Source: an uncultured bacterium (GTDB taxonomy: Bacteria; Armatimonadota; UBA5829). From it: a DNA stretch of 64,000 nucleotides. The translations under genes were made by a program, and so were the position numbers. The stretch spans positions 192,080 through 256,079 of the forward strand of contig CALJES010000012.1 in NCBI GenBank assembly GCA_938074205.1, read 5' to 3'. This document shows, in pieces, positions 1-64,000 of this stretch (the stretch's first letter is position 1; each line of letters opens with the position of its first letter). The notes beneath the pieces are model-generated. The model was not told the origin of the DNA. It did no database searches and saw nothing but the letters and a program-made list of their open reading frames with translations.

Positions 1-137
1 GCGTGAATCAACACGTAGTCACCAACCTTTGCGTTTGGGAGGAGGTCAAGCCGAGCTTTTCGCCGAATGCCGTCAACCTCTACTTCGGCATTAAGGCCGT
101 CTATTGTGATTATCCGCATCGGTACCGCCAAGCACAT
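1..137 (-). CDS. hypC: Hydrogenase assembly chaperone HypC/HybG, partial (C-terminus beyond the window edge)
   Basis: Reverse-complement of 1..137 translates from ATG(137..135) as MCLAVPMRIITIDG..AEVEVDGIRRKARLDLLPNAKVGDYVLIHA. The MC(L/I)(A/G)(V/I)P N-terminus is the HypC signature. It lies immediately downstream of hypF on the same strand. Confidence 0.7.
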   Translation of the reverse strand, partial: MCLAVPMRIITIDGLNAEVEVDGIRRKARLDLLPNAKVGDYVLIH

Positions 138-147
138 GTCTGACCAA

Positions 148-2448
148 CTAACCTTTTATTATATGTCTAGAGGCGGCTACAATAGCCTGCCCGAAAGAAA
201 TACAAGCGTCATTTGGAGGTAGGACCCTGTGCATCAGAACATCGAAGCCTGATGCGCGGAGTCGTTCAGAAAGTTTTATCGTTATAATCGCGTTCTGGAA
301 AACGCCTCCCGATAAGGCTATCGTCGAAATACGAGTTCTATTACGAATATCCTCGCACGCTCGGGCAAGCAAGTCAACCAACGAATTGTGAAACCTTGCA
401 GCGACAGTCTGCACAGAGGTGCCACTCAGAAACTCTTCAACTGCACATCTGAAAATTGGAGTGAAATCGAGATTAAGCAGGCCTTCTGCGTAGTACAGCC
501 TTCCTGCATACGATCCTCCTTCTGTTTCATCTACTGCAGCCTCGAGTTCAGCCGCCGGTTGACCTTCATAGGTTCGTTCTCGGCACACACCGAGCGCCGC
601 GGACACGGCATCAAATAGACGCCCCGCGCTGGAAGTCAGAGGCGAGTTGAGACCAGTTTCGAGCTGGCGTTTGATCACGCGAGTTTCTAATTCAGAAAAC
701 TTAATCCCCAACGAATTCGCGATGTCCCAACATTTATCCTGATAGGCGGATTGCAGGTATGCTAAGGCCATTCTGCAGGGATCTCGTATTGACGCTTCGC
801 CTCCGGGCATTCTAACAACAGCAAATCGCCCTACGCGCTCAAAATCTTTAAGATCTGCGAGCAGGAGCTCGCCTCCCCAAACGGTGCCCTCGGTCCCATA
901 TCCGGTACCGTCCAGCGCGATTCCTATGCATCTATCGGTACAGCCGTTTTCGGCTAGGCATGCTGCAACATGCGCGTGGTGATGCTGGACACCAACCCTT
1001 GTATCAACCTGCATTGCCTTCGCATATTGGCTGCTCATGTACGCAGGATGCAGATCGTGGGCAACGATTGCCGGTCGTCTTCCAAACAGCGCCAGAAAGT
1101 GGTCCACGGCATACTTGAAATAGTCGAGTGTTTCGGCGGTATCAAGATCCCCTATGTGCTGGCTAACTACAGCCTGCTGCTCCCACGCTAAACAGAAAGT
1201 GTTCTTTTGCTCGGCGCCAACTGCTAAAATCTCTGGAGACTCGAACGGCAGCTGTATAGCCTCAGGAACGTAGCCTCGGGCACGCCGAATTAGGACGGGT
1301 TCCTCAGAATAGTCCGCGCGCACGACTGAATCGTCGCAGGGTATGTGAATATCTCGATCATGCATAAGGAATGCATCCGCGAGCCCTGCAAGTTTCTCCC
1401 TTGCGAGTGAATTAGTAAAAACAAGTGGTTCCTCGCTAAGATTGCCGCTCGTCATAACAAGGGCAGCGGGTGAGTACTCCAGCAGCAAAACGTGAAGGGG
1501 AGTGTAGGGTAGCATCACGCCTAGATTCTTGTTCGAGGGTGCTACTTGCTCAGATATGCCAGGTGAGGGTTTCTTTCTTGCCAGTACAATCGGGCGCTGT
1601 CGCGACAGCAAAAGCTCACGTGCCTGCGGTGTTAATTCGCATATGCGCTCTGCTTCCTTAATATCCCTAACCATTATGGCGAACGGCTTTGCGCTTCGGC
1701 CCTTGCGAGATCGAAGCATCCGTACTACCCCGTCACTTCGCGCATCGCACGCGAGATGGAATCCACCAAGACCTTTTATTGCGACGATCCTGCCTTGAAA
1801 CAGCAGTTCTCCGGCTCTGCGCAGTGGCTCGCTTTCGACAATCTCGCCTTCGTTTTCCAGCCATACTCGCGGACCACATTGGGGACACGCTATGGGTTCG
1901 GCGTGGAAGCGCCTATCGTGGGAACTATGGTATTCGGCTGCGCAATCAGTGCACATCGCGAATGAAGCCATTGTGGTGTTGGCTCGGTCGTACGGAACGC
2001 GTCTCACGATAGTGTATCTTGGACCACAGTTCGTACAATTGGTGAAGGCGTAGTGGAACCTTCTGTTCTTTGGATCAGCGATCTCTTGCAAGCACTCTTC
2101 GCATACGGCTATATCGGCTGGTATTACGCATCGACCACCTTCTTCGGCGGTGCTTTCACGTATCTCAAAGTGTGAATAGCCTATTGGGTCGGCATCGAGA
2201 GAACTGACGGAGGTTATTTGAGCTAGCGGCGGAGCCTCGGAAAGGAGCGAGTCGACAAAAGTATCAACATACTCCGGCGAGCCTTCTATTTCTATTTCTA
2301 CGGTACCTGATGTGTTGCGTACCCACCCGCACAATCGATATCGGCTTGCCAACAACGCGACGAACGGTCGAAAGCCCACACCTTGGACAACACCCGACAC
2401 TCGAACAATCTTCCGAACCAAGCGCTCCTTTGGAACACGCACACTCAT
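148..2448 (-). CDS. hypF: [NiFe]-hydrogenase maturation carbamoyltransferase HypF
   Basis: 766 aa. N-terminal acylphosphatase-like domain (VQGVGFRPFV..GWVRNTSGTVEIEIEG). Two CxxC Zn-finger pairs (CEECLQE..CTNCGPRYTI; CTDCAAEY..CPQCGPR). YrdC-like and Kae1/HypF C-terminal domain (GGVFQN). Length and order are typical of HypF. Confidence 0.9.
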   Translation of the reverse strand: MSVRVPKERLVRKIVRVSGVVQGVGFRPFVALLASRYRLCGWVRNTSGTVEIEIEGSPEYVDTFVDSLLSEAPPLAQITSVSSLDADPIGYSHFEIRESTAEEGGRCVIPADIAVCEECLQEIADPKNRRFHYAFTNCTNCGPRYTIVRRVPYDRANTTMASFAMCTDCAAEYHSSHDRRFHAEPIACPQCGPRVWLENEGEIVESEPLRRAGELLFQGRIVAIKGLGGFHLACDARSDGVVRMLRSRKGRSAKPFAIMVRDIKEAERICELTPQARELLLSRQRPIVLARKKPSPGISEQVAPSNKNLGVMLPYTPLHVLLLEYSPAALVMTSGNLSEEPLVFTNSLAREKLAGLADAFLMHDRDIHIPCDDSVVRADYSEEPVLIRRARGYVPEAIQLPFESPEILAVGAEQKNTFCLAWEQQAVVSQHIGDLDTAETLDYFKYAVDHFLALFGRRPAIVAHDLHPAYMSSQYAKAMQVDTRVGVQHHHAHVAACLAENGCTDRCIGIALDGTGYGTEGTVWGGELLLADLKDFERVGRFAVVRMPGGEASIRDPCRMALAYLQSAYQDKCWDIANSLGIKFSELETRVIKRQLETGLNSPLTSSAGRLFDAVSAALGVCRERTYEGQPAAELEAAVDETEGGSYAGRLYYAEGLLNLDFTPIFRCAVEEFLSGTSVQTVAARFHNSLVDLLARACEDIRNRTRISTIALSGGVFQNAIITIKLSERLRASGFDVLMHRVLPPNDACISFGQAIVAASRHIIKG

Positions 2449-2667
2449 TATCCTTGGTTAGCCTTGTTAGCATTCATAATAAGTGATAAACCGTTGTTCA
2501 CCTATCTTGGAATAGACTTGCAAGTGGCATGTTTTGCAATAAGACTGGGAGAATAGTAACACTCATTAGGTAGCGTGCATCTCCAGACAAGAGTGTGCAT
2601 TAGGCAAGACATGAGACAAATGGTCAGATGCAGGCCGCAAGTGGGAGAATACTCACAAGAAAAGGCT

Positions 2668-2743
2668 TGGCTCCCCGGCGTGGACTCGAACCACGAACAT
2701 CCTGGTTAACAGCCAAGCGCTCTGCCAATTGAGCTACCGGGGA
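2668..2743 (-). tRNA. tRNA-Asn (anticodon GTT), CCA encoded
   Basis: Reverse complement folds as a cloverleaf: acceptor TCCCCGG/CCGGGGA, D-arm GCTC-AATTGGCA-GAGC, anticodon stem CTTGG/CCAGG with loop CTGTTAA, T-arm CGTGG-TTCGAGT-CCACG, discriminator G, then CCA. Confidence 0.85.
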
Positions 2744-2811
2744 GCGTTCTCACCGCTATAAATTATACCAACCTTGGCGTTAAAGTGTCAACACTTTCGG
2801 CCAGATCTGCT

Positions 2812-3258
2812 TTATGATACAGCTTCCGCTGATGAGTTAGACTCCTGAGTAGCTCGAATTGCCTCGTCAACGCTTGCGTAGGTTGCGAACACTTGGTTTA
2901 GGCGTGTTATTTTGAGTATGCGATCGATAGGACCGCTGACGTTTATCAGGTTTATACTACCGCCGTTGGGTTTTAGGCGTTTCATCACTGAAAGCAACGT
3001 GCCAAAACCGCTACTATCCATATAACGGACTCCGGACATGTCTATCAGCAAGTGCTTCTCGCCGGAGTCGACCATTTTGTTGACGGCTTCTTTAAACTGC
3101 GGCGCCGTGTAGACGTCTACTTCCCCTTTCACGTCCAGAACCTGCCTGCCGTCTACATTCCTCAATTGTGTTTCGAGACGTATGGTTTCCAACTTGCCGC
3201 CTCCGTCCCCAACGGACATTTCTCCAGCCGTTATATCCGCGCGACTCCTGTTTGCCAA
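2812..3258 (-). CDS. STAS-domain anti-sigma-factor antagonist (SpoIIAA-like); N-terminus probably shorter than the ORF
   Basis: YTAPQFKEAV..LLIDMSGVRYMDSSGFGTLLSV..INLINVSGPIDRILKITRLNQVF is a typical SpoIIAA/STAS fold with the phosphorylatable Ser motif DSSG. Last gene of the lar-containing minus-strand operon (24-nt gap to the upstream gene). Confidence 0.7.
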   Translation of the reverse strand: MANRSRADITAGEMSVGDGGGKLETIRLETQLRNVDGRQVLDVKGEVDVYTAPQFKEAVNKMVDSGEKHLLIDMSGVRYMDSSGFGTLLSVMKRLKPNGGSINLINVSGPIDRILKITRLNQVFATYASVDEAIRATQESNSSAEAVS

Positions 3259-3282
3259 GTATACCCAGATTGGAATCCATTG

Positions 3283-3981
3283 TCAACCGCTCGCCGCGCG
3301 CAAAGCATGTGACACGACCAAAGCGTCAAATGTTAACGCAGCAGCCCAGTGAAGTATGAAACATGGCACAAACGACTTCGCTCGCAGTGCAATCCAGCCC
3401 AGAATTACACCTGCTCCGAATGAACCGACAAATTCCGGGACGGGCTTGCCAAGGTGCAATAGGCTGAATGCCGCCGCCTGGATCACTATCGCCCACCACC
3501 CTATCGCTCTGGATAACCCAAGCAGCAGATATCCGCGAAAAAAGAACTCCCAACAAAACAAATACATACCGTAGCTTAATTCCGCAAACGCCATCAGCCA
3601 GGGAGCACTTACCCAAGGGTTTGTCTTGGGGTATGAAGCGAACACTTTGCCAAACTCCGGTTGGAATCGTCTAAATATTGGGTAGTAATCTTGAAAAACC
3701 TCCCACCTGCTAGCTGGGACCATAAGCGTTGCTAAACCGGCAAGCAGCAGCACTAGTACCAGCCAAAGCCGTCTGAACCCGCCGAGTGCCAAACCGAAGT
3801 GGGCAGGTTCTTCACGGAAAATAAAGAGGATAGAAAGGATCGGAACCCAAAACAAACCCATAAGGTTCCCTACTATATACTGGTTATACGACACGGCCGA
3901 GCGGTTGAAACTATACAACCAGGTAACTACCCCCGAACCGACTATAGCTACGACGATAGCCACAAACCTGTTCCTACTCAA
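3283..3981 (-). CDS. CPBP-family (CAAX/Abi) intramembrane glutamic endopeptidase
   Basis: Polytopic membrane protein carrying the motif trio WEFFFRG (EExxxR), SLLHLGK (FxxxH) and HWAAAL (HxxxN/D-like). Its start overlaps the upstream amidohydrolase stop by 8 nt. Confidence 0.65.
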   Translation of the reverse strand: MSRNRFVAIVVAIVGSGVVTWLYSFNRSAVSYNQYIVGNLMGLFWVPILSILFIFREEPAHFGLALGGFRRLWLVLVLLLAGLATLMVPASRWEVFQDYYPIFRRFQPEFGKVFASYPKTNPWVSAPWLMAFAELSYGMYLFCWEFFFRGYLLLGLSRAIGWWAIVIQAAAFSLLHLGKPVPEFVGSFGAGVILGWIALRAKSFVPCFILHWAAALTFDALVVSHALRAASG

Positions 3982-5287
3982 CTTTCAGACACTCCTCTAA
4001 TTCCGCCAATATGTGCGCTCTGTCCAAGCTTTGCAGCTTGCCGCTCTTTACTACATCTTCGCCGTTCACCACCACAGTGTGAACTTTTCCGACGTTTCTG
4101 GATAGGATTGCCAGCCATATGTCTTCGGTCGGAAGCACGTCGCTCAAGTCGACAGTGACGAAGTCTGCGCTTTTCCCTGGTTCAAGCGTCCCGATTCGAC
4201 TGTCTAGACCCAGTGCTCGAGCCCCACCAATGGTTGCAAGCTCAATAACATCTTTTGCGGACACCACAGCCGCATCCTGAGCACGTGCCCTCTGCATAGC
4301 TAGTGCACTCCGCATTTCCTCAAAAAAGTCAAATCGCAAACACGTTCCGGCACTGTCGGTACCTAAACCAACCACTGCGCCCGACCAGACAAGCTCAGCC
4401 ATGGGGGAGATGCCACAGCCAAGAAATGCGTTTGATTTCGGGCAGTGTGCAACTCCGACTCCTGAACGCGCAACCAACTCGATCTCCGATGCGGTCAGAG
4501 CCACACAGTGCGCCACACAAACTCCCTTCCTCAAGAGACCCACATCGTGGAGATACTCCGCAGGCTTCATACCAGTGGTCATCGGTTCATACCCCATACG
4601 CCGCCGCAGATCGGCAATCGGACCTGTTCCATTAAGCAAATAGTCTATTTCTGCAGTAGTTTCCGCAAGATGGATAGCGATAGGTACTCCCTTTCCACAA
4701 GCCTCAGCGCAGAGCTCCAAGATTTCTCGGTTGGAGGTATAAACCGAGTGGGGAGATAAGCCGACAGTTGCGAGCCGTGGATACTTATTTCGGAGCTCTT
4801 GTGCAGCAGAAAGCTTCTCATCGAAAACACGGGCGTAATCGGCTCTAGCGCTTTGGCCGAACAGTTCCAAGTAAACAATCCCCTTCAGCCCGATTAACTG
4901 CAGCGCCTCGGCGGACAAACCCGTAAACGAGGAGTCTGCGACGCACGTCACGCCTGACAACGCGAGCTCGGCTGCACCAAGAAGCGCAGACAGACGGACG
5001 ATTTCCATATGGGGCTTTCGGGTCCAGTTGAAAGCGGCCGACTCAATCCACTCCCATAGATTCTTGCCATCCAACGAGTTGCGAGTGAATGTGTAGTCTA
5101 AGTGACAATGTGTATTTACGAACCCAGGCAGCAGTGCGCACTTACCAAAGTCGGTCACCGGTTCTTCTGGTAAAGAAGCGCTCAGACCATTTCCGACTTG
5201 TAGTATTCGGCCGCTACGCACAAGCACCTCACCGTTCGAGATGACTCGACCGTCCATAGGGATTACATATGCAGCTCGGTAGATCAT
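3974..5287 (-). CDS. Metal-dependent amidohydrolase of the MtaD/SAH-deaminase/chlorohydrolase family
   Basis: 437 aa. N-terminal beta-sandwich (YVIPMDGRVISNGEVLV), metal-binding FVNTHCHLDYT, and later HCV..HCPKSN and GTDS motifs of the amidohydrolase superfamily. ATGA overlap with the larC stop. Confidence 0.75.
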   Translation of the reverse strand: MIYRAAYVIPMDGRVISNGEVLVRSGRILQVGNGLSASLPEEPVTDFGKCALLPGFVNTHCHLDYTFTRNSLDGKNLWEWIESAAFNWTRKPHMEIVRLSALLGAAELALSGVTCVADSSFTGLSAEALQLIGLKGIVYLELFGQSARADYARVFDEKLSAAQELRNKYPRLATVGLSPHSVYTSNREILELCAEACGKGVPIAIHLAETTAEIDYLLNGTGPIADLRRRMGYEPMTTGMKPAEYLHDVGLLRKGVCVAHCVALTASEIELVARSGVGVAHCPKSNAFLGCGISPMAELVWSGAVVGLGTDSAGTCLRFDFFEEMRSALAMQRARAQDAAVVSAKDVIELATIGGARALGLDSRIGTLEPGKSADFVTVDLSDVLPTEDIWLAILSRNVGKVHTVVVNGEDVVKSGKLQSLDRAHILAELEECLKVE

Positions 5288-6573
5288 CGGTCACAAACAG
5301 GGGGTAACGGCGGCTGAGAAGCATAGAAAGCCGCAATCGCCGCATTTTGAACCATCTTTAGGGGGACGTCGTGGCGAGTAGCCGCGGATCTACAGTCGTC
5401 GTATTCAGGTTGAGCATTGACTATCCGCCCTGCCTTTCGGGCTACCTTCATCTTGACCGGACCAAAAGGTGTGTCTACCGTCAGTAGTTCGCGCGCGAGG
5501 CAGAAGCGCTTTCTGTAGTCGACGCGAATACCAATAGTCGAGGTTTCTTCAAACAATACATCACTAAGCCGATCCACCGACTCCGGAGAACATATCACCG
5601 ATACGAGCACTGCCGGTCGATTCTTTTTCATGTGGATGGGCACCAGATATACGTCCAGCGCGCCTTCAGCAAACAGCCTGTCCATTAGGAGCTCATATAC
5701 CTGCGGCGACATATCGTCGATGTTAGTCTCCAGGACTGCAACTGTCTCCAGTTCGCTGCTGTTTGGTTGTTCTTGTGCTCGGTGTCGGTACTCCGCATTG
5801 CAATCTGAACTCTCGCGGCCGACCTCGTCGCCAATAATGACGCGCAGGACGTTCGGAACATCGAGGTCCATCTTTCCAGCGCCCCAACCTACTGAGGTGA
5901 TCATCATCGCTGGCATAGGGCCAAACGATTTGGCAAGTACGGCAAGTATTGCAGCACCGGTGGGAGTAACTATTTCTCCCTCGATACCAAGCTCGCGCCA
6001 AGGCGCGTTTTTGAGCAGCTCAAGCGTAGCGGGAGCTGGTAGCGGGAGCTGGCCGTGACGGGTCTTTACAGAACCATGGAAAGTCGGGATAGCACTTGCG
6101 TATACATGCCGCACTTGGAGCAGATCCAGGCATATACATGTTCCCACGATGTCAATAATAGTGTCTATCGCGCCGAGTTCATGAAAATGGATTCTTTCGA
6201 CTGGCACAGAGTGTATCTTCGCTTCCACCTCCGCCAGTCGCGAAAAGACTGCCAACGAATTGGATTTTACCCCGTTCGGCAGGTCGCTGCTTTCAATTAT
6301 TTGCCTAATCTGATCGATACCGCGTTCAGTGTGCGTGTCGTTCGCAATAATGGATACAGATGTAGCACTTACTCCGCGTTTAACAACCTTCTCAGTCTCA
6401 AGCTTCCAACCTTGAAGTCTCAATTTGGCAAGCTGAGATTTCAGTGCTTCAACCTCGACTCCTGCGTCGATAAGCGCTCCAAGCGCCATATCACCGCTTA
6501 TACCGCAAAACAGATCAAAGTAAGCAACTTTCATCGCATATTCTCTCGCATTTGTATCCGGCTTGCCGGCCAC
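5284..6573 (-). CDS. larC: Nickel-pincer cofactor nickel insertase LarC (DUF111 family); likely true start at MKVAYFD
   Basis: MKVAYFDLFCGISGDMALGALIDAGV matches the LarC N-terminus; C-terminal CTP-binding half. Encoded between larB and the amidohydrolase. Confidence 0.8.
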   Translation of the reverse strand: MAGKPDTNAREYAMKVAYFDLFCGISGDMALGALIDAGVEVEALKSQLAKLRLQGWKLETEKVVKRGVSATSVSIIANDTHTERGIDQIRQIIESSDLPNGVKSNSLAVFSRLAEVEAKIHSVPVERIHFHELGAIDTIIDIVGTCICLDLLQVRHVYASAIPTFHGSVKTRHGQLPLPAPATLELLKNAPWRELGIEGEIVTPTGAAILAVLAKSFGPMPAMMITSVGWGAGKMDLDVPNVLRVIIGDEVGRESSDCNAEYRHRAQEQPNSSELETVAVLETNIDDMSPQVYELLMDRLFAEGALDVYLVPIHMKKNRPAVLVSVICSPESVDRLSDVLFEETSTIGIRVDYRKRFCLARELLTVDTPFGPVKMKVARKAGRIVNAQPEYDDCRSAATRHDVPLKMVQNAAIAAFYASQPPLPPVCDR

Positions 6574-6599
6574 TCAGCTCTAGAATTGAAATGCCGCGC

Positions 6600-7358
6600 T
6601 TAGGTGTTGATCATATGAGCAAGGTAGCCGGCGCCGAAACCGTTATCTATGTTGACGACTGCTACGCCGACTGCGCACGTGTTGAGCATCGCCAACAGCG
6701 CTGCAAGCCCGCCGAAATTAGCACCATAGCCGATGCTGGTCGGCACTGCTATCACCGGACGTCTCACCAAGCCGCCTACCACGCTGGCTAATGCCCCTTC
6801 CATGCCCGCTACGACTATAAGCACGTTTGCTTTGCAGATTCTGTCCCTTTGTCCAAGCAAACGGTGAAGTCCAGCAACGCCTACGTCGTAAGCACGCTCA
6901 ACCCGGCTTCCCAATACCGCAGCAGTCACCGCAGCCTCCTCTGCTACCGGAATGTCTGCTGTGCCGCCAGTGAGCACTAGAATATACTTCTGTTCGCGTG
7001 CTAGCTCTTCCTCAGAACGGGCCGGCTGTCCGACGATTATTATCCGCGCTTCTTCCTTATATTGAGCCTCAGGGATTCGAGAACGCACATATTCGAAGAT
7101 ATCACGCCCAGCCCGTGTGGCGAGAATACACCGACTTTGTGCCGAGAGGCGCTTAAGGATCTCGCCGACCTGTTCAGGTGTTTTGCCTTGACAAAAGACG
7201 ACTTCTGGAAAACCTTTTCTGATCTCGCGGTGGCTGTCTATTTTGGCGAAACCCAGGTCCTCATACGGGAGAATGCGCAGCTTGTCTAAGGCCTCCTCGA
7301 CTGAAAGTTTGCCGTCTTTTACGTCCTCAAGCAAAGTGCGTAACCTATCCAAATCCAC
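6600..7358 (-). CDS. larB: Pyridinium-3,5-biscarboxylic acid mononucleotide synthase LarB (PurE-like)
   Basis: MDLDRLRTLLEDVKDGKLSVEEALDKLRILPYEDLGFAKIDSHRE is the characteristic LarB N-terminal domain, followed by a PurE-like fold (ILVLTGGTADIPVAEEA..VVAGMEGAL). Confidence 0.8.
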   Translation of the reverse strand: MDLDRLRTLLEDVKDGKLSVEEALDKLRILPYEDLGFAKIDSHREIRKGFPEVVFCQGKTPEQVGEILKRLSAQSRCILATRAGRDIFEYVRSRIPEAQYKEEARIIIVGQPARSEEELAREQKYILVLTGGTADIPVAEEAAVTAAVLGSRVERAYDVGVAGLHRLLGQRDRICKANVLIVVAGMEGALASVVGGLVRRPVIAVPTSIGYGANFGGLAALLAMLNTCAVGVAVVNIDNGFGAGYLAHMINT

Positions 7359-7385
7359 CCAGATCCTCCCAGCAACTCACAAGTG

Positions 7386-8282
7386 CTATCGATCAGCATC
7401 GGCTGATCGTTCAATGCACTGGTTCAGGCTTCCACTGCGATAGCTCTCGAGGTCCAGAGTGACAAACGCGTAACCCAGAGCTTTCAATTCGCTTGCAATT
7501 CGCTGTCTTACGTCCGAATTCAGAGCGTGCGTGAAATCGTCTTCTGCGACTTCAATCCGGGCCGTATTTCCATGGTGCCGTACTCTGAACTGCGAAAAAC
7601 CTAGCTTTGCGAGCACGTCTTCTGCGCGTTCTACTCGTCTAAGCAGTTCTTGGGTAAGGGTCGTGCCGTAAGGTATGCGGGAGGCCAAACACGCACGCGA
7701 GGGCTTGTTCCATGTCGGAAGACCAAGCTTCCGCGAAATGCTTCGGACACGGTCTTTGCCAATACCAAGCTCCTTTAACGGACTGCGAACACCAAGTTCA
7801 GATAGAGCTTGCAAGCCGGGGCGATAATCTCCGATGTCGTCCGCGTTGGTGCCGTCGATCACATAAGCGTATCCTTGGGTTATGGCGATATCGCGCAAAA
7901 GTGTGAATATCATCTTCTTGCAGTGATAGCAACGATCGACAGGATTGCTCTTTACGGCAGGATTCTCGAGCGGATTAGTCTGAACGCGTATTAGGCGCAT
8001 CTCGAATTCCTGCGCCTGCGAAACCGCTTCGTCTAGTTCTCGAGTTGACATTAGAGGTGAATCAACTAACACACAAACGGTTCTGTCTCCCAGCACTTCC
8101 GCAGCAGCCCTAGCAACGAGCGTGCTGTCTACTCCGCCGGAGTACGCAACGACTACACTCCTCAAACTTTCTATAAGCTGCTTTAACCGATTATAGTCAT
8201 TCATCGCTGCATCAACTATACCTGACGCGTTTAGAAGTGTCAAAGATGTCTTGAAGAAACAGACCAGGCTATGAAAACTCAA
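7386..8282 (-). CDS. larE: ATP-dependent sacrificial sulfur transferase LarE (PP-loop); ORF start is TTG, real start probably the internal MNDYNRL
   Basis: PP-loop VVVAYSGGVDSTLVA and catalytic-Cys region RCYHCK, with the overall LarE architecture. First gene of the larE-larB-larC operon. Confidence 0.8.
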   Translation of the reverse strand: MSFHSLVCFFKTSLTLLNASGIVDAAMNDYNRLKQLIESLRSVVVAYSGGVDSTLVARAAAEVLGDRTVCVLVDSPLMSTRELDEAVSQAQEFEMRLIRVQTNPLENPAVKSNPVDRCYHCKKMIFTLLRDIAITQGYAYVIDGTNADDIGDYRPGLQALSELGVRSPLKELGIGKDRVRSISRKLGLPTWNKPSRACLASRIPYGTTLTQELLRRVERAEDVLAKLGFSQFRVRHHGNTARIEVAEDDFTHALNSDVRQRIASELKALGYAFVTLDLESYRSGSLNQCIERSADADR

Positions 8283-8326
8283 AGGAGGATTTGAGGTATC
8301 AACATGCTAACCAGTAAAACGGCTTC

Positions 8327-11212
8327 TTGCCAAAATCAATGGGATGTAGGGTTGGTGATATGTCATTCGCCGAAGAATATGAACTGAGAATGCATGGTTT
8401 AAAAAGAGCTCAAACAAGTGCTGCGGCGCCAATGGAAAGACTGAAATGCGAAATAGAGTTTGCACGAAGCTTTGCGGAGCTGTTCCCCGAGAAGCAAGAG
8501 GAATGGCAAAAACTAATTCTAGAGGCATTGGACCTTGTGGGGAACGCGATTTCGCGAAGGGGAGCAATCAATTTCGAAAACATTGTGCGAAAAGCAGAGC
8601 AGCTACTCGCGCCAATAGGTAAAGTGGCAAAAGAGTATACCATCCATTGCTGTGGACATGCCCATATTGACATGAACTGGCTGTGGCCGTGGCAAGAAAC
8701 AGTCAACGTTACGCATGACACGTTCCTAACCGTCGACAAGTTGATGGATGAGTTTCCTGAGTTCCGATTTTCACAGAGCCAGGCATCTGTGTACATCGCT
8801 ATGGAGCAGTACTGCCCTGAAGTGTTCCGTATGATCAAGAGGCGCGTCCGCCAGGGCAAGTGGGATGTGACAGCCAGTATGTGGGTAGAAGGTGACAAAA
8901 ACATTGCCTCTGGCGAGGCGCTTTGTCGTCATCTTTTGTATACGCGGGCATATTTCAAAGACAGGTTTGGCCTCGAGCCAGAGAATGTTAAGATAGATTG
9001 GTCACCCGATACCTTTGGGCATGCGCGGACAATACCGTCGATAATATCTCGAGGAGCTGTAACTCGGTATTACTTCTGTCGCACGGGACCGGGTCCCTGG
9101 CTGTTTAAATGGCGAGCTCCCGACGGATCGGAAGTTCTCGCCTACAATGACAAGGGTGGCTACAATGGGCAAATAGATCCAGATGTTATGCGTCATCTTT
9201 TCTGTTGGTATGTTAAAGAGACGGGCCTCAAGGACTTTATGTTCATGTACGGCGTAGGTGACCACGGCGGCGGCCCTACTAGAGCAGATCTTCGCAAGTT
9301 CCGCGAGATATCGAAATGGCCTATATTCCCAACAGTCAAGCTGAGCACGACCGACGAGTTCTATTCGGCAGTTGAAAAAGCTAATCCAAAGTTGCCGGTG
9401 ATCGAGAAAGACTTGAATTTCACTTTTGAAGGTTGCTACACGTCGCAGAGCAGGATAAAGCGTGCGAATCGCATCAGCGAAATCGTGCTGCCGGAGTCGG
9501 AAACCGCTGCTCTAATTGCCGGATCTGTCTCAGGTATGCCGTACCCGCAAGATACTCTAGTTCGTTGTTGGCGACACACCCTGTTCAATCATTTCCATGA
9601 CATACTTCCAGGGTCGGGTGTTCATGCTACTTACGATTATTCTGAGGGGCTTTTCCAAGAAATCCAGGCTGCTACAGGCGCCATTCGCACTAGGGCTCTG
9701 CGTGCTTTGGCGGACCGTGTGGATACCGCCAGTGCTGCGCAGTGCAGAGTGACGCCGTTCGGTGGTGGTTTAGGCGACGGATTGGGTGCAGGTGCGGGGG
9801 ATTCAGGTATTCCGGGCGGAGTAACCGCACGAAACGCGGGAGCTCTTTGTGCCGAGCCGGTCGTGGTATACAACCAAAAACCTTGGCCTCGCGCAGATGT
9901 CGTGTACGCGAAAGTTTGGAACAAGGAACTGCAGGATGACCGCGTAGTCGTGCGAGATTCATCCGGCAACGACTTCAAGGGACAGATAGTTCAGAGAGGC
10001 CATTATTGGGGTCACTCGTTTGCCACCGTGGCGTTTCAAGCAGAAGTGCCGGCGTTAGGCTACAAGGTGTACGCTATCGACTGTGCTTCTGAGCCCGTGC
10101 ACGCAGAAGGTGCGCGGATCGATCGCTTCCTGCCGGACGGTACTGAGACGATGATAGCAGAAATCAACGAGCGTGGTATTCTGGAGAACGAGTATCTGCG
10201 TGTCGAGATTGACTCTGCATCAGGTGCCATAGCTCACCTTATCGATAAGGAAACCGGTTTTGACTACGTGCCTGAGGGACTACTTATGGGCGTTCTGGAA
10301 GCCTATCAAGAAGTTCCTCATGGCATGAGCGCATGGGTAATCGGGCAAATAAAGGAAGTTGAACCGCTTGTTGACGGAGGCGCTTTGAGGATCACACAGC
10401 GGGGACCAAACCGGGTGGCTGTGCAGTGCAGTAGAAAATGGCGGGATTCCACGATTTCGGTTGAGATAGCACTCAACGCAGGATCGCGCCTTGTAGACTT
10501 CACGCTGCGGACCAGATGGGTGGAGCGCGGATCTCCGGAGACAGGGGTTCCCATGCTCCGCGTCGCATTCCCAGTCAACGTTCAGAACGGTACGGCGACT
10601 TACGAGATTCCATTCGGCGCACAGGTCAGGCCACAGAGCGAGCAGGAAGTGCCCGCTCTAAAATGGGCAGATGTGTCCGATGACAACTACGGTGTGACCT
10701 TAGTCAATAACTGTAAGTATGGGCATTCGTGCAACGAGGGTGTTCTGAGGTTGACGCTGATCAGATCAAGCTATGAACCGGACCCGCTTCCGGAAATTGC
10801 CGATCATGAAATCAGATACGGCATTATACCTCACAAGGGCAAGTGCAATGTGGTGGCAGCGACACGAGCAGGCGAGGAATTTAATTCACCTATGGCGGTT
10901 GTAAGCGCCCCTGTACAGTCTGGTGAGCTTCCTCCAGAAAAGAGCTTTGCCGAAGTTCTGACGCCCAACGTGTTTGTCTCAGCTATCAAGAAAGCGGAAG
11001 ATTCGAATGCGCTTGTGGTGAGAATGTTCGAGGTTGAGGGCAAAGACACCGAAGCTAAACTGCGACTGAGTGGGCTGGTGAAGCCAGGGGCTAAGGCTGT
11101 GGAGACAGACCTGCTAGAGCGACCCGTCAAGAAAAACACTGCCAATATTCAGGGCGACGTGTTGACGGTTAGAATCCCAGCGTTCGGTATTGCCACCGTC
11201 AAAATAGGGTAA
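8327..11212 (+). CDS. Glycoside hydrolase family 38 alpha-mannosidase (ORF begins at a TTG; true start likely ATG 8339 or 8360)
   Basis: 961 aa. GH38 N-terminal signature HCCGHAHIDMNWLWPWQET, a central alpha-mannosidase middle domain and a C-terminal beta-sandwich. Contains an unusual Gly-rich insertion GGGLGDGLGAGAGDSGIPGG. Confidence 0.85.
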   Translation: MPKSMGCRVGDMSFAEEYELRMHGLKRAQTSAAAPMERLKCEIEFARSFAELFPEKQEEWQKLILEALDLVGNAISRRGAINFENIVRKAEQLLAPIGKVAKEYTIHCCGHAHIDMNWLWPWQETVNVTHDTFLTVDKLMDEFPEFRFSQSQASVYIAMEQYCPEVFRMIKRRVRQGKWDVTASMWVEGDKNIASGEALCRHLLYTRAYFKDRFGLEPENVKIDWSPDTFGHARTIPSIISRGAVTRYYFCRTGPGPWLFKWRAPDGSEVLAYNDKGGYNGQIDPDVMRHLFCWYVKETGLKDFMFMYGVGDHGGGPTRADLRKFREISKWPIFPTVKLSTTDEFYSAVEKANPKLPVIEKDLNFTFEGCYTSQSRIKRANRISEIVLPESETAALIAGSVSGMPYPQDTLVRCWRHTLFNHFHDILPGSGVHATYDYSEGLFQEIQAATGAIRTRALRALADRVDTASAAQCRVTPFGGGLGDGLGAGAGDSGIPGGVTARNAGALCAEPVVVYNQKPWPRADVVYAKVWNKELQDDRVVVRDSSGNDFKGQIVQRGHYWGHSFATVAFQAEVPALGYKVYAIDCASEPVHAEGARIDRFLPDGTETMIAEINERGILENEYLRVEIDSASGAIAHLIDKETGFDYVPEGLLMGVLEAYQEVPHGMSAWVIGQIKEVEPLVDGGALRITQRGPNRVAVQCSRKWRDSTISVEIALNAGSRLVDFTLRTRWVERGSPETGVPMLRVAFPVNVQNGTATYEIPFGAQVRPQSEQEVPALKWADVSDDNYGVTLVNNCKYGHSCNEGVLRLTLIRSSYEPDPLPEIADHEIRYGIIPHKGKCNVVAATRAGEEFNSPMAVVSAPVQSGELPPEKSFAEVLTPNVFVSAIKKAEDSNALVVRMFEVEGKDTEAKLRLSGLVKPGAKAVETDLLERPVKKNTANIQGDVLTVRIPAFGIATVKIG

Positions 11213-11484
11213 CAACTCTTCAAAGCTCGGGGAACCGGCGGTTGGACTCAGTGTTTTGAGCGGCCGACCGGTTCCTCAAAATCTTCCTGCCTCTTGTAAG
11301 AACCGGCAAGCAAACTGTAGTCAGTGCGGAGCGAATCAGCGCTTTGCGTAGAGTCTCGGGTTGTGTACACAGCTAATTCACGATCCGGTGTCCACTTCGG
11401 TGTGAATGGAGTTTCCCGTGTTTTTGGCGTTCGGTTGCAGAGTGGTGAGTCATTTTTTTACAATAGTCTAATGAACGTGGGCTT

Positions 11485-12234
11485 ATGCTCCGAAAAACAC
11501 CGAGGTGCGAAATGAGTAAGCGACATTTTCTCTTGTTGGTGCTGCTGTTGGTGCTCTCGATCCAACCTGGCTTCTCGCTCGTTTCGGTAAACGACCAGCG
11601 CAAGCCGACATCTCCGACCAAGGTACTGATGGAAGTCGGCGGACCTTTTCACGACAATCCGGCTTTGTATGAGTTGCTGAAGGGAAAGCTCGAAGCTACA
11701 GGTAGATTCGTGCTTACAATAACCGACAACCGCGATGAACTGTCAAAACCTGCTATAGACAAGTACGACGTGGTGTTAATCTACACCACTGATGGAGTAC
11801 TTACTGAGCCTCAGGAAAAAGGGCTCATTAGCTTCGTTGAGGACGGTAAAGGCGTTGTAGGCATTCACTCAGCCACAGACTCATTCAAGAATTCGGATGC
11901 TTACTGGAAAATGATGTGCGGTAGATTTGCCGGTCACGGATCTGGTACGTTCAAAGTCAAAATCACGGGCAAGAGCCACGCGATCGTAAGAGGGATGTCT
12001 GGCTTCGAAATCACGGATGAAACTTATAGGCATAGCTGGCATCCCGAGTCAAAACCTATAATACTTATGCGTCGGGAGGAAGACAACGAGCCGGTATCGT
12101 GGGTGCAGTACTACGGCAAGGGGCGCGTATTTGTAACTGGTCTTGGTCACGGAAAACCGGCGTGGGAAAACTCGGCATTCCAAGAGCTCATTGAGCGCGC
12201 TCTTGACTGGGCTGCTGGCCGTCTCAATCCCTAG
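11485..12234 (+). CDS. Secreted ThuA-like (class-I glutamine-amidotransferase-like) protein
   Basis: Signal peptide MSKRHFLLLVLLLVLSIQPGFSL, then a ThuA/trehalose-utilisation-like fold (GVVGIHSATDSF..WVQYYGKGRVFVTGLGH). Confidence 0.55.
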   Translation: MLRKTPRCEMSKRHFLLLVLLLVLSIQPGFSLVSVNDQRKPTSPTKVLMEVGGPFHDNPALYELLKGKLEATGRFVLTITDNRDELSKPAIDKYDVVLIYTTDGVLTEPQEKGLISFVEDGKGVVGIHSATDSFKNSDAYWKMMCGRFAGHGSGTFKVKITGKSHAIVRGMSGFEITDETYRHSWHPESKPIILMRREEDNEPVSWVQYYGKGRVFVTGLGHGKPAWENSAFQELIERALDWAAGRLNP

Positions 12235-12296
12235 CGCATCAAGCATTCGCCACATTAGTATTCAATTGCAATATTTCAGAGGGGGTAACTTAAGTA

Positions 12297-13706
12297 ATGA
12301 ACGAATTGTCTTCTCTTGCACGTCCTCGGGTTGTCCCACCGCTGGACACTGAGTTTGCTCCTGCAGCTCTTGCGCTGCGCGAGTTCACAAATGCAGTCAA
12401 GCAATCGGGGCGTGTCGCAGACCTTTTTATCGCGTTAGAGCGCGGCGACGGGCAGATCAGCGTATACAAGACTTGCTGCTTCGAAGACTCTGCAGATGCA
12501 CAATCCATCAATTGCCAGTATGCAGAGCGGCTGGTCAAGTTTCTCTTGTGGCGGAGTGGCGGCTGGAAAATAATTGTTGGAGGGCCAACAAGCATCGGCA
12601 ATTACATCAAGACAGCTTATGCGCCGGACGGTATTCGTGCGTGGGATGCTGAGTTCATGTCTGGCGTATATGAGAAGCCATTTACTGTGGAAGTCACGGA
12701 TGTGCAGGGCGTTCCGGAGGCAAACGAAGGAACTGTGCGTTTGGGGGGCCACCTGGATGGCTGTCGTATCGGTTTTGATTTGGGAGCCACTGACAGAAAG
12801 GTGGCTGCAGTTATAGATGGACAAACGGTGTTCACTGAAGAAGTAGTCTGGAACCCCAGAGATGCGTCCGACCCCAGCTATCACTACAACGAAATCAATT
12901 CAGCATTGAAAGCTGCCGCGGCTCACATGCCTCGCGTAGATGCAATAGGCGGCAGTGCAGCCGGAATCTATATCAACAACCGTCCCCGAGTTGCATCCCT
13001 GTTCCGCGGCGTGCCCAAGGAACTGTTCGAGACTAGAATAGCCAATCTGTTTCTGGACCTCCAAAAGGAATGGGGAGGTGTCCCGTTTGAAGTTGTAAAC
13101 GATGGTGAGGTCACGGCATTGGCCGGATCAATGGCGCTCGGCGACGGAGCGGTATTGGGAATCGCAATGGGTTCAAGCGAAGCTGGAGGTTATGTAACAC
13201 CTAAAAGGGAGATAACTACTTGGCTGAATGAGCTAGCATTTTGCCCTGTGGATTACAATCCAAACGCTCCTATCGATGAGTGGTCGGGAGACTTTGGATG
13301 CGGTGTGCAGTACTTCTCCCAGCAAGCTGTGTTCCGTCTGGCTGAGAAAGCGCAGATATCCATTGATCCGAGCCTAGGTCCGGCTGACAAACTCAAATGG
13401 CTACAGACCTTGCTTCGCAACGGAAATATGAAGGCGAGGAGTGTCTGGGAGACTATAGGTATCTATACCGGCTACGGAATTGCCCATTATGCTAACTTCT
13501 ATGAGTTGAGGCATGTGTTGATACTTGGCCGAGTAACTTCCGGAGACGGCGGCGGTATAATAATCGAAAAAGCCCAGGAAGTACTTCGCAAGGAATTCCC
13601 TGAACTTGCGGAGCGTGTCAAATTGCATCTGCCAGACGAATCGAGCAGAAGAGTGGGGCAGGCAGTGGCTGCCGCAAGCTTGCCTGTGATACAAAGGTAC
13701 AAATAA
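12297..13706 (+). CDS. ASKHA-superfamily (ROK/BadF-type) sugar-kinase-like protein
   Basis: 469 aa with two glycine-rich ATPase-like loops (GFDLGATDRKVAAVIDG; IGGSAAGIYINN) as in ROK/glucokinase-like proteins. The N-terminal ~150 aa is atypical. Confidence 0.4.
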   Translation: MNELSSLARPRVVPPLDTEFAPAALALREFTNAVKQSGRVADLFIALERGDGQISVYKTCCFEDSADAQSINCQYAERLVKFLLWRSGGWKIIVGGPTSIGNYIKTAYAPDGIRAWDAEFMSGVYEKPFTVEVTDVQGVPEANEGTVRLGGHLDGCRIGFDLGATDRKVAAVIDGQTVFTEEVVWNPRDASDPSYHYNEINSALKAAAAHMPRVDAIGGSAAGIYINNRPRVASLFRGVPKELFETRIANLFLDLQKEWGGVPFEVVNDGEVTALAGSMALGDGAVLGIAMGSSEAGGYVTPKREITTWLNELAFCPVDYNPNAPIDEWSGDFGCGVQYFSQQAVFRLAEKAQISIDPSLGPADKLKWLQTLLRNGNMKARSVWETIGIYTGYGIAHYANFYELRHVLILGRVTSGDGGGIIIEKAQEVLRKEFPELAERVKLHLPDESSRRVGQAVAAASLPVIQRYK

Positions 13707-13725
13707 TGAGTCAGAGGTATGTAAC

Positions 13726-14574
13726 ATGCAACTCCACAAGCCGACATCTGATATATTTGTTCCTGATGGACTGCCCGCAGATGAAGCCGTAGCACGAACT
13801 ACGCATATGTGCGTGGGTGCCCATCAAGATGATATAGAAATAGCAGCGACGCATGGCATACTTGAGTGTTTCGGCAAGTCTGACAAGTGGTTTATGGGTG
13901 TTGTGGTTACCAATGGTAGCGGTAGCCCCCGTGACGATCTATACGCCGACTATACAGATGAGCAAATGATGGCTGTGAGGCGCGTGGAACAGAGAAAGGC
14001 AGCCTACATCGGCGAGTACTGCGCTCAGGCGTTCCTCGATTACTCGAGCGCGGAAATTAAGGATCCGACTAATGACTTTGTTGTCGAAGATCTGAAACAA
14101 CTGCTCATTCTTGCCCGCCCGAAAATCGTCTACACGCATAACCTAGCGGACAAACACGATACCCACGTTGCGGTGGCGCTGCGAGTGATAAAAGCGATTA
14201 GAGAACTGCCTAAAGATGCGCGGCCTGAAAAGCTTCTGGGAGGTGAGATTTGGAGAGATCTTGACTGGTTGTGCGACGAGGACAAGACAGTTCTCGATGT
14301 CTCCGCGCACGAGAACCTGTCTGCCGCCCTGCTGGGGGTATTTGATTCGCAGATATGCGGGGGCAAGCGCTACGACTTAGCTACCATGGGACGCAGGCGT
14401 GCACACGCCACTTACTTCCAGTCGCACGGTGTCGATGTGTCGACTGCACTGACTTTTGCAATGGACCTGACTCCGCTGATGCAGGATGAATCGCTCAGCC
14501 CAGAAGTTTACGTGAGGCGTTTCATCGACAAATTCGCGGAAGAAGTGGACAGCCGCATTCGTAAGCTCTCTTAG
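13726..14574 (+). CDS. PIG-L/LmbE-family N-acetylglucosaminyl deacetylase
   Basis: Zinc-binding AHQDDIEIA (AHPDDE-like) near the N-terminus and a later HxxH region (HNLADKHDTH). Confidence 0.6.
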   Translation: MQLHKPTSDIFVPDGLPADEAVARTTHMCVGAHQDDIEIAATHGILECFGKSDKWFMGVVVTNGSGSPRDDLYADYTDEQMMAVRRVEQRKAAYIGEYCAQAFLDYSSAEIKDPTNDFVVEDLKQLLILARPKIVYTHNLADKHDTHVAVALRVIKAIRELPKDARPEKLLGGEIWRDLDWLCDEDKTVLDVSAHENLSAALLGVFDSQICGGKRYDLATMGRRRAHATYFQSHGVDVSTALTFAMDLTPLMQDESLSPEVYVRRFIDKFAEEVDSRIRKLS

Positions 14575-14616
14575 AGAGCCTTAGCCGGACTGTTTCGGAA
14601 TGGAGGAGCGATAACT

Positions 14617-15723
14617 ATGAGAACGAGACTTACGGCGTTGTTTGTTTGCGCGTTGATGGTGCTTACGGCCAGCGCACTGGTCTGTCAGGTCACAGACTGG
14701 TTCAGACAGCTGGACAAGAATGGGGACGGTGTTATTGTACCAGATGAGCTGAACAGACCGCATTTGTTCGCTCAGCTCGATGCGGATTCGGACGGAAAGG
14801 TTACACACGAGGAAGCGCAGAAGGCTGCGGCTCGCTTGCCTCGGCGAGCTGGTCGGGGCACTGAACTGCCGAAGCCTGACGAATCCAACGTCAAATACGG
14901 ACCTCATGAGCGTAATGTATTAGATTTATGGAAAGCGAAGTCGAGCAAACCGACTCCGCTTATTGTTTTCATTCACGGGGGTGGCTTCGTCGGCGGCGAT
15001 AAGTCGCACATTCCTCCAACTGCGCTCAAGCGCGCGTTAGAGGAGGGAGCGTCGGTGATGTCGATCAACTACCGATTCCTCCAGCATGCTCCAATACAAG
15101 ACATACTGCGCGATGGTGGTCGAGCGATACAGTTTGTCAGGGCAAATGCAGCGAAGTACAACATTGATCCTAAGCGAATAGCGTGTTTTGGGAGCTCAGC
15201 AGGAGCAGGGACGTCGTTATGGCTGGCCGTGCATCCAGACCTTGCTGACCCCAATTCAGATGACCCCGTTGCAAAGCAATCAAGCCGTATAAGTGCTTGC
15301 GCTTGTTTAAATGGGCAAGCCACTTACGATTTGCTAGAGTGGCAGAATGTGATTTACCCGTTCAAACCAGAGTGGATGAGATCTCCAACAGAAGACTTGG
15401 GTTTCTACCACTTCAAGTCAAGAGCCGACTACGACACAGAAGAAGGTAGAAAGATTCTTGATGAGTGCAGCATGCTTAGGCTTCTGTCAAGCGATGATCC
15501 GCCCATATTTATGTCCTGTACCCTGCCACAAGGGGACCCAAAGAACCGAAATCACCTGCTGCACCATCCTAGGCATGTAGAGGTAGTAAAGAAAAAGGCA
15601 GAGAGCGTAGGGGTAAAGTTTGAAGGTCATCTAGCAGGCGACAAGAGTGCTATTAAGGGGGACCCTGCAGTGGCAGCTGTGGATTTCCTTCTTAGGCATT
15701 TGGGGGAGAATGGGAAGCAATAG
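14617..15723 (+). CDS. Secreted alpha/beta-hydrolase esterase with an N-terminal EF-hand pair
   Basis: Signal peptide. Two EF-hand loops (DKNGDGVIVPDEL; DADSDGKVTHEE). Oxyanion-hole motif VFIHGGGFVGGD and nucleophile elbow GSSAG (GxSxG). Confidence 0.65.
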   Translation: MRTRLTALFVCALMVLTASALVCQVTDWFRQLDKNGDGVIVPDELNRPHLFAQLDADSDGKVTHEEAQKAAARLPRRAGRGTELPKPDESNVKYGPHERNVLDLWKAKSSKPTPLIVFIHGGGFVGGDKSHIPPTALKRALEEGASVMSINYRFLQHAPIQDILRDGGRAIQFVRANAAKYNIDPKRIACFGSSAGAGTSLWLAVHPDLADPNSDDPVAKQSSRISACACLNGQATYDLLEWQNVIYPFKPEWMRSPTEDLGFYHFKSRADYDTEEGRKILDECSMLRLLSSDDPPIFMSCTLPQGDPKNRNHLLHHPRHVEVVKKKAESVGVKFEGHLAGDKSAIKGDPAVAAVDFLLRHLGENGKQ

Positions 15724-15764
15724 GACTCAGCTAGCCTGCGCTATATTGCTGGCTGTTGAACGTA

Positions 15765-17477
15765 CTATTCTTCTCCTGCACAGTTTTGTTCCGTCGTGGG
15801 AATAGGAAGGCGGGCAACGGCACGCGTTCCGGCGCCAGGTTGACTTTCCAGAATAAACACGCCGGCGTACTGCCTGGCTCGCTCTTCGACTCCGACCAGA
15901 CCCAAATGTCCCTCTGAAGCCTTCTCAGCACGCACGCGTGCCACGTCGAATCCGATACCATTATCTGCTACTTCGATTACGAGGTTGCCGTCTCTTACGC
16001 AAGCACAAACTCTTACTCGGCTCGCTTGGGAGTGAGTAGCGGCGTTATTGAGCAATTCACGAGCGATTTGGAAACCGGCAAGTGCTACCTCAGAAGGTAT
16101 CGGTGCTTCAGGTAACGCCAAGTCCAATTCAATCTGGAACCCACCTCTTTGAGCAGCACCATTTGCCAGTCGTTCAATTGCTTGTTTCAACCTTCCCGGC
16201 TCGGGACCCATCAACCTGAGCTCGCTGAGGTAAGCGCGAACTTCTGCAAGGCTCTGGGTGGCGATTTGACTAGTCCGATCAACTAGTTCAGCCGCAGCAC
16301 CAACTGAGCCCTTGGAAATCAGTATCTTGCAGCGTTCTAGATGAAGCTGAATGGCCGTGAGATTTTGGAGGAAGTTGTCGTGCAGATCCCGCGCTATTCG
16401 CAGTCGTTCTTCTGACATAGCTGCTTCCCTCAGCCGTTCCCATAGCAGAGCATTTTCGATAACAGGAGCAGCTTGGGTGGCAATAAGGTCAAGAATTTGA
16501 AGATCGGAGTTATTGAGCGGTCTGTCTCGGCGGTTTGCCGCATATATAACGCCGACCGGCGTTGCTCTAACCATCATAGGTGCTGCCGCCAGATTCCTGA
16601 GACTGAGTTTTTCTCTTATAAGTGCAGGAAATGTGTCGTCTCTTCCTAGGTGGTTCGAAAAAAGGGGATGCTGTTCGCGGATTATCTCGTCTACGTTCCA
16701 AATGCCAGCATCGTCTCGGAATGCCGCAATCAGGGCTGGCTCGGCTCCAGAAGGTGAAAGCCCTTCGCCTTCTCCGGTCTCTGCATAGCGTTTGGCAGGC
16801 AAGAAGAATACCTTATCTGCATTTAGAAGCTGCTGTGTTCGAGCCAAAAGGTGCTCGATGATATCGCGGGCGCTGGCAAGCCCTGCTAATTCTCCCCTTA
16901 GCTCGTTGACCACCGCCAGACTAGATTGGTAAGTGAGCTGCTTCTCAGATATTCTGCCGAAGAGGAAAGCTAAAACAAGCAGGAATCCTGTGAACCCCAA
17001 AACGGCAGGTACATTCGTGCCATACGTGGCCGGGGCAGAACAGGCTACTATTGTGAAGCCAACAATGCTAGCAGAGAGTGCTAAAATCGAATACTGCCAT
17101 CCGTACCTGGTCGCAACGCAGACAACATAGAAAATGTACCACAAATGAAAGGGGATAGCAGTTCCAGCCGTGGCGTACACCAAGTAGGTTATCAGTAGGA
17201 CCTCAGCGAAACTAGAAACGGCATTGATAGTTTTGAGCTGCTCCGGCTTCCAATACACCAGGGCGCACATAACAAGCGAGTAGCTGAGAAGAAGAAAGGT
17301 CACAACTACAACCTGATGCGCTGTGATCTTGAGGGGTTCTTCGCTAATTTTAGGTTGGTCAAGGTAGAATTTGACGAGTACTACAGATGTGGTTACGGCG
17401 AGGAGAAGTCTTATCACCGCTTGCTGGCGTTCTGCGTGTAGCCGCTCTAGAACCAGACTGTATGCGCCGGCCTTCAC
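15765..17477 (-). CDS. Membrane sensor histidine kinase (GAF + HisKA_3 + HATPase_c, NarL-type partner)
   Basis: Several N-terminal TM helices, a GAF-like region, the H-box LHDNFLQNLTAIQLHLE, and ATP-binding N/G boxes (ELLNNAATHS; DNGIGF). Directly upstream of the LuxR-type regulator on the same strand. Confidence 0.8.
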   Translation of the reverse strand: MKAGAYSLVLERLHAERQQAVIRLLLAVTTSVVLVKFYLDQPKISEEPLKITAHQVVVVTFLLLSYSLVMCALVYWKPEQLKTINAVSSFAEVLLITYLVYATAGTAIPFHLWYIFYVVCVATRYGWQYSILALSASIVGFTIVACSAPATYGTNVPAVLGFTGFLLVLAFLFGRISEKQLTYQSSLAVVNELRGELAGLASARDIIEHLLARTQQLLNADKVFFLPAKRYAETGEGEGLSPSGAEPALIAAFRDDAGIWNVDEIIREQHPLFSNHLGRDDTFPALIREKLSLRNLAAAPMMVRATPVGVIYAANRRDRPLNNSDLQILDLIATQAAPVIENALLWERLREAAMSEERLRIARDLHDNFLQNLTAIQLHLERCKILISKGSVGAAAELVDRTSQIATQSLAEVRAYLSELRLMGPEPGRLKQAIERLANGAAQRGGFQIELDLALPEAPIPSEVALAGFQIARELLNNAATHSQASRVRVCACVRDGNLVIEVADNGIGFDVARVRAEKASEGHLGLVGVEERARQYAGVFILESQPGAGTRAVARLPIPTTEQNCAGEE

Positions 17478-17483
17478 TTTCGT

Positions 17484-18149
17484 CTATGCCTGCACAATTC
17501 CACATCGGATGGCAAAACGTACGGCCTCAGCACGGTGAGATAAATTCAACTTCTCCAGTATTCGGCTCACGTGCACTTTGACCGTGTGCTCGCTGATGAA
17601 AAGCTCCTCCGCTATCTGGGCATTGGATTTGGCTTCGCCCAGAAGCTTAAGAACTTCAAGCTCACGCGCAGTTAGAAGTGAGAGCTTGGCGGATTCGTCG
17701 CTGGGTCCTTTCTTCGCAATCCCGCGGAATAGCTTCGCGGTTAAATCCGGCGGTAGCCAGCACCCACCATCAGCTACTTTGCGTATGGCGTTGACAAGCT
17801 GGCTCGAAGCGGCATCCTTAAGCAAATACCCCGCAGCACCGCTCTTTATAGAACGCGCAAGCAGATCGTCGTTGTCAACTCCGGTAAGAACTATGGTTCG
17901 AGTAGGCAAGTCTTCTGCGGCGAGTGTCTCCAGAACCTCAACTCCTCCCATCTCGGGCATAATCAGGTCCAACAGAAGTATTGTCGGTTTAAGCTGACGA
18001 ACCTTTTCGACGGTTTCGCTTCCCGTGGCAGCTTCGCCGACCACGTTCAGATCGTCATGTTCCTCCAGCAGACCTCTTAGACCCTCACGTAGGATGGCGT
18101 GATCGTCTGCAATGACGATGGTTATCTTTTCACATGCCCCCGCATCCAC
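17484..18149 (-). CDS. Response regulator, NarL/FixJ (LuxR) family
   Basis: REC domain (IVIADDHAILREGL..LLDLIMP) and a C-terminal LuxR HTH (LTARELEVLKLLGEAKSNAQIAEELFISEHTVKVHVSRILEKL). Confidence 0.85.
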   Translation of the reverse strand: MDAGACEKITIVIADDHAILREGLRGLLEEHDDLNVVGEAATGSETVEKVRQLKPTILLLDLIMPEMGGVEVLETLAAEDLPTRTIVLTGVDNDDLLARSIKSGAAGYLLKDAASSQLVNAIRKVADGGCWLPPDLTAKLFRGIAKKGPSDESAKLSLLTARELEVLKLLGEAKSNAQIAEELFISEHTVKVHVSRILEKLNLSHRAEAVRFAIRCGIVQA

Positions 18150-18332
18150 AAAGCACCACCTACCCCTGTTCCTATTCTCCCCTAATGAGTTTATTAGCTT
18201 GGTAAGCCTCAGATACCTGCTGCGAGCGTAGGTATGTAACGATACGCGATTATAATACTATAGTGTTACATGCTAATAGGTCGTGATTCCAATTGTGGTT
18301 TGGTCCTCTATGGACTTACAATTCAATTGTAA

Positions 18333-19163
18333 GTGTCAGCGCTCGCATCTGTCCTGTGCCGAAGACCGAGACGAAGGAACCGGATAACAGTGAGGAGAGC
18401 CGGCTACACAGTTGTAGAGTTACTTACTGTGGTGGCGATTATTGCTACTTTCGCCGCAATAATAACACCCGTGTTGATTCAATCGAAAGAGGCAGCGCGG
18501 ATGCGGGTGTGTGCATCGAACCTAAGACAGCTCGGATCTGCTATTCTGCGCTATGCCGAAGACCATGGAGGATATGGGCTGCCTGCTCCGCCCCAGCAAT
18601 ACAGAAACCCGTGGATATTATGTCCCAAACCTCTCATACCTCAGTATCTGCCACAGTCTGTTGATCCTTTTGCTAGCTCTGTACTGAGCACTGCCCTTCC
18701 GTATCCTGGTATTGCGCCGGAAGAAAGGCCAAAGTGGCTTTGGGTGTGTCCGGGTGACACCAATCGAGGATCGGCAGAGCTCGAGAGGCCTTGTTGGTGG
18801 AACTTTGGTTCCAGTTTCAGATACCCCGGCCCCAAGGCGTATCTGAGTGGCGAGCGCTATATGCAGAGAAACAATCTATCCCCTCGAAAAATAACTCTTT
18901 GGAAAAATCCAAACCGGGATATACTTCTGGCCGACCACTTCGATGACTTTCACAATGGATCACGCGCGGAACGCAAAATGGGTGAGGATTCTCTCTTTTC
19001 GCCCACATGGATAAAGATCAAATGCGTGAATCTGCTCTTTCTCGATCTACACGTATCGGCGGTTACACCGGGGCAGAGAAACGAGTACCAGCGATATACG
19101 TTGGAAGATGATAATCCCTATTTCAAACCTTCGGCTGAGTCTCGCGTATACCAGCGCCCCTGA
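18333..19163 (+). CDS. Prepilin-type N-terminal cleavage/methylation-domain protein with a DUF1559 (H-X9-DG) domain; probable GTG start at 18390
   Basis: Class-III signal/pilin-like N-terminus RRAGYTVVELLTVVAIIATFAAI and an RBS AAGGA 12 nt upstream of GTG 18390. C-terminal aromatic-rich domain; similar in architecture to the two paralogs at 42.2-43.7 kb. Confidence 0.7.
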   Translation: MSALASVLCRRPRRRNRITVRRAGYTVVELLTVVAIIATFAAIITPVLIQSKEAARMRVCASNLRQLGSAILRYAEDHGGYGLPAPPQQYRNPWILCPKPLIPQYLPQSVDPFASSVLSTALPYPGIAPEERPKWLWVCPGDTNRGSAELERPCWWNFGSSFRYPGPKAYLSGERYMQRNNLSPRKITLWKNPNRDILLADHFDDFHNGSRAERKMGEDSLFSPTWIKIKCVNLLFLDLHVSAVTPGQRNEYQRYTLEDDNPYFKPSAESRVYQRP

Positions 19164-20310
19164 CGACCGACAGGAGCAGAAAGTCCACAAATAGCAAGCT
19201 AAAGCAAATCCACAACGCATTCGCCAAACCCAAATTGTCGGCAGAGAATCCTATCAGCGGGGGAAACACTGCGGCCCCGAGTGATCCTGCGGCCATCACG
19301 ATAGATGAAACCGACCCCGTCGCTCTCGGGTAAGCCGAATTGGCGCGACTTACGATGGTGGGGAACACTGGTCCGAGAAATATCCCGAGTAGAAAAGCTG
19401 CTATGGCACCAGAGATTGAGGTATCAAGGATTATTAGGGCAGCCTGACACGCAGCTGCCAAGAATAGGGCCGTTCGTAAAAGAGTATATTCCGGCACGTG
19501 GTGCAGCATCCAAGCCGCCAGCAGGCGCCCGATTCCGATGCCCAGCCACATGAAAGAAGGGCTCGACGCAGCTAGAGAACTGCCTGCGCCCAGGTAGCGC
19601 TTGAAGTACACGGAAAGCCACGTTGACTGACCTATCTCCGCTCCCACATAAAGGAAGATGGCAATCGCCATTACCCAAACTCCACCGTCGCTTATTATCA
19701 AAAGTGTCGCCGAGTTTCCATCATCGCGGCTGTCTCGCCATTCTCGATGGAGCACGAGTGCCAGAACGTTGATAAGCATTCCCAGGAAGCAGAACGATCC
19801 CGCACCAAAGTAGCCGATTCGCCAACTTTCCCCTGCACGTAGCGTCCAACCTATTCCCAATGGTGCAATGACTGCCCCTATTCCGAACATCGCCTGTGCC
19901 AGGTTCATAACCGCAGATCTTCTCGGACCTTCGTAGACATCCGCCAAGAGTGCCATGGAAGTCGCTTCTGAGAAGCCGCCGCCTATTCCGAAAAGCGCTG
20001 CGCCCACGATCAAACAGTAGAAGCCGTGTGAAAAAGCAAAAGCTGCCGCGCCGGCGGTCATAGAAGCACATCCCAGCGCCATCAATGGCAGTTTCCCCAA
20101 TCTGTCCGACAGAATACCTGCAGGAATGACCGTGAAGAAGAATCCAAGCATTGTTGCCAGGGAGATCTGGCCGAGTTGTACCAGGGACAATCGCCATTCC
20201 GCAGCAATCTCGTTGTTGCAGGCGGGGGTTATCAGCAGAACTATAGCATACGACAGCAAGCTGGCAAAAGCAGCCGCTGAGGCAATTATTGGACTGGAAC
20301 CAATAGCCAT
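19123..20310 (-). CDS. MFS transporter
   Basis: 395 aa with about 12 predicted TM helices and MFS-like loops (GILSDRLGK between TM2 and TM3). Its 3' end overlaps the previous CDS by about 40 nt. Confidence 0.7.
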   Translation of the reverse strand: MAIGSSPIIASAAAFASLLSYAIVLLITPACNNEIAAEWRLSLVQLGQISLATMLGFFFTVIPAGILSDRLGKLPLMALGCASMTAGAAAFAFSHGFYCLIVGAALFGIGGGFSEATSMALLADVYEGPRRSAVMNLAQAMFGIGAVIAPLGIGWTLRAGESWRIGYFGAGSFCFLGMLINVLALVLHREWRDSRDDGNSATLLIISDGGVWVMAIAIFLYVGAEIGQSTWLSVYFKRYLGAGSSLAASSPSFMWLGIGIGRLLAAWMLHHVPEYTLLRTALFLAAACQAALIILDTSISGAIAAFLLGIFLGPVFPTIVSRANSAYPRATGSVSSIVMAAGSLGAAVFPPLIGFSADNLGLANALWICFSLLFVDFLLLSVVRGAGIRETQPKV

Positions 20311-20451
20311 GTCTCGTCGATTAAACTTTGTGCTTCACGCGCATTCTTTGCACCCAATCATCCTTGACTGGGCGCCGGTCTTTTTCCTCTTTTTCCTTGG
20401 CCACTTGCAGGACTTTTTTGTCGGCTTAGCCGAAGTAGAAGGATAGACACT

Positions 20452-21624
20452 TTGAGGAGACAACACACGATGCCCTTTCACACTGTGCTGCTAGCTGCCT
20501 GCTTAGGGGCAACAAACTCGGCTGCAGAGACGGCGTCGACAAAGCTGCCGCAGATACGTGCAATGTGGGTGGCCAGATGGGATATTACAACCCCAGATGA
20601 GTGCAGCACGTTGGTTCGGCTTGCAGAGCAATACGGATTCAATACTCTCGTTGTTCAGGTAAGAGGACGAGGCGATGCGCTCTACAAGTCGTCCTATGAG
20701 CCGCGCTGCGAACTCCTCAAGGGTCAACCTGATGACTTTGATCCACTTGGGACAATCCTTGAGCAGGCAAAGCGGGCGGGTATCGCGGTGCACGCGTGGA
20801 TCAATGCAAACTACACCTGGGATTCCGAAAATCCGCCTTCCTCGCCTGAGCACATAGTGAACAAACACCCCGATTGGCTGATGCGGGATGAAGATAACAA
20901 AATCGTGATGACAGCGGCAAGGGATGCCGAAGGAGCTTACACTTGTCCGTCAAATCAGGCATTCCAAGAATTTCTGAAGAACGTATATCTTGATGTAGCC
21001 ACTCGCTATGATGTCGACGGTGTGCACTTTGACTTCATACGCTATCCCAGCCCTCGGTTCTGCTATTGCGACCGTTGTCTGCAGCTTTTCAAAACTCAGA
21101 TGGATGAGCGAATAATGCCGGAGAGGCGAAAAGAGCTAGCCAACACGCAAGACAGACTAACATACCCACGCGCCTTCCCTCGTGAATGGGATAAATTCAG
21201 GCGTGAACAGGTTACCAGTCTGGTCTACCGAGTATACGATGCGGTTAAAGCCGTGCGGCCACAAGTGATAGTTTCAGCCGCGGTGTTCCCGGATTATTCA
21301 GACGCATTCAGTCGCAGGTTTCAGGATTGGAAGAAATGGCTCAAGGACGAAAAGCTGGATATGCTTTTCCCCATGTCTTACGTAAAGTCTACAGAGCGCC
21401 TTGCCGAGCTCGTAGAAGACGCTGTTCGGTCGAGCAACGGCAAACCTGTCGTTGCAGGCATCGGAGCCTGGCAGATACCACCGGAGCAAGCAGTTGAACA
21501 GGTAAGAAAGGCTTGCGAGCTGGGAGCAGCTGGGTATTGTCTTTTTTCCTATTCTATCACGAAAAAGGGCACTGACACGGACTACCTCAAAAAGGTGAGC
21601 GAAGCGGTGGTGAACAACCCTTAG
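20452..21624 (+). CDS. Secreted glycoside-hydrolase-like family 10 (GHL10/DUF4015) TIM-barrel protein
   Basis: Signal peptide, then MWVARWDITTP..FNTLVVQVRGRGDALYKS..AVHAWINANYTW, which is characteristic of the GHL10 family. Confidence 0.55.
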   Translation: MRRQHTMPFHTVLLAACLGATNSAAETASTKLPQIRAMWVARWDITTPDECSTLVRLAEQYGFNTLVVQVRGRGDALYKSSYEPRCELLKGQPDDFDPLGTILEQAKRAGIAVHAWINANYTWDSENPPSSPEHIVNKHPDWLMRDEDNKIVMTAARDAEGAYTCPSNQAFQEFLKNVYLDVATRYDVDGVHFDFIRYPSPRFCYCDRCLQLFKTQMDERIMPERRKELANTQDRLTYPRAFPREWDKFRREQVTSLVYRVYDAVKAVRPQVIVSAAVFPDYSDAFSRRFQDWKKWLKDEKLDMLFPMSYVKSTERLAELVEDAVRSSNGKPVVAGIGAWQIPPEQAVEQVRKACELGAAGYCLFSYSITKKGTDTDYLKKVSEAVVNNP

Positions 21625-21725
21625 CTTATGTATTAACATACATGAACTGCGGGACTTACGGGACTGTTCGGTTAGTATGGTCTCCAGGTTAAAAGACAAA
21701 TACAAAAGGGGAGAGGAGAAATAGG

Positions 21726-23165
21726 TTGGCGCAAATCAGGTTAAACAGGCAAGAGCTCTGGAACAAAATCTACGGCTGTTGGCTTGGAAAAAACATCGGC
21801 GGCACGCTTGGCACGCCATTCGAGGGCAGAACCGATATCAATAACGTCTCGTTTTACAGCCAGCCTACACACGGCGAGCCACTTCCAAATGACGACTTGG
21901 ATTTGCAGTTGGTATGGCTGCAAGCAGTTCGCGAAAACGGACCCAAAGGAATAAATAGCACGCTGCTTGGTGAGTACTGGCTGAACTATATCTCCCCGTA
22001 CTGGAATGAGTACGGCATTTGCAAAGCAAACATGAGGGCTGGATTGTTGCCTCCGCTATCGGGTGAATACCGAAACCATTGGAAACATTCGAACGGTGCG
22101 TGGATACGGTCTGAGATATGGGCGTGTTTGGCGCCGGGCTGTCCCGATATTGCCATAGCTCACGCATACGAGGATGCATCAGTAGATCACGGCGGAGGTG
22201 AAGGAACATATGCAGCTCTTTTCACCGCTGCGGTTGAGAGTGCAGCGTTTGTTGTCCATGACCGTGATGAATTGATCAGAATAGGTCTGTCTAAGATTCC
22301 ACCCGACTGCCGAGTAGCACGCGCGATCAAAACGGCGGTCGAAGCTTACGCCGCAGGCAAGAGCTGGCAGGAAGCACGTAACCTTGTTGTGGAAGATAGT
22401 GCAGATCTCGGTTGGTTCCAAGCGCCTGCCAACGTAGCCTTTGTAGTAATCGGCTGGCTCTACGGCGAGGGCGATTTCGGGAGGAGCATTTGCACGGCTG
22501 TCAACTGCGGCGACGATACGGACTGCACTGGCGCCACCTTAGGCGCCATATTGGGTATAATTCTCGGCAAAGACGGCATTCCCGAAGAATGGATCGAACC
22601 CATAGGGAACCGAATACTTACAGTCGCGATCGACCGCGGGTCGATTAGAGTCCCGAATACCCTGGACGAGCTTACCGACCAAGTTATGCAACAGGTCCCA
22701 GTGGTTCTGGGATCATACGGAGCACCGGTTGAGATCACAGAAGGCGCGTCTGATCTTTCCGGACTCGAACAGACAGCTCTTAGCGCCGACACGATAGCGC
22801 GACAGATCTGGAGCAAATCCCCGTTTGCCGTTACTCACGACTTTGTCCATACGCTCGTAACTCTCGACTATGGTCGAGAACCGGACATCAGTGAAGGAGA
22901 ACCGTTCCTGCTCAAGGTCACACTACAAAACAAGATGCCCGATTGTCGACACGTCGAACTCGTTTGGCACTTGCCTGAGTGTTGGGACGTTTCTCCAAGC
23001 CCTATGAACCACGTAGTATTGTGGAACTATGGGGCTAATACAGCCATAGTGGAAGTGCAAGTCACTCCTCAACAGCTTTACGGTGGCACCTACAGAGGAT
23101 TTCTGGAGGTACGCGCCCAGGGCAGACCGACTGTTGGAATCATCCCATTGGTGTTTTTCGCATGA
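21726..23165 (+). CDS. ADP-ribosylglycohydrolase-family protein with an extra C-terminal domain
   Basis: N-terminal GCWLGKNIGGTLGTPFEG and C-terminal GDDTDCTGATLGAILG bracket the ARH/DraG fold, with about 140 extra C-terminal residues. The stop overlaps the argS start (ATGA). Confidence 0.7.
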   Translation: MAQIRLNRQELWNKIYGCWLGKNIGGTLGTPFEGRTDINNVSFYSQPTHGEPLPNDDLDLQLVWLQAVRENGPKGINSTLLGEYWLNYISPYWNEYGICKANMRAGLLPPLSGEYRNHWKHSNGAWIRSEIWACLAPGCPDIAIAHAYEDASVDHGGGEGTYAALFTAAVESAAFVVHDRDELIRIGLSKIPPDCRVARAIKTAVEAYAAGKSWQEARNLVVEDSADLGWFQAPANVAFVVIGWLYGEGDFGRSICTAVNCGDDTDCTGATLGAILGIILGKDGIPEEWIEPIGNRILTVAIDRGSIRVPNTLDELTDQVMQQVPVVLGSYGAPVEITEGASDLSGLEQTALSADTIARQIWSKSPFAVTHDFVHTLVTLDYGREPDISEGEPFLLKVTLQNKMPDCRHVELVWHLPECWDVSPSPMNHVVLWNYGANTAIVEVQVTPQQLYGGTYRGFLEVRAQGRPTVGIIPLVFFA

Positions 23166-25096
23166 TTCAGGAGCAAGTAGGACGCACAATTCGAAGAATT
23201 CTAGGAACAAACGAAGTTACTTTCAATATCCCACCGAAGCGGGAGTTCGGCGATTTTTCGACTGCTGTGTGTCTGGCACAGGCTCGCGTTCAGAAACGTC
23301 CGCCACTAGAAATCGCGCAGGAGTTAGCTCAGGAGCTCTTAAAAAGCAAGTTGCCGTTTATACGAGAAGTAACGGTTACCCCGCCGGGTTATGTTAATTT
23401 CAAAATCGACCATCCGAAGTACGTCCGCTCCGTAATCGAGCGCGTCAGGCGTTTGGGTCCACAGTATGGCCGGACGAACGTGGGTCGCGGTCGCAAAGTG
23501 CTGGTTGAACACACGAACGTAAACCCGAACAAGGCTATGCATATTGGTCACCTTAGAAATGCAGTGATCGGTGACTCCATTGTGCGTATTCTAGACCGCT
23601 TGGGCTACACGGTTGAAGCTGCTAATTACATCGACGACACGGGGGTTCAGGTAGCGGATGTGGTAGTTGGTATGCTTTACCTGGATGAGCCCCGATACAA
23701 TGGTAAGTCCGAAGATATGTCCGACATCTGGGCAAAATACGATGGCAAGCAGCCTTTCGACTACTGGTGCTGGGACCTATACGCCCGAGTGTCTCAGGAA
23801 TACGAAACGAACGAACCTCTGAAGGCCAAGCGCGCTGAGGTTCTTCATCTTATAGAAAAACGGGACAATCCTGTTGCCAAGTTCGCCAAAGAACTCGCAA
23901 CAAGGATAGTTAAGGCACATCTGGCTACGGTTGGACGGCTAAACGTCTACTATGACCTGTTGAACTGGGAATCCGACATTTACGAGCGCGGGTTTTGGAA
24001 CGCGGCGTTCGAGCTGTTGAAGCAGCGGGGTGTAATTGAGTTTGAGACGGAGGGTCCCAACGCAGGTTGTTGGGTGGTTCGCTTCGGCAGAGGTTTGGTA
24101 CACACGGACGAAGGAATAAGAAGCGAGGATAAGATACTAGTGCGCTCCAATGGCACAGTCACATACACAGGCAAAGACATTGCCTACCAGATGTGGAAGT
24201 TTGGTGTTCTGGGCAGAGATTTTCTTTACAAGCTTTGGGGTGTGCAACCGAACGGAAAAGAATTGTGGACCACAGCTCCTGACGGCATCGAATCGGACCG
24301 CTTTGGACGGGCAGACAAGGTTATAAATGTGATCGATGTTCGACAGAGTTATACGCAGCAGGTGGTGTACGATTGTCTTAGGAGAATAGGTTTTGTCAAA
24401 GAGGCACGCAATTCGATCCATTTGGACTACGAGGTAGTGGTGCTCTCTAGTGCTGCCGCTGCTGAACTAGGCGCCGAAGTCGAGGATGAGGGTTCTGGGA
24501 TCCAAGCGATGTCTGGCAGGAAGGGCCTCGGAGTCAAGGGAGATGATCTCATTAATACAATGGTTAATAGAGTGCGCGATAACGTGCGCTCGCCGGAAAG
24601 TGCAGAAGTACTTGCTGCAGCCGCAATTCGTTATTTTATGTCTCGAATCTCTACAGGCAAGATGATCGTTTTCGACTTCGACGAAGCTCTTCGGACAACC
24701 GGTGATACTGGAGTATACTGCCAATATGCGCATGCCCGAGCGTGCAGCATTTTGCGAAAAGCTGGTATCACGCAATTTGGCAAAGTGCAGGTGCCTGAAA
24801 ACGTGACTTTGCCCGAGCAAAATCTTGTAAAGAAGATAGCGGAATTTCCGAGCGTCATGAGGAAAGCTGGCAGAGAACTCTCACCTACACCTCTGGCACG
24901 CTACGCATTCGAGTTGGCAACGACTTTTACCGATTATTATGAGAGACCTAACCCGGAAGCATCTGAACAAGTCCCATTTATCAAAATCGAGGACCCAGTG
25001 CTCAGAACTTATCGTTTGGCACTAGTGGATACGTTTCGACAGTGTATGGCGAACTGCCTCGATGCGTTAGGAATAGCACCCCTGGAAGAGATTTGA
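23162..25096 (+). CDS. argS: Arginine--tRNA ligase
   Basis: 644 aa. Add-1-like N-terminal domain, class-I HIGH motif (AMHIGHLRNAVIGD), a catalytic Rossmann fold and the DALR anticodon-binding C-terminus. Ends with TGA. Confidence 0.9.
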   Translation: MIQEQVGRTIRRILGTNEVTFNIPPKREFGDFSTAVCLAQARVQKRPPLEIAQELAQELLKSKLPFIREVTVTPPGYVNFKIDHPKYVRSVIERVRRLGPQYGRTNVGRGRKVLVEHTNVNPNKAMHIGHLRNAVIGDSIVRILDRLGYTVEAANYIDDTGVQVADVVVGMLYLDEPRYNGKSEDMSDIWAKYDGKQPFDYWCWDLYARVSQEYETNEPLKAKRAEVLHLIEKRDNPVAKFAKELATRIVKAHLATVGRLNVYYDLLNWESDIYERGFWNAAFELLKQRGVIEFETEGPNAGCWVVRFGRGLVHTDEGIRSEDKILVRSNGTVTYTGKDIAYQMWKFGVLGRDFLYKLWGVQPNGKELWTTAPDGIESDRFGRADKVINVIDVRQSYTQQVVYDCLRRIGFVKEARNSIHLDYEVVVLSSAAAAELGAEVEDEGSGIQAMSGRKGLGVKGDDLINTMVNRVRDNVRSPESAEVLAAAAIRYFMSRISTGKMIVFDFDEALRTTGDTGVYCQYAHARACSILRKAGITQFGKVQVPENVTLPEQNLVKKIAEFPSVMRKAGRELSPTPLARYAFELATTFTDYYERPNPEASEQVPFIKIEDPVLRTYRLALVDTFRQCMANCLDALGIAPLEEI

Positions 25097-25623
25097 AAAG
25101 TATTCTTCCGCAAAGCTTTGTTCACACGTAGATGGGGCAGCGCTGGTCACACATATCTTAAGCTCTTGTGTGCGATGGTTGTAACCAAGCTGGGGATGAA
25201 CTGAGGCACTGCTAGGGTTGTACAATCATGAAATTTATCTTGATGCCAAAACCCAGTAATATTACTAGTTGATAGCAGGTTGAAATCGTACTAGAATTCC
25301 GCAAAAATGAAAACAAAGCAGCAGGGTGCTCAAGTGGGCGAATGCCGGGAGTTGTGCCGCGTCGAGCGCTGATGTGTTCGGTCGATTCGCAAGCAGTAGA
25401 GATCAATGAGCAAGCGGAAGAGGAAGATATGGGCGGGAGGTTTATATGGTTTATTACAAAAGTTGTTCTGTTAGGGGTTCTTGCGGCTTGTGTGGTGGCG
25501 GACGATATTAACCCACCGTGATGGCGTAAGCTCGATGGAACCACATTCGCAAGATGGGAGTTCGGCACTGCCGATCTCAGACCTGCGCCCGATGCTGTAT
25601 TCAATCCGAACGGAATTCCCTTC

Positions 25624-26064
25624 GTGGATATATTCCCAGGTCACCTTTGGAATAGAGAGTATGCTGGGCGCATGGGATTATGGCCGCTTTCCGGGCTGAT
25701 AGTGATCGACATCTCGAACTACGGGCCGCCGAACCCCTATAAGTTGGTATGGATTCAGATTACTTGGACGTCGGAATCGCCTTACGCGGAACCAGTTGTA
25801 GATGAACTACTGTTCAAGGAGCGTGGCGAATTAGTGCAGCGAATCCATGTCGGACCCGTTGGTGCGGCGCTCTGGTGGCACGATACCTACTTGATCAAAA
25901 TCAAAATACTCCCCAATCCTACACGTGAAGTACTGCGTGTGCAGGGTGCAGTATGGGTTGACGAAGTAGTAGTTGACACCTATTGCGTTCCGGAGCCATC
26001 AACTACGGCAGCACTGGGCAGCATGGTGATTATGTTGGGCTTTGCGCTCCGACGAAGACGATAA
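25624..26064 (+). CDS. PEP-CTERM sorting-domain protein. The mature part is given here; the signal-peptide exon-like ORF at 25429..25518 lies in the same frame upstream of an in-frame TGA.
   Basis: C-terminus VPEPSTTAALGSMVIMLGFALRRRR is the VPEP motif, a TM helix and an Arg-rich tail. Frame 1 from ATG 25429 encodes MGGRFIWFITKVVLLGVLAACVVADDINPP, then TGA (25519..25521), then continues into this ORF. Confidence 0.6.
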   Translation: MDIFPGHLWNREYAGRMGLWPLSGLIVIDISNYGPPNPYKLVWIQITWTSESPYAEPVVDELLFKERGELVQRIHVGPVGAALWWHDTYLIKIKILPNPTREVLRVQGAVWVDEVVVDTYCVPEPSTTAALGSMVIMLGFALRRRR

Positions 26065-26093
26065 CCATCTCTTTGCGACTGCAGCGTGCTCGG

Positions 26094-26130
26094 TGCTGGA
26101 GGAACTCATAGCTCCTCCAGCACTGTTTTT
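26094..26130 (+). terminator. Rho-independent terminator downstream of the PEP-CTERM gene
   Basis: Perfect 10-bp inverted repeat TGCTGGAGGA/TCCTCCAGCA with a 9-nt loop, followed by CTGTTTTT. Confidence 0.45.
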
Positions 26131-28854
26131 CTAGGGAGCGAATGGGGTTATGACGTCGCCCTTGAACGTTTGCGGTGTGCCGAATCCGACGACACAGCTC
26201 TTTCTGCCCAGGGCAGCTATTCTAAGCGAAGGTTCCGGATTCGAAGCCAACACACGCACAACATCTCCCTCATAGATGACTTCCAAGCTTTTTAAAGGTT
26301 TGTCCGAAGACGCCAGGACGCGTCCCCGAAAGTTGAGCATTTTCCCCTCAACCCACGCGAAGCTGGACACTTTGTTGCTTTCGACTCTGACCACTGCGGC
26401 CGATCCTTCAAACCACAGTTGGTCAGTACCTACTGCGTTAAAGCAAACAAAGTCGGTGCCACGCCCTTCGGGTAAGTCCACTCTCCAGCCAGATTCACCT
26501 ATGGTGCTAATGCTAACCCGCGGTGGACGCCTTCCCTTGTATGGGAAGATTAGAGTGTGGAATTTGACCGGGAGCTCACATTTAGCGGAATACTTGAGCC
26601 CCTTGGCGGGATCAAGCTTCGCTTCTCCCACCGGCAGGCCGTAATCGTAGAGCTCCGACTTGAAATTTCCGTCAGCGCATAATTTGACGAGCACGTTCCC
26701 GTCAGGGTTTCGTGTAGAACACGTGTTTGTATGCGCGTCTAGCACAACTTCGCCGGGATTGAATGGAAAGCGAGTCGCGACTTCGTGTTCCCCACTTCCA
26801 CTAACCATATCTTGGAAGATCCAGTAGTCCGGTTTGACAAACACTATTCGACGGGTGTGTAGGATATCATCAGGTAAACCTTCATACCCGGTGTTAGTGC
26901 CCTCGAAGTAGTCCACTGTGCGCTGGCTAACCCACTTGTTGGTACCCATGTTACGGACTTTGGTGTCTGCGTCGTCTACCGTGACTGTGGCATGGTTTCG
27001 GGATTTATAAAGCTCCGAATGGTACTTCGTTCCATAAATGTAGCATCCTGGGTCCACTATCAGCTTCCGGCCGTATGCGTCAATCACCACTGAGAGCTCA
27101 TCGGCGTGGCCGTGACCCATGTCTTTACCGTTGTGAAGATTGAGGTATAAAGCCTCAGAAGACCAATCAGACCTCATAACCATCCAACCGCCTACGGGGA
27201 AGAAAGCCGAAGTCCCAAGCGGCCGCTTGCCTTGTTTGCCATTGGTTGCCACATATCGGAAGTCTTCACGACCGTAATAATCGGCACCCCACTCGAGTTG
27301 GGTTTTGCTTGATACATAGTTGAAGGTATCACCTCGACTGGGCAGCAGCCCGTCAGGTTCAGTGTTGTACATTAGGTACTCGAGAGTCTTTTCAACCCGT
27401 TTGACATACTTGGATTCTAGCGTTTTGTTAAGCTTCTTACACGTATCGAGAAGCGCCTTGTACCGGTTTATGATCAGCGTTGTGTAACCAAACGTGGGTT
27501 CCTGGACGGATCCATCAGCACGGCTGGTAGACCAGAGGTTGTTAATCATCTCCGTCACGCCCTGCTCGAACCATTCCTTGCTCTTAGCCAGTTCGGGATG
27601 GCGTTCCGCGAGAGAGTACAGCGCTGTCGTCATTTGAGACTCCCAGTTACCACCGCCTTTCTGAAGCGCCAAGACCTCCGCCATGTCCACCATGTTGAAA
27701 ATCCAAGCAGCTCGAATGTCGCGTGAGAAGTTGGGGGAGGCGTGCATGCCTGAGTAAGCCCACCATATTTGGTTCATACGAACACCAATCGACAGCCCTG
27801 CCCACATTGAGCCGCCTGCAATACCAGGCTCCGGTGCTGCGTTCACTCGTTTGTCGTCAGGCTTTATAACACCTGCTCTAAGTGGCGAGGGCATATCGTT
27901 GAGGAAATGGAACATAAACTCGTTGAAAGCCTTCGCGTACTTCTCATCGCCAGTGTTCAAATAAGCCGAACGGAAGTTCTTGAACAATCCGGTCCGGGTT
28001 AAACCTACTCCGCCACGAGTCGGCCATTCACGATAGTGATTCCAATTGGGACCCAAGTCGACTACAGTGCCCGCTGGATCCTTGTACTTCATCTCCAACA
28101 CGAGATCGTCCAGCGACGTATCATACTTGGGGTTCTTCTTAGGCTTGTCCTGCGGATTAACCAGATCCGTGCGCGACTCGTAGTATTTGATTAGCTCGTC
28201 GACTGCCTTGTCCCAGTCTTTTACGGCGACTGCTGCTTTGACCTTTTCCAGCCCTGGGTACTCCAAGTTCCAGCGCGAGAACCTGTCGGCGTAAGCGGCG
28301 TCTTTATCGAAGAGAGGTCTCGAATGAACCTCGAACCATATGTTGTTCTCGGCTGGCTTACCGCCCTCGTATGCTTGACCACCTTTGTACCTGCCGCCCA
28401 GAAAAATGCCCACGATCTGGCCGTCACCGCCATTGACTGTCAGCTCAAAGTAGTATTGCGTAGACGGTCGGACGGGAGCGTTGAGGGTGAACATAATCAC
28501 ACCGCCTTCCCAGGCTCGCCACTTGTAGGGCATTTCAGCTGAGGCAATCCGCTTCAATTTCTCGGGCGAATCCCACAGCGTAAGAACTAGTGATTCGTCC
28601 TCTGTCCAGCTAGTATGCCACCAGGCGTCAGCTATCGCTATGCGCGACACTTCTACTATGTTCGGCCCCGTAGTGAAGGTTTGACCAATGGAGTTCTCCC
28701 GTGTAATAGTTTTGAACTGCTTGTAGTTAACGGGTCCATTGGACACATCAAGAACCATATTGTTGAGAATCCTGTCGAGCACTTCACCACCAACACAAGA
28801 ACATGGGCTAATAGCCAACAGGAGAAGCGCTAGTGAAACGGTTACTCTTCTCAC
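26131..28854 (-). CDS. Secreted heparinase II/III-like polysaccharide lyase
   Basis: 907 aa with a signal peptide. Alpha/alpha-toroid region and HNGKDMGHGHADELSVVIDAYGRKLIVDPG (heparinase II/III signature), then a C-terminal beta-sandwich. Confidence 0.7.
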   Translation of the reverse strand: MRRVTVSLALLLLAISPCSCVGGEVLDRILNNMVLDVSNGPVNYKQFKTITRENSIGQTFTTGPNIVEVSRIAIADAWWHTSWTEDESLVLTLWDSPEKLKRIASAEMPYKWRAWEGGVIMFTLNAPVRPSTQYYFELTVNGGDGQIVGIFLGGRYKGGQAYEGGKPAENNIWFEVHSRPLFDKDAAYADRFSRWNLEYPGLEKVKAAVAVKDWDKAVDELIKYYESRTDLVNPQDKPKKNPKYDTSLDDLVLEMKYKDPAGTVVDLGPNWNHYREWPTRGGVGLTRTGLFKNFRSAYLNTGDEKYAKAFNEFMFHFLNDMPSPLRAGVIKPDDKRVNAAPEPGIAGGSMWAGLSIGVRMNQIWWAYSGMHASPNFSRDIRAAWIFNMVDMAEVLALQKGGGNWESQMTTALYSLAERHPELAKSKEWFEQGVTEMINNLWSTSRADGSVQEPTFGYTTLIINRYKALLDTCKKLNKTLESKYVKRVEKTLEYLMYNTEPDGLLPSRGDTFNYVSSKTQLEWGADYYGREDFRYVATNGKQGKRPLGTSAFFPVGGWMVMRSDWSSEALYLNLHNGKDMGHGHADELSVVIDAYGRKLIVDPGCYIYGTKYHSELYKSRNHATVTVDDADTKVRNMGTNKWVSQRTVDYFEGTNTGYEGLPDDILHTRRIVFVKPDYWIFQDMVSGSGEHEVATRFPFNPGEVVLDAHTNTCSTRNPDGNVLVKLCADGNFKSELYDYGLPVGEAKLDPAKGLKYSAKCELPVKFHTLIFPYKGRRPPRVSISTIGESGWRVDLPEGRGTDFVCFNAVGTDQLWFEGSAAVVRVESNKVSSFAWVEGKMLNFRGRVLASSDKPLKSLEVIYEGDVVRVLASNPEPSLRIAALGRKSCVVGFGTPQTFKGDVITPFAP

Positions 28855-29015
28855 GTAAAACCTCCGTAGAAGTATGATATGCTATAACAATATAGCACTG
28901 ACCTATCATCATCGCAATCCGACCTGAGCCAGAGCAAGTGCGCGGTGAATATGGCTGAGGCATCCTTAAAACCGCAATGTCCGACGGAAAGCTTAGGCCA
29001 GTCTACTGCGCGACT

Positions 29016-29957
29016 TCAGTAATCAAGCCTCTTGGCTAGTTCAGCGAGTCCCTCAGCAAGTCTAGGACCGGCGCGCGTCATAAGATCGCTTTTGATTACG
29101 TAGACTCGCCTGTTCTTTACGGCATTGGTGACTTTCCACTCTCTGCTCTTGAGGAAGTAATCGGCGTCGGACTTGGTTCCGACAATGATAACATCGGGAT
29201 TGCGGGCGATTGCGAGTTCCTTCGAGAACGTGACAAATCCGAGACGTGCATCGAACGCGACATTTGATGCGTGCACAAGTCTGATCATCTCATCGACAAA
29301 CGTCTTCGGACCAGCTACCCACAGCGGATTGGACTGAATGACTACCAGTACCTTGCGCGGTGGACGTTTAGCGCAGGAGGCACTAATACGTTTGATAGTC
29401 GTTTCCAGCTTCGACGCGACCTTTTCGGCTGTTCGAGGTCTTCCCGTTATCTTGCCTATCGTGCGTATGTCTCTGGCAATCTCGCCTAGAGTTCGGGGAT
29501 TAACTGCAAACACGGTCAAACCAAGCTTTTCAAGCCGGAGAATAGCGGTATCGTTAAGAACAGCATGTGCCAGAACGAGGTCCGGCTTGAGCGCAACTAC
29601 GGCCTCTGTGTTGATTTGGGCGTCTCCTATCTTGGTTTTCTTGGCGGCATCGGGCGGATAATTGCAGTATTTGGTGACACCGACAACCTTATTGCCCAAC
29701 CCGATAGCATATAGTATCTCAGTATTGCTTGGCGCAAGAGACACTATTCTCACAGGCTTTCGGCGTATTACAACAAGTTCGCCCCGCGAGTCCCGCACCC
29801 GCAGTGGAAAACCAGCTGAGCACGCACACATGGACGATAGCGTGAAAAGAAAAGCCAGCGCCAGCAAATACCGCGTAAATCGCTCCTTTCGGCCCGCAGT
29901 GATAACCCGTCTGTCAAGCCTCAATGCGTTACTAACTCGAACCACCGGCTTCTTCAT
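29016..29957 (-). CDS. ABC-transporter periplasmic substrate-binding protein, BtuF/FecB (cluster A/type III) family
   Basis: IVSLAPSNTEILYAIGLGNKVVGVTKYCNYP and a later two-lobe architecture typical of cobalamin/siderophore binders. Confidence 0.7.
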   Translation of the reverse strand: MKKPVVRVSNALRLDRRVITAGRKERFTRYLLALAFLFTLSSMCACSAGFPLRVRDSRGELVVIRRKPVRIVSLAPSNTEILYAIGLGNKVVGVTKYCNYPPDAAKKTKIGDAQINTEAVVALKPDLVLAHAVLNDTAILRLEKLGLTVFAVNPRTLGEIARDIRTIGKITGRPRTAEKVASKLETTIKRISASCAKRPPRKVLVVIQSNPLWVAGPKTFVDEMIRLVHASNVAFDARLGFVTFSKELAIARNPDVIIVGTKSDADYFLKSREWKVTNAVKNRRVYVIKSDLMTRAGPRLAEGLAELAKRLDY

Positions 29958-30699
29958 CTGCCTTGTTTGCCTTTCTTAGTGCAAGTTTCCTGAGTTTTGC
30001 TACCTCTTTCTTAGTTAGGTACCTATGTTCACCTTCAGGAAGATCCTTGATATCCAGCGTGCCGAACCGAGTGCGCACCAACTTGACCACACGATGACCC
30101 ACCGCCTGAAACATCCTTTTCACTTGTCGCTTGCGACCTTCGTGAATCGTGATCTCGACTCTGCTCGTGTTCTCTCGGGGCGAGTAGGAAAGCAACCGAA
30201 CTGTGGCTGGCGCTGTCGGTCCGTCATCGAGTTCAACACCTCGTGACAAGCGATCCAGGGCATCTCGGGTTATTCGCCCATTGACTGTAACTTCGTAAGT
30301 CTTTTCCACCTCATACGAAGGATGAGTCAACATATTGGCGAGCTCGCCGTCATTGGTAAGAAGCAGCGCTCCTGAGGCGTCCTTGTCCAAACGCCCAACC
30401 GGATACAAGTATCCCTGAACTTCGTCCACGATCTCCATAACCGTATGCTCAGCAAATCGGTCGAAACGAGTGCTTGTGTATCCCGCAGGCTTGTTGAGAA
30501 GGATGTATATTTTGTCTTGGGTGGCGTCGATCTGTTTGCCGTCGATGGTTATGATATCTTTATCCGGATCTGCCTTGGCTCCCAGAGTCGTAACAACTTT
30601 GCCGTTGACTGCAACCCTACCAGAAGCGATCAAGCCTTCGCAGTGGCGTCGTGAACCTACGCCTGCGGCTGCGAGTATTTTTTGCAATCGCTGTTCCAT
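29932..30699 (-). CDS. rluB: rRNA pseudouridine synthase, RsuA/RluB family (S4 domain + catalytic domain)
   Basis: MEQRLQKILAAAGVGSRRHCEGLIASGRVAVNGKVV (S4) and catalytic GRLDKDASGALLLTNDGELA. Confidence 0.8.
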   Translation of the reverse strand: MEQRLQKILAAAGVGSRRHCEGLIASGRVAVNGKVVTTLGAKADPDKDIITIDGKQIDATQDKIYILLNKPAGYTSTRFDRFAEHTVMEIVDEVQGYLYPVGRLDKDASGALLLTNDGELANMLTHPSYEVEKTYEVTVNGRITRDALDRLSRGVELDDGPTAPATVRLLSYSPRENTSRVEITIHEGRKRQVKRMFQAVGHRVVKLVRTRFGTLDIKDLPEGEHRYLTKKEVAKLRKLALRKANKADEEAGGSS

Positions 30700-32044
30700 A
30701 TGCCCCTAAGACGACCACACCGACGAATAATGTACCCCTCTTTGCCCAAAACCAAGCGCGCCGCACCCAGCTCATCCCCACGTCTCGTGCGCACTTGAGT
30801 TCCATACTCACCGCCGGGCTGCCGTTTACCAATATCGTTATAGTCCCCGCCTTCGTGCCTGCTTTGACGGGCGCCTCAAGTTCTGTCGATCTTACCGTTG
30901 CGACAATTCTGGCGCCCGATTTGGGAACGATGACACGAACATCCCGAACTGGTGCTAACGGCACCTCAGCTGAATTTCCCCCTCGAACTTGTGTATACGC
31001 ACACGGTACTCCCGACCTTGCGACTGTGTAAGGTTCGAACGCTGAAAACCCGTAATCCAAAATAGCTGCCATGTCGCGGCCCGCATTGTCGCTCTTAAGG
31101 ACAGCGCATACTAGTCGCCAGCCGTCCCGCACTGCTGTTCCGACAAGGCAATATCCGGCCTGTTTCACATAACCGGACTTCGCTCCTTCCGCCCAAGGGT
31201 AATCATTCAGAAACTTGCAGCGCGAGAATACGACCAGGTCTTTCCGATTGACAGTCCTGCTGTTCAGAACGTACTTACGCGTTTTGACGGCCTCCCTAAA
31301 AATGGGGTATCTCAATGCGTATCGATGTATTAGGCACAGGTCATATGCTGTTGAATAGTGGTTCTTGTCGTAAAGTCCGTTTGGGGTGACGAAGTGCGTA
31401 TTCTTGCACCCGATCTCTCGTGCCTTCATGTTCATAAGCGCGGCGAATTTGGCAGTAGACCCAGCTATGTGTTCGGCTGCGGCAACGGCGGCGTCATTTG
31501 CCGATCGTATCATCATAGCCATCAGTAGGTCCTTAGCCGTAATCTCTTCGCCTGGCTTGAGGTGAATAGAGGTGTAGGGGGTCTCTGAGGCTTTTCGGGA
31601 CACCTTGACCCTATCGGCCATACCGCAGTTTTCGATCAGAAGAATAGCGGTCATCACCTTCGTAGTGCTTGCGTTAGGTCTCCTGACGTGTGGATTCCTC
31701 GAATAGATCAACTGTCCCGTGTCGCCGTCCATAAGTGCGAAGCTTGCAGCCCTTACGCTGGGCTTAGGAACAGGATTTGCCAGAGATGGTTTGACGTCAA
31801 TCACGCGAGGTATTAACAAGTTGTTTTCTCTATGCGTAGCACTCCCGCGTTGCTGCACCTCGTGGGCTTTTTTTGGAGGTTGCTCAAGAGGAGAACTCCT
31901 ATCCTCAAGGCGGAATACGAGAACCCCGTCTTCGGCAGCCCACGCGCAAGAGGTCAGGAATATCCCGAGAACGGACGTGACTGAAATAGTCAAGGCAACT
32001 GCACGACACGCCCATGTTCTCACGTGAAAATTAGGAGTCTTCAT
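30617..32044 (-). CDS. dacA: D-alanyl-D-alanine carboxypeptidase (PBP5/6, S11) with a C-terminal extension; ATG 32044 taken as the start (ORF track extends to 32161)
   Basis: Signal peptide MKTPNFHVRTWACRAVALTISVTSVLG. SxxK motif NASTTKVMTA, SxN (RSAND) and KTG-like (KSGY) motifs. Confidence 0.75.
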   Translation of the reverse strand: MKTPNFHVRTWACRAVALTISVTSVLGIFLTSCAWAAEDGVLVFRLEDRSSPLEQPPKKAHEVQQRGSATHRENNLLIPRVIDVKPSLANPVPKPSVRAASFALMDGDTGQLIYSRNPHVRRPNASTTKVMTAILLIENCGMADRVKVSRKASETPYTSIHLKPGEEITAKDLLMAMMIRSANDAAVAAAEHIAGSTAKFAALMNMKAREIGCKNTHFVTPNGLYDKNHYSTAYDLCLIHRYALRYPIFREAVKTRKYVLNSRTVNRKDLVVFSRCKFLNDYPWAEGAKSGYVKQAGYCLVGTAVRDGWRLVCAVLKSDNAGRDMAAILDYGFSAFEPYTVARSGVPCAYTQVRGGNSAEVPLAPVRDVRVIVPKSGARIVATVRSTELEAPVKAGTKAGTITILVNGSPAVSMELKCARDVGMSWVRRAWFWAKRGTLFVGVVVLGAYGTAIAKNTRSRRRRFTTPLRRLDRFW

Positions 32045-32822
32045 CGCTATTAGGCAATATCTCAATATCGCAGTCATCTGTATTGTGCAGCTGCTGGCGT
32101 CGTTCGGCTTCTTGCAGGGCCTCGCGCTTGGCTTGAAGCGCTTTGCTCTCATCGCTGGCAAAAGCTTCTATATCTGGCAGTTCTGAAATATCATTGAGCC
32201 CGAAGTACTGCAGGAACTCAGGAGTCGTAACGTAGAGTATGGGTCTTCCCGGAGCTTGCTTTCTTCCAGCTTCTTTTATTATACAGCGATCAAGCAAGGT
32301 CTTAATAACCCCATCTACGCTTACCCCTCGAACTGCCTCGATTTCCGGCTGCGTGCATGGCTGCCGGTAGGCAATGATCGCCAGCGTCTCAAGAGCCGCT
32401 TTGGAAAGTTTCTTGCGTGCAGGCTGGAGAATCGCTGAGCAGTATTCAGCGTATTCTGGCCTAGTACACAACTGGTATCCGCCGGCTATCCTCATCAATT
32501 GCAGACCACTCGTAGCATCTAACCGCTGTTCCAGAGCAGATAGCGCCTGCTCCACTTTTTTCGGTTCGATCTGTAGTGCCTCCGCAAGCTGTTGGAGATT
32601 GAGAGGTTCTGTCGACACGAATAGCATACACTCAATAGCCCGCTGTAGGTCCGAACAGCTGTAAAGCTGCCTTGCCTGGGCCACGACACTTCCCGGTACG
32701 ACCTCAGCGATTTCAGAAACCGGCGCTTCAGAAAGTGGCTGCACTGACACTATTTCCACCACATCATTCTGGTTGGCTGTTTTGTTTCTCTGATCCGTCA
32801 TACTTATTGCCACTCGCAACAA
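32031..32822 (-). CDS. scpB: Segregation and condensation protein B
   Basis: LQRAIECMLFVSTEPLNLQQLAEAL and tandem winged-helix repeats; downstream of scpA. Confidence 0.8.
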   Translation of the reverse strand: MLRVAISMTDQRNKTANQNDVVEIVSVQPLSEAPVSEIAEVVPGSVVAQARQLYSCSDLQRAIECMLFVSTEPLNLQQLAEALQIEPKKVEQALSALEQRLDATSGLQLMRIAGGYQLCTRPEYAEYCSAILQPARKKLSKAALETLAIIAYRQPCTQPEIEAVRGVSVDGVIKTLLDRCIIKEAGRKQAPGRPILYVTTPEFLQYFGLNDISELPDIEAFASDESKALQAKREALQEAERRQQLHNTDDCDIEILPNSDEDS

Positions 32823-33549
32823 TAGTTATGGGACCAAAAGCGTATTCCTGATGAGCGCGCACTCGGCGTGCAACCATCAGCTCGAGCAGTGCAAGGAATG
32901 TTATCACTACCTCCGGCCTAGTCGCGTCTTGTTCGAAGAGCTCGTGAAAAGTCAGCTTTCCTCCCGCCTGAACCAACCGTTGCCAGATCTCCCGCATCCT
33001 CATTCGGACTGTGATCTTGCGGCGTTGAACAGTGGTTACATCCTCCTCCGCCACATCTGCAAGTATCCGCTGCAGAGTAGCCAGCAGGTCGGCCACAGTA
33101 ATATCCTCAAGGGACAGTATAGGTTTTAAATCAAAGTCGGGATCTGCGTTCCCCCGAACAAAAACCTTTGAGCGCTCTTCTTCCCTTTCTCTGAAGTGTT
33201 CAGCTGCGCTCTTGAACTTCTCATATTCTATAAGCCGCTCGACTAGTTCTGCACGAGGGTCATCTTTTTCGTCCTCGTCTTCTTCGTTCGCAGTATCTTG
33301 GGGCAGCAGCATGCGCGATTTTATCTCCAGGAGCGTTGCTGCCATTACAAGCCATTCCCCGGCGATTTCAAGATCCAGCTGTTCCATCAGGTGCAAGTAT
33401 GCCAGATATTGCTCGGTAATCTTGGCAATAGGAATATCATAGATGTTGATCTTTTGCTCCCGTATCAAGTGAAGCAGTAGGTCAAGCGGACCCTCGTAGA
33501 TTCCAATCGCTACCTTATATGGGCTATGTCCCGCTTCGACTGAACTCAA
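32764..33549 (-). CDS. scpA: Segregation and condensation protein A
   Basis: YKVAIGIYEGPLDLLLHLIREQKINIYDIPIAKITEQYLAYL is the ScpA kleisin N-terminus. Confidence 0.8.
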   Translation of the reverse strand: MSSVEAGHSPYKVAIGIYEGPLDLLLHLIREQKINIYDIPIAKITEQYLAYLHLMEQLDLEIAGEWLVMAATLLEIKSRMLLPQDTANEEDEDEKDDPRAELVERLIEYEKFKSAAEHFREREEERSKVFVRGNADPDFDLKPILSLEDITVADLLATLQRILADVAEEDVTTVQRRKITVRMRMREIWQRLVQAGGKLTFHELFEQDATRPEVVITFLALLELMVARRVRAHQEYAFGPITIVASGNKYDGSEKQNSQPE

Positions 33550-33962
33550 CTCTCATACTCTGCCAAGAAATGAATCGGGAGCTGTAAGCTTGGCCTGATA
33601 GCGAAATAAACCAAATGCGATTTGCACCCACAGTCGCTGCAACCAAACCCGACCGCTGGAACTTCGGCGCCAGGAATGGCCAGGGTTTGACGATTAAGTT
33701 CGCATTCCTCGCGAACGAGACTTTCCTTTATAGCATAGCCGATAATACAAGCTCGCTCAAGAAGATAGTCAATGTGCCAGTGAGCTCTTTTTCGTCGGCG
33801 CAAGTGTCGTCCAACGCGGTTTTCTATTCCACTCAACGCAGAACCGGTGTATACGTAGTAGCCTGCTGGGAATAGAAAAGTGCCAAGCCGGCCGACTGCA
33901 ATGATTTGATCCTTTCTTAGCTCGACAAGGAGTTGGTATGCACCGCGCTTCATCTGCGCCAC
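33546..33962 (-). CDS. GIY-YIG superfamily DUF123-like protein
   Basis: YQLLVELRKDQIIAVGRLGTFLFPAGYYVYTGSA..RVGRHLRR matches the DUF123 pattern. Overlaps scpA by 4 nt and the upstream GH-like gene by 13 nt. Confidence 0.5.
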   Translation of the reverse strand: MAQMKRGAYQLLVELRKDQIIAVGRLGTFLFPAGYYVYTGSALSGIENRVGRHLRRRKRAHWHIDYLLERACIIGYAIKESLVREECELNRQTLAIPGAEVPAVGFGCSDCGCKSHLVYFAIRPSLQLPIHFLAEYES

Positions 33963-35602
33963 ACATGTGCCAACTGCTGCCAGTCGTCCTCGACAATTAG
34001 CTCACCAGTCGGATGAAGTGCACTCAGGTAATAGAGACTCGGCACACCCAAAGACGGTTGGAGCTTCATATACTCAAGCCATTCCTTATGAGTGGTTGCG
34101 CTGGAATTGTCGCAGTCGATTAGTGCGTGCGGACATGCTATCTTCGCAATCTTCTGGCGGTGGATCATCATATCGCAAAGCTCGCGAGTGCTGGGGTGAA
34201 TATCGTTTAAGCGAATCATGTCGGTGCATTCGGCAAAGTATGGATTCGCGGTATGAGTAATGATGAGCGCGTCCGGCTTGACCGATTTCGCGCACTCGTA
34301 GAAGAGCTTCGTGTAAGTCTTGAGCAGTTCGATACCCCACTGATTACCGTGTGTCTTAAGCGCTGGATCGATAGGCATACCCGTCCAGTCGTACTTTATC
34401 CCGTCGGCATTGTAGCATCCATGTTCATCGGAGAGCATCCTACTCAGCATTTCTTGAAGGCGCACCTGGTACTTGGGACTTGTCGGGTCGCAAGCTTGTG
34501 GACGACCCTGCGGGTCAACCAGACACTCGTCATTGTCGAGCCCTTCGGGAGACCACGCACCATACCATAGCAAAACCTTTCTGCCTTCCGCGTGTCTGGC
34601 ATCAATCCAGCCTCTCAAGTCAGGCCATTTCTCATCATCGACCTCGCAGGTGCCGTAGAGTTTTTGCCACTTGTCGTCGATGATTATTGTTCCGGGCGAT
34701 AGGTTTAGGGTTCGAATAGTGTCAAGAAACCGGTTATATACTTCTTGAGTGGCGAAATCCTGCGGCCGTTTTGCAAACCTGTTAGCGAGAACGTTTTGCT
34801 CACCCCATCCGCAGAAAATAGGTCTGGACCACCAATCGGCCTTGCTGTATTGGTTTTCTTCAACTATTTTCCAAGCACGCAGCGTGTCACAATACTTGCC
34901 TATAGCTTGGTACTCATCTGCTGCAGGACGAAAAACGAAAGCCGGTGCATCCCACACGCCGTTAGCTTTGGTTCTGCCGTCGCATGTGATCCGAAAACAG
35001 AACTCCCATACTCTCGGGCGATATTCGAAGCGCGTGAAGTTGTACTCGCTGGGCTTCGGTGCAACTCCGGCGCCAAGCCAAGGTCCCGAACTGAACCCCA
35101 AGCTAAAACACAGCGGCGGAGGGGTGAATATCCAGTGGTTATTGGCGTTCTCGTCTACGGGGAACTCGGACATCTGCCCCTGGGTAGCGTCTATGCAGCC
35201 GTATTGCATCGACTTCCAGTACCGTTGGTCCAGCAGAGAACATTCAGGCGTGAAAAATCTTGAGAAGTCAAAAAAAGACCATTTGCCGCGATATGTGAAG
35301 AAGCGCACGTCGTCGATATTGCTTTTTCCTTTTACACGAACACGATACACAATCGCATCGGGTTCAAACCGCCAATGGTACGACTTGCTTTCCCACACGC
35401 TACTTCTTGTTGTCCACACCATCTCGACCCCGTCTTCGTAACGGCTGATTTCAGGTCCGGACAACGACTCGTCACAGTCTTCTTGTTCCACTGCGTTGAT
35501 GGCTGTAGCTGCCTGCAACATGAGGTAGCGGCGATCGTTGAGAAAAAGTGCTATGCTGTTCCTATCGATTTGTGCGCTGTAGGAACCCTGATCTATTCTC
35601 AA
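33950..35602 (-). CDS. Putative TIM-barrel glycoside hydrolase, clan GH-D-like (GH36/GH31-related)
   Basis: 550 aa; IIIDDKWQ resembles the GH-D catalytic-region motif (DDGW). Family assignment is uncertain. Confidence 0.35.
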   Translation of the reverse strand: MRIDQGSYSAQIDRNSIALFLNDRRYLMLQAATAINAVEQEDCDESLSGPEISRYEDGVEMVWTTRSSVWESKSYHWRFEPDAIVYRVRVKGKSNIDDVRFFTYRGKWSFFDFSRFFTPECSLLDQRYWKSMQYGCIDATQGQMSEFPVDENANNHWIFTPPPLCFSLGFSSGPWLGAGVAPKPSEYNFTRFEYRPRVWEFCFRITCDGRTKANGVWDAPAFVFRPAADEYQAIGKYCDTLRAWKIVEENQYSKADWWSRPIFCGWGEQNVLANRFAKRPQDFATQEVYNRFLDTIRTLNLSPGTIIIDDKWQKLYGTCEVDDEKWPDLRGWIDARHAEGRKVLLWYGAWSPEGLDNDECLVDPQGRPQACDPTSPKYQVRLQEMLSRMLSDEHGCYNADGIKYDWTGMPIDPALKTHGNQWGIELLKTYTKLFYECAKSVKPDALIITHTANPYFAECTDMIRLNDIHPSTRELCDMMIHRQKIAKIACPHALIDCDNSSATTHKEWLEYMKLQPSLGVPSLYYLSALHPTGELIVEDDWQQLAHVWRR

Positions 35603-35785
35603 GATTCACCCTCCCGGTGCGACACTAGCATCTCATTCTATACTCCGGCGCCCATATCCTTTCGCGTACCCTACGCCTGGAGGTTGTGAGGACAGGGTAG
35701 ATCAACTCGCGAACCTTTGGCCTGTACATGCCAGAAATCTTGACGCAAAAGTGATTAAGCAGCCAATTCAGACTGAACTTCTCCG

Positions 35786-36409
35786 CTAGCTCATCAACAA
35801 ACGCAACAGCATGCGGGCCGGCGGTCCTATCAGTCTGGGCAGCACGTCAGGAGCGAGGAATATGAGTGCCAGGAAAATCAACAGACCATAACGAGCCATG
35901 AACCGTTTGTAAGACCAAGCAAGCTCATAGGGTAGCAGCGCCGAAACGATGTGATGACCATCCAAAGGCGCAACCGGCAGCAGGTTGAAAAGAGCCAAGC
36001 CGATGTTTATCGCGGCAAGCAACCAAAAGAAGTACTCGACCTGAGCAGGGAGCAAGTGATTAGTGTATCTGTAGAAGAGTCCAACCGCTCCAGCGGTCAG
36101 CAGGTTCGAGAGCGGACCCCAAAGAGATACACGCAGGTTATCCCATCTCGGATGCCTGAAATTCCTAGGATTAATTTGCACTGGTTTGCCCCATCCTATT
36201 CCAAAGCCGGAGATGGATGAAACTACCATCATAATGGTTCCCATAGGGTCAAGGTGGTCTATGGGATTAATCGAAATCCGACCTTGCAGGCGGGGCGTGT
36301 CGTCACCTGCTCTATAAGCAGCGTAGGCGTGGGCAAACTCGTGTATGGTGATGCATATCACCAGAGCCGCCATCGACAAAGCGAATTCGTATAAATTGAA
36401 CCCGCCCAC
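35786..36409 (-). CDS. M50-family (site-2-protease-like) membrane metallopeptidase
   Basis: HEFAHAYAAYRAGDD (HExxH) in the first TM helix, a multi-TM architecture and a later LDG motif. Confidence 0.7.
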   Translation of the reverse strand: MGGFNLYEFALSMAALVICITIHEFAHAYAAYRAGDDTPRLQGRISINPIDHLDPMGTIMMVVSSISGFGIGWGKPVQINPRNFRHPRWDNLRVSLWGPLSNLLTAGAVGLFYRYTNHLLPAQVEYFFWLLAAINIGLALFNLLPVAPLDGHHIVSALLPYELAWSYKRFMARYGLLIFLALIFLAPDVLPRLIGPPARMLLRLLMS

Positions 36410-36411
36410 GG

Positions 36412-37824
36412 TTAAGCCAGCCTGTCAGGTAGTAAATCGCACTTCAACAAATCATCGAGAGTTTCTCTGCGCACGACAAGATCTACCTTCCCATCGCGGA
36501 CAAATACGACCGGAGGCCTAGTAAAACGATTGTAATTGGACGCCATCGAATAGTTATATGCACCGGTTGACTGGACAGCTAAGATATCACCCGTCTCGAC
36601 CCGAGGCAGCTTGATGTGGGGTATAAGCATATCCGTCTCGCAGTGGCGGCCTGAGATTGTATAATCATACGTCGGCTCGTCACCTGCCTTGTTGGCTATC
36701 AACGCTGAATAGAGTGCATCGTAGAGCGCGGGCCTCGGGTTGTCAGACAGCCCCCCGTCGACTGAAACATAGACCCGCTTGCCCGGCGGCTCCGGAATGT
36801 TCACCTCTTTTATTGGACCGACTGTGTAGAGAGTAGTGCCTGCCTCACCGACAATAGACCTGCCCGGTTCAACGAATAATTTAGGTTTGCTGAGCCCCGC
36901 CTCAGCAATACCTTCGAGAACTGCTCGGCTTAGTGACCTTGCAAGTTCGTCGATCGAAGGCGGATGATGTTCTGGGAGATATCGAATTCCCAACCCCCCG
37001 CCCATGTCCAGAACCGACAGCACGACCCCTACCTCATCGCGGACCTGTTTCAGGAAACCCGTCATAACAGGTGCAGCTTCAGTGTAAGGGGTCACCTCCA
37101 AGAGCTGACTCCCGATGTGACAGTGAATGCCATGCAGCTCAATGCCCGGTAGCTCGAGAGCGCGTTTGACGGCCGCCATAGCAGAGCCGTCTTTGATGTT
37201 GAATCCGAACTTGCTGTCCTCCTTGCCGGTACTGATAAGGCGATGGGTGTGGGGATCAACACCGGGGTTGCATCTTATCAGTATCGGCTGGATGCGCCCT
37301 GCGGCTTGTGCGGTTGAGCTGAGCTGGTCAAGTTCGACAAAGCTATCGACAACCACGAATCCTACGCCGTATGCGATAGCCATCTGTAGTTCCTGCAGTG
37401 TTTTGTAGTTGCCGTGAAAGAGGATTCTTTCAGGTGGGAAGTTGCCTTTCAAAGCTGTGTATAGCTCTCCGGCACTGGCGACGTCGAGCCACATGTCAAG
37501 TTTTGCCATCAATGCACACATAGCAGTCACGATGAACGCTTTACCGGCGTAGGCAATTGCATAGTCGCCGTATTCTCTATCAAAAGCCTGTTTGTATACC
37601 ACACAGTTGTGTGTTACAAGCGCCTCATCAACTACGTAGAGCGGTGTGCCGAACTCTGCGGCCAGTTCTACCGCATCGCACCCGCCTATTTCAAGGTGAT
37701 TGTGTTGATTTACTTTCTGAGTTCCGAGAAGCATATAGCGATTCCCCAACAGTTTGTTGCATAAAAAAACGAACCAGGCGTCCCTGCCTCCTATGGTCAG
37801 CCGGTTCGATACTAAATCTACCAC
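36412..37824 (-). CDS. lysA: Diaminopimelate decarboxylase (fold-III PLP enzyme)
   Basis: AYAGKAF (PLP Lys region), GxGG loop DMGGGLGIRY, EPGRSIVGEAG and the C-terminal CE..D motif. The N-terminus is probably shorter (MLLGTQ..). Confidence 0.85.
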   Translation of the reverse strand: MVDLVSNRLTIGGRDAWFVFLCNKLLGNRYMLLGTQKVNQHNHLEIGGCDAVELAAEFGTPLYVVDEALVTHNCVVYKQAFDREYGDYAIAYAGKAFIVTAMCALMAKLDMWLDVASAGELYTALKGNFPPERILFHGNYKTLQELQMAIAYGVGFVVVDSFVELDQLSSTAQAAGRIQPILIRCNPGVDPHTHRLISTGKEDSKFGFNIKDGSAMAAVKRALELPGIELHGIHCHIGSQLLEVTPYTEAAPVMTGFLKQVRDEVGVVLSVLDMGGGLGIRYLPEHHPPSIDELARSLSRAVLEGIAEAGLSKPKLFVEPGRSIVGEAGTTLYTVGPIKEVNIPEPPGKRVYVSVDGGLSDNPRPALYDALYSALIANKAGDEPTYDYTISGRHCETDMLIPHIKLPRVETGDILAVQSTGAYNYSMASNYNRFTRPPVVFVRDGKVDLVVRRETLDDLLKCDLLPDRLA

Positions 37825-38181
37825 AACATCTGCATCACGTCAAACTCGCTGAAGAGCTTAGCCTGTCCTGTACGGAATCAGGGGATCATATGCATTGACG
37901 CGTTTCCTTATTGGCATCAAGGGGAATTTCTGAACCTCAAACCTCGTAGAGCGATTCTTTGTTAAGTGCCGTAGCTAGGCTCAAGTCCGTCGGCTGGCAG
38001 AGGAACGAAGCTAACCCTCGCACGATGCTATACCGAATGTGCATCGAGCTCAGCTTGACGTGGCGAGTGAAAAAGTTTTACGCAACTAGTCGCCTTCGCG
38101 CGAACAACCTCACACTACTTCCTCTCGCCCAGACATTGACCTCTCGCCCCAGAGGTGTTATACTATAGCTGCCGCATCAAC

Positions 38182-38257
38182 GGGTCGGTAACTCAGCAGG
38201 TAGAGTATCGCCCTTTTAAGGCGAGAGTCACGGGTTCGAGTCCCGTCCGACCCACCA
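38182..38257 (+). tRNA. tRNA-Lys (anticodon TTT), CCA encoded
   Basis: GGGTCGG-TA-ACTC..GAGT, anticodon stem TCGCC/GGCGA with loop CTTTTAA, T-arm ACGGG-TTCGAGT-CCCGT, and acceptor CCGACCC + A + CCA. Confidence 0.85.
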
Positions 38258-38397
38258 CCCTCTTGATCGCTGCCGCGTAGCTATTCGGAAGTACCTCGGG
38301 CGCAAAGTTGGAAGCTGAAGGAATTCTGGTATATGTGTCCTACATACAGTGCGCCACCAACGTGTGGTAGCGCAGTCCGAAAAAGCCCATTCAGTTC

Positions 38398-39321
38398 TTA
38401 GAGCAGGCTTGTGCTGAAATACCTTTCAGCTCTGTCAGGAAGCACCGTAACGACTCGACACTCAGGTCCGAGTTTTTCAGATAGCTTCAGCGCCGACCAT
38501 ACGTTTGCGCCTGATGAAGTTCCTACCAAGCACCCCTCGACCGCTGCCAGCTCGCGCGTGGTGCGAATCGCATCCTCGTCAGACACCGTTATTATTTCAT
38601 CAATGAGTTCAACGTCCAGGACTGGCGGAACGAAGCCATCTCCGATTCCCTGGATCTGATGAAACCCCGGCTCGTGCCCGAGCAACGCCGCTGAGTTTGC
38701 AGGTTCCACTGCAGCAATGACGACGTCCGGAAGCCGTTCCTTCAGGTAGCGCCCGACTCCGGTCAAAGTGCCGCCGCTGCCGACGCCCGCCACAAATGCG
38801 TCGATTTGACCTTCCATTTGTTCCCACAGCTCTGGTGCAGTCGTCAGGTAATGTGCCTCCGGGTTCAGAGGATTGACGAATTGTCCCACCAGGAACGAAT
38901 TCTCAATCTGTGCCTTGATCTCCTCGGCTCTTGCACAAGCGCCCGCAATACCCTCCTCAGCTGGCGTTTCGACGAGCTGTGCGCCTAGCGCGCGTATTAT
39001 TTTCTTGCGTTCTTCACTCATGTCGGAGGGCATGCAAATTATCACCGTGTACCCCTTTAGCCTGCCGACAAAAGATACGGCAATTCCCGTGTTGCCGCTT
39101 GTGGCTTCAATTATCGTGAATCCCGGTTTCAGCTCGCCGGTTTTTTCAGCCTGTTCGATAATGTATTTCGCAACTCGATCTTTTATGCTGCCGGCAGGGT
39201 TCAAGAACTCAGCCTTGGCATATACGCAGCCGTTCCCCATCCGCCGGAGATGTAACATAGGTGTGTTGCCGACCAAATCTAGGGTAGTCTCGAAGCAGGC
39301 TAATTTGTCCTGCAGTGTCAA
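38398..39321 (-). CDS. cysK: Cysteine synthase (O-acetylserine sulfhydrylase)
   Basis: PLP-lysine motif GSIKDRVAKYII, TSGNTGIA and GVGSGGTLTG loops. Confidence 0.85.
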   Translation of the reverse strand: MTLQDKLACFETTLDLVGNTPMLHLRRMGNGCVYAKAEFLNPAGSIKDRVAKYIIEQAEKTGELKPGFTIIEATSGNTGIAVSFVGRLKGYTVIICMPSDMSEERKKIIRALGAQLVETPAEEGIAGACARAEEIKAQIENSFLVGQFVNPLNPEAHYLTTAPELWEQMEGQIDAFVAGVGSGGTLTGVGRYLKERLPDVVIAAVEPANSAALLGHEPGFHQIQGIGDGFVPPVLDVELIDEIITVSDEDAIRTTRELAAVEGCLVGTSSGANVWSALKLSEKLGPECRVVTVLPDRAERYFSTSLL

Positions 39322-39379
39322 TTCGCGCCTCCAGTAGGTACGGATAACGAGTCAATTATGCTGGGGTCTGTCCGTGAAG

Positions 39380-40690
39380 TCAACAGCCGGTTTTGAGATC
39401 AACCTGATTTTCTGAAGTAGGTTTCTGCTCGAACTGTGCAAGCTTGGGTTTCAGCTCAGGGGTAACCTCGACGTGAACAAGCACACCGTTGGGCATGTAA
39501 TCCACCTGCAACACTCGTCCGCTTTTGTGGCAAAGAGCTAGCAAGTCTCCCCGTGAATAGGGAATCAGTGCCGCAACCTCTTTTCTCACTCGTCCCAAGA
39601 CTTGGCTTATCAGCCTTAATAAGTGTTCCTTGCCTTCACCGGTGAGTGCGGACATATAGCACGAGTCGGGCGTCTCCGCGACTAACCGTCGAAGCTCATA
39701 TTGATTCGATACAGCATCAGATTTGTTGAAAACAGTGATAGTGGGTTTGTTATGCGCGCCGATTTCTCGTAGGACTTCGGCAACAGCCTTGCGTTGCTCT
39801 TCGAAGAACTCGTGGCTGGCATCTACAACGTGAATCAGGAAGTCTGCTTCTGTAACTTCCTCAAGTGTGGCTCGGAATGCGGCAATCAGGTGATGTGGAA
39901 GATTTCGCAGAAAACCGACCGTGTCGGAAAGTATGACTGATTCTCCTTGAGCCAAAGTTACTCTGCGTGTTGTGGGATCGAGCGTAGCGAACAATCTAGG
40001 ATGCGCTTCAACATCAGAACCCGCGAGCAGGTTAAGTAGTGTAGACTTACCGGCACTGGTATAGCCTACCAGGGCACCGGTAGGGATCATAAGCTGCCGT
40101 CGGCCTCTCTTTTGTATACTCCGGCGTTGCACGACCTCTTGCAGTTCGCGCTTGAGCGTCGCGATTCGCCTTCTCACGCGGCGCCGATCCATTTCCAGTT
40201 TGGTTTCACCAGGACCGCGTGTCGCAATTCCCCCAGCACTACCGCCGCCGATTCGTGATAGCTCCGTGCCTTTCCCAGTAAGTCTAGGCAACAGATACTG
40301 AAGCTGGGCGAGCTCCACTTGAAGCTTTCCTTCACTGGTTCGGGCTCTCTGGGCGAATATGTCCAGAATTAGCTGAGTTCGGTCGACAACTCTTACCCCC
40401 GTTATCTCTTCGAGGTTTCTCTGCTGGGTAGGCGTCAGGTCTTCGCTCAGGACAACCAGGTCCGCCTGGGAATCCTGGACGCTCAGGAATAGCTCTTCTG
40501 CCTGGCCCTTGCCGATCAGGTATCGGGGGTCGGGACGACCGCGGCGGACCCGCATTTCGTCTGCGAGGAGTCCGCCCGCACTGTCTATCAAGAGACGCAT
40601 TTCCCGCGCGTTGGCTTCCGCCTCGCGTTCTTCTTCGGGATCTATCAGTACCAGAACTACCCTATCAGTCACACCTTTCTCGTTGGCCAA
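39380..40690 (-). CDS. hflX: GTPase HflX
   Basis: HflX N-terminal domain followed by G1 GYTSAGKST, G3 DTVGF and G4 NKSD. Confidence 0.85.
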   Translation of the reverse strand: MANEKGVTDRVVLVLIDPEEEREAEANAREMRLLIDSAGGLLADEMRVRRGRPDPRYLIGKGQAEELFLSVQDSQADLVVLSEDLTPTQQRNLEEITGVRVVDRTQLILDIFAQRARTSEGKLQVELAQLQYLLPRLTGKGTELSRIGGGSAGGIATRGPGETKLEMDRRRVRRRIATLKRELQEVVQRRSIQKRGRRQLMIPTGALVGYTSAGKSTLLNLLAGSDVEAHPRLFATLDPTTRRVTLAQGESVILSDTVGFLRNLPHHLIAAFRATLEEVTEADFLIHVVDASHEFFEEQRKAVAEVLREIGAHNKPTITVFNKSDAVSNQYELRRLVAETPDSCYMSALTGEGKEHLLRLISQVLGRVRKEVAALIPYSRGDLLALCHKSGRVLQVDYMPNGVLVHVEVTPELKPKLAQFEQKPTSENQVDLKTGC

Positions 40691-40808
40691 GTTACATATC
40701 CACCACTGAGCGTGATCACACCTCCATCTTACCCAATTGGGAGAGAGTTTGCAAAAATTGCCTACTGATTACAAACTAAGCTAAGTTGAGTGCAACCCGC
40801 ACTTCACT

Positions 40809-42098
40809 TTACAAATTCAGGCACTTCCCAAGAAGGTAGTGTTTTCTATCTGGGTAGAATATGGTAACCTTGCCGTTTTCTTCCACCAGGCTGCAATAAG
40901 TTGCCACCTGTGTCCTATTGGTTCCGGGAGCGGGAATCCAATTCGTGTCTGCGAAAATCCGCGGTTGCTCAAATCGGATCGGGTGATCCTTTTCACCGGG
41001 AATCTCATATCCAACCGTGATCCAAGCAGGGTTGCGGACATTAGCCGCATCTGTCGGTCCTTGTCCGCCGTGTCCGGAACCGTCGTTGTTGTAAAAAATG
41101 AGAACGAATCTTCCATCTCTAAGTTTGTACAGCGGACACGGGGCAAGCGGGTTCAAGATAGGCTTACCTCCCGGTTCGTACCTGAGCGGTCTTGGCTCAT
41201 CCCAACTGCGTCCGTCGTCCTCGGAAAGAGCGTAGTAGATGCAGCCTCGCAAGGTTCGGAAAACGCAAATTAACCTTCCATCTGATAGTGGCTGCACAGT
41301 TGGTTCCTGCGCAACGCTTATGCCAGGTCTAAACGGGCTTTCGACTCGGAGACCGTGCGGTGACTTTGGCCAGGTAGTTACGATAAGCTTGCGGGGGTCT
41401 GCTTCCGTAAGGATATTTTCAAATCGTAGGAAACAGATCTCAGAATCGCGTTCCAACATTCCTACGCCTGGGTCGACAGCGTTCGACGCCCACCGTGTGA
41501 AACCGGCTAGAACATGCCCGGACAGAAGTACCACAGGGTTCTGGTAAACAATCCACGTCTGTGGTACGGTGGGGTCAGGATTGCTTATGGCATTCGGCTC
41601 GATAGGGTAATCGAAGGCTTCGGGACTCCATGTCTTGCCGTCATCGTCTGAGTAGCGCCCTCGCAACACCCCGGTGTCCGCTGCACGCGCATCGTCGATT
41701 CCTACGTTCTTGTTGTAGAAGCACCAAATGAGTTGTCCGGCTACAATGAGGAATTGCCAGCTAGCCATTCCGGTTCCCGGTTCATCATCCGGACTGGCAC
41801 CGTCAATTACCTTAGGTGGTGACCAAGTCAACCCGTTGTCCTCAGACCGGCTGTACATTACCCTTTGGTCCGGAGCACCTTCGTAAGTGGCAGACGTCCA
41901 CGTTGCCAAGTAAGCCCCTTTGGGTGTCAAAATGGCGTTGAGGTGTTGATTAGTTTCGCCGGCCGCTTTGACAGGGTCAGGTACATAGACTACGATATCA
42001 GGTTCAGTTCGCAACCATTCTTTTTCCAAATTCTCCAATTCGCACTCCTCCTTATTATGGCAAGGCCAGTATGTGACCCATGCAGTAGCTCTTGACAC
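40809..42098 (-). CDS. BNR/Asp-box repeat beta-propeller glycosidase (sialidase-like)
   Basis: Three Asp-boxes: SEDNGLTWS, SDDDGKTWS and SEDDGRSWD. No obvious N-terminal signal peptide. Confidence 0.7.
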   Translation of the reverse strand: MSRATAWVTYWPCHNKEECELENLEKEWLRTEPDIVVYVPDPVKAAGETNQHLNAILTPKGAYLATWTSATYEGAPDQRVMYSRSEDNGLTWSPPKVIDGASPDDEPGTGMASWQFLIVAGQLIWCFYNKNVGIDDARAADTGVLRGRYSDDDGKTWSPEAFDYPIEPNAISNPDPTVPQTWIVYQNPVVLLSGHVLAGFTRWASNAVDPGVGMLERDSEICFLRFENILTEADPRKLIVTTWPKSPHGLRVESPFRPGISVAQEPTVQPLSDGRLICVFRTLRGCIYYALSEDDGRSWDEPRPLRYEPGGKPILNPLAPCPLYKLRDGRFVLIFYNNDGSGHGGQGPTDAANVRNPAWITVGYEIPGEKDHPIRFEQPRIFADTNWIPAPGTNRTQVATYCSLVEENGKVTIFYPDRKHYLLGKCLNL

Positions 42099-42205
42099 CG
42101 ATATGAGCTGGTGCTATAACACTAGTGGTATTATACTATCATCCAGAACCGCGGGCAGACAGATAAATCGGCAGACCAACTGATTGACGTGGGGGTGGTA
42201 AGGTT

Positions 42206-42952
42206 ATGTCTACGGGCTGCAAGCACGGCGGGTTTACCCTTATCGAGCTGCTGGTTGTAATAGCTATCATCGCTATATTGGCCGCGATACTCTTCCCTGT
42301 CTTCATATCCGCAAGACAAAGTGCCGCACTCAGTAAGTGTCAAAGCCACCAGAAAGAGCTGGTTCAAGCTCTCATGATGTACACGGATGCCTGGAACGGC
42401 AAGCTTCCTTGGATACAGTTCCTGACCTACCACGATTTCGGCGGCACGCTTGCTCGGTATCCGTGGGTTCATATGGTTCGACTATATGAGCCCTATGTCA
42501 AAAACTTCAACATATTGCTTTGTCCTCAGAAATACTACGACAACTGGTATCGTGAGGTTAGGCATCAAGGATACGCTTACAATGAATGCCTCTGCGGGCG
42601 GTTAAGTACTACTCCAATTAAGACTTCGAGATTCGATGTTTATTTCATCGCCGACAGAGACGGCCGTCTGTTGGCTAGTATACCTAGAGTTTCCAGGACC
42701 CCGGCTTTCTTTTGCGCAATGAGTTTTCATCCGGCTCCCGGCGATTACGGTCCCAACGGGTGGGGCTGGGAGCCCATAGATGCGCTGAACTCGTATAGGA
42801 TGACCAATGCTCACAGAGGCGGTTCGAACTACGCGTTCCTGGACGGGCACGTGCGTTGGTTGAAACCTGCGGGAGGAGGCATATACAATGCGACAGATGG
42901 CTTGGACTACGATGGCAACGGCACGCTGGGCGACTCCTTGGTCTTGAGGTAG
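42206..42952 (+). CDS. Prepilin-type N-terminal cleavage/methylation-domain protein with DUF1559 (H-X9-DG)
   Basis: GGFTLIELLVVIAIIAILAAILFPVF pilin-like N-terminus; C-terminal HRGGSNYAFLDGHVRWL (H-X9-DG-like). Confidence 0.8.
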   Translation: MSTGCKHGGFTLIELLVVIAIIAILAAILFPVFISARQSAALSKCQSHQKELVQALMMYTDAWNGKLPWIQFLTYHDFGGTLARYPWVHMVRLYEPYVKNFNILLCPQKYYDNWYREVRHQGYAYNECLCGRLSTTPIKTSRFDVYFIADRDGRLLASIPRVSRTPAFFCAMSFHPAPGDYGPNGWGWEPIDALNSYRMTNAHRGGSNYAFLDGHVRWLKPAGGGIYNATDGLDYDGNGTLGDSLVLR

Positions 42953-42966
42953 GAGGGCGAAATAAC

Positions 42967-43713
42967 ATGGCGCGCAGACAAACTCTTGGGTTCACGTTGA
43001 TAGAACTTCTCGTCGTAATTGCAATCATTGCAATCTTAGCAGCGGTATTTTATCCGGTGCTTTTGAGTGCGAAGGAAAAAGCCAACACCGGTAAGTGCCA
43101 GGCGCACATGAAAGAGCTATGTGCCGCGCTGTTCGCATACATCGATGACTATGGCGGCAAGATGCCCAGCATGCAGTTCCTGAGCTGGTGGAAGTATGGC
43201 GATTTCGAAGTGCACCTGTACGATAAGTACGTCAAGAACAACGAGATAGTAATCTGTCCACAGCCTTACTACGACACTGCACATTATCCGCCGAGTATTC
43301 GTCGAATGGCTTATGGCTACAACGAGACCTTAGTGGATCCACTACCTAACTATTTCTACACGGCGCCCGGTGCCTACGGGCGGATTGAGGTATATGGGCC
43401 GCCAAAGTATTACATGCCTGGCCGAGGACGTATGCTAAGTGAAATCCGCACACCCACCCGTACGCCGGCGTTTTTCTGCACGTTCTCACACCACGTATCT
43501 CCAGACGGCCTTGCGCGGGGGTTCGGGTGGGGCGCCGACGATGCAGTGAATCCAAAGCGACATCCAAATAGGCACGGCAATGGTTCGAATTATGCCTTTC
43601 TGGACGGGCACGTGCGGTTCTCACCTCCAGCTGGCGGGATATTCTGTGTGCCTATCGAAGGTCTAGACTACGACGGCAACGGCACTTACGGCGACAAGCA
43701 GATCATGCGCTGA
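42967..43713 (+). CDS. Prepilin-type/DUF1559 paralog (tandem duplicate); ATG 42967 chosen instead of ORF-track 42856
   Basis: MARRQTLGFTLIELLVVIAIIAILAAVFYPVL and C-terminal HGNGSNYAFLDGHVRF. Collinear similarity to 42206..42952 throughout. Confidence 0.8.
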   Translation: MARRQTLGFTLIELLVVIAIIAILAAVFYPVLLSAKEKANTGKCQAHMKELCAALFAYIDDYGGKMPSMQFLSWWKYGDFEVHLYDKYVKNNEIVICPQPYYDTAHYPPSIRRMAYGYNETLVDPLPNYFYTAPGAYGRIEVYGPPKYYMPGRGRMLSEIRTPTRTPAFFCTFSHHVSPDGLARGFGWGADDAVNPKRHPNRHGNGSNYAFLDGHVRFSPPAGGIFCVPIEGLDYDGNGTYGDKQIMR

Positions 43714-43787
43714 GAGGCGCTTAAGTTGTCCTCTTCCCTTTGCGCGGCAGGATTAGCCAAAACTGATAACGAGTAATTGCAGCAGCC

Positions 43788-44927
43788 ATGATCCCCGCTG
43801 AACGCATTGTTGCAGCCTGCGAACACAGGCCTTATGACCGCGTGCCCACTTACCACGCTTCGTTTTCCTCCAGGGTTGCGTCCATCGTTTTGGGAAGGGA
43901 AGCCTATGTCGGAGGCGGCATTCAGCAGTGGCGCGAAGCGGTCGCGCTGTGGAACGGTCCCGATGCTCACGCAGAGTTTCTCGAGCGCAGCTTGAGAGAT
44001 GCTATCGACTTGGGCACAATTCTGGATCTAGATATGGTTCGTGTTGCATACTGGCGCGAACAAGAGAGGCCGACTAGGAGAATTGACGAATTTACTTTTT
44101 TCTATGGCGAGCCCAATGGCAAGTGGCGGGTGATGAGATACGATTCTCGCACCGAACTCTATCAAATGATCGATCACAGCGAACACTACAGGGACGACAT
44201 AGATTTGTTGGAAGACGAACTTGAGCGTACGGAACGTGCAGTCCAGGATTACAATCCCAGCCCGGAGTCTTTTCCTGAGATATCCCGAGCTTCATCCGCT
44301 TACAAAGGCTTTCGGGCTGTGCCTCTCTGGGGCGTCAGTCTTGGTATACCTTACGGATCACAAGCTTGGATGGAAGCAGTTGTATTGCGAAGAGGTCTGG
44401 TCGAGCGGTTGCTGGATGTCCAGGTTGAGCGAGCAAAGAAGACGGTTCAAGCTGCTGCTCCTCTTGGTGTGCGTGTGGTTCTGGGCGGAATGGATCTGGC
44501 GAACAACCGCGGTCCTATGTATTCTCCCAAGATTTTCCAGCAGCTTATAGTTCCCAGGTTAAAACAGATTGTGGAGTTTTGTCATCAGTTGGGAATGTAT
44601 TATTTCTTCGCTAGCGACGGGAACCTTTGGCCCATTGCAGACGATCTCTTCCCTATTGTCGACGGCTATTACGAGATCGACCGCCGGGCTGGGATGGACC
44701 TTCGGAAACTACGCGAGCTGTATCCCCATTTGACCCTCGTTGGTAACATAAGCTCACATACACTTCACGTTGGAACCCGTGCGGAGGTGATCGAAGAGAC
44801 GCTGTCGTGTATACAGGCAGCGCGCGAACTCGGCAGCATAGTAGTAGGTTGTTCGAACCTAATCGTCAGCGAGACCCCAGAGGAGAACCTTTTTGCTATG
44901 TTTGATACGTTGGAAACATACCGCTGA
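43788..44927 (+). CDS. Uroporphyrinogen-decarboxylase (URO-D)-like family protein
   Basis: N-terminal ERIVAACEHRPYDRVP is typical of URO-D/MtaA-like TIM barrels, as are the length and the periodic hydrophobic pattern. Function unknown. Confidence 0.45.
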   Translation: MIPAERIVAACEHRPYDRVPTYHASFSSRVASIVLGREAYVGGGIQQWREAVALWNGPDAHAEFLERSLRDAIDLGTILDLDMVRVAYWREQERPTRRIDEFTFFYGEPNGKWRVMRYDSRTELYQMIDHSEHYRDDIDLLEDELERTERAVQDYNPSPESFPEISRASSAYKGFRAVPLWGVSLGIPYGSQAWMEAVVLRRGLVERLLDVQVERAKKTVQAAAPLGVRVVLGGMDLANNRGPMYSPKIFQQLIVPRLKQIVEFCHQLGMYYFFASDGNLWPIADDLFPIVDGYYEIDRRAGMDLRKLRELYPHLTLVGNISSHTLHVGTRAEVIEETLSCIQAARELGSIVVGCSNLIVSETPEENLFAMFDTLETYR

Positions 44928-44953
44928 GATTTGGGTCTGCTGGAGGTTATCAA

Positions 44954-47008
44954 GTGTGTAGGGCAGTACTGATCACTTTCCTCTTTCTCGCAGTGACGAT
45001 TTTCGCCAAAATACCTGTTGCATGCGGTGCGCAAGTGCTGGATGCTTTTTTCGTCGCTGACCGACCGTTTCCTGAGTTTGTGCATTACTGGTCGGATTTG
45101 GCGCCGGAGGAGTGGTCGACTGCTGCGGAACGCGAAAGCCGCCGAACGCTGGGGGGATACATCCATGTTTATGTTAGAAACGATGCTGCCGACCGAGTGT
45201 CGATCGAAGATGTTTGCCTCCAAGGGATAAGCTTAAAGCAGGCAATAGCTTTCTCCGGACAGCGCAAGTTCAAGAAAGTGGCACAAGCCGCGAGCATATT
45301 CTTCTCCAAATTGTCCGACTCTGAACGCGGTGTTCTTGTGGCTGCAGGCGAGCCTGTCTGGTATAAGATAGATCCGATTACCGTGGAATCGGGCAACACA
45401 GCGGGTGTGGTGATCAGGCTCCGCCAACAACCGGCTACGCCAAGCATTGACGTAACCCTGAAGCTGAACAGCGGAAATCTCGATGTCTCCGTAGTCACAT
45501 CTCCGAGAACTTCACTCGTAAAGAGCCTCAGCTTCGGCAGCGGTTTGAAAGAAGCGTATTGTTACCTAGAAAAAGGCGACGGTGTGTCCTCAGTTAAGCA
45601 GATACTGTTGGACGGCCGTGATATAACGGCGGACTGCACAATCGCTTCAGACCCAAACATCCGCATACTCCCTGTGGTTTGTAGACTGTCGGATCCGCTT
45701 AAGCGCGGTTCTTTCCACACGTTCACCGCCGTGTTGTCTGACGGTTCTAAAGCCACAGCGGGACTTCGATGTTGGGACACAGAGCTATTCTACGGGATAT
45801 GGGGTGCTAGGTCGGGAAGGTCTGGAGATGTCGCACTTGCTCGCCGTTTTATCGACGAACTGGCCGAACACAACATCAACGGTCACATGATAACCATTGC
45901 TTCCGATGCGGTTCGGGAGTACATGAACAGTCCCGAAGGACGCCGCCACATGGAGCAGCTGGGTATTCGCAGAGTAGTTATGGATCCCGCCAACGAACTG
46001 AAGGCTGCCGCTTACTATTTGGCTGACGAACCGGATACGGCTGACTACAAAGTCGAGGGTGTGCCCCCGGGTTCCAAAATCGGTTGTCTCGGGCAAGGTC
46101 TGATACAGCGAGCGCACGAACTGCGCAGCATTGATTCATCTACGCCGAACATGCTCAACGTAGACATGACCTTTAAACCAGATAACTGGTATACGTACGG
46201 CCAATTGCCAGACATATTTGCGGCAGATCCGTATTTCCAAAGTCATCTCGCCGATGTTTACTATCGAAAACCCTATAGAATCCCTGCCTACACTAAGGCT
46301 ACCGAAGTCTATGCTGTCGCCAGCTGTGCGTATAGCGCATGTGCGCCGAAACCCTTGCACATAATTCTTAACAGCACACAGGTCGTGCAGAGCGATTGGA
46401 AGTTTCGATTCGCGACACCGGTTGAAAAACGAATCGAGGTGTATTATGCCTTAGCTGCCGGAGCGAAAGCGGTTTCATACTGGTGGTTTGTCCCACTAAG
46501 TGCAAGAGGCGTTGGCTCTAATGGGTTAGGAGCCGATACGCCTGAGGCGCGAGCTCTGTGGCGCGAGATAGGACTGCTGGGTGCTGAAGTTCGGACGATC
46601 GGTTCTCTAATCTCACGAAGCTGTCCGGCTGAGGTGCACGTGGAAACCGACCATAGATTGTGGGTAAAGAGCCTGATTTCAGGAACCGACACTGCTCTAT
46701 TCCTAGTTGTGAACGACGACTATGCCTGCGACAGGGTTGGTACTGTTATCAAACTTGTCGACGAGGCTAAACTGAAAATATCACTGCCAAAATGGCTTAT
46801 ACCAACAGCCGTTTTTGAAGTTTCTTGCGACGGCGTAAGTGACGTGAAATGGCAAGCTGAGGGATCAAATCTCGCAGTTGATCTGGGCCGAGTCAATGTT
46901 ACGCGACTCATCGTAGTCACGAGCAACTCAGCACTTCGGGGCGAACTGCAGGAGATCTACCAGTCGAAATTTGCGCAGAACGTAGCGAAACTGCGTTCCA
47001 AGCAATGA
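44954..47008 (+). CDS. Secreted hypothetical protein (684 aa)
   Basis: Signal peptide MCRAVLITFLFLAVTIFAKIPVACGAQ; no motif I can assign. Immediately upstream of the giant surface-protein gene. Confidence 0.4.
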   Translation: MCRAVLITFLFLAVTIFAKIPVACGAQVLDAFFVADRPFPEFVHYWSDLAPEEWSTAAERESRRTLGGYIHVYVRNDAADRVSIEDVCLQGISLKQAIAFSGQRKFKKVAQAASIFFSKLSDSERGVLVAAGEPVWYKIDPITVESGNTAGVVIRLRQQPATPSIDVTLKLNSGNLDVSVVTSPRTSLVKSLSFGSGLKEAYCYLEKGDGVSSVKQILLDGRDITADCTIASDPNIRILPVVCRLSDPLKRGSFHTFTAVLSDGSKATAGLRCWDTELFYGIWGARSGRSGDVALARRFIDELAEHNINGHMITIASDAVREYMNSPEGRRHMEQLGIRRVVMDPANELKAAAYYLADEPDTADYKVEGVPPGSKIGCLGQGLIQRAHELRSIDSSTPNMLNVDMTFKPDNWYTYGQLPDIFAADPYFQSHLADVYYRKPYRIPAYTKATEVYAVASCAYSACAPKPLHIILNSTQVVQSDWKFRFATPVEKRIEVYYALAAGAKAVSYWWFVPLSARGVGSNGLGADTPEARALWREIGLLGAEVRTIGSLISRSCPAEVHVETDHRLWVKSLISGTDTALFLVVNDDYACDRVGTVIKLVDEAKLKISLPKWLIPTAVFEVSCDGVSDVKWQAEGSNLAVDLGRVNVTRLIVVTSNSALRGELQEIYQSKFAQNVAKLRSKQ

Positions 47009-55967: not shown

Positions 55968-56432
55968 ATGCGATGTGGTCGTTTTGAACTGAGTTTGATA
56001 CACTATGTTCTAGTAGCAGTTCTGACATTATTATCACTTATTGGTGCCGGATGTGGTGGCGGCGGTGCTGGGGTGGTGGATAAGGAGCCGCCGACAGTGT
56101 TCATTGTGAGCTTCACAGGACTGCTGCCCGCTACGGGTGGAACTGCAACTATAGACGTCGATGCTACGGATGATGTCGGTGTAGTGCGTGTGGAAGTTAA
56201 GGTAACAAAACCAGATGGCTCGTCGTCGCTCGTAACAGCGACGAAAACAGGCAACATTTGGCGTGCACAATTCGACGCACCTGCCAATTCCGGGACCCAA
56301 GCTGCGGTATATAGGTTCGTTGCCTACGCTTACGATGCTGCCGGAAAGGTGGCAACATCGGAAGAACGGTCCTTCCAAGTTAGTGCCCCGGATATACCGC
56401 CACCTCCTCCTCCGTTTGTGACAGGCAAATAA
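55968..56432 (+). CDS. Small putative lipoprotein carrying the same Ig-like capping domain as the giant protein (ORF track 55839..56432; ATG 55968 preferred)
   Basis: MRCGRFELSLIHYVLVAVLTLLSLIGAGC signal/lipobox-like N-terminus, then ATGGTATIDVDATDDVGVVRVEVKV..YDAAGK, which parallels AGTAHDDVGISRVTW..ADAAGN and GEASDNIGLAVVTW..FDQAGN in the giant protein. Pro-rich tail PDIPPPPPPF. Confidence 0.5.
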   Translation: MRCGRFELSLIHYVLVAVLTLLSLIGAGCGGGGAGVVDKEPPTVFIVSFTGLLPATGGTATIDVDATDDVGVVRVEVKVTKPDGSSSLVTATKTGNIWRAQFDAPANSGTQAAVYRFVAYAYDAAGKVATSEERSFQVSAPDIPPPPPPFVTGK

Positions 56433-56448
56433 GACTGTTGATTTCCAT

Positions 56449-57261
56449 CTAAACACCGGCGAATGCGCTGAATCCTCCGTCGACGGTGAGCACACTGCCA
56501 GTGACAAATGATGCACGGTCGGAGAGTAGGAAAAGCGCGGCTTCCGCTATTTCCGACGGCTCACCGTATCTGCCCATAGGCACGTGCGCTATTATAGTGT
56601 GACCTCGTTCCGTCGGCTCTCCTGTATTCTCGTCGACAAGCAGAAAGCGGTTCAGATTTGTAAGCACGAATCCAGGAGCGAGAGCGTTGACGCGTATGTT
56701 AGGCGAGTAGTTTCTGGCCATGTGGACGGCGAGCCAACGGGTGAAGCTTGTTACGGCAGCCTTAGCGTTTGAGTAACCTACTACCCTTGTCAAAGGGCGG
56801 CAGCCTGCAACGGACGATATGTTGACAATGGCTCCGCGCTGCTTTTGCGCGAATATTCGGCCGACAGCCTGACACGGCACGACGACCGCCTTGTAGTTGG
56901 CTGCGAATATCTCGTCAAAAGCTTCTGATTCTATATCAAAAAACTCCAGCGCGTCTGAGGTGGTGCAACCAGGCGTTGATCCTCCTGCCCCGTTTACTAG
57001 TAGGTCGACCGTTCCGAACTTTGCAAGCGTCGAGTCGAGTGCCGATTCCACAGACGGGCGTACTGCGGCATCACACTTGACAGCTAGAGCTCGCCCCCCG
57101 GCTTTCTCAACGTCATTAGCGGTATTCTGCGCGGCCTCGAGGGACAAATCCCAAACTGCAATGGCTGCGCCTTCCTCAGCAAGTCTTCTCGCCGTTTCAC
57201 CGGCTATCGCACCTCCGCCGCCGACTACAACAGCTATCTTGTTCCTGAATCCGTAGTCCAT
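56449..57261 (-). CDS. SDR-family oxidoreductase
   Basis: VVGGGGAIAGETARRL (TGxxxGxG-like), NGAG, a catalytic S..YSNAKAAV (YxxxK) and PG.V.T. Confidence 0.8.
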   Translation of the reverse strand: MDYGFRNKIAVVVGGGGAIAGETARRLAEEGAAIAVWDLSLEAAQNTANDVEKAGGRALAVKCDAAVRPSVESALDSTLAKFGTVDLLVNGAGGSTPGCTTSDALEFFDIESEAFDEIFAANYKAVVVPCQAVGRIFAQKQRGAIVNISSVAGCRPLTRVVGYSNAKAAVTSFTRWLAVHMARNYSPNIRVNALAPGFVLTNLNRFLLVDENTGEPTERGHTIIAHVPMGRYGEPSEIAEAALFLLSDRASFVTGSVLTVDGGFSAFAGV

Positions 57262-58495
57262 GGTTTCTTTCGACTCCTTGAATGATTTCGCGGTTTCCTC
57301 GTCTAATCAGTCTTATGCTATGCGCTCATTCGAAAAGTTAGCTGAGCTTTACCGCAAAACCCTTCTGGAAGACGTGGTGCCTTTCTGGGAGCGGTACACG
57401 GTTGATCCGGATGACGGCGCGATAAACAATTGTGTGGATGACTATGGAAATGTGCTTTCATATGATAGGTACCTATGGTCTCAGGGACGAGCTCTTTGGA
57501 CGTTTTCGGCTCTCTACAACCGCGTGGAGCCCAGGCAGAGCTGGCTTGATATTGCGCGCCGTGTGGCACAGTATCTTTATTCGCATGGTCGTGATGATTC
57601 AGGGCGGTGGGTATATCGCCTAAGCAAAGACGGTGAAGTTCTAGATGGGCCGATCAGCATTTACGTAGACGGCTTCGTACTGAACGGGATGGGAGAGTAC
57701 TATCTAGCAACCGGCGACACCCGCGCGGCGGACATTGCAAGAGAAACTTGGAAAAGCGTTTCAGAGAGGTTAGCCAACCCCGGTAGCTACAGCATAGCCC
57801 CATACGAATTGCCGCCCGGAGCCCAAACTTTGGGCATTCCGATGATCTTCTCTTTCTTTTTTTGGAACCTGGGCCAGGCGCTTCGAACCGAAGAGATAAA
57901 GCAAGGAGGTCTGCGGTTGGCAGAGTGGCTGCTGCCCACGTTCTACTCCAGAAAGCATGATGCGGTAATGGAGTTTCGCAGCATATACGGCGGTCCATTA
58001 GCCTTGCCACAGGGCAGGGTAGTGATCCCGGGGCACGTGATTGAAGCTATGTGGTTTCTTATATCGATATTCGAGGCAGCCGATTCATCGCGGTATCATC
58101 AGGCCATTGCTGAGTGCTGTCGCCTGATTCGCCGGCACATTGAGCTAGGCTGGGACGACGACTACGGCGGAATCCGACTTGCTATAGACATTGAAGGGCA
58201 AACGCCTGTAGCCTGGCAGAAAGCAGATTGCAAGCCCTGGTGGGTTCACACAGAGGCACTTGTTGCGACATTGTATGCTTATTTTTACACGAGCGACGAG
58301 TGGTTCTTAGACTGGCATCACCGAATAAAAGATTATGCCTTCTCCAAATATCCGGTTCCGACAGGGGAGTGGAGACAGTGGCTTGACCGATACGGCTCTC
58401 CCTCGTCAAGTGCGGCTCTGCCGGTAAAGGATCCATTTCACCTGCCGCGCGCCCTGATATACTCGGTTGGTATACTTGAGCGGTTGCTTTCATGA
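57260..58495 (+). CDS. N-acylglucosamine 2-epimerase (AGE)-family (alpha/alpha)6-barrel isomerase/epimerase
   Basis: 411 aa with periodic W/Y-rich helices (YLWSQGRALWTFSALY..WFLDWHH) consistent with the AGE/cellobiose-2-epimerase/sulfoquinovose-isomerase family. Confidence 0.5.
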   Translation: MVSFDSLNDFAVSSSNQSYAMRSFEKLAELYRKTLLEDVVPFWERYTVDPDDGAINNCVDDYGNVLSYDRYLWSQGRALWTFSALYNRVEPRQSWLDIARRVAQYLYSHGRDDSGRWVYRLSKDGEVLDGPISIYVDGFVLNGMGEYYLATGDTRAADIARETWKSVSERLANPGSYSIAPYELPPGAQTLGIPMIFSFFFWNLGQALRTEEIKQGGLRLAEWLLPTFYSRKHDAVMEFRSIYGGPLALPQGRVVIPGHVIEAMWFLISIFEAADSSRYHQAIAECCRLIRRHIELGWDDDYGGIRLAIDIEGQTPVAWQKADCKPWWVHTEALVATLYAYFYTSDEWFLDWHHRIKDYAFSKYPVPTGEWRQWLDRYGSPSSSAALPVKDPFHLPRALIYSVGILERLLS

Positions 58496-58544
58496 AAAAT
58501 AGCTGCGGCTTCGCCAGTGAAACAGTTTTCGCGAGAGGTAGTTT

Positions 58545-60554
58545 ATGACGGACGGGACCATAAGCGAAAGAGTCGCGGAAAACAAGAGGGTTGCAGATTT
58601 TGCATACGCAACACGTAACCGAGTAACAGCCCGAGCCGTTCTTCTTTCGATTATCTTAATGGTTGCCAATGACTACTGGATAGTTCAGCTCGAGGTAGTC
58701 AGATACTCGTTTGCCACCTACGCTGCTCCATTCTACAACTGCATTTTCACGTTGTTGGTTTTGACGGCAATAAACGCGATCATCAGGCGGCGTTTCCCAT
58801 CAATTGCGTTCACACGCGTCGAAATGATGACCGTTTACATAATGCTTTCGATATCCAGCGCGGTGTGTTCGCATAATATGATGGAAATACTGGTGTCGAT
58901 GATGGGCTATGCCCATTTCTTTCAGACACCGGAGAACAGATGGGGCGAACTCTTCGTGAACCGTTTGCCAGGCTGGCTTACCGTCGGTGATCATACTTCA
59001 CTTTACAACTTCTACTACGGCAACTCCAGCCTATATAGACCAGAGAACTTCCTTCCCTGGCTTGTGCCCGCACTATGCTGGTCTGTATTCTGTGCGGTTT
59101 TGCTTCTAACTCTACTTTGCCTGAATACTATTCTCAGAAAGCAGTGGGTCGAGTCAGAAAGGTTGACGTTTCCTATTGTTATACTGCCGCTCGAAATGGC
59201 TGATGAGTCGGCGGCGATATTTCGGAACAAGTATATGTGGTTGGGGTTTGCCATTTCGGGTCTTATCACGCTTGTTGCCGGCTTACATTTCCTATACCCA
59301 TCGATACCGTACATACGCATAGTGCGCACCAACATAGGACGTCTCATCACGCAGCCTCCTTGGAATGCTATGGGGGCGATCTCCCTCGGCTTCTATTTCT
59401 GGGCGATCGGGATTGCATTTCTGATGCCTTTGGAACTGTCGTTTTCCTGCTGGGTGTTCTATTGGATTGTGAAGTTCGAACTGGTACTTTCCTACGTGCT
59501 AGGTCTCCACGAGTTGCAGGTGCCCGGGGGCGGATTTGACAGGGGTTATCCTTTCCTGCAAAGCCAGGAGTGGGGGGCTTACATGGGCTTTTTCGTGATG
59601 AGTATGTGGGCTAGTCGGCATTACCTGAAACGAGTGTTCAGGACAGCATTCTTCGGCACTAAGGAAGAAGACGATTCACGCGAGGCTATAAGCTACCGTG
59701 CGGCGATAATTGGTTCGATTGCCGGTTTCATATTCCTAAGCCTTTTTGCCTACGCAATAGGGATGTCCCGATGGGTCATATTTGTATTCTTTTTCTTCTA
59801 CTTCATATTTGCTATTATCTGCAGTCGGATCAGAGCCGAACTCGGCTTTCCTACCCACGACATGCATTTTATGCAACCGCAACATTTGCTCCTTACCGTC
59901 AGCGGCACAGAAAGGTTGGGAACAAATAATCTTATCGGCTTTTCCTTGTTCTTCTGGTTCAACCGGACCTATGCAAGTCATCCGTCCCCTCACCAAATGG
60001 AAGGGCTCAAAATTGCTGAGCGCACTAACACACCCGCGCGCCAATTCTTCACCGCAATGGCGATAGCGTCTATTCTGGCTATGCCTATTGGTTTCTGGAT
60101 GCTGTTGCACACCTACTTTCGTCGAGGCGGGGCGACGGCGAATATGGAGCAGTGGGCTCTGGGCTTCGGCAGCAGCTGCTGGACACAGCTCGAACGATGG
60201 ATAACTCAGCCATTTCCGCCGAACCCCACCGCGATGCTTTTTGTCGGAGTGGGCTTTGGGGTATCCATGCTTCTTGGCTGGTTGAGACTGAGATTCATCT
60301 CATTTCCCTTCCATCCGCTTGCGTATGCGCTTGCTCCCAGTTGGGGAGTCGGCCAACTCTGGATGCCGCTTCTGATAGGTAGCACCGCAAAGTTCTTCAT
60401 TCTAAAATTCGGAGGATTAAAGACCTATCGCCAAGCGTTGCCGTTCTTTTTTGGTCTGATGCTAGGCGAGATAACAGTCGGCAGCCTCTGGACCCTGGGC
60501 GGGATTGCTCTAGACGTGCCCACCTACGACTTCTGGCCCGGCAGGTACGAATAG
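58545..60554 (+). CDS. Large polytopic membrane protein of unknown function (669 aa, at least 14 TM helices)
   Basis: Hydrophobic helices throughout, Trp/Phe-rich; no transporter family signature that I recognise. Confidence 0.45.
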   Translation: MTDGTISERVAENKRVADFAYATRNRVTARAVLLSIILMVANDYWIVQLEVVRYSFATYAAPFYNCIFTLLVLTAINAIIRRRFPSIAFTRVEMMTVYIMLSISSAVCSHNMMEILVSMMGYAHFFQTPENRWGELFVNRLPGWLTVGDHTSLYNFYYGNSSLYRPENFLPWLVPALCWSVFCAVLLLTLLCLNTILRKQWVESERLTFPIVILPLEMADESAAIFRNKYMWLGFAISGLITLVAGLHFLYPSIPYIRIVRTNIGRLITQPPWNAMGAISLGFYFWAIGIAFLMPLELSFSCWVFYWIVKFELVLSYVLGLHELQVPGGGFDRGYPFLQSQEWGAYMGFFVMSMWASRHYLKRVFRTAFFGTKEEDDSREAISYRAAIIGSIAGFIFLSLFAYAIGMSRWVIFVFFFFYFIFAIICSRIRAELGFPTHDMHFMQPQHLLLTVSGTERLGTNNLIGFSLFFWFNRTYASHPSPHQMEGLKIAERTNTPARQFFTAMAIASILAMPIGFWMLLHTYFRRGGATANMEQWALGFGSSCWTQLERWITQPFPPNPTAMLFVGVGFGVSMLLGWLRLRFISFPFHPLAYALAPSWGVGQLWMPLLIGSTAKFFILKFGGLKTYRQALPFFFGLMLGEITVGSLWTLGGIALDVPTYDFWPGRYE

Positions 60555-60619
60555 TTAAATCCGATTGTCACTGAAAAGGTAATACGACATCTGTGCGCAG
60601 TCACCTGCAAATGTGGGTA

Positions 60620-61495
60620 TCACACTGGTTCTAAAGCGCCCGACTTCGCAGATCGTTCGGCGGCCTCAAGGATGGCAGTGACTTCCAGTGCATCTTCGGG
60701 TTCGACTGGTATCTGTTTGGTTTCGAAGAACTTTACAATCTCCTTGAGCTGGTTCGTGTAAAGCGGGGATGTGTCGACGACGAACGCGGCGGCTTCTCTA
60801 CCGCGCACGGAGCCACCGTAGTGCCACGCCCCTCGGCATAACTCTACTACTCCGCGCCTAGAATCGTCATATCTGACCACAAGAACCGCGCCTGTTTCAT
60901 CGGCGATCGTTCTGACGCACTTTGCTCCTCTGCCCAGCGCCCGCTGCATCATCTCTACGGCGTGGACGCCGTACCAAACTATTGAACTGCCTGCCGCAGC
61001 CTGTCCTAACGGTCCGAATGTGCTTGCCAAAGTAGGCTGGCTTGCCTTGTTACACGCATCGAGAAGTTGCGGTGCAAACCTGAGAGATGAGCACGAAAAG
61101 AAAGCCGTCTTGTTTTCCGCCGCAGCTTCAAGGATTTGCGCGGCACTCGCTTTTGTATCGGCGAGCGGTTTGTCGACAAAGACTGGTTTCCCGAGGCCTG
61201 CTATTCTACGGAAGTAATCAAGGTGCAGCGACGGATCATTTATGCACAGGATGATAGCGTCGCAGTTGGCTATAGCTTCTTGCAAATCTGTTGTTACGCG
61301 TATGCCCCAGGATTCGAGTTGTTTTTGACGCGCGTCGAGTCCAGCCGCATCCTGAAAAGGAGTTTCAAACCGCATCACAGCCGTGACGGTCGCCCCGGAG
61401 ACTTTTTGTTCATCAGGACAGTCCGGGGCGACCAACCTGCGCGCAAACTCGATAGTGTGGCTAGAATCTAAACCGACGATACTGATATTTATCAT
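60620..61495 (-). CDS. Gfo/Idh/MocA-family NAD(P)-dependent oxidoreductase
   Basis: N-terminal Rossmann MINISIVGLDSSHTIEF, CDAIILCIND and the EKP-like motif DKPLA. Confidence 0.75.
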   Translation of the reverse strand: MINISIVGLDSSHTIEFARRLVAPDCPDEQKVSGATVTAVMRFETPFQDAAGLDARQKQLESWGIRVTTDLQEAIANCDAIILCINDPSLHLDYFRRIAGLGKPVFVDKPLADTKASAAQILEAAAENKTAFFSCSSLRFAPQLLDACNKASQPTLASTFGPLGQAAAGSSIVWYGVHAVEMMQRALGRGAKCVRTIADETGAVLVVRYDDSRRGVVELCRGAWHYGGSVRGREAAAFVVDTSPLYTNQLKEIVKFFETKQIPVEPEDALEVTAILEAAERSAKSGALEPV

Positions 61496-61520
61496 TTCTA
61501 CTTCTCCGAGAAATGCGAAT

Positions 61521-62438
61521 CTAGCTGCGGTAGTACTTCTTCTTTGCCTGGGCGAGCTGATCTATGGCGCCAAAGTGTTTCAGTCTGTAGTTTTCAGTTG
61601 TCGGATGCCACACTGTCTGTAGGAACCCAAGGAGCCTTTCTGGGTTTAGCCGACTTTTGGCAAATTCGACGGTCCCGTCAAAGTTTGTGTCGCACGACCA
61701 GTTGCTGCCAGTAGGGATTTGGTCGAAGCCGTATTCGTCAAGCTCCAAGTATGCCTTCACGGGAGTGTGTTTCGGATCAAACTCTGCGCCATAGTACCAA
61801 TTACTCTGCACTATCGATCTGGGCATTCGCTCGAAGAACACATCGCGATTATGCCACACGTAGTCGGACCATATCCATGCACGTGCGCCGTTCTTTTCGA
61901 CCTCGTTTACTAGAAACAGAAGATCATTCCACCACAAGTCGTACTGTCTTATCACTACATAGGCGTGGTAGCGCTGGTGTTCGGCTGTTTCTTCGTCCAT
62001 CCCCAGATGAAAGAATCTGGGGCGATCGAACAGTTCGACCGCCTCCGCTATTAGATCTCGACAGACTCTATAATAGGTCGGCGTAGAAACCATTCTGCTA
62101 TAATCACTCAGCCAGGTATCGTGTGTGGCTGAGAAGTTGAGTTTGGGTATGGGCTCGATGCCGAGGTCTCGTGCTTTTGAAAGCTCATTGCGAAGTTTTT
62201 CCGGCGTCCACGCGCCTTCCACTGCAAGCTCAGGGTGCGACGCGTATCTAACTCCCTCACCAAGGTCTACCACAAGCATATTAACGCCTGATCGCGCCAT
62301 GTGTTCAAGCAAGTCGTTCCAAAGGTTTTCATCGAAGCGCAGGCGCGCCTTTGAACTTATGTCGGGCCTTCCAAGTTCCGGTGCTTCTCGGTCCAGCCAC
62401 ATGTTGTAACCTAGGTGTATGAGGTACGCCCAGATCAT
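61521..62438 (-). CDS. Hypothetical TIM-barrel protein with a GH20-like H-x-G-x-D-E motif
   Basis: FHLGMDEE resembles the GH20 HxGGDE catalytic motif. Short (305 aa), so assignment is weak. Confidence 0.3.
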   Translation of the reverse strand: MIWAYLIHLGYNMWLDREAPELGRPDISSKARLRFDENLWNDLLEHMARSGVNMLVVDLGEGVRYASHPELAVEGAWTPEKLRNELSKARDLGIEPIPKLNFSATHDTWLSDYSRMVSTPTYYRVCRDLIAEAVELFDRPRFFHLGMDEETAEHQRYHAYVVIRQYDLWWNDLLFLVNEVEKNGARAWIWSDYVWHNRDVFFERMPRSIVQSNWYYGAEFDPKHTPVKAYLELDEYGFDQIPTGSNWSCDTNFDGTVEFAKSRLNPERLLGFLQTVWHPTTENYRLKHFGAIDQLAQAKKKYYRS

Positions 62439-64000
62439 TGTGAGTTCTCCTTCTTCTTGGCGCGCCAGATTTCGGAAAGTGCTAAAGCTGCGGGCTTGGG
62501 TTTACCTTCGAAGTCGACTATGGATGTGTTGGCTGTACAGGGGAAACAATCGTGTCCCATCCAAATTAGGGAGCCGCCACATTTCGGGAAGCGGTTTTTG
62601 AGCGAATTCACCGCTATGGACAAGGCCTTAGCTTGTCTTGCCTGGCTCCATTCAACGTACTCTGCCAGCGAATTGGGTTTCCGACCTTTCTCGCGCACAA
62701 ACTCATCCCATTCTATCCACCATGTGGAGGTTCGTCTCCAAAGCGGATTAGTGTAGTTTGCCGGCATTGGATCAAACTCGCCCGCATATTCCTGGATTAA
62801 TTTCGTTGGGCTAGCACTTGGGTGACCCATTTCGGAGCAGAACAGGGCATCGTTCCTTGCCCAATAGTCAGACCATTCCTGGTCGAGGTCGCCAACAGCC
62901 TTCCAAGGTCCGTGGACATCCCAATGTACGCCGCTGCCGATTTTGGCAGGATCTACGTGCGACGATGGACCGCTGGGCGACGTGGAAACAAATCGCCGGG
63001 ATGGATCAAGCTCTGTGCAAACGTCAGCTAGCTTTTTGATCATAGGGTGCGATGCGTCGACCGGCTTCCCCCGCTCGCCGAGTACTTCCAACTCGTTTCC
63101 GCCAGACCACAAGATCAGGCACGCGTGGTGTGCCCTTCTGTCAATATAGCTCCGGGCGATCTCTGCCATCTCAGCAACGGACTTTTCGTCCTCTGGAGGT
63201 GCGTTGTCTATGCCAGACGAGGACAAAGGGAATTCTTGCCAAACCATCAGCCCAAGTTCATCGCAAATGTTGTAAAAGCATTCTCGCTCCAAAAATGCGC
63301 CGCCCCAAACTCTCAAGCAATTGACACCAAGATCGCGGTAAAGCTCCAGACGCTGTCGGTAGTCAGTTTCTTGAACATCGGCCCAGTTTGGCAGTATCGG
63401 AGTCCAATTGACACCTTGCAAGAAAACGGGCTTCTGATTTACCACGCATATCCAGGGATCGGCTCCCTCCGGAGAGTTCTCGCACTGCTTCCATTCGATG
63501 CTTCGGAAGCCGACGCGGCGAGCTACGAAGTCGTGCTCAAGTCCTGTCCCATCTTTCAGTCTGCACTCAACGTTATACAGCGGCTGGTCGCCTTCCAAGT
63601 TGGGCCACCACAGATCTATGTCCAGGTTCTTGAAAACTAGACCTTCGCGGGAAAACTGGATAGCGTCTGCAGTTCGCTCAGCGATTATCCTATCCAGCCC
63701 GCGCACGCACACGTCCACAACCAATCCCGAAGGTTCGCCAATCTCGCCGGTTATCTTCAAAACACCAGCGCCATCTTGCACGTCAGTTGATATTCTAAGT
63801 CGTTTCCATTCACGGCCGTCGGTGATTTCAAGCCGAACGGGCCCTGCTATTCCTATCTGTACGAGTCGAGGTACCCAGTCCCACGTATAATTGAAACGAG
63901 GCTTCCACTCGCGCATTTTCGACGTAAATCCGAATTGTCCCAGCCATCTGGGGGGTAGGTCAAATACTATCCTTAGCACGTTATCGGCATTGCGGTCTAC
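62435..64000 (-). CDS. Glycoside hydrolase family 2 (beta-mannosidase/beta-galactosidase-like), N-terminally incomplete at the window edge
   Basis: GH2 TIM-barrel signature ILWSGGNELE, a sugar-binding/Ig-like domain region before it (NQKPVFLQGVNW) and the acid/base region. The reading frame remains open from 63979 to base 64000 (no in-frame stop), so the protein continues upstream of the window. Confidence 0.65.
   Translation of the reverse strand, partial: VDRNADNVLRIVFDLPPRWLGQFGFTSKMREWKPRFNYTWDWVPRLVQIGIAGPVRLEITDGREWKRLRISTDVQDGAGVLKITGEIGEPSGLVVDVCVRGLDRIIAERTADAIQFSREGLVFKNLDIDLWWPNLEGDQPLYNVECRLKDGTGLEHDFVARRVGFRSIEWKQCENSPEGADPWICVVNQKPVFLQGVNWTPILPNWADVQETDYRQRLELYRDLGVNCLRVWGGAFLERECFYNICDELGLMVWQEFPLSSSGIDNAPPEDEKSVAEMAEIARSYIDRRAHHACLILWSGGNELEVLGERGKPVDASHPMIKKLADVCTELDPSRRFVSTSPSGPSSHVDPAKIGSGVHWDVHGPWKAVGDLDQEWSDYWARNDALFCSEMGHPSASPTKLIQEYAGEFDPMPANYTNPLWRRTSTWWIEWDEFVREKGRKPNSLAEYVEWSQARQAKALSIAVNSLKNRFPKCGGSLIWMGHDCFPCTANTSIVDFEGKPKPAALALSEIWRAKKKENSQ

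What the first reader, a model, noticed from the sequence alone, without database searches (positions are those of the whole stretch)
2812..8282. larE-larB-larC fused into one tight operon with an MtaD-like amidohydrolase, a CPBP intramembrane protease and a STAS antagonist, with no larA
Six minus-strand genes are separated by only 27, 26, -4 (ATGA), -8 and 24 nt. The nickel-pincer nucleotide (NPN) cofactor biosynthesis trio is normally found next to LarA-type racemase/epimerase genes. Here the genes translationally coupled to larC are a metal-dependent amidohydrolase of the adenosine/SAH-deaminase-chlorohydrolase family, a CPBP/CAAX-type membrane protease and an anti-sigma antagonist. This could mean an NPN-dependent enzyme of a non-LarA type, a salvage/modification step on the cofactor's nucleotide moiety, or a regulated membrane-associated maturation pathway.
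Basis: partly seen in the sequence, partly recalled or inferred. Interest (0 to 1): 0.62.

Follow-up and report, generated by a model that had tools for sequence, protein, structure and literature searches.

The report
lar operon fused to unrelated module
A nickel-cofactor (larE-larB-larC) operon of an Armatimonadota bacterium has been joined by a rearrangement to an older deaminase / CPBP-like / STAS gene trio that occurs without lar genes in most relatives, so the neighbourhood looks like an ordinary operon fusion, not evidence for a new nickel-pincer enzyme.

Summary
The six minus-strand genes exist at the stated coordinates and belong to the stated families. The organism is Armatimonadota, not Planctomycetota or Verrucomicrobiota. 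Three of the five quoted spacings depend on taking the longest ORFs. The cluster consists of two separable synteny blocks. [GH38 | larE-larB-larC] occurs without the trio in L173, and stand-alone lar operons occur in L172 and L174. [Amidohydrolase, CPBP-like, STAS] occurs without lar in at least nine other Armatimonadota lineages, often followed by lexA-hemC. The two blocks touch in only one clade of the amidohydrolase tree, so the linkage traces to a single evolutionary event. No alignment column separates lar-linked from lar-less amidohydrolases. The enzyme has the intact metal site of a cog0402 nucleobase deaminase, not an NAD-like scaffold such as the known non-LarA users of the cofactor. 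STAS has its own promoter, conserved in six of seven loci. The likely units are therefore larE-larB-larC-amidohydrolase-CPBP, then STAS, then tRNA-Asn. No LarA, aldo-keto reductase or ornithine cyclodeaminase lies in the window or near any lar locus examined. A genome-wide search for LarA could not be run. lar genes without larA are already known in hundreds of prokaryotes. Interest is low to moderate.

The parts
8215..8243 (-). Sigma-70-type promoter of the lar operon (TTGACA-17-TATAGT). Its -10 hexamer ends about 10 nt before the larE ATG, so the mRNA is nearly leaderless.
   Evidence: The same element (TTGACA-17/18-TATAGT or TATATT) sits at the same position in L002 and L082.
7386..8204 (-). 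larE, the ATP-dependent sulfur insertase of nickel-pincer nucleotide synthesis. It is of the CxxC...C ([4Fe-4S]) type.
   Evidence: TIGR00268 scores 325 bits against a cut-off of 150. The sequence shows SGGVDS, C-Y-H-C and A-C-L-A-S-R. The motif is defined in PMC9283937.
6600..7358 (-). larB, the NaAD carboxylase/hydrolase.
   Evidence: NF033503 scores 293 bits against a cut-off of 175. A GGGAGG Shine-Dalgarno sequence precedes the GTG start.
5284..6534 (-). larC, the CTP-dependent nickel-inserting cyclometallase, with LarC1 and LarC2 fused in one ORF.
   Evidence: PF01969 scores 487 bits. LarC1 scores 214 against 90 and LarC2 159 against 50. The ATG 6534 start agrees with the gene call in L001.
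3974..5287 (-). Mononuclear-metal deaminase of the cog0402 / TRZ-ATZ / MtaD-like group, substrate unknown. It is the first gene of the ancestral trio, and its start overlaps the larC stop (ATGA).
3283..3981 (-). CPBP/Rce1-like membrane protein with non-canonical motifs: W144-E145-x3-R149 instead of EExxxR, F172-x3-H176 kept, and H211-x3-A215 instead of HxxxN. It overlaps the amidohydrolase stop by 8 nt.
   Evidence: The canonical residues are described in PMC11980579.
3258..3286 (-). Separate sigma-70-type promoter for the STAS gene (TTGACA-17-TATACT). Its -35 hexamer overlaps the CPBP stop codon.
   Evidence: The element is conserved in L001, L082, L168, L169, L170 and L086, which is 6 of 7 loci.
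2812..3219 (-). STAS-domain anti-sigma-factor antagonist with an invariant DSSG phospho-serine motif. It is the most conserved gene of the trio.
   Evidence: TIGR00377 scores 91 bits against a cut-off of 53. Alignment. Identities to orthologs are 53-82%.
2668..2791 (-). tRNA-Asn(GTT) at 2668..2743 with its own perfect TTGACA-18-TATAAT promoter at 2791..2762. It marks the downstream end of the cluster.
8327..11212 (+). Divergently transcribed GH38 alpha-mannosidase, the conserved partner of the lar block.
   Evidence: Orthologs lie next to lar in L002 (92% identity), L082 (85%), L168 (81%) and L173 (65%, without the trio).
148..2448 (-). hypF, a [NiFe]-hydrogenase maturation gene downstream of the tRNA. 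It is not part of the cluster. Its position is specific to this lineage.
   Evidence: TIGR00143 scores 826 bits. hypCDE and hypA follow in L001. In L168 the downstream neighbours are lexA and hemC instead.

Best explanation
Two unrelated, older gene blocks became neighbours through one rearrangement in an ancestor of this Armatimonadota clade.

Block 1 is the divergent pair GH38 | larE-larB-larC. It makes the nickel-pincer nucleotide from NaAD: LarB carboxylates and hydrolyses, a [4Fe-4S]-type LarE inserts two sulfurs, and LarC inserts nickel. The cofactor serves an enzyme encoded elsewhere in the genome.

Block 2 is a phylum-wide trio. It holds a cog0402 metal-dependent nucleobase-type deaminase of unknown substrate, a CPBP-like membrane protein that has lost two of the four catalytic residues, and a phosphorylatable STAS antagonist with its own promoter.

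After the fusion the spacer between larC and the deaminase shrank: 123 nt in L088, 1 nt in L168, and an ATGA overlap in the window, L002 and L082. In this window the promoter at 8243..8215 therefore drives one five-gene mRNA, larE-larB-larC-deaminase-CPBP. STAS and tRNA-Asn are read from their own promoters.

Shown: the gene identities, the separability of the blocks, their distribution, and the conserved promoter motifs. Inferred: the transcription units, the direction of the rearrangement, and the absence of a biochemical link between the nickel-pincer nucleotide and the trio.
For: 1. The trio occurs without lar genes in L084/85, L086/87, L169, L170, L171, L006, L051, L090 and L005, with varied upstream genes. 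Relaxed tblastn at E<=5 finds no lar remnants there.
2. lar occurs without the trio in L172 and L174 (larEBC) and in L173 (GH38 | larBC).
3. The GH38 gene next to lar is orthologous in the window, L002, L082, L168 and L173, at 65-92% identity. lexA-hemC follows the trio in lar-less L084 and L169 and in lar-linked L168. The larC/deaminase junction is therefore the seam between two synteny blocks.
4. All lar-linked deaminases fall in one clade, P0001-P0010, of the neighbour-joining tree.
5. No alignment column is fixed in the lar-linked clade with a residue absent from lar-less orthologs. Seventy columns are invariant, including H60, H62, H206, E209, H260 and D311.
6. The deaminase model (pLDDT 89) best matches MTA/adenosine deaminase homologs, AtzA, isocytosine deaminase, TrzN and guanine deaminase, at TM 0.8-0.87. 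None is an NAD-type scaffold.
7. None of about 150 loci with cog0402 relatives from other phyla carries lar genes.
8. The STAS promoter is conserved in 6 of 7 loci and the larE promoter in 3 loci. No promoter-like site lies in the 250 nt before the deaminase in the window.
9. larBCE without larA is documented for hundreds of prokaryotes. The known non-LarA users are an aldo-keto reductase and an ornithine cyclodeaminase (PMC13524815).
Against: - The larC-deaminase overlap is maintained across genomes whose deaminases share only 64% identity, and near-contiguity holds at 60%. That could reflect selection for co-expression.
- Lar-less trio genomes may carry lar genes elsewhere, so dependence on the cofactor is not strictly excluded.
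- The direction of the event is unresolved: one fusion, or an older linkage lost repeatedly. The same aro-cmk-plsC block precedes lar in L172 and L174 and precedes the trio in L171.
- The consuming enzyme of the cofactor was not found.
- Transcription units are inferred from motifs only.
Confidence: 0.7

Rival explanations
1. The deaminase, with or without the CPBP-like protein, works on the nickel-pincer pathway. It could deaminate the adenine of an adenine-dinucleotide form of the cofactor or of a by-product, salvage the nucleotide moiety, or be a new cofactor-binding enzyme. On this reading the operon fusion reflects biochemical coupling.
For: Translational coupling (ATGA) is kept in the window, L002 and L082, and the gap is 1 nt in L168. 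No LarA, aldo-keto reductase or ornithine cyclodeaminase lies within 10 kb of any lar locus examined. [quoted passage not shown] The nearest solved relatives deaminate adenine nucleosides.
Against: - The trio predates the linkage and is found without lar in at least nine lineages.
- There are no clade-specific residue changes.
- The deaminase has an intact classical metal site and an HxxE motif.
- The ribose-binding Glu84 and Arg136/Arg148 of Tm0936 are not conserved.
- Known cofactor users have NAD-type or LarA folds.
- Only one evolutionary origin of the linkage is seen.
Confidence: 0.08
2. There is no shared chemistry, but the fusion is selectively kept because both modules profit from the same regulation, for example a common growth-phase, anaerobic or metal signal acting at the larE promoter.
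For: The junction tightened from 123 nt to -4 nt within the clade. The larE promoter is conserved. In this lineage hydrogenase maturation genes (hypF, hypCDE, hypA) lie just downstream, giving a local nickel theme.
Against: No regulator site or riboswitch was detected. hyp adjacency is absent in L168. Spacer shrinkage can be neutral genome streamlining.
Confidence: 0.15
3. The deaminase and CPBP genes are transcribed independently from an unrecognised promoter inside the 3' end of larC, so there is not even an operon fusion.
For: The promoter scan covers only consensus sigma-70 sites. Most lar-less loci also show no recognisable promoter before the deaminase, so the scan is insensitive for this gene. 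L088 keeps a 123-nt spacer.
Against: The ATGA overlap leaves no room for termination. No terminator-like or promoter-like site lies at 5287..5540 on the minus strand.
Confidence: 0.07

Closest known systems
larB-larC-larE operons without an adjacent larA (nickel-pincer nucleotide biosynthesis; Desguin et al. 2014; PMC13524815)
   Same: All three biosynthetic genes pass the curated equivalog cut-offs. LarC is a single fused ORF. LarE is the common CxxC...C [4Fe-4S] type. No larA is nearby, as reported for hundreds of prokaryotes.
   Different: Here the operon runs on into two genes of an unrelated module. The consuming enzyme was not identified.
[quoted passage not shown]
   Different: Those are NAD(P)-type oxidoreductase scaffolds, and the AKR case recurs in 427 neighbourhoods. 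This neighbour is a metal-dependent hydrolase linked to lar in one clade only, and the module is otherwise independent of lar.
cog0402 deaminases: MTA/SAH/adenosine deaminases (Tm0936, Cv1032 4F0R, Pa3170 4GBD), 8-oxoguanine/isocytosine deaminase (7WW2), AtzA and TrzN
   Same: The fold matches (TM 0.8-0.87). The HxH, His, His and Asp metal ligands and the HxxE motif are present.
   Different: Identity is only 25-29%. The protein falls below every NCBIfam equivalog cut-off. The Tm0936 residues Glu84, Arg136 and Arg148 are not conserved. A family-specific insert of about 25 residues (GTGPIA...) follows HxxE.
CPBP/Abi (Rce1-like) intramembrane glutamic proteases, including the non-proteolytic regulator Abx1 (PMC3578759)
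   Same: The protein hits Pfam PF02517. The order and spacing of motifs 1, 2 and 4 match, and FxxxH is kept.
   Different: The first Glu of EExxxR is Trp and the Asn of HxxxN is Ala or Ser throughout the family. It is probably not a canonical protease. It may act through protein-protein contacts, as shown for Abx1.
SpoIIAA/RsbV/BldG-type STAS anti-sigma-factor antagonists
   Same: The protein passes TIGR00377, and the DSSG phospho-serine motif is invariant.
   Different: No partner kinase or PP2C phosphatase is in the cluster. The gene is always placed after the deaminase-CPBP pair in Armatimonadota, with its own promoter.

Membership tests
Nickel-pincer nucleotide biosynthesis (LarB/LarC/LarE) | LarE: equivalog score plus the PP-loop SGGxDS motif | tested here: met
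   TIGR00268 scores 325 bits against a cut-off of 150. SGGVDS is in the sequence.
Nickel-pincer nucleotide biosynthesis (LarB/LarC/LarE) | LarE subtype: the CxxC...C motif of [4Fe-4S]-dependent catalytic LarE | tested here: met
   C-Y-H-C and A-C-L-A-S-R are present. The motif is defined in PMC9283937. Cluster binding itself was not tested.
Nickel-pincer nucleotide biosynthesis (LarB/LarC/LarE) | LarB equivalog | tested here: met
   NF033503 scores 293 bits against a cut-off of 175.
Nickel-pincer nucleotide biosynthesis (LarB/LarC/LarE) | LarC with both LarC1 and LarC2 domains | tested here: met
   TIGR00299 scores 214 against 90 and NF052512 scores 159 against 50, in one ORF.
Canonical lar locus (with LarA racemase/epimerase) | A LarA (PF09861) gene next to larBCE | tested here: not met
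   There was no PF09861 hit in 44 window ORFs. tblastn and phmmer with verified LarA found nothing in the window or in 174 loci.
Canonical lar locus (with LarA racemase/epimerase) | A LarA homolog anywhere in the genome | not testable with these tools
Non-LarA nickel-pincer enzymes (NphT-type AKR; NPAD ornithine cyclodeaminase) | An AKR (PF00248) or ornithine cyclodeaminase fold next to larBCE | tested here: not met
   No such Pfam hit was found in the window or in the called genes of L001, L082, L168 and L172-L174.
MTA/SAH deaminase (MtaD / Tm0936 group) | Amidohydrolase fold with HxH, His, His and Asp ligands and an HxxE motif | tested here: met
   H60, H62, H206, E209, H260 and D311 are invariant. 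The fold matches at TM 0.83-0.87.
MTA/SAH deaminase (MtaD / Tm0936 group) | Curated equivalog score | tested here: not met
   NF012037 scores 169 against 779 and NF005557 scores 215 against 522. The best hit of any model is 234 against 540.
MTA/SAH deaminase (MtaD / Tm0936 group) | The ribose-binding Glu84 and the carboxylate-binding Arg136 and Arg148 of Tm0936. The residue roles are recalled from Hermann et al. 2007. | tested here: not met
   In a MAFFT alignment with the verified Tm0936 sequence these positions are variable (Thr in the window protein) or Glu in clade A. The result depends on the alignment.
CPBP / Rce1-like glutamic intramembrane protease | Pfam PF02517 domain | tested here: met
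   The score is 52 bits against a cut-off of 22.4.
CPBP / Rce1-like glutamic intramembrane protease | The four invariant catalytic residues: EExxxR, the His of FxxxH, and HxxxN | tested here: not met
   The motifs are W-E-x3-R and H-x3-[A/S], invariant in 15 orthologs and seen in at least 112 of 120 family members. FxxxH is kept. The reference residues come from PMC11980579.
STAS anti-sigma-factor antagonist | Family score and the phosphorylatable Ser in DSSG | tested here: met
   TIGR00377 scores 91 bits against a cut-off of 53. YMDSSGFG is invariant.
STAS anti-sigma-factor antagonist | A cognate anti-sigma kinase or PP2C phosphatase partner | not tested
   None lies in the cluster or in the called neighbours. 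The rest of the genome is not available.
Known anti-phage defence systems | A match to PADLOC models | tested here: not met
   None of the six proteins gave a hit.

The most novel reading that the evidence does not exclude
In this Armatimonadota clade the cog0402 deaminase, perhaps with its CPBP-like membrane partner, has been recruited to the nickel-pincer pathway. It might deaminate the adenine of an adenine-dinucleotide form of the cofactor or of a pathway nucleotide. That would make it a new accessory or cofactor-tailoring step discovered through operon fusion.
Probability: 0.07. Interest if true: 0.7.

Novelty: new member of a known kind. Interest (0 to 1): 0.25.

Why it matters
Genome neighbourhoods of larBCE are currently the main route to new nickel-pincer enzymes. 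An aldo-keto reductase and an ornithine cyclodeaminase were found this way in 2025-2026. This case shows why a tight, even translationally coupled, neighbour is not enough. The deaminase-CPBP-STAS genes form an older, self-standing module, and the linkage arose once.

If the linkage were functional, it would add a hydrolytic tailoring or salvage step to nickel-pincer chemistry. As it stands, the useful by-products are two. One is a conserved Armatimonadota trio of unknown function whose CPBP member lacks catalytic residues. The other is a clean example of secondary operon fusion with progressive loss of the spacer.

Tried and rejected
- The genome and metagenome scans with the amidohydrolase profile mostly returned 33-42% relatives from Actinomycetota and Acidobacteriota.
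- A PDB sequence search with the CPBP profile gave only a spurious hit (E 0.73), so the catalytic residues could not be mapped residue by residue onto MmRce1.
- PADLOC gave no hits.
- Rfam found only the tRNA, with no riboswitch or leader.
- The supplementary co-occurrence tables of PMC13524815 are not held. The NPAD paper is not held. PMC11770544 says nothing on Armatimonadota or on larA-less genomes.
- I considered that the 161-aa ORF overlapping the deaminase start in L171, or other upstream ORFs in lar-less loci, might be lar remnants. tblastn at E<=5 found none.
- I considered GH38 in L170 and ThuA in L084 as signs of shared upstream synteny. They are paralogs, at 26% and 33% identity.
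- The amidohydrolase-TPR-STAS-topA arrangement in Thermoleophilia might indicate a deep deaminase-STAS link. I left this open as probably class-level synteny.
- A genome-wide search for LarA could not be done.
Full report
**Observation.** Six minus-strand ORFs lie at 7386..8282, 6600..7358, 5284..6573, 3974..5287, 3283..3981 and 2812..3258. Pfam and NCBIfam confirm the families:
- LarE: TIGR00268, 325 bits against a cut-off of 150.
- LarB: NF033503, 293 against 175.
- LarC: LarC1 214 against 90 and LarC2 159 against 50, fused in one ORF.
- An Amidohydro_1 protein.
- An Rce1-like/CPBP protein.
- A STAS anti-sigma-factor antagonist: TIGR00377, 91 against 53.

Three spacings depend on longest-ORF starts.
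- larE most likely begins at ATG 8204, because the upstream codons overlap a TTGACA-17-TATAGT promoter at 8243..8215.
- larC most likely begins at ATG 6534, the start also called in L001 and in orthologs.
- STAS most likely begins at ATG 3219, after a GGAG site. That leaves a 63-nt spacer holding a TTGACA-17-TATACT promoter.

The ATGA overlap of larC with the amidohydrolase and the -8 overlap of the amidohydrolase with the CPBP gene are real. Downstream lie tRNA-Asn(GTT), with a perfect consensus promoter, and then hypF. Upstream, a GH38 mannosidase is transcribed divergently.

**Source organism.** The exact amidohydrolase is on a 161-kb Logan contig and a 417-kb NCBI contig. Every named close homolog is from Armatimonadota.

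**Comparative anatomy.** I placed the six window proteins by tblastn on 174 fetched loci and read the gene calls of 14 loci.
- The amidohydrolase, CPBP and STAS genes stay together, in this order and tightly spaced, across Armatimonadota orthologs down to 35% identity. These loci are L003, L005, L006, L051, L084/85, L086/87, L089, L090, L169 and L170. L171 lacks STAS.
- The upstream neighbours differ from locus to locus: a GFO/IDH/MocA oxidoreductase, a cation-efflux gene, and hypothetical genes.
- Downstream, lexA-hemC is common. It follows the trio in L084, L169 and L168, and L170 has lexA.
- larE-larB-larC lies directly upstream only in the window/L001, L002, L082/83, L168 and L088. In a neighbour-joining tree of 114 amidohydrolase homologs these form one clade, P0001-P0010.
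- lar operons of other Armatimonadota (LarC 54-57% identical) stand alone. L172 and L174 carry larE-larB-larC, and L173 carries GH38 | larB-larC. None has the trio within 10 kb.
- The GH38 gene beside lar is orthologous in the window, L002 (92%), L082 (85%), L168 (81%) and L173 (65%).

The larC/amidohydrolase junction is therefore the seam between two independent synteny blocks, [GH38 | lar] and [trio, lexA-hemC]. Within the clade the spacer at the seam is 123 nt in L088, 1 nt in L168, and -4 nt in the window, L002 and L082. This fits a secondary fusion followed by loss of the spacer.

One caveat applies. The same aro-cmk-plsC block precedes lar in L172 and L174 and precedes the trio in L171. 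An older linkage with repeated loss therefore cannot be excluded. Either way the linkage is dispensable in most lineages.

**Transcription units.**
- A TTGACA-17/18-TATACT element lies in the CPBP-STAS spacer of 6 of 7 loci: L001, L082, L168, L169, L170 and L086. In four of them (L001, L082, L169, L170) its -35 hexamer overlaps the CPBP stop codon.
- The proteins of these loci are only 50-70% identical, so conservation of this non-coding motif argues for a real STAS promoter.
- The larE promoter is conserved in L001, L002 and L082. Its -10 hexamer ends about 10 nt before the ATG, which implies a nearly leaderless mRNA.
- No promoter-like or terminator-like site lies at the larC-amidohydrolase junction.
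- The likely units are larE-larB-larC-amidohydrolase-CPBP, then STAS, then tRNA-Asn. This is inferred from motifs and has not been measured.

**The amidohydrolase.**
- It scores far below every curated equivalog cut-off. The best is 234 bits against 540, and the MtaD model scores 169 against 779.
- The nearest solved relatives by sequence are 3LNP, 7WW2, 4V1X and 4F0R.
- An AlphaFold model (pLDDT 89, pTM 0.90) matches MTA/adenosine deaminase homologs, AtzA, isocytosine deaminase, TrzN and guanine deaminase, at TM 0.8-0.87 and 22-29% identity.
- The metal ligands and the HxxE motif are invariant: H60, H62, H206, E209, H260 and D311.
- I aligned it with Tm0936, whose sequence I verified as identical to 1P1M. 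The ribose-binding Glu84 and Arg136/Arg148 are not conserved. The roles of these residues are from my memory of Hermann et al. 2007. A family-specific insert of about 25 residues follows HxxE.
- A paralogous Armatimonadota clade (P0105-P0117, L004) sits in a different context, alanine dehydrogenase then amidohydrolase then rubrerythrin. It keeps a Glu near that position.
- No alignment column is fixed in the lar-linked clade with a residue absent from lar-less orthologs. There is no sign of neofunctionalisation after the fusion.
- I conclude that it is a classical Zn/Fe-type nucleobase deaminase of unknown substrate.

**The CPBP-like protein.**
- All 15 aligned orthologs, and at least 112 of 120 family members, have W-E-x3-R where canonical CPBP proteases have E-E-x3-R. 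They have H-x3-[S/A] where the canonical motif is H-x3-N. FxxxH is kept.
- The first Glu, acting with the motif-2 His, holds the catalytic water. The His and Asn of HxxxN form the oxyanion hole (PMC11980579).
- The label 'intramembrane protease' is therefore doubtful. A non-proteolytic role has precedent in Abx1, an Abi/CPBP protein that regulates a histidine kinase by direct contact (PMC3578759).

**The STAS protein.** It is the best conserved of the three, at 53-82% identity, and its DSSG phospho-serine motif is invariant.

**The lar genes.** LarE has SGGVDS and the CxxC...C motif of the [4Fe-4S]-dependent, non-sacrificial type (PMC9283937). The NCBIfam name 'sacrificial' probably does not apply.

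**LarA and other cofactor users.**
- No PF09861, PF00248 or ornithine cyclodeaminase hit was found among 44 window ORFs.
- Verified L. plantarum LarA (identical to 5HUQ) found nothing in the window or in 2.24 Mb of held loci, including all lar loci.
- Absence of larA beside lar therefore looks usual in this phylum.
- A genome-wide test could not be run.
- Hundreds of prokaryotes have larBCE without LarA. Two non-LarA users are known, the NphT-type aldo-keto reductases (427 co-occurrences) and an NPAD-dependent ornithine cyclodeaminase. Both have NAD(P)-type scaffolds (PMC13524815).

**Verdict.** The functional interpretation is not supported by comparative evidence. The most likely explanation (0.7) is a single rearrangement that fused a lar operon to an older, independent deaminase / CPBP-like / STAS module, giving a five-gene transcript plus a separately promoted STAS gene. 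A true biochemical link to the nickel-pincer cofactor remains possible but unlikely (about 0.07-0.08). The arrangement is a new member of a known kind, a larA-less lar operon, and its interest is low to moderate.

Noticed in passing
window 2668..2791 (-): tRNA-Asn(GTT) is preceded by a perfect 12/12 sigma-70 consensus promoter (TTGACA-18-TATAAT, with TG before the -10). It lies between the STAS gene and hypF.
   Followed up: partly
window 148..2448 (-); L001 12846..21314: hypF is followed on the source contig by hypC, hypD, hypE and hypA, and then by Mrp / complex-I-like membrane subunits (Proton_antipo_M, Oxidored_q2, NADHdh). A second nickel-cofactor maturation system and a probable membrane-bound [NiFe] hydrogenase therefore lie just downstream of lar in this lineage. 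This is not so in L168.
   Followed up: partly
window 8204..8243 (-): The -10 hexamer of the larE promoter ends about 10 nt before the ATG. This spacing is conserved in L002 and L082 and suggests a leaderless or nearly leaderless lar mRNA.
   Followed up: partly
L008, L009, L014, L033 and about 50 other loci, 10001..14800: In Thermoleophilia and Gaiellales (Actinomycetota), the closest non-Armatimonadota amidohydrolase relatives (37-41% identity) are followed by a 217-aa TPR protein, a STAS antagonist and topA. A STAS gene lies within 2.5 kb downstream in 56 of 167 loci. Whether this is a deep deaminase-STAS link or only class-level synteny is unexplained.
   Followed up: partly
L004 8880..12020: A paralogous Armatimonadota amidohydrolase clade (P0105-P0117) sits between an alanine dehydrogenase, with an ATGA overlap, and a rubrerythrin-like gene. 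It has no CPBP or STAS neighbour. It keeps a Glu near the Tm0936 ribose-binding position and may be the housekeeping MTA/SAH-type deaminase.
   Followed up: partly
window 47251..55908 (+): A giant 2885-aa ORF. It was not examined.
   Followed up: no
window 33950..35602 (-), 44954..47008 (+), 61521..62438 (-), 12297..13706 (+): ORFs of 550, 684, 305 and 469 aa have no significant Pfam family. The 469-aa gene is conserved next to ThuA and GH38 in L002 and L082.
   Followed up: no
window 58545..60554 (+): A 669-aa protein made of DUF6785 (523 bits) and DUF6784. It lies next to a GlcNAc 2-epimerase-like gene, in a window rich in glycoside hydrolases (GH38, GHL10, heparinase II/III, BNR sialidase-like, GH2).
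   Followed up: no
one search hit list (P0128, P0131, P0133, P0181, P0218): Some LarC homologs are 596-693 aa fusion proteins. They carry an extra PF08032 (SpoU substrate-binding) or PF01709 (YebC-type regulator) domain.
   Followed up: no
L171, L172, L174: The same DAHP synthase, prephenate dehydrogenase, cytidylate kinase and acyltransferase block precedes the lar operon in L172 and L174. In L171 it precedes the deaminase-CPBP pair. This may be a recurrent rearrangement site, or a trace of an older lar-trio proximity.
   Followed up: partly

Follow-up and report, generated by a model that had tools for sequence, protein, structure and literature searches.

A single in-frame TGA divides a PEP-CTERM gene

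The longest part of the window (the whole 64,000-nucleotide stretch of DNA analysed here) without an intact ORF, 25097-26130, holds one gene that is divided by a premature TGA (Table 1). From the start codon, ATG 25429-25431, the 30 codons ahead of the TGA encode MGGRFIWFITKVVLLGVLAACVVADDINPP, in which residues 1-24 form a Sec signal peptide, predicted to be cleaved at VVA↓DD, ahead of the first six mature residues (MGGRFIWFITKVVLLGVLAACVVA↓DDINPP). Past the TGA, translation meets no further stop or frameshift in 180 codons, and the read-through product ends in ...CVPEPSTTAALGSMVIMLGFALRRRR, a C-terminus that lies above the cutoff of NCBIfam model TIGR02595 (21.2 bits versus 16) and below that of Pfam model PF07589 (17.1 versus 20.7). 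No other site in the window has one stop parting two substantial same-frame segments outside other genes, and this is the only split gene in the 64 kb. An initial annotation of the window had described a PEP-CTERM gene opened by ATG 25429 with an RBS and a signal peptide, split by a single in-frame TGA at 25519..25521 and leaving a downstream ORF that by itself lacks the signal peptide; the sequence, its translation, the TIGR02595 match and the alignments given below all agree with that description. The frame is open to the TAA as it stated, but the 181 codons that it counted after the TGA include this stop, the sense codons numbering 180.

The earliest in-frame start past the TGA is GTG 25624, while the public gene call for the genome begins at ATG 25672 and yields a 130-aa protein (P0003) that is 100% identical over 130 aa to the sequence here, being a truncated gene call of the same genome. 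Gene callers thus annotate two ORFs at the locus, of 49 aa and 130 aa (P0003). An out-of-frame ATG overlapping the TGA (25521-25523) was considered as a route for re-initiation and rejected, as it opens only Met-Ala-stop. The opposite-strand ORF at 25212-25604 (130 aa, TTG start) was likewise dismissed as spurious; it runs across the conserved promoter and the signal-peptide region, and no assembly has a gene call there.

The signal peptide (25429-25500) contains a lipobox-like motif, L-A-A-C, with V-A-A-C as its counterpart in the closest relative, P0001. Because this motif is not conserved across the family while the AxA↓DD signal-peptidase-I site is, cleavage by signal peptidase I appears to be the likelier route of processing.

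Table 1. Features of the split gene and its surroundings (window coordinates unless a locus is named)
Feature	Position	Strand	Description
12-nt perfect palindrome AGTAATATTACT	25255..25266		3 nt upstream of the -35 box; single occurrence in the window
Palindrome-promoter module	window 25255-25297; L002 2571-2612; L003 4835-4876; L006 2812-2853		Located in the window and in three orthologous intergenic regions
Sigma-70-like promoter (predicted)	25269..25297	+	TTGATA, 17-nt spacer, TAGAAT; consensus scan 10/12
Shine-Dalgarno-like GGAAGAGGAAG	25416..25426	+	Direct reading; aligns with GGAAGGAGGGAG in L002
5' gene fragment	25429..25518	+	Signal peptide and 6 mature residues, DDINPP; 30 codons, by translation; aligns with the N-termini of full-length homologues
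Premature TGA stop	25519..25521	+	From ancestral TGG (Trp31) by alignment, G→A at 25521
Remainder of gene	25522..26061	+	180 codons; WR..GTT...WEF motif, beta-sandwich domain, PEP-CTERM tail
In-frame tandem duplication ATCAAA-ATCAAA	25894..25905	+	Adds Ile-Lys shortly before the conserved PNP motif in the beta-sandwich domain
PEP-CTERM tail	25987-26061	+	VPEP, TM helix, RRRR; TIGR02595 match
Normal TAA stop of the gene	26062..26064	+	Direct sequence reading, translation
Intrinsic terminator (predicted)	26091..26132	+	13-bp G+C-rich stem 26091-26125, then UGUUUUUC (U-tract); by folding

The predicted expression signals are intact

The split gene is flanked by a predicted promoter, RBS and terminator that are intact and conserved (Table 1). 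In three other lineages the promoter aligns with TTGACA or TAGACA, followed 17 nt on by a TAnAnT box (TACACT, TAAAGT, TAGACT). Downstream of the gene the terminator, which the consensus scan overlooked, folds at -26.8 kcal/mol (z = -3.09 versus shuffles).

Directly upstream of the -35 box lies a palindrome whose counterpart, GGTAATATTACC, occupies the same place in the orthologous intergenic regions L002, L003 and L006. The window version differs from it at both outermost positions (G..C to A..T), with the dyad kept. In four lineages, with protein identities as low as 45%, the start codon follows the palindrome at a distance of ~155-180 nt. With this pattern of conservation, the palindrome is probably bound by a dimeric regulator of the gene family, as an operator or activator site with its centre near -43.

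Positional orthologues read TGG at the site of the stop

With the read-through product as query, 5.8 billion protein clusters yielded 18 homologues, most of them 205-223 aa long and covering 89-100% of the query. Alignments of the 205-223 aa homologues run through the stop and take in 99-100% of the read-through product, so two unrelated ORFs have not come to lie together here by chance. Where a homologue is named, the annotation is that of an Armatimonadota PEP-CTERM protein. The two nearest are P0001 (80% identity, from MAG GCA_029907315.1) and P0002 (63% identity, from Logan SRR16588181, a run named in work that mined metagenomes from a hot-spring environment; PMC10787698). Both are positional orthologues, given that their loci share the gene order of the window, in which an ADP-ribosylglycohydrolase gene and argS precede the gene and a convergent heparinase II/III gene (-) follows it.

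In the protein alignment P0001 and P0002 read DDINPPWWRK/N where the window reads DDINPP*WRK, and in the DNA alignment the orthologous loci (L002 and L003) have CCNCCG TGG TGG CGC against CCACCG TGA TGG CGT in the window. Since both positional orthologues read TGG at the site, the stop is on this alignment a single TGG to TGA transition (G→A at 25521, Trp31→stop), and the direction of the change is from sense codon to stop. Every other homologue also carries a sense codon here. The column holds a sense residue in all 151 full-length family representatives aligned, and three more metagenomic loci at 40-55% identity are uninterrupted; a stop at this position was thus found in no relative among the 16 aligned homologues, the 151 representatives and the three metagenomic loci. 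The residue in the column itself varies (P in 59 of the 151, S in 20, E in 13, D in 12, T in 8, A in 8 and other residues in the rest, with W and L also occurring), whereas its neighbours are near-invariant: P at -1 in 143/151, W at +1 in 147/151, R at +2 in 140/151 and G at +3 in 125/151. The A↓DD..PP motif ahead of it is conserved in the 151 representatives.

The intact protein belongs to a large family with a modelled beta-sandwich

A profile search of 1.84 billion representatives gave 2,794 matches at E<=1e-3 (468 at E<=1e-30), placing the size of the family at no fewer than 2,794 clusters at 50% identity. Its members are ~205-230 aa long and share the conserved N-terminus A↓DD..PPxWRG..GTT.Q.WEF. 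A few representatives are far longer (950-2,200 aa), with the profile matching in three stretches of each (e.g. P0022-P0025, P0040).

For the orthologue P0001, AlphaFold2 gave a confident model from the 16-sequence alignment (mean pLDDT 88.6, pTM 0.78), with a signal helix at the N-terminus, then an all-beta sandwich of ~150 residues and a helix at the C-terminus. Foldseek found no match to this model in the PDB at E<1e-3; the best PDB matches are generic (jelly-roll, CBM, Eph-LBD and TNF-like lectin; TM ~0.3, E >= 1.3e-3), and no Pfam or NCBIfam model matches the ~160-aa passenger domain. The N-terminal signal peptide and the C-terminal VPEP, hydrophobic helix and Arg cluster are those of PEP-CTERM/exosortase-sorted proteins (TIGR02595, PF07589), by analogy with which the intact protein is presumably cell-surface or matrix-associated and sorted by an exosortase; the difference is that such proteins carry their signal peptide in the same ORF, while here it is parted from the rest by the TGA. 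No exosortase was found among the 40 large window ORFs scanned against Pfam. Both this large PEP-CTERM beta-sandwich family, for which there is no Pfam or NCBIfam domain model, and the palindrome-plus-promoter module conserved in several lineages may be more useful than the stop itself.

The window copy carries private changes in addition to the stop

Pairwise dN/dS against P0001 is ~0.045, with dS saturated, and on this ratio the gene was under purifying selection for most of its history. When lineage-specific changes were polarised with P0002 as outgroup, 18 amino acid changes fell on the window branch and 5 on the P0001 branch (synonymous-type changes 22:27), against 23 and 15 for argS (108:103) and 39 and 29 for the heparinase II/III gene (129:121). 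The synonymous-type counts are balanced between the branches in all three genes. Set against the two flanking genes together (62:44), the 18:5 ratio of the split gene gives p = 0.098 by Fisher's test and p = 0.04 by a one-sided binomial test. Seven of the private changes of the window gene lie in the fast-evolving signal peptide, while two, V84L and P96S, fall in conserved columns where the ancestral residue is present in 12 of 16 homologues each. The Ile-Lys added by the tandem duplication is unique to this genome, its columns being gapped in all 17 other rows of the alignment (16 homologues) and in all 151 representatives. These differences hint weakly at relaxed constraint on the window copy. 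Taken with the intact expression signals, they describe a probably recent inactivation, perhaps after a short spell of such relaxation.

A recent nonsense mutation is the most probable explanation of the stop

We propose that the TGA is a real and recent nonsense mutation (W31*) that inactivates, fully or nearly, a single-copy gene for a PEP-CTERM surface protein, and we put the probability of this at roughly three in four. The G→A change would replace Trp31 six residues past the signal-peptidase site. Ribosomes starting at ATG 25429 would stop after 30 codons, releasing the signal peptide and DDINPP, while starts at GTG 25624 or ATG 25672 would give cytoplasmic fragments that lack both the signal peptide and the conserved WR..GTT..WEF segment and could not reach an exosortase. 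With a 30-codon product and internal-start fragments that are not exported, little or no function of the gene would remain in the sequenced population. The mutation should be recent because every other feature of the gene is intact, and we infer a loss of function, making the gene a young pseudogene or a loss-of-function allele, possibly slightly leaky through tRNA-Trp. It is an event of an ordinary and already known kind. Nonsense pseudogenes and recent loss-of-function alleles in bacteria likewise combine one base change in an intact, syntenic gene with uninterrupted orthologues and truncated gene calls, and nothing essential differs here; what is particular is the youth of the lesion, beside which this genome has only an in-frame 6-nt duplication and a weakly raised number of substitutions of its own. 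The initial annotation had offered a fresh pseudogene, a sequencing error and a recoded or read-through stop as possible readings. The first of these is supported, the second has become less likely and the third is not supported, on grounds set out below; sense codons in orthologues, which the initial annotation had named as a refuting result, are what the alignments show.

The stop could instead be a sequencing, assembly or consensus artefact, in that the organism has TGG, or that the assembler took TGA from a mixed population in which it is a minority or co-dominant allele. We consider this unlikely. The difference amounts to one base, the genome was assembled from a metagenome and is known from one run only (ERR9287632), and there is no same-species sequence elsewhere to serve as a cross-check: a degenerate DNA pattern search of genome contigs for strains of the same species returned the P0001 MAG only, the 5.8 billion protein clusters contain nothing closer than 80% besides the genome's own P0003, the metagenome scan gave relatives at 40-55% identity only, and exact-protein look-ups lead to a single sample. 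Against an artefact, Logan assembled the reads of ERR9287632 independently, and its 161-kb contig matches the window without a difference over 6,393 nt, the TGA among them, which makes a sequencing error less likely. None of the other ~43 genes in the window is broken, so the assembly is not error-prone, and the 6-nt duplication and extra private substitutions in the same gene fit a real lineage-specific history. We infer that the change is biological rather than a read-level artefact.

A second alternative, slightly more doubtful than an artefact, accepts the mutation as real and holds that it is leaky: near-cognate tRNA-Trp would read the UGA at a low rate and restore Trp, the preceding Pro-Pro would slow the release factor, and the gene would remain partly functional and selected. 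The tRNA-Trp of E. coli and B. subtilis does misread UGA, the most read-through-prone stop (PMC5289835), and such misreading would give back exactly the ancestral residue and hence the ancestral protein, as in the leaky UGA suppression by wild-type tRNA-Trp and phenotypic suppression of opal mutations attributed to Engelberg-Kulka 1981 as cited in PMC5289835. Any inserted residue should moreover be tolerated because family members have various residues in the stop column (P, S, E, D, T, A, W), and the rest of the gene is intact, though intactness is equally expected of a very recent knock-out. The local context points the other way. The base at +4 is U, and UGA-U is associated with low read-through (PMC5289835); no stimulatory RNA structure was found past the stop. 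Pro-Pro before a stop slows termination in E. coli, but there it leads mainly to arrested ribosomes, cleavage of the mRNA in the A site and ssrA tagging (PMC3834316), a route to degradation and not to read-through. Nor does any orthologue keep a stop here, which, like the U at +4, sets the case apart from the leaky suppression just cited. A trickle of functional full-length protein is plausible all the same. That the opal codon is tolerated through phenotypic suppression by a wild-type or variant tRNA-Trp, the allele being down-tuned and still selected, has a slimmer chance still.

Programmed recoding of the UGA by selenocysteine, by a suppressor or 4-bp-anticodon-stem tRNA-Trp or by an alternative genetic code is very improbable. 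As in bacterial selenoprotein genes, the UGA lies in frame inside a conserved ORF, at a position that is Trp in the nearest relatives, and UGA-decoding tRNAs exist in some standard-code bacteria (PMC13092985). The SECIS that adjoins the UGA in selenoprotein genes is not matched here by any SECIS-like or read-through-stimulating hairpin past the TGA, the outcome for the structure that the initial annotation had raised: the 81 nt at 25510-25590 fold at -22 kcal/mol against a shuffle mean of -21.5 (z = -0.15), and Rfam gives no match in 25300-25800 at E<=10. No Cys (or Sec) is aligned with the stop in the 16 homologues, Cys is outside the six commonest residues of the column in the 151 representatives, and none of selA, selB, selC and selD lies within the window. 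Selenocysteine was rejected on the fold, the Rfam result and the aligned residues. A UGA-reassigned code (tables 4 / 25) is excluded by stop-codon usage, TGA being the most used stop in the window, where it ends 18 of the 43 large ORFs (argS directly upstream included, as the initial annotation had remarked) and occurs in frame in no other gene. The window tRNAs are Asn-GTT and Lys-TTT only. With a stop that is conserved in no relative and U at +4, programmed read-through is not supported.

Least credible of all is that the locus makes two functional products independently, a small peptide upstream of the stop and a protein begun downstream of it at GTG 25624 or ATG 25672, as the gene callers' 49-aa and 130-aa ORFs would have it: 145 of the 151 full-length relatives have the hydrophobic N-terminal stretch and 148 of 151 the PEP tail, so signal peptide, domain and tail belong to one ORF, and a protein begun at ATG 25672 would be missing the near-invariant W-R-G..T-T...W-E-F segment as well as the first beta-strands of the sandwich in the model, while keeping a C-terminal membrane anchor and sorting signal without an export signal.

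In annotation, one disrupted gene (W31*) should take the place of the two hypothetical ORFs of 49 and 130 aa, and the locus should not be put forward as a case of stop-codon recoding in Armatimonadota.

Other features of the window

Several further features were observed elsewhere in the window. A giant ORF at 47251-55908 (+) encodes 2,885 aa with Big_12 Ig-like, proprotein-convertase P-domain and BNR-like matches, and a 197-aa ORF at 55839-56432 (+) overlaps its end by ~70 nt. At 42206-43713 (+) two adjoining ORFs of 248 and 285 aa have N-terminal prepilin-type N_methyl motifs, as in type IV pilin/pseudopilin-like proteins, and a BNR/sialidase-like gene (40809-42098, -) adjoins this pair. The segment 148-8282 (-) contains, from its far end inwards, a PF02540 NAD-synthase-family ORF, AIR-carboxylase-like (LarB-like) and Ni_insertion (LarC-like) genes, an amidohydrolase, an Rce1-like CAAX protease, tRNA-Asn and HypF, and looks like a LarB/LarC-type nickel-pincer cofactor cluster together with a hydrogenase maturation gene.
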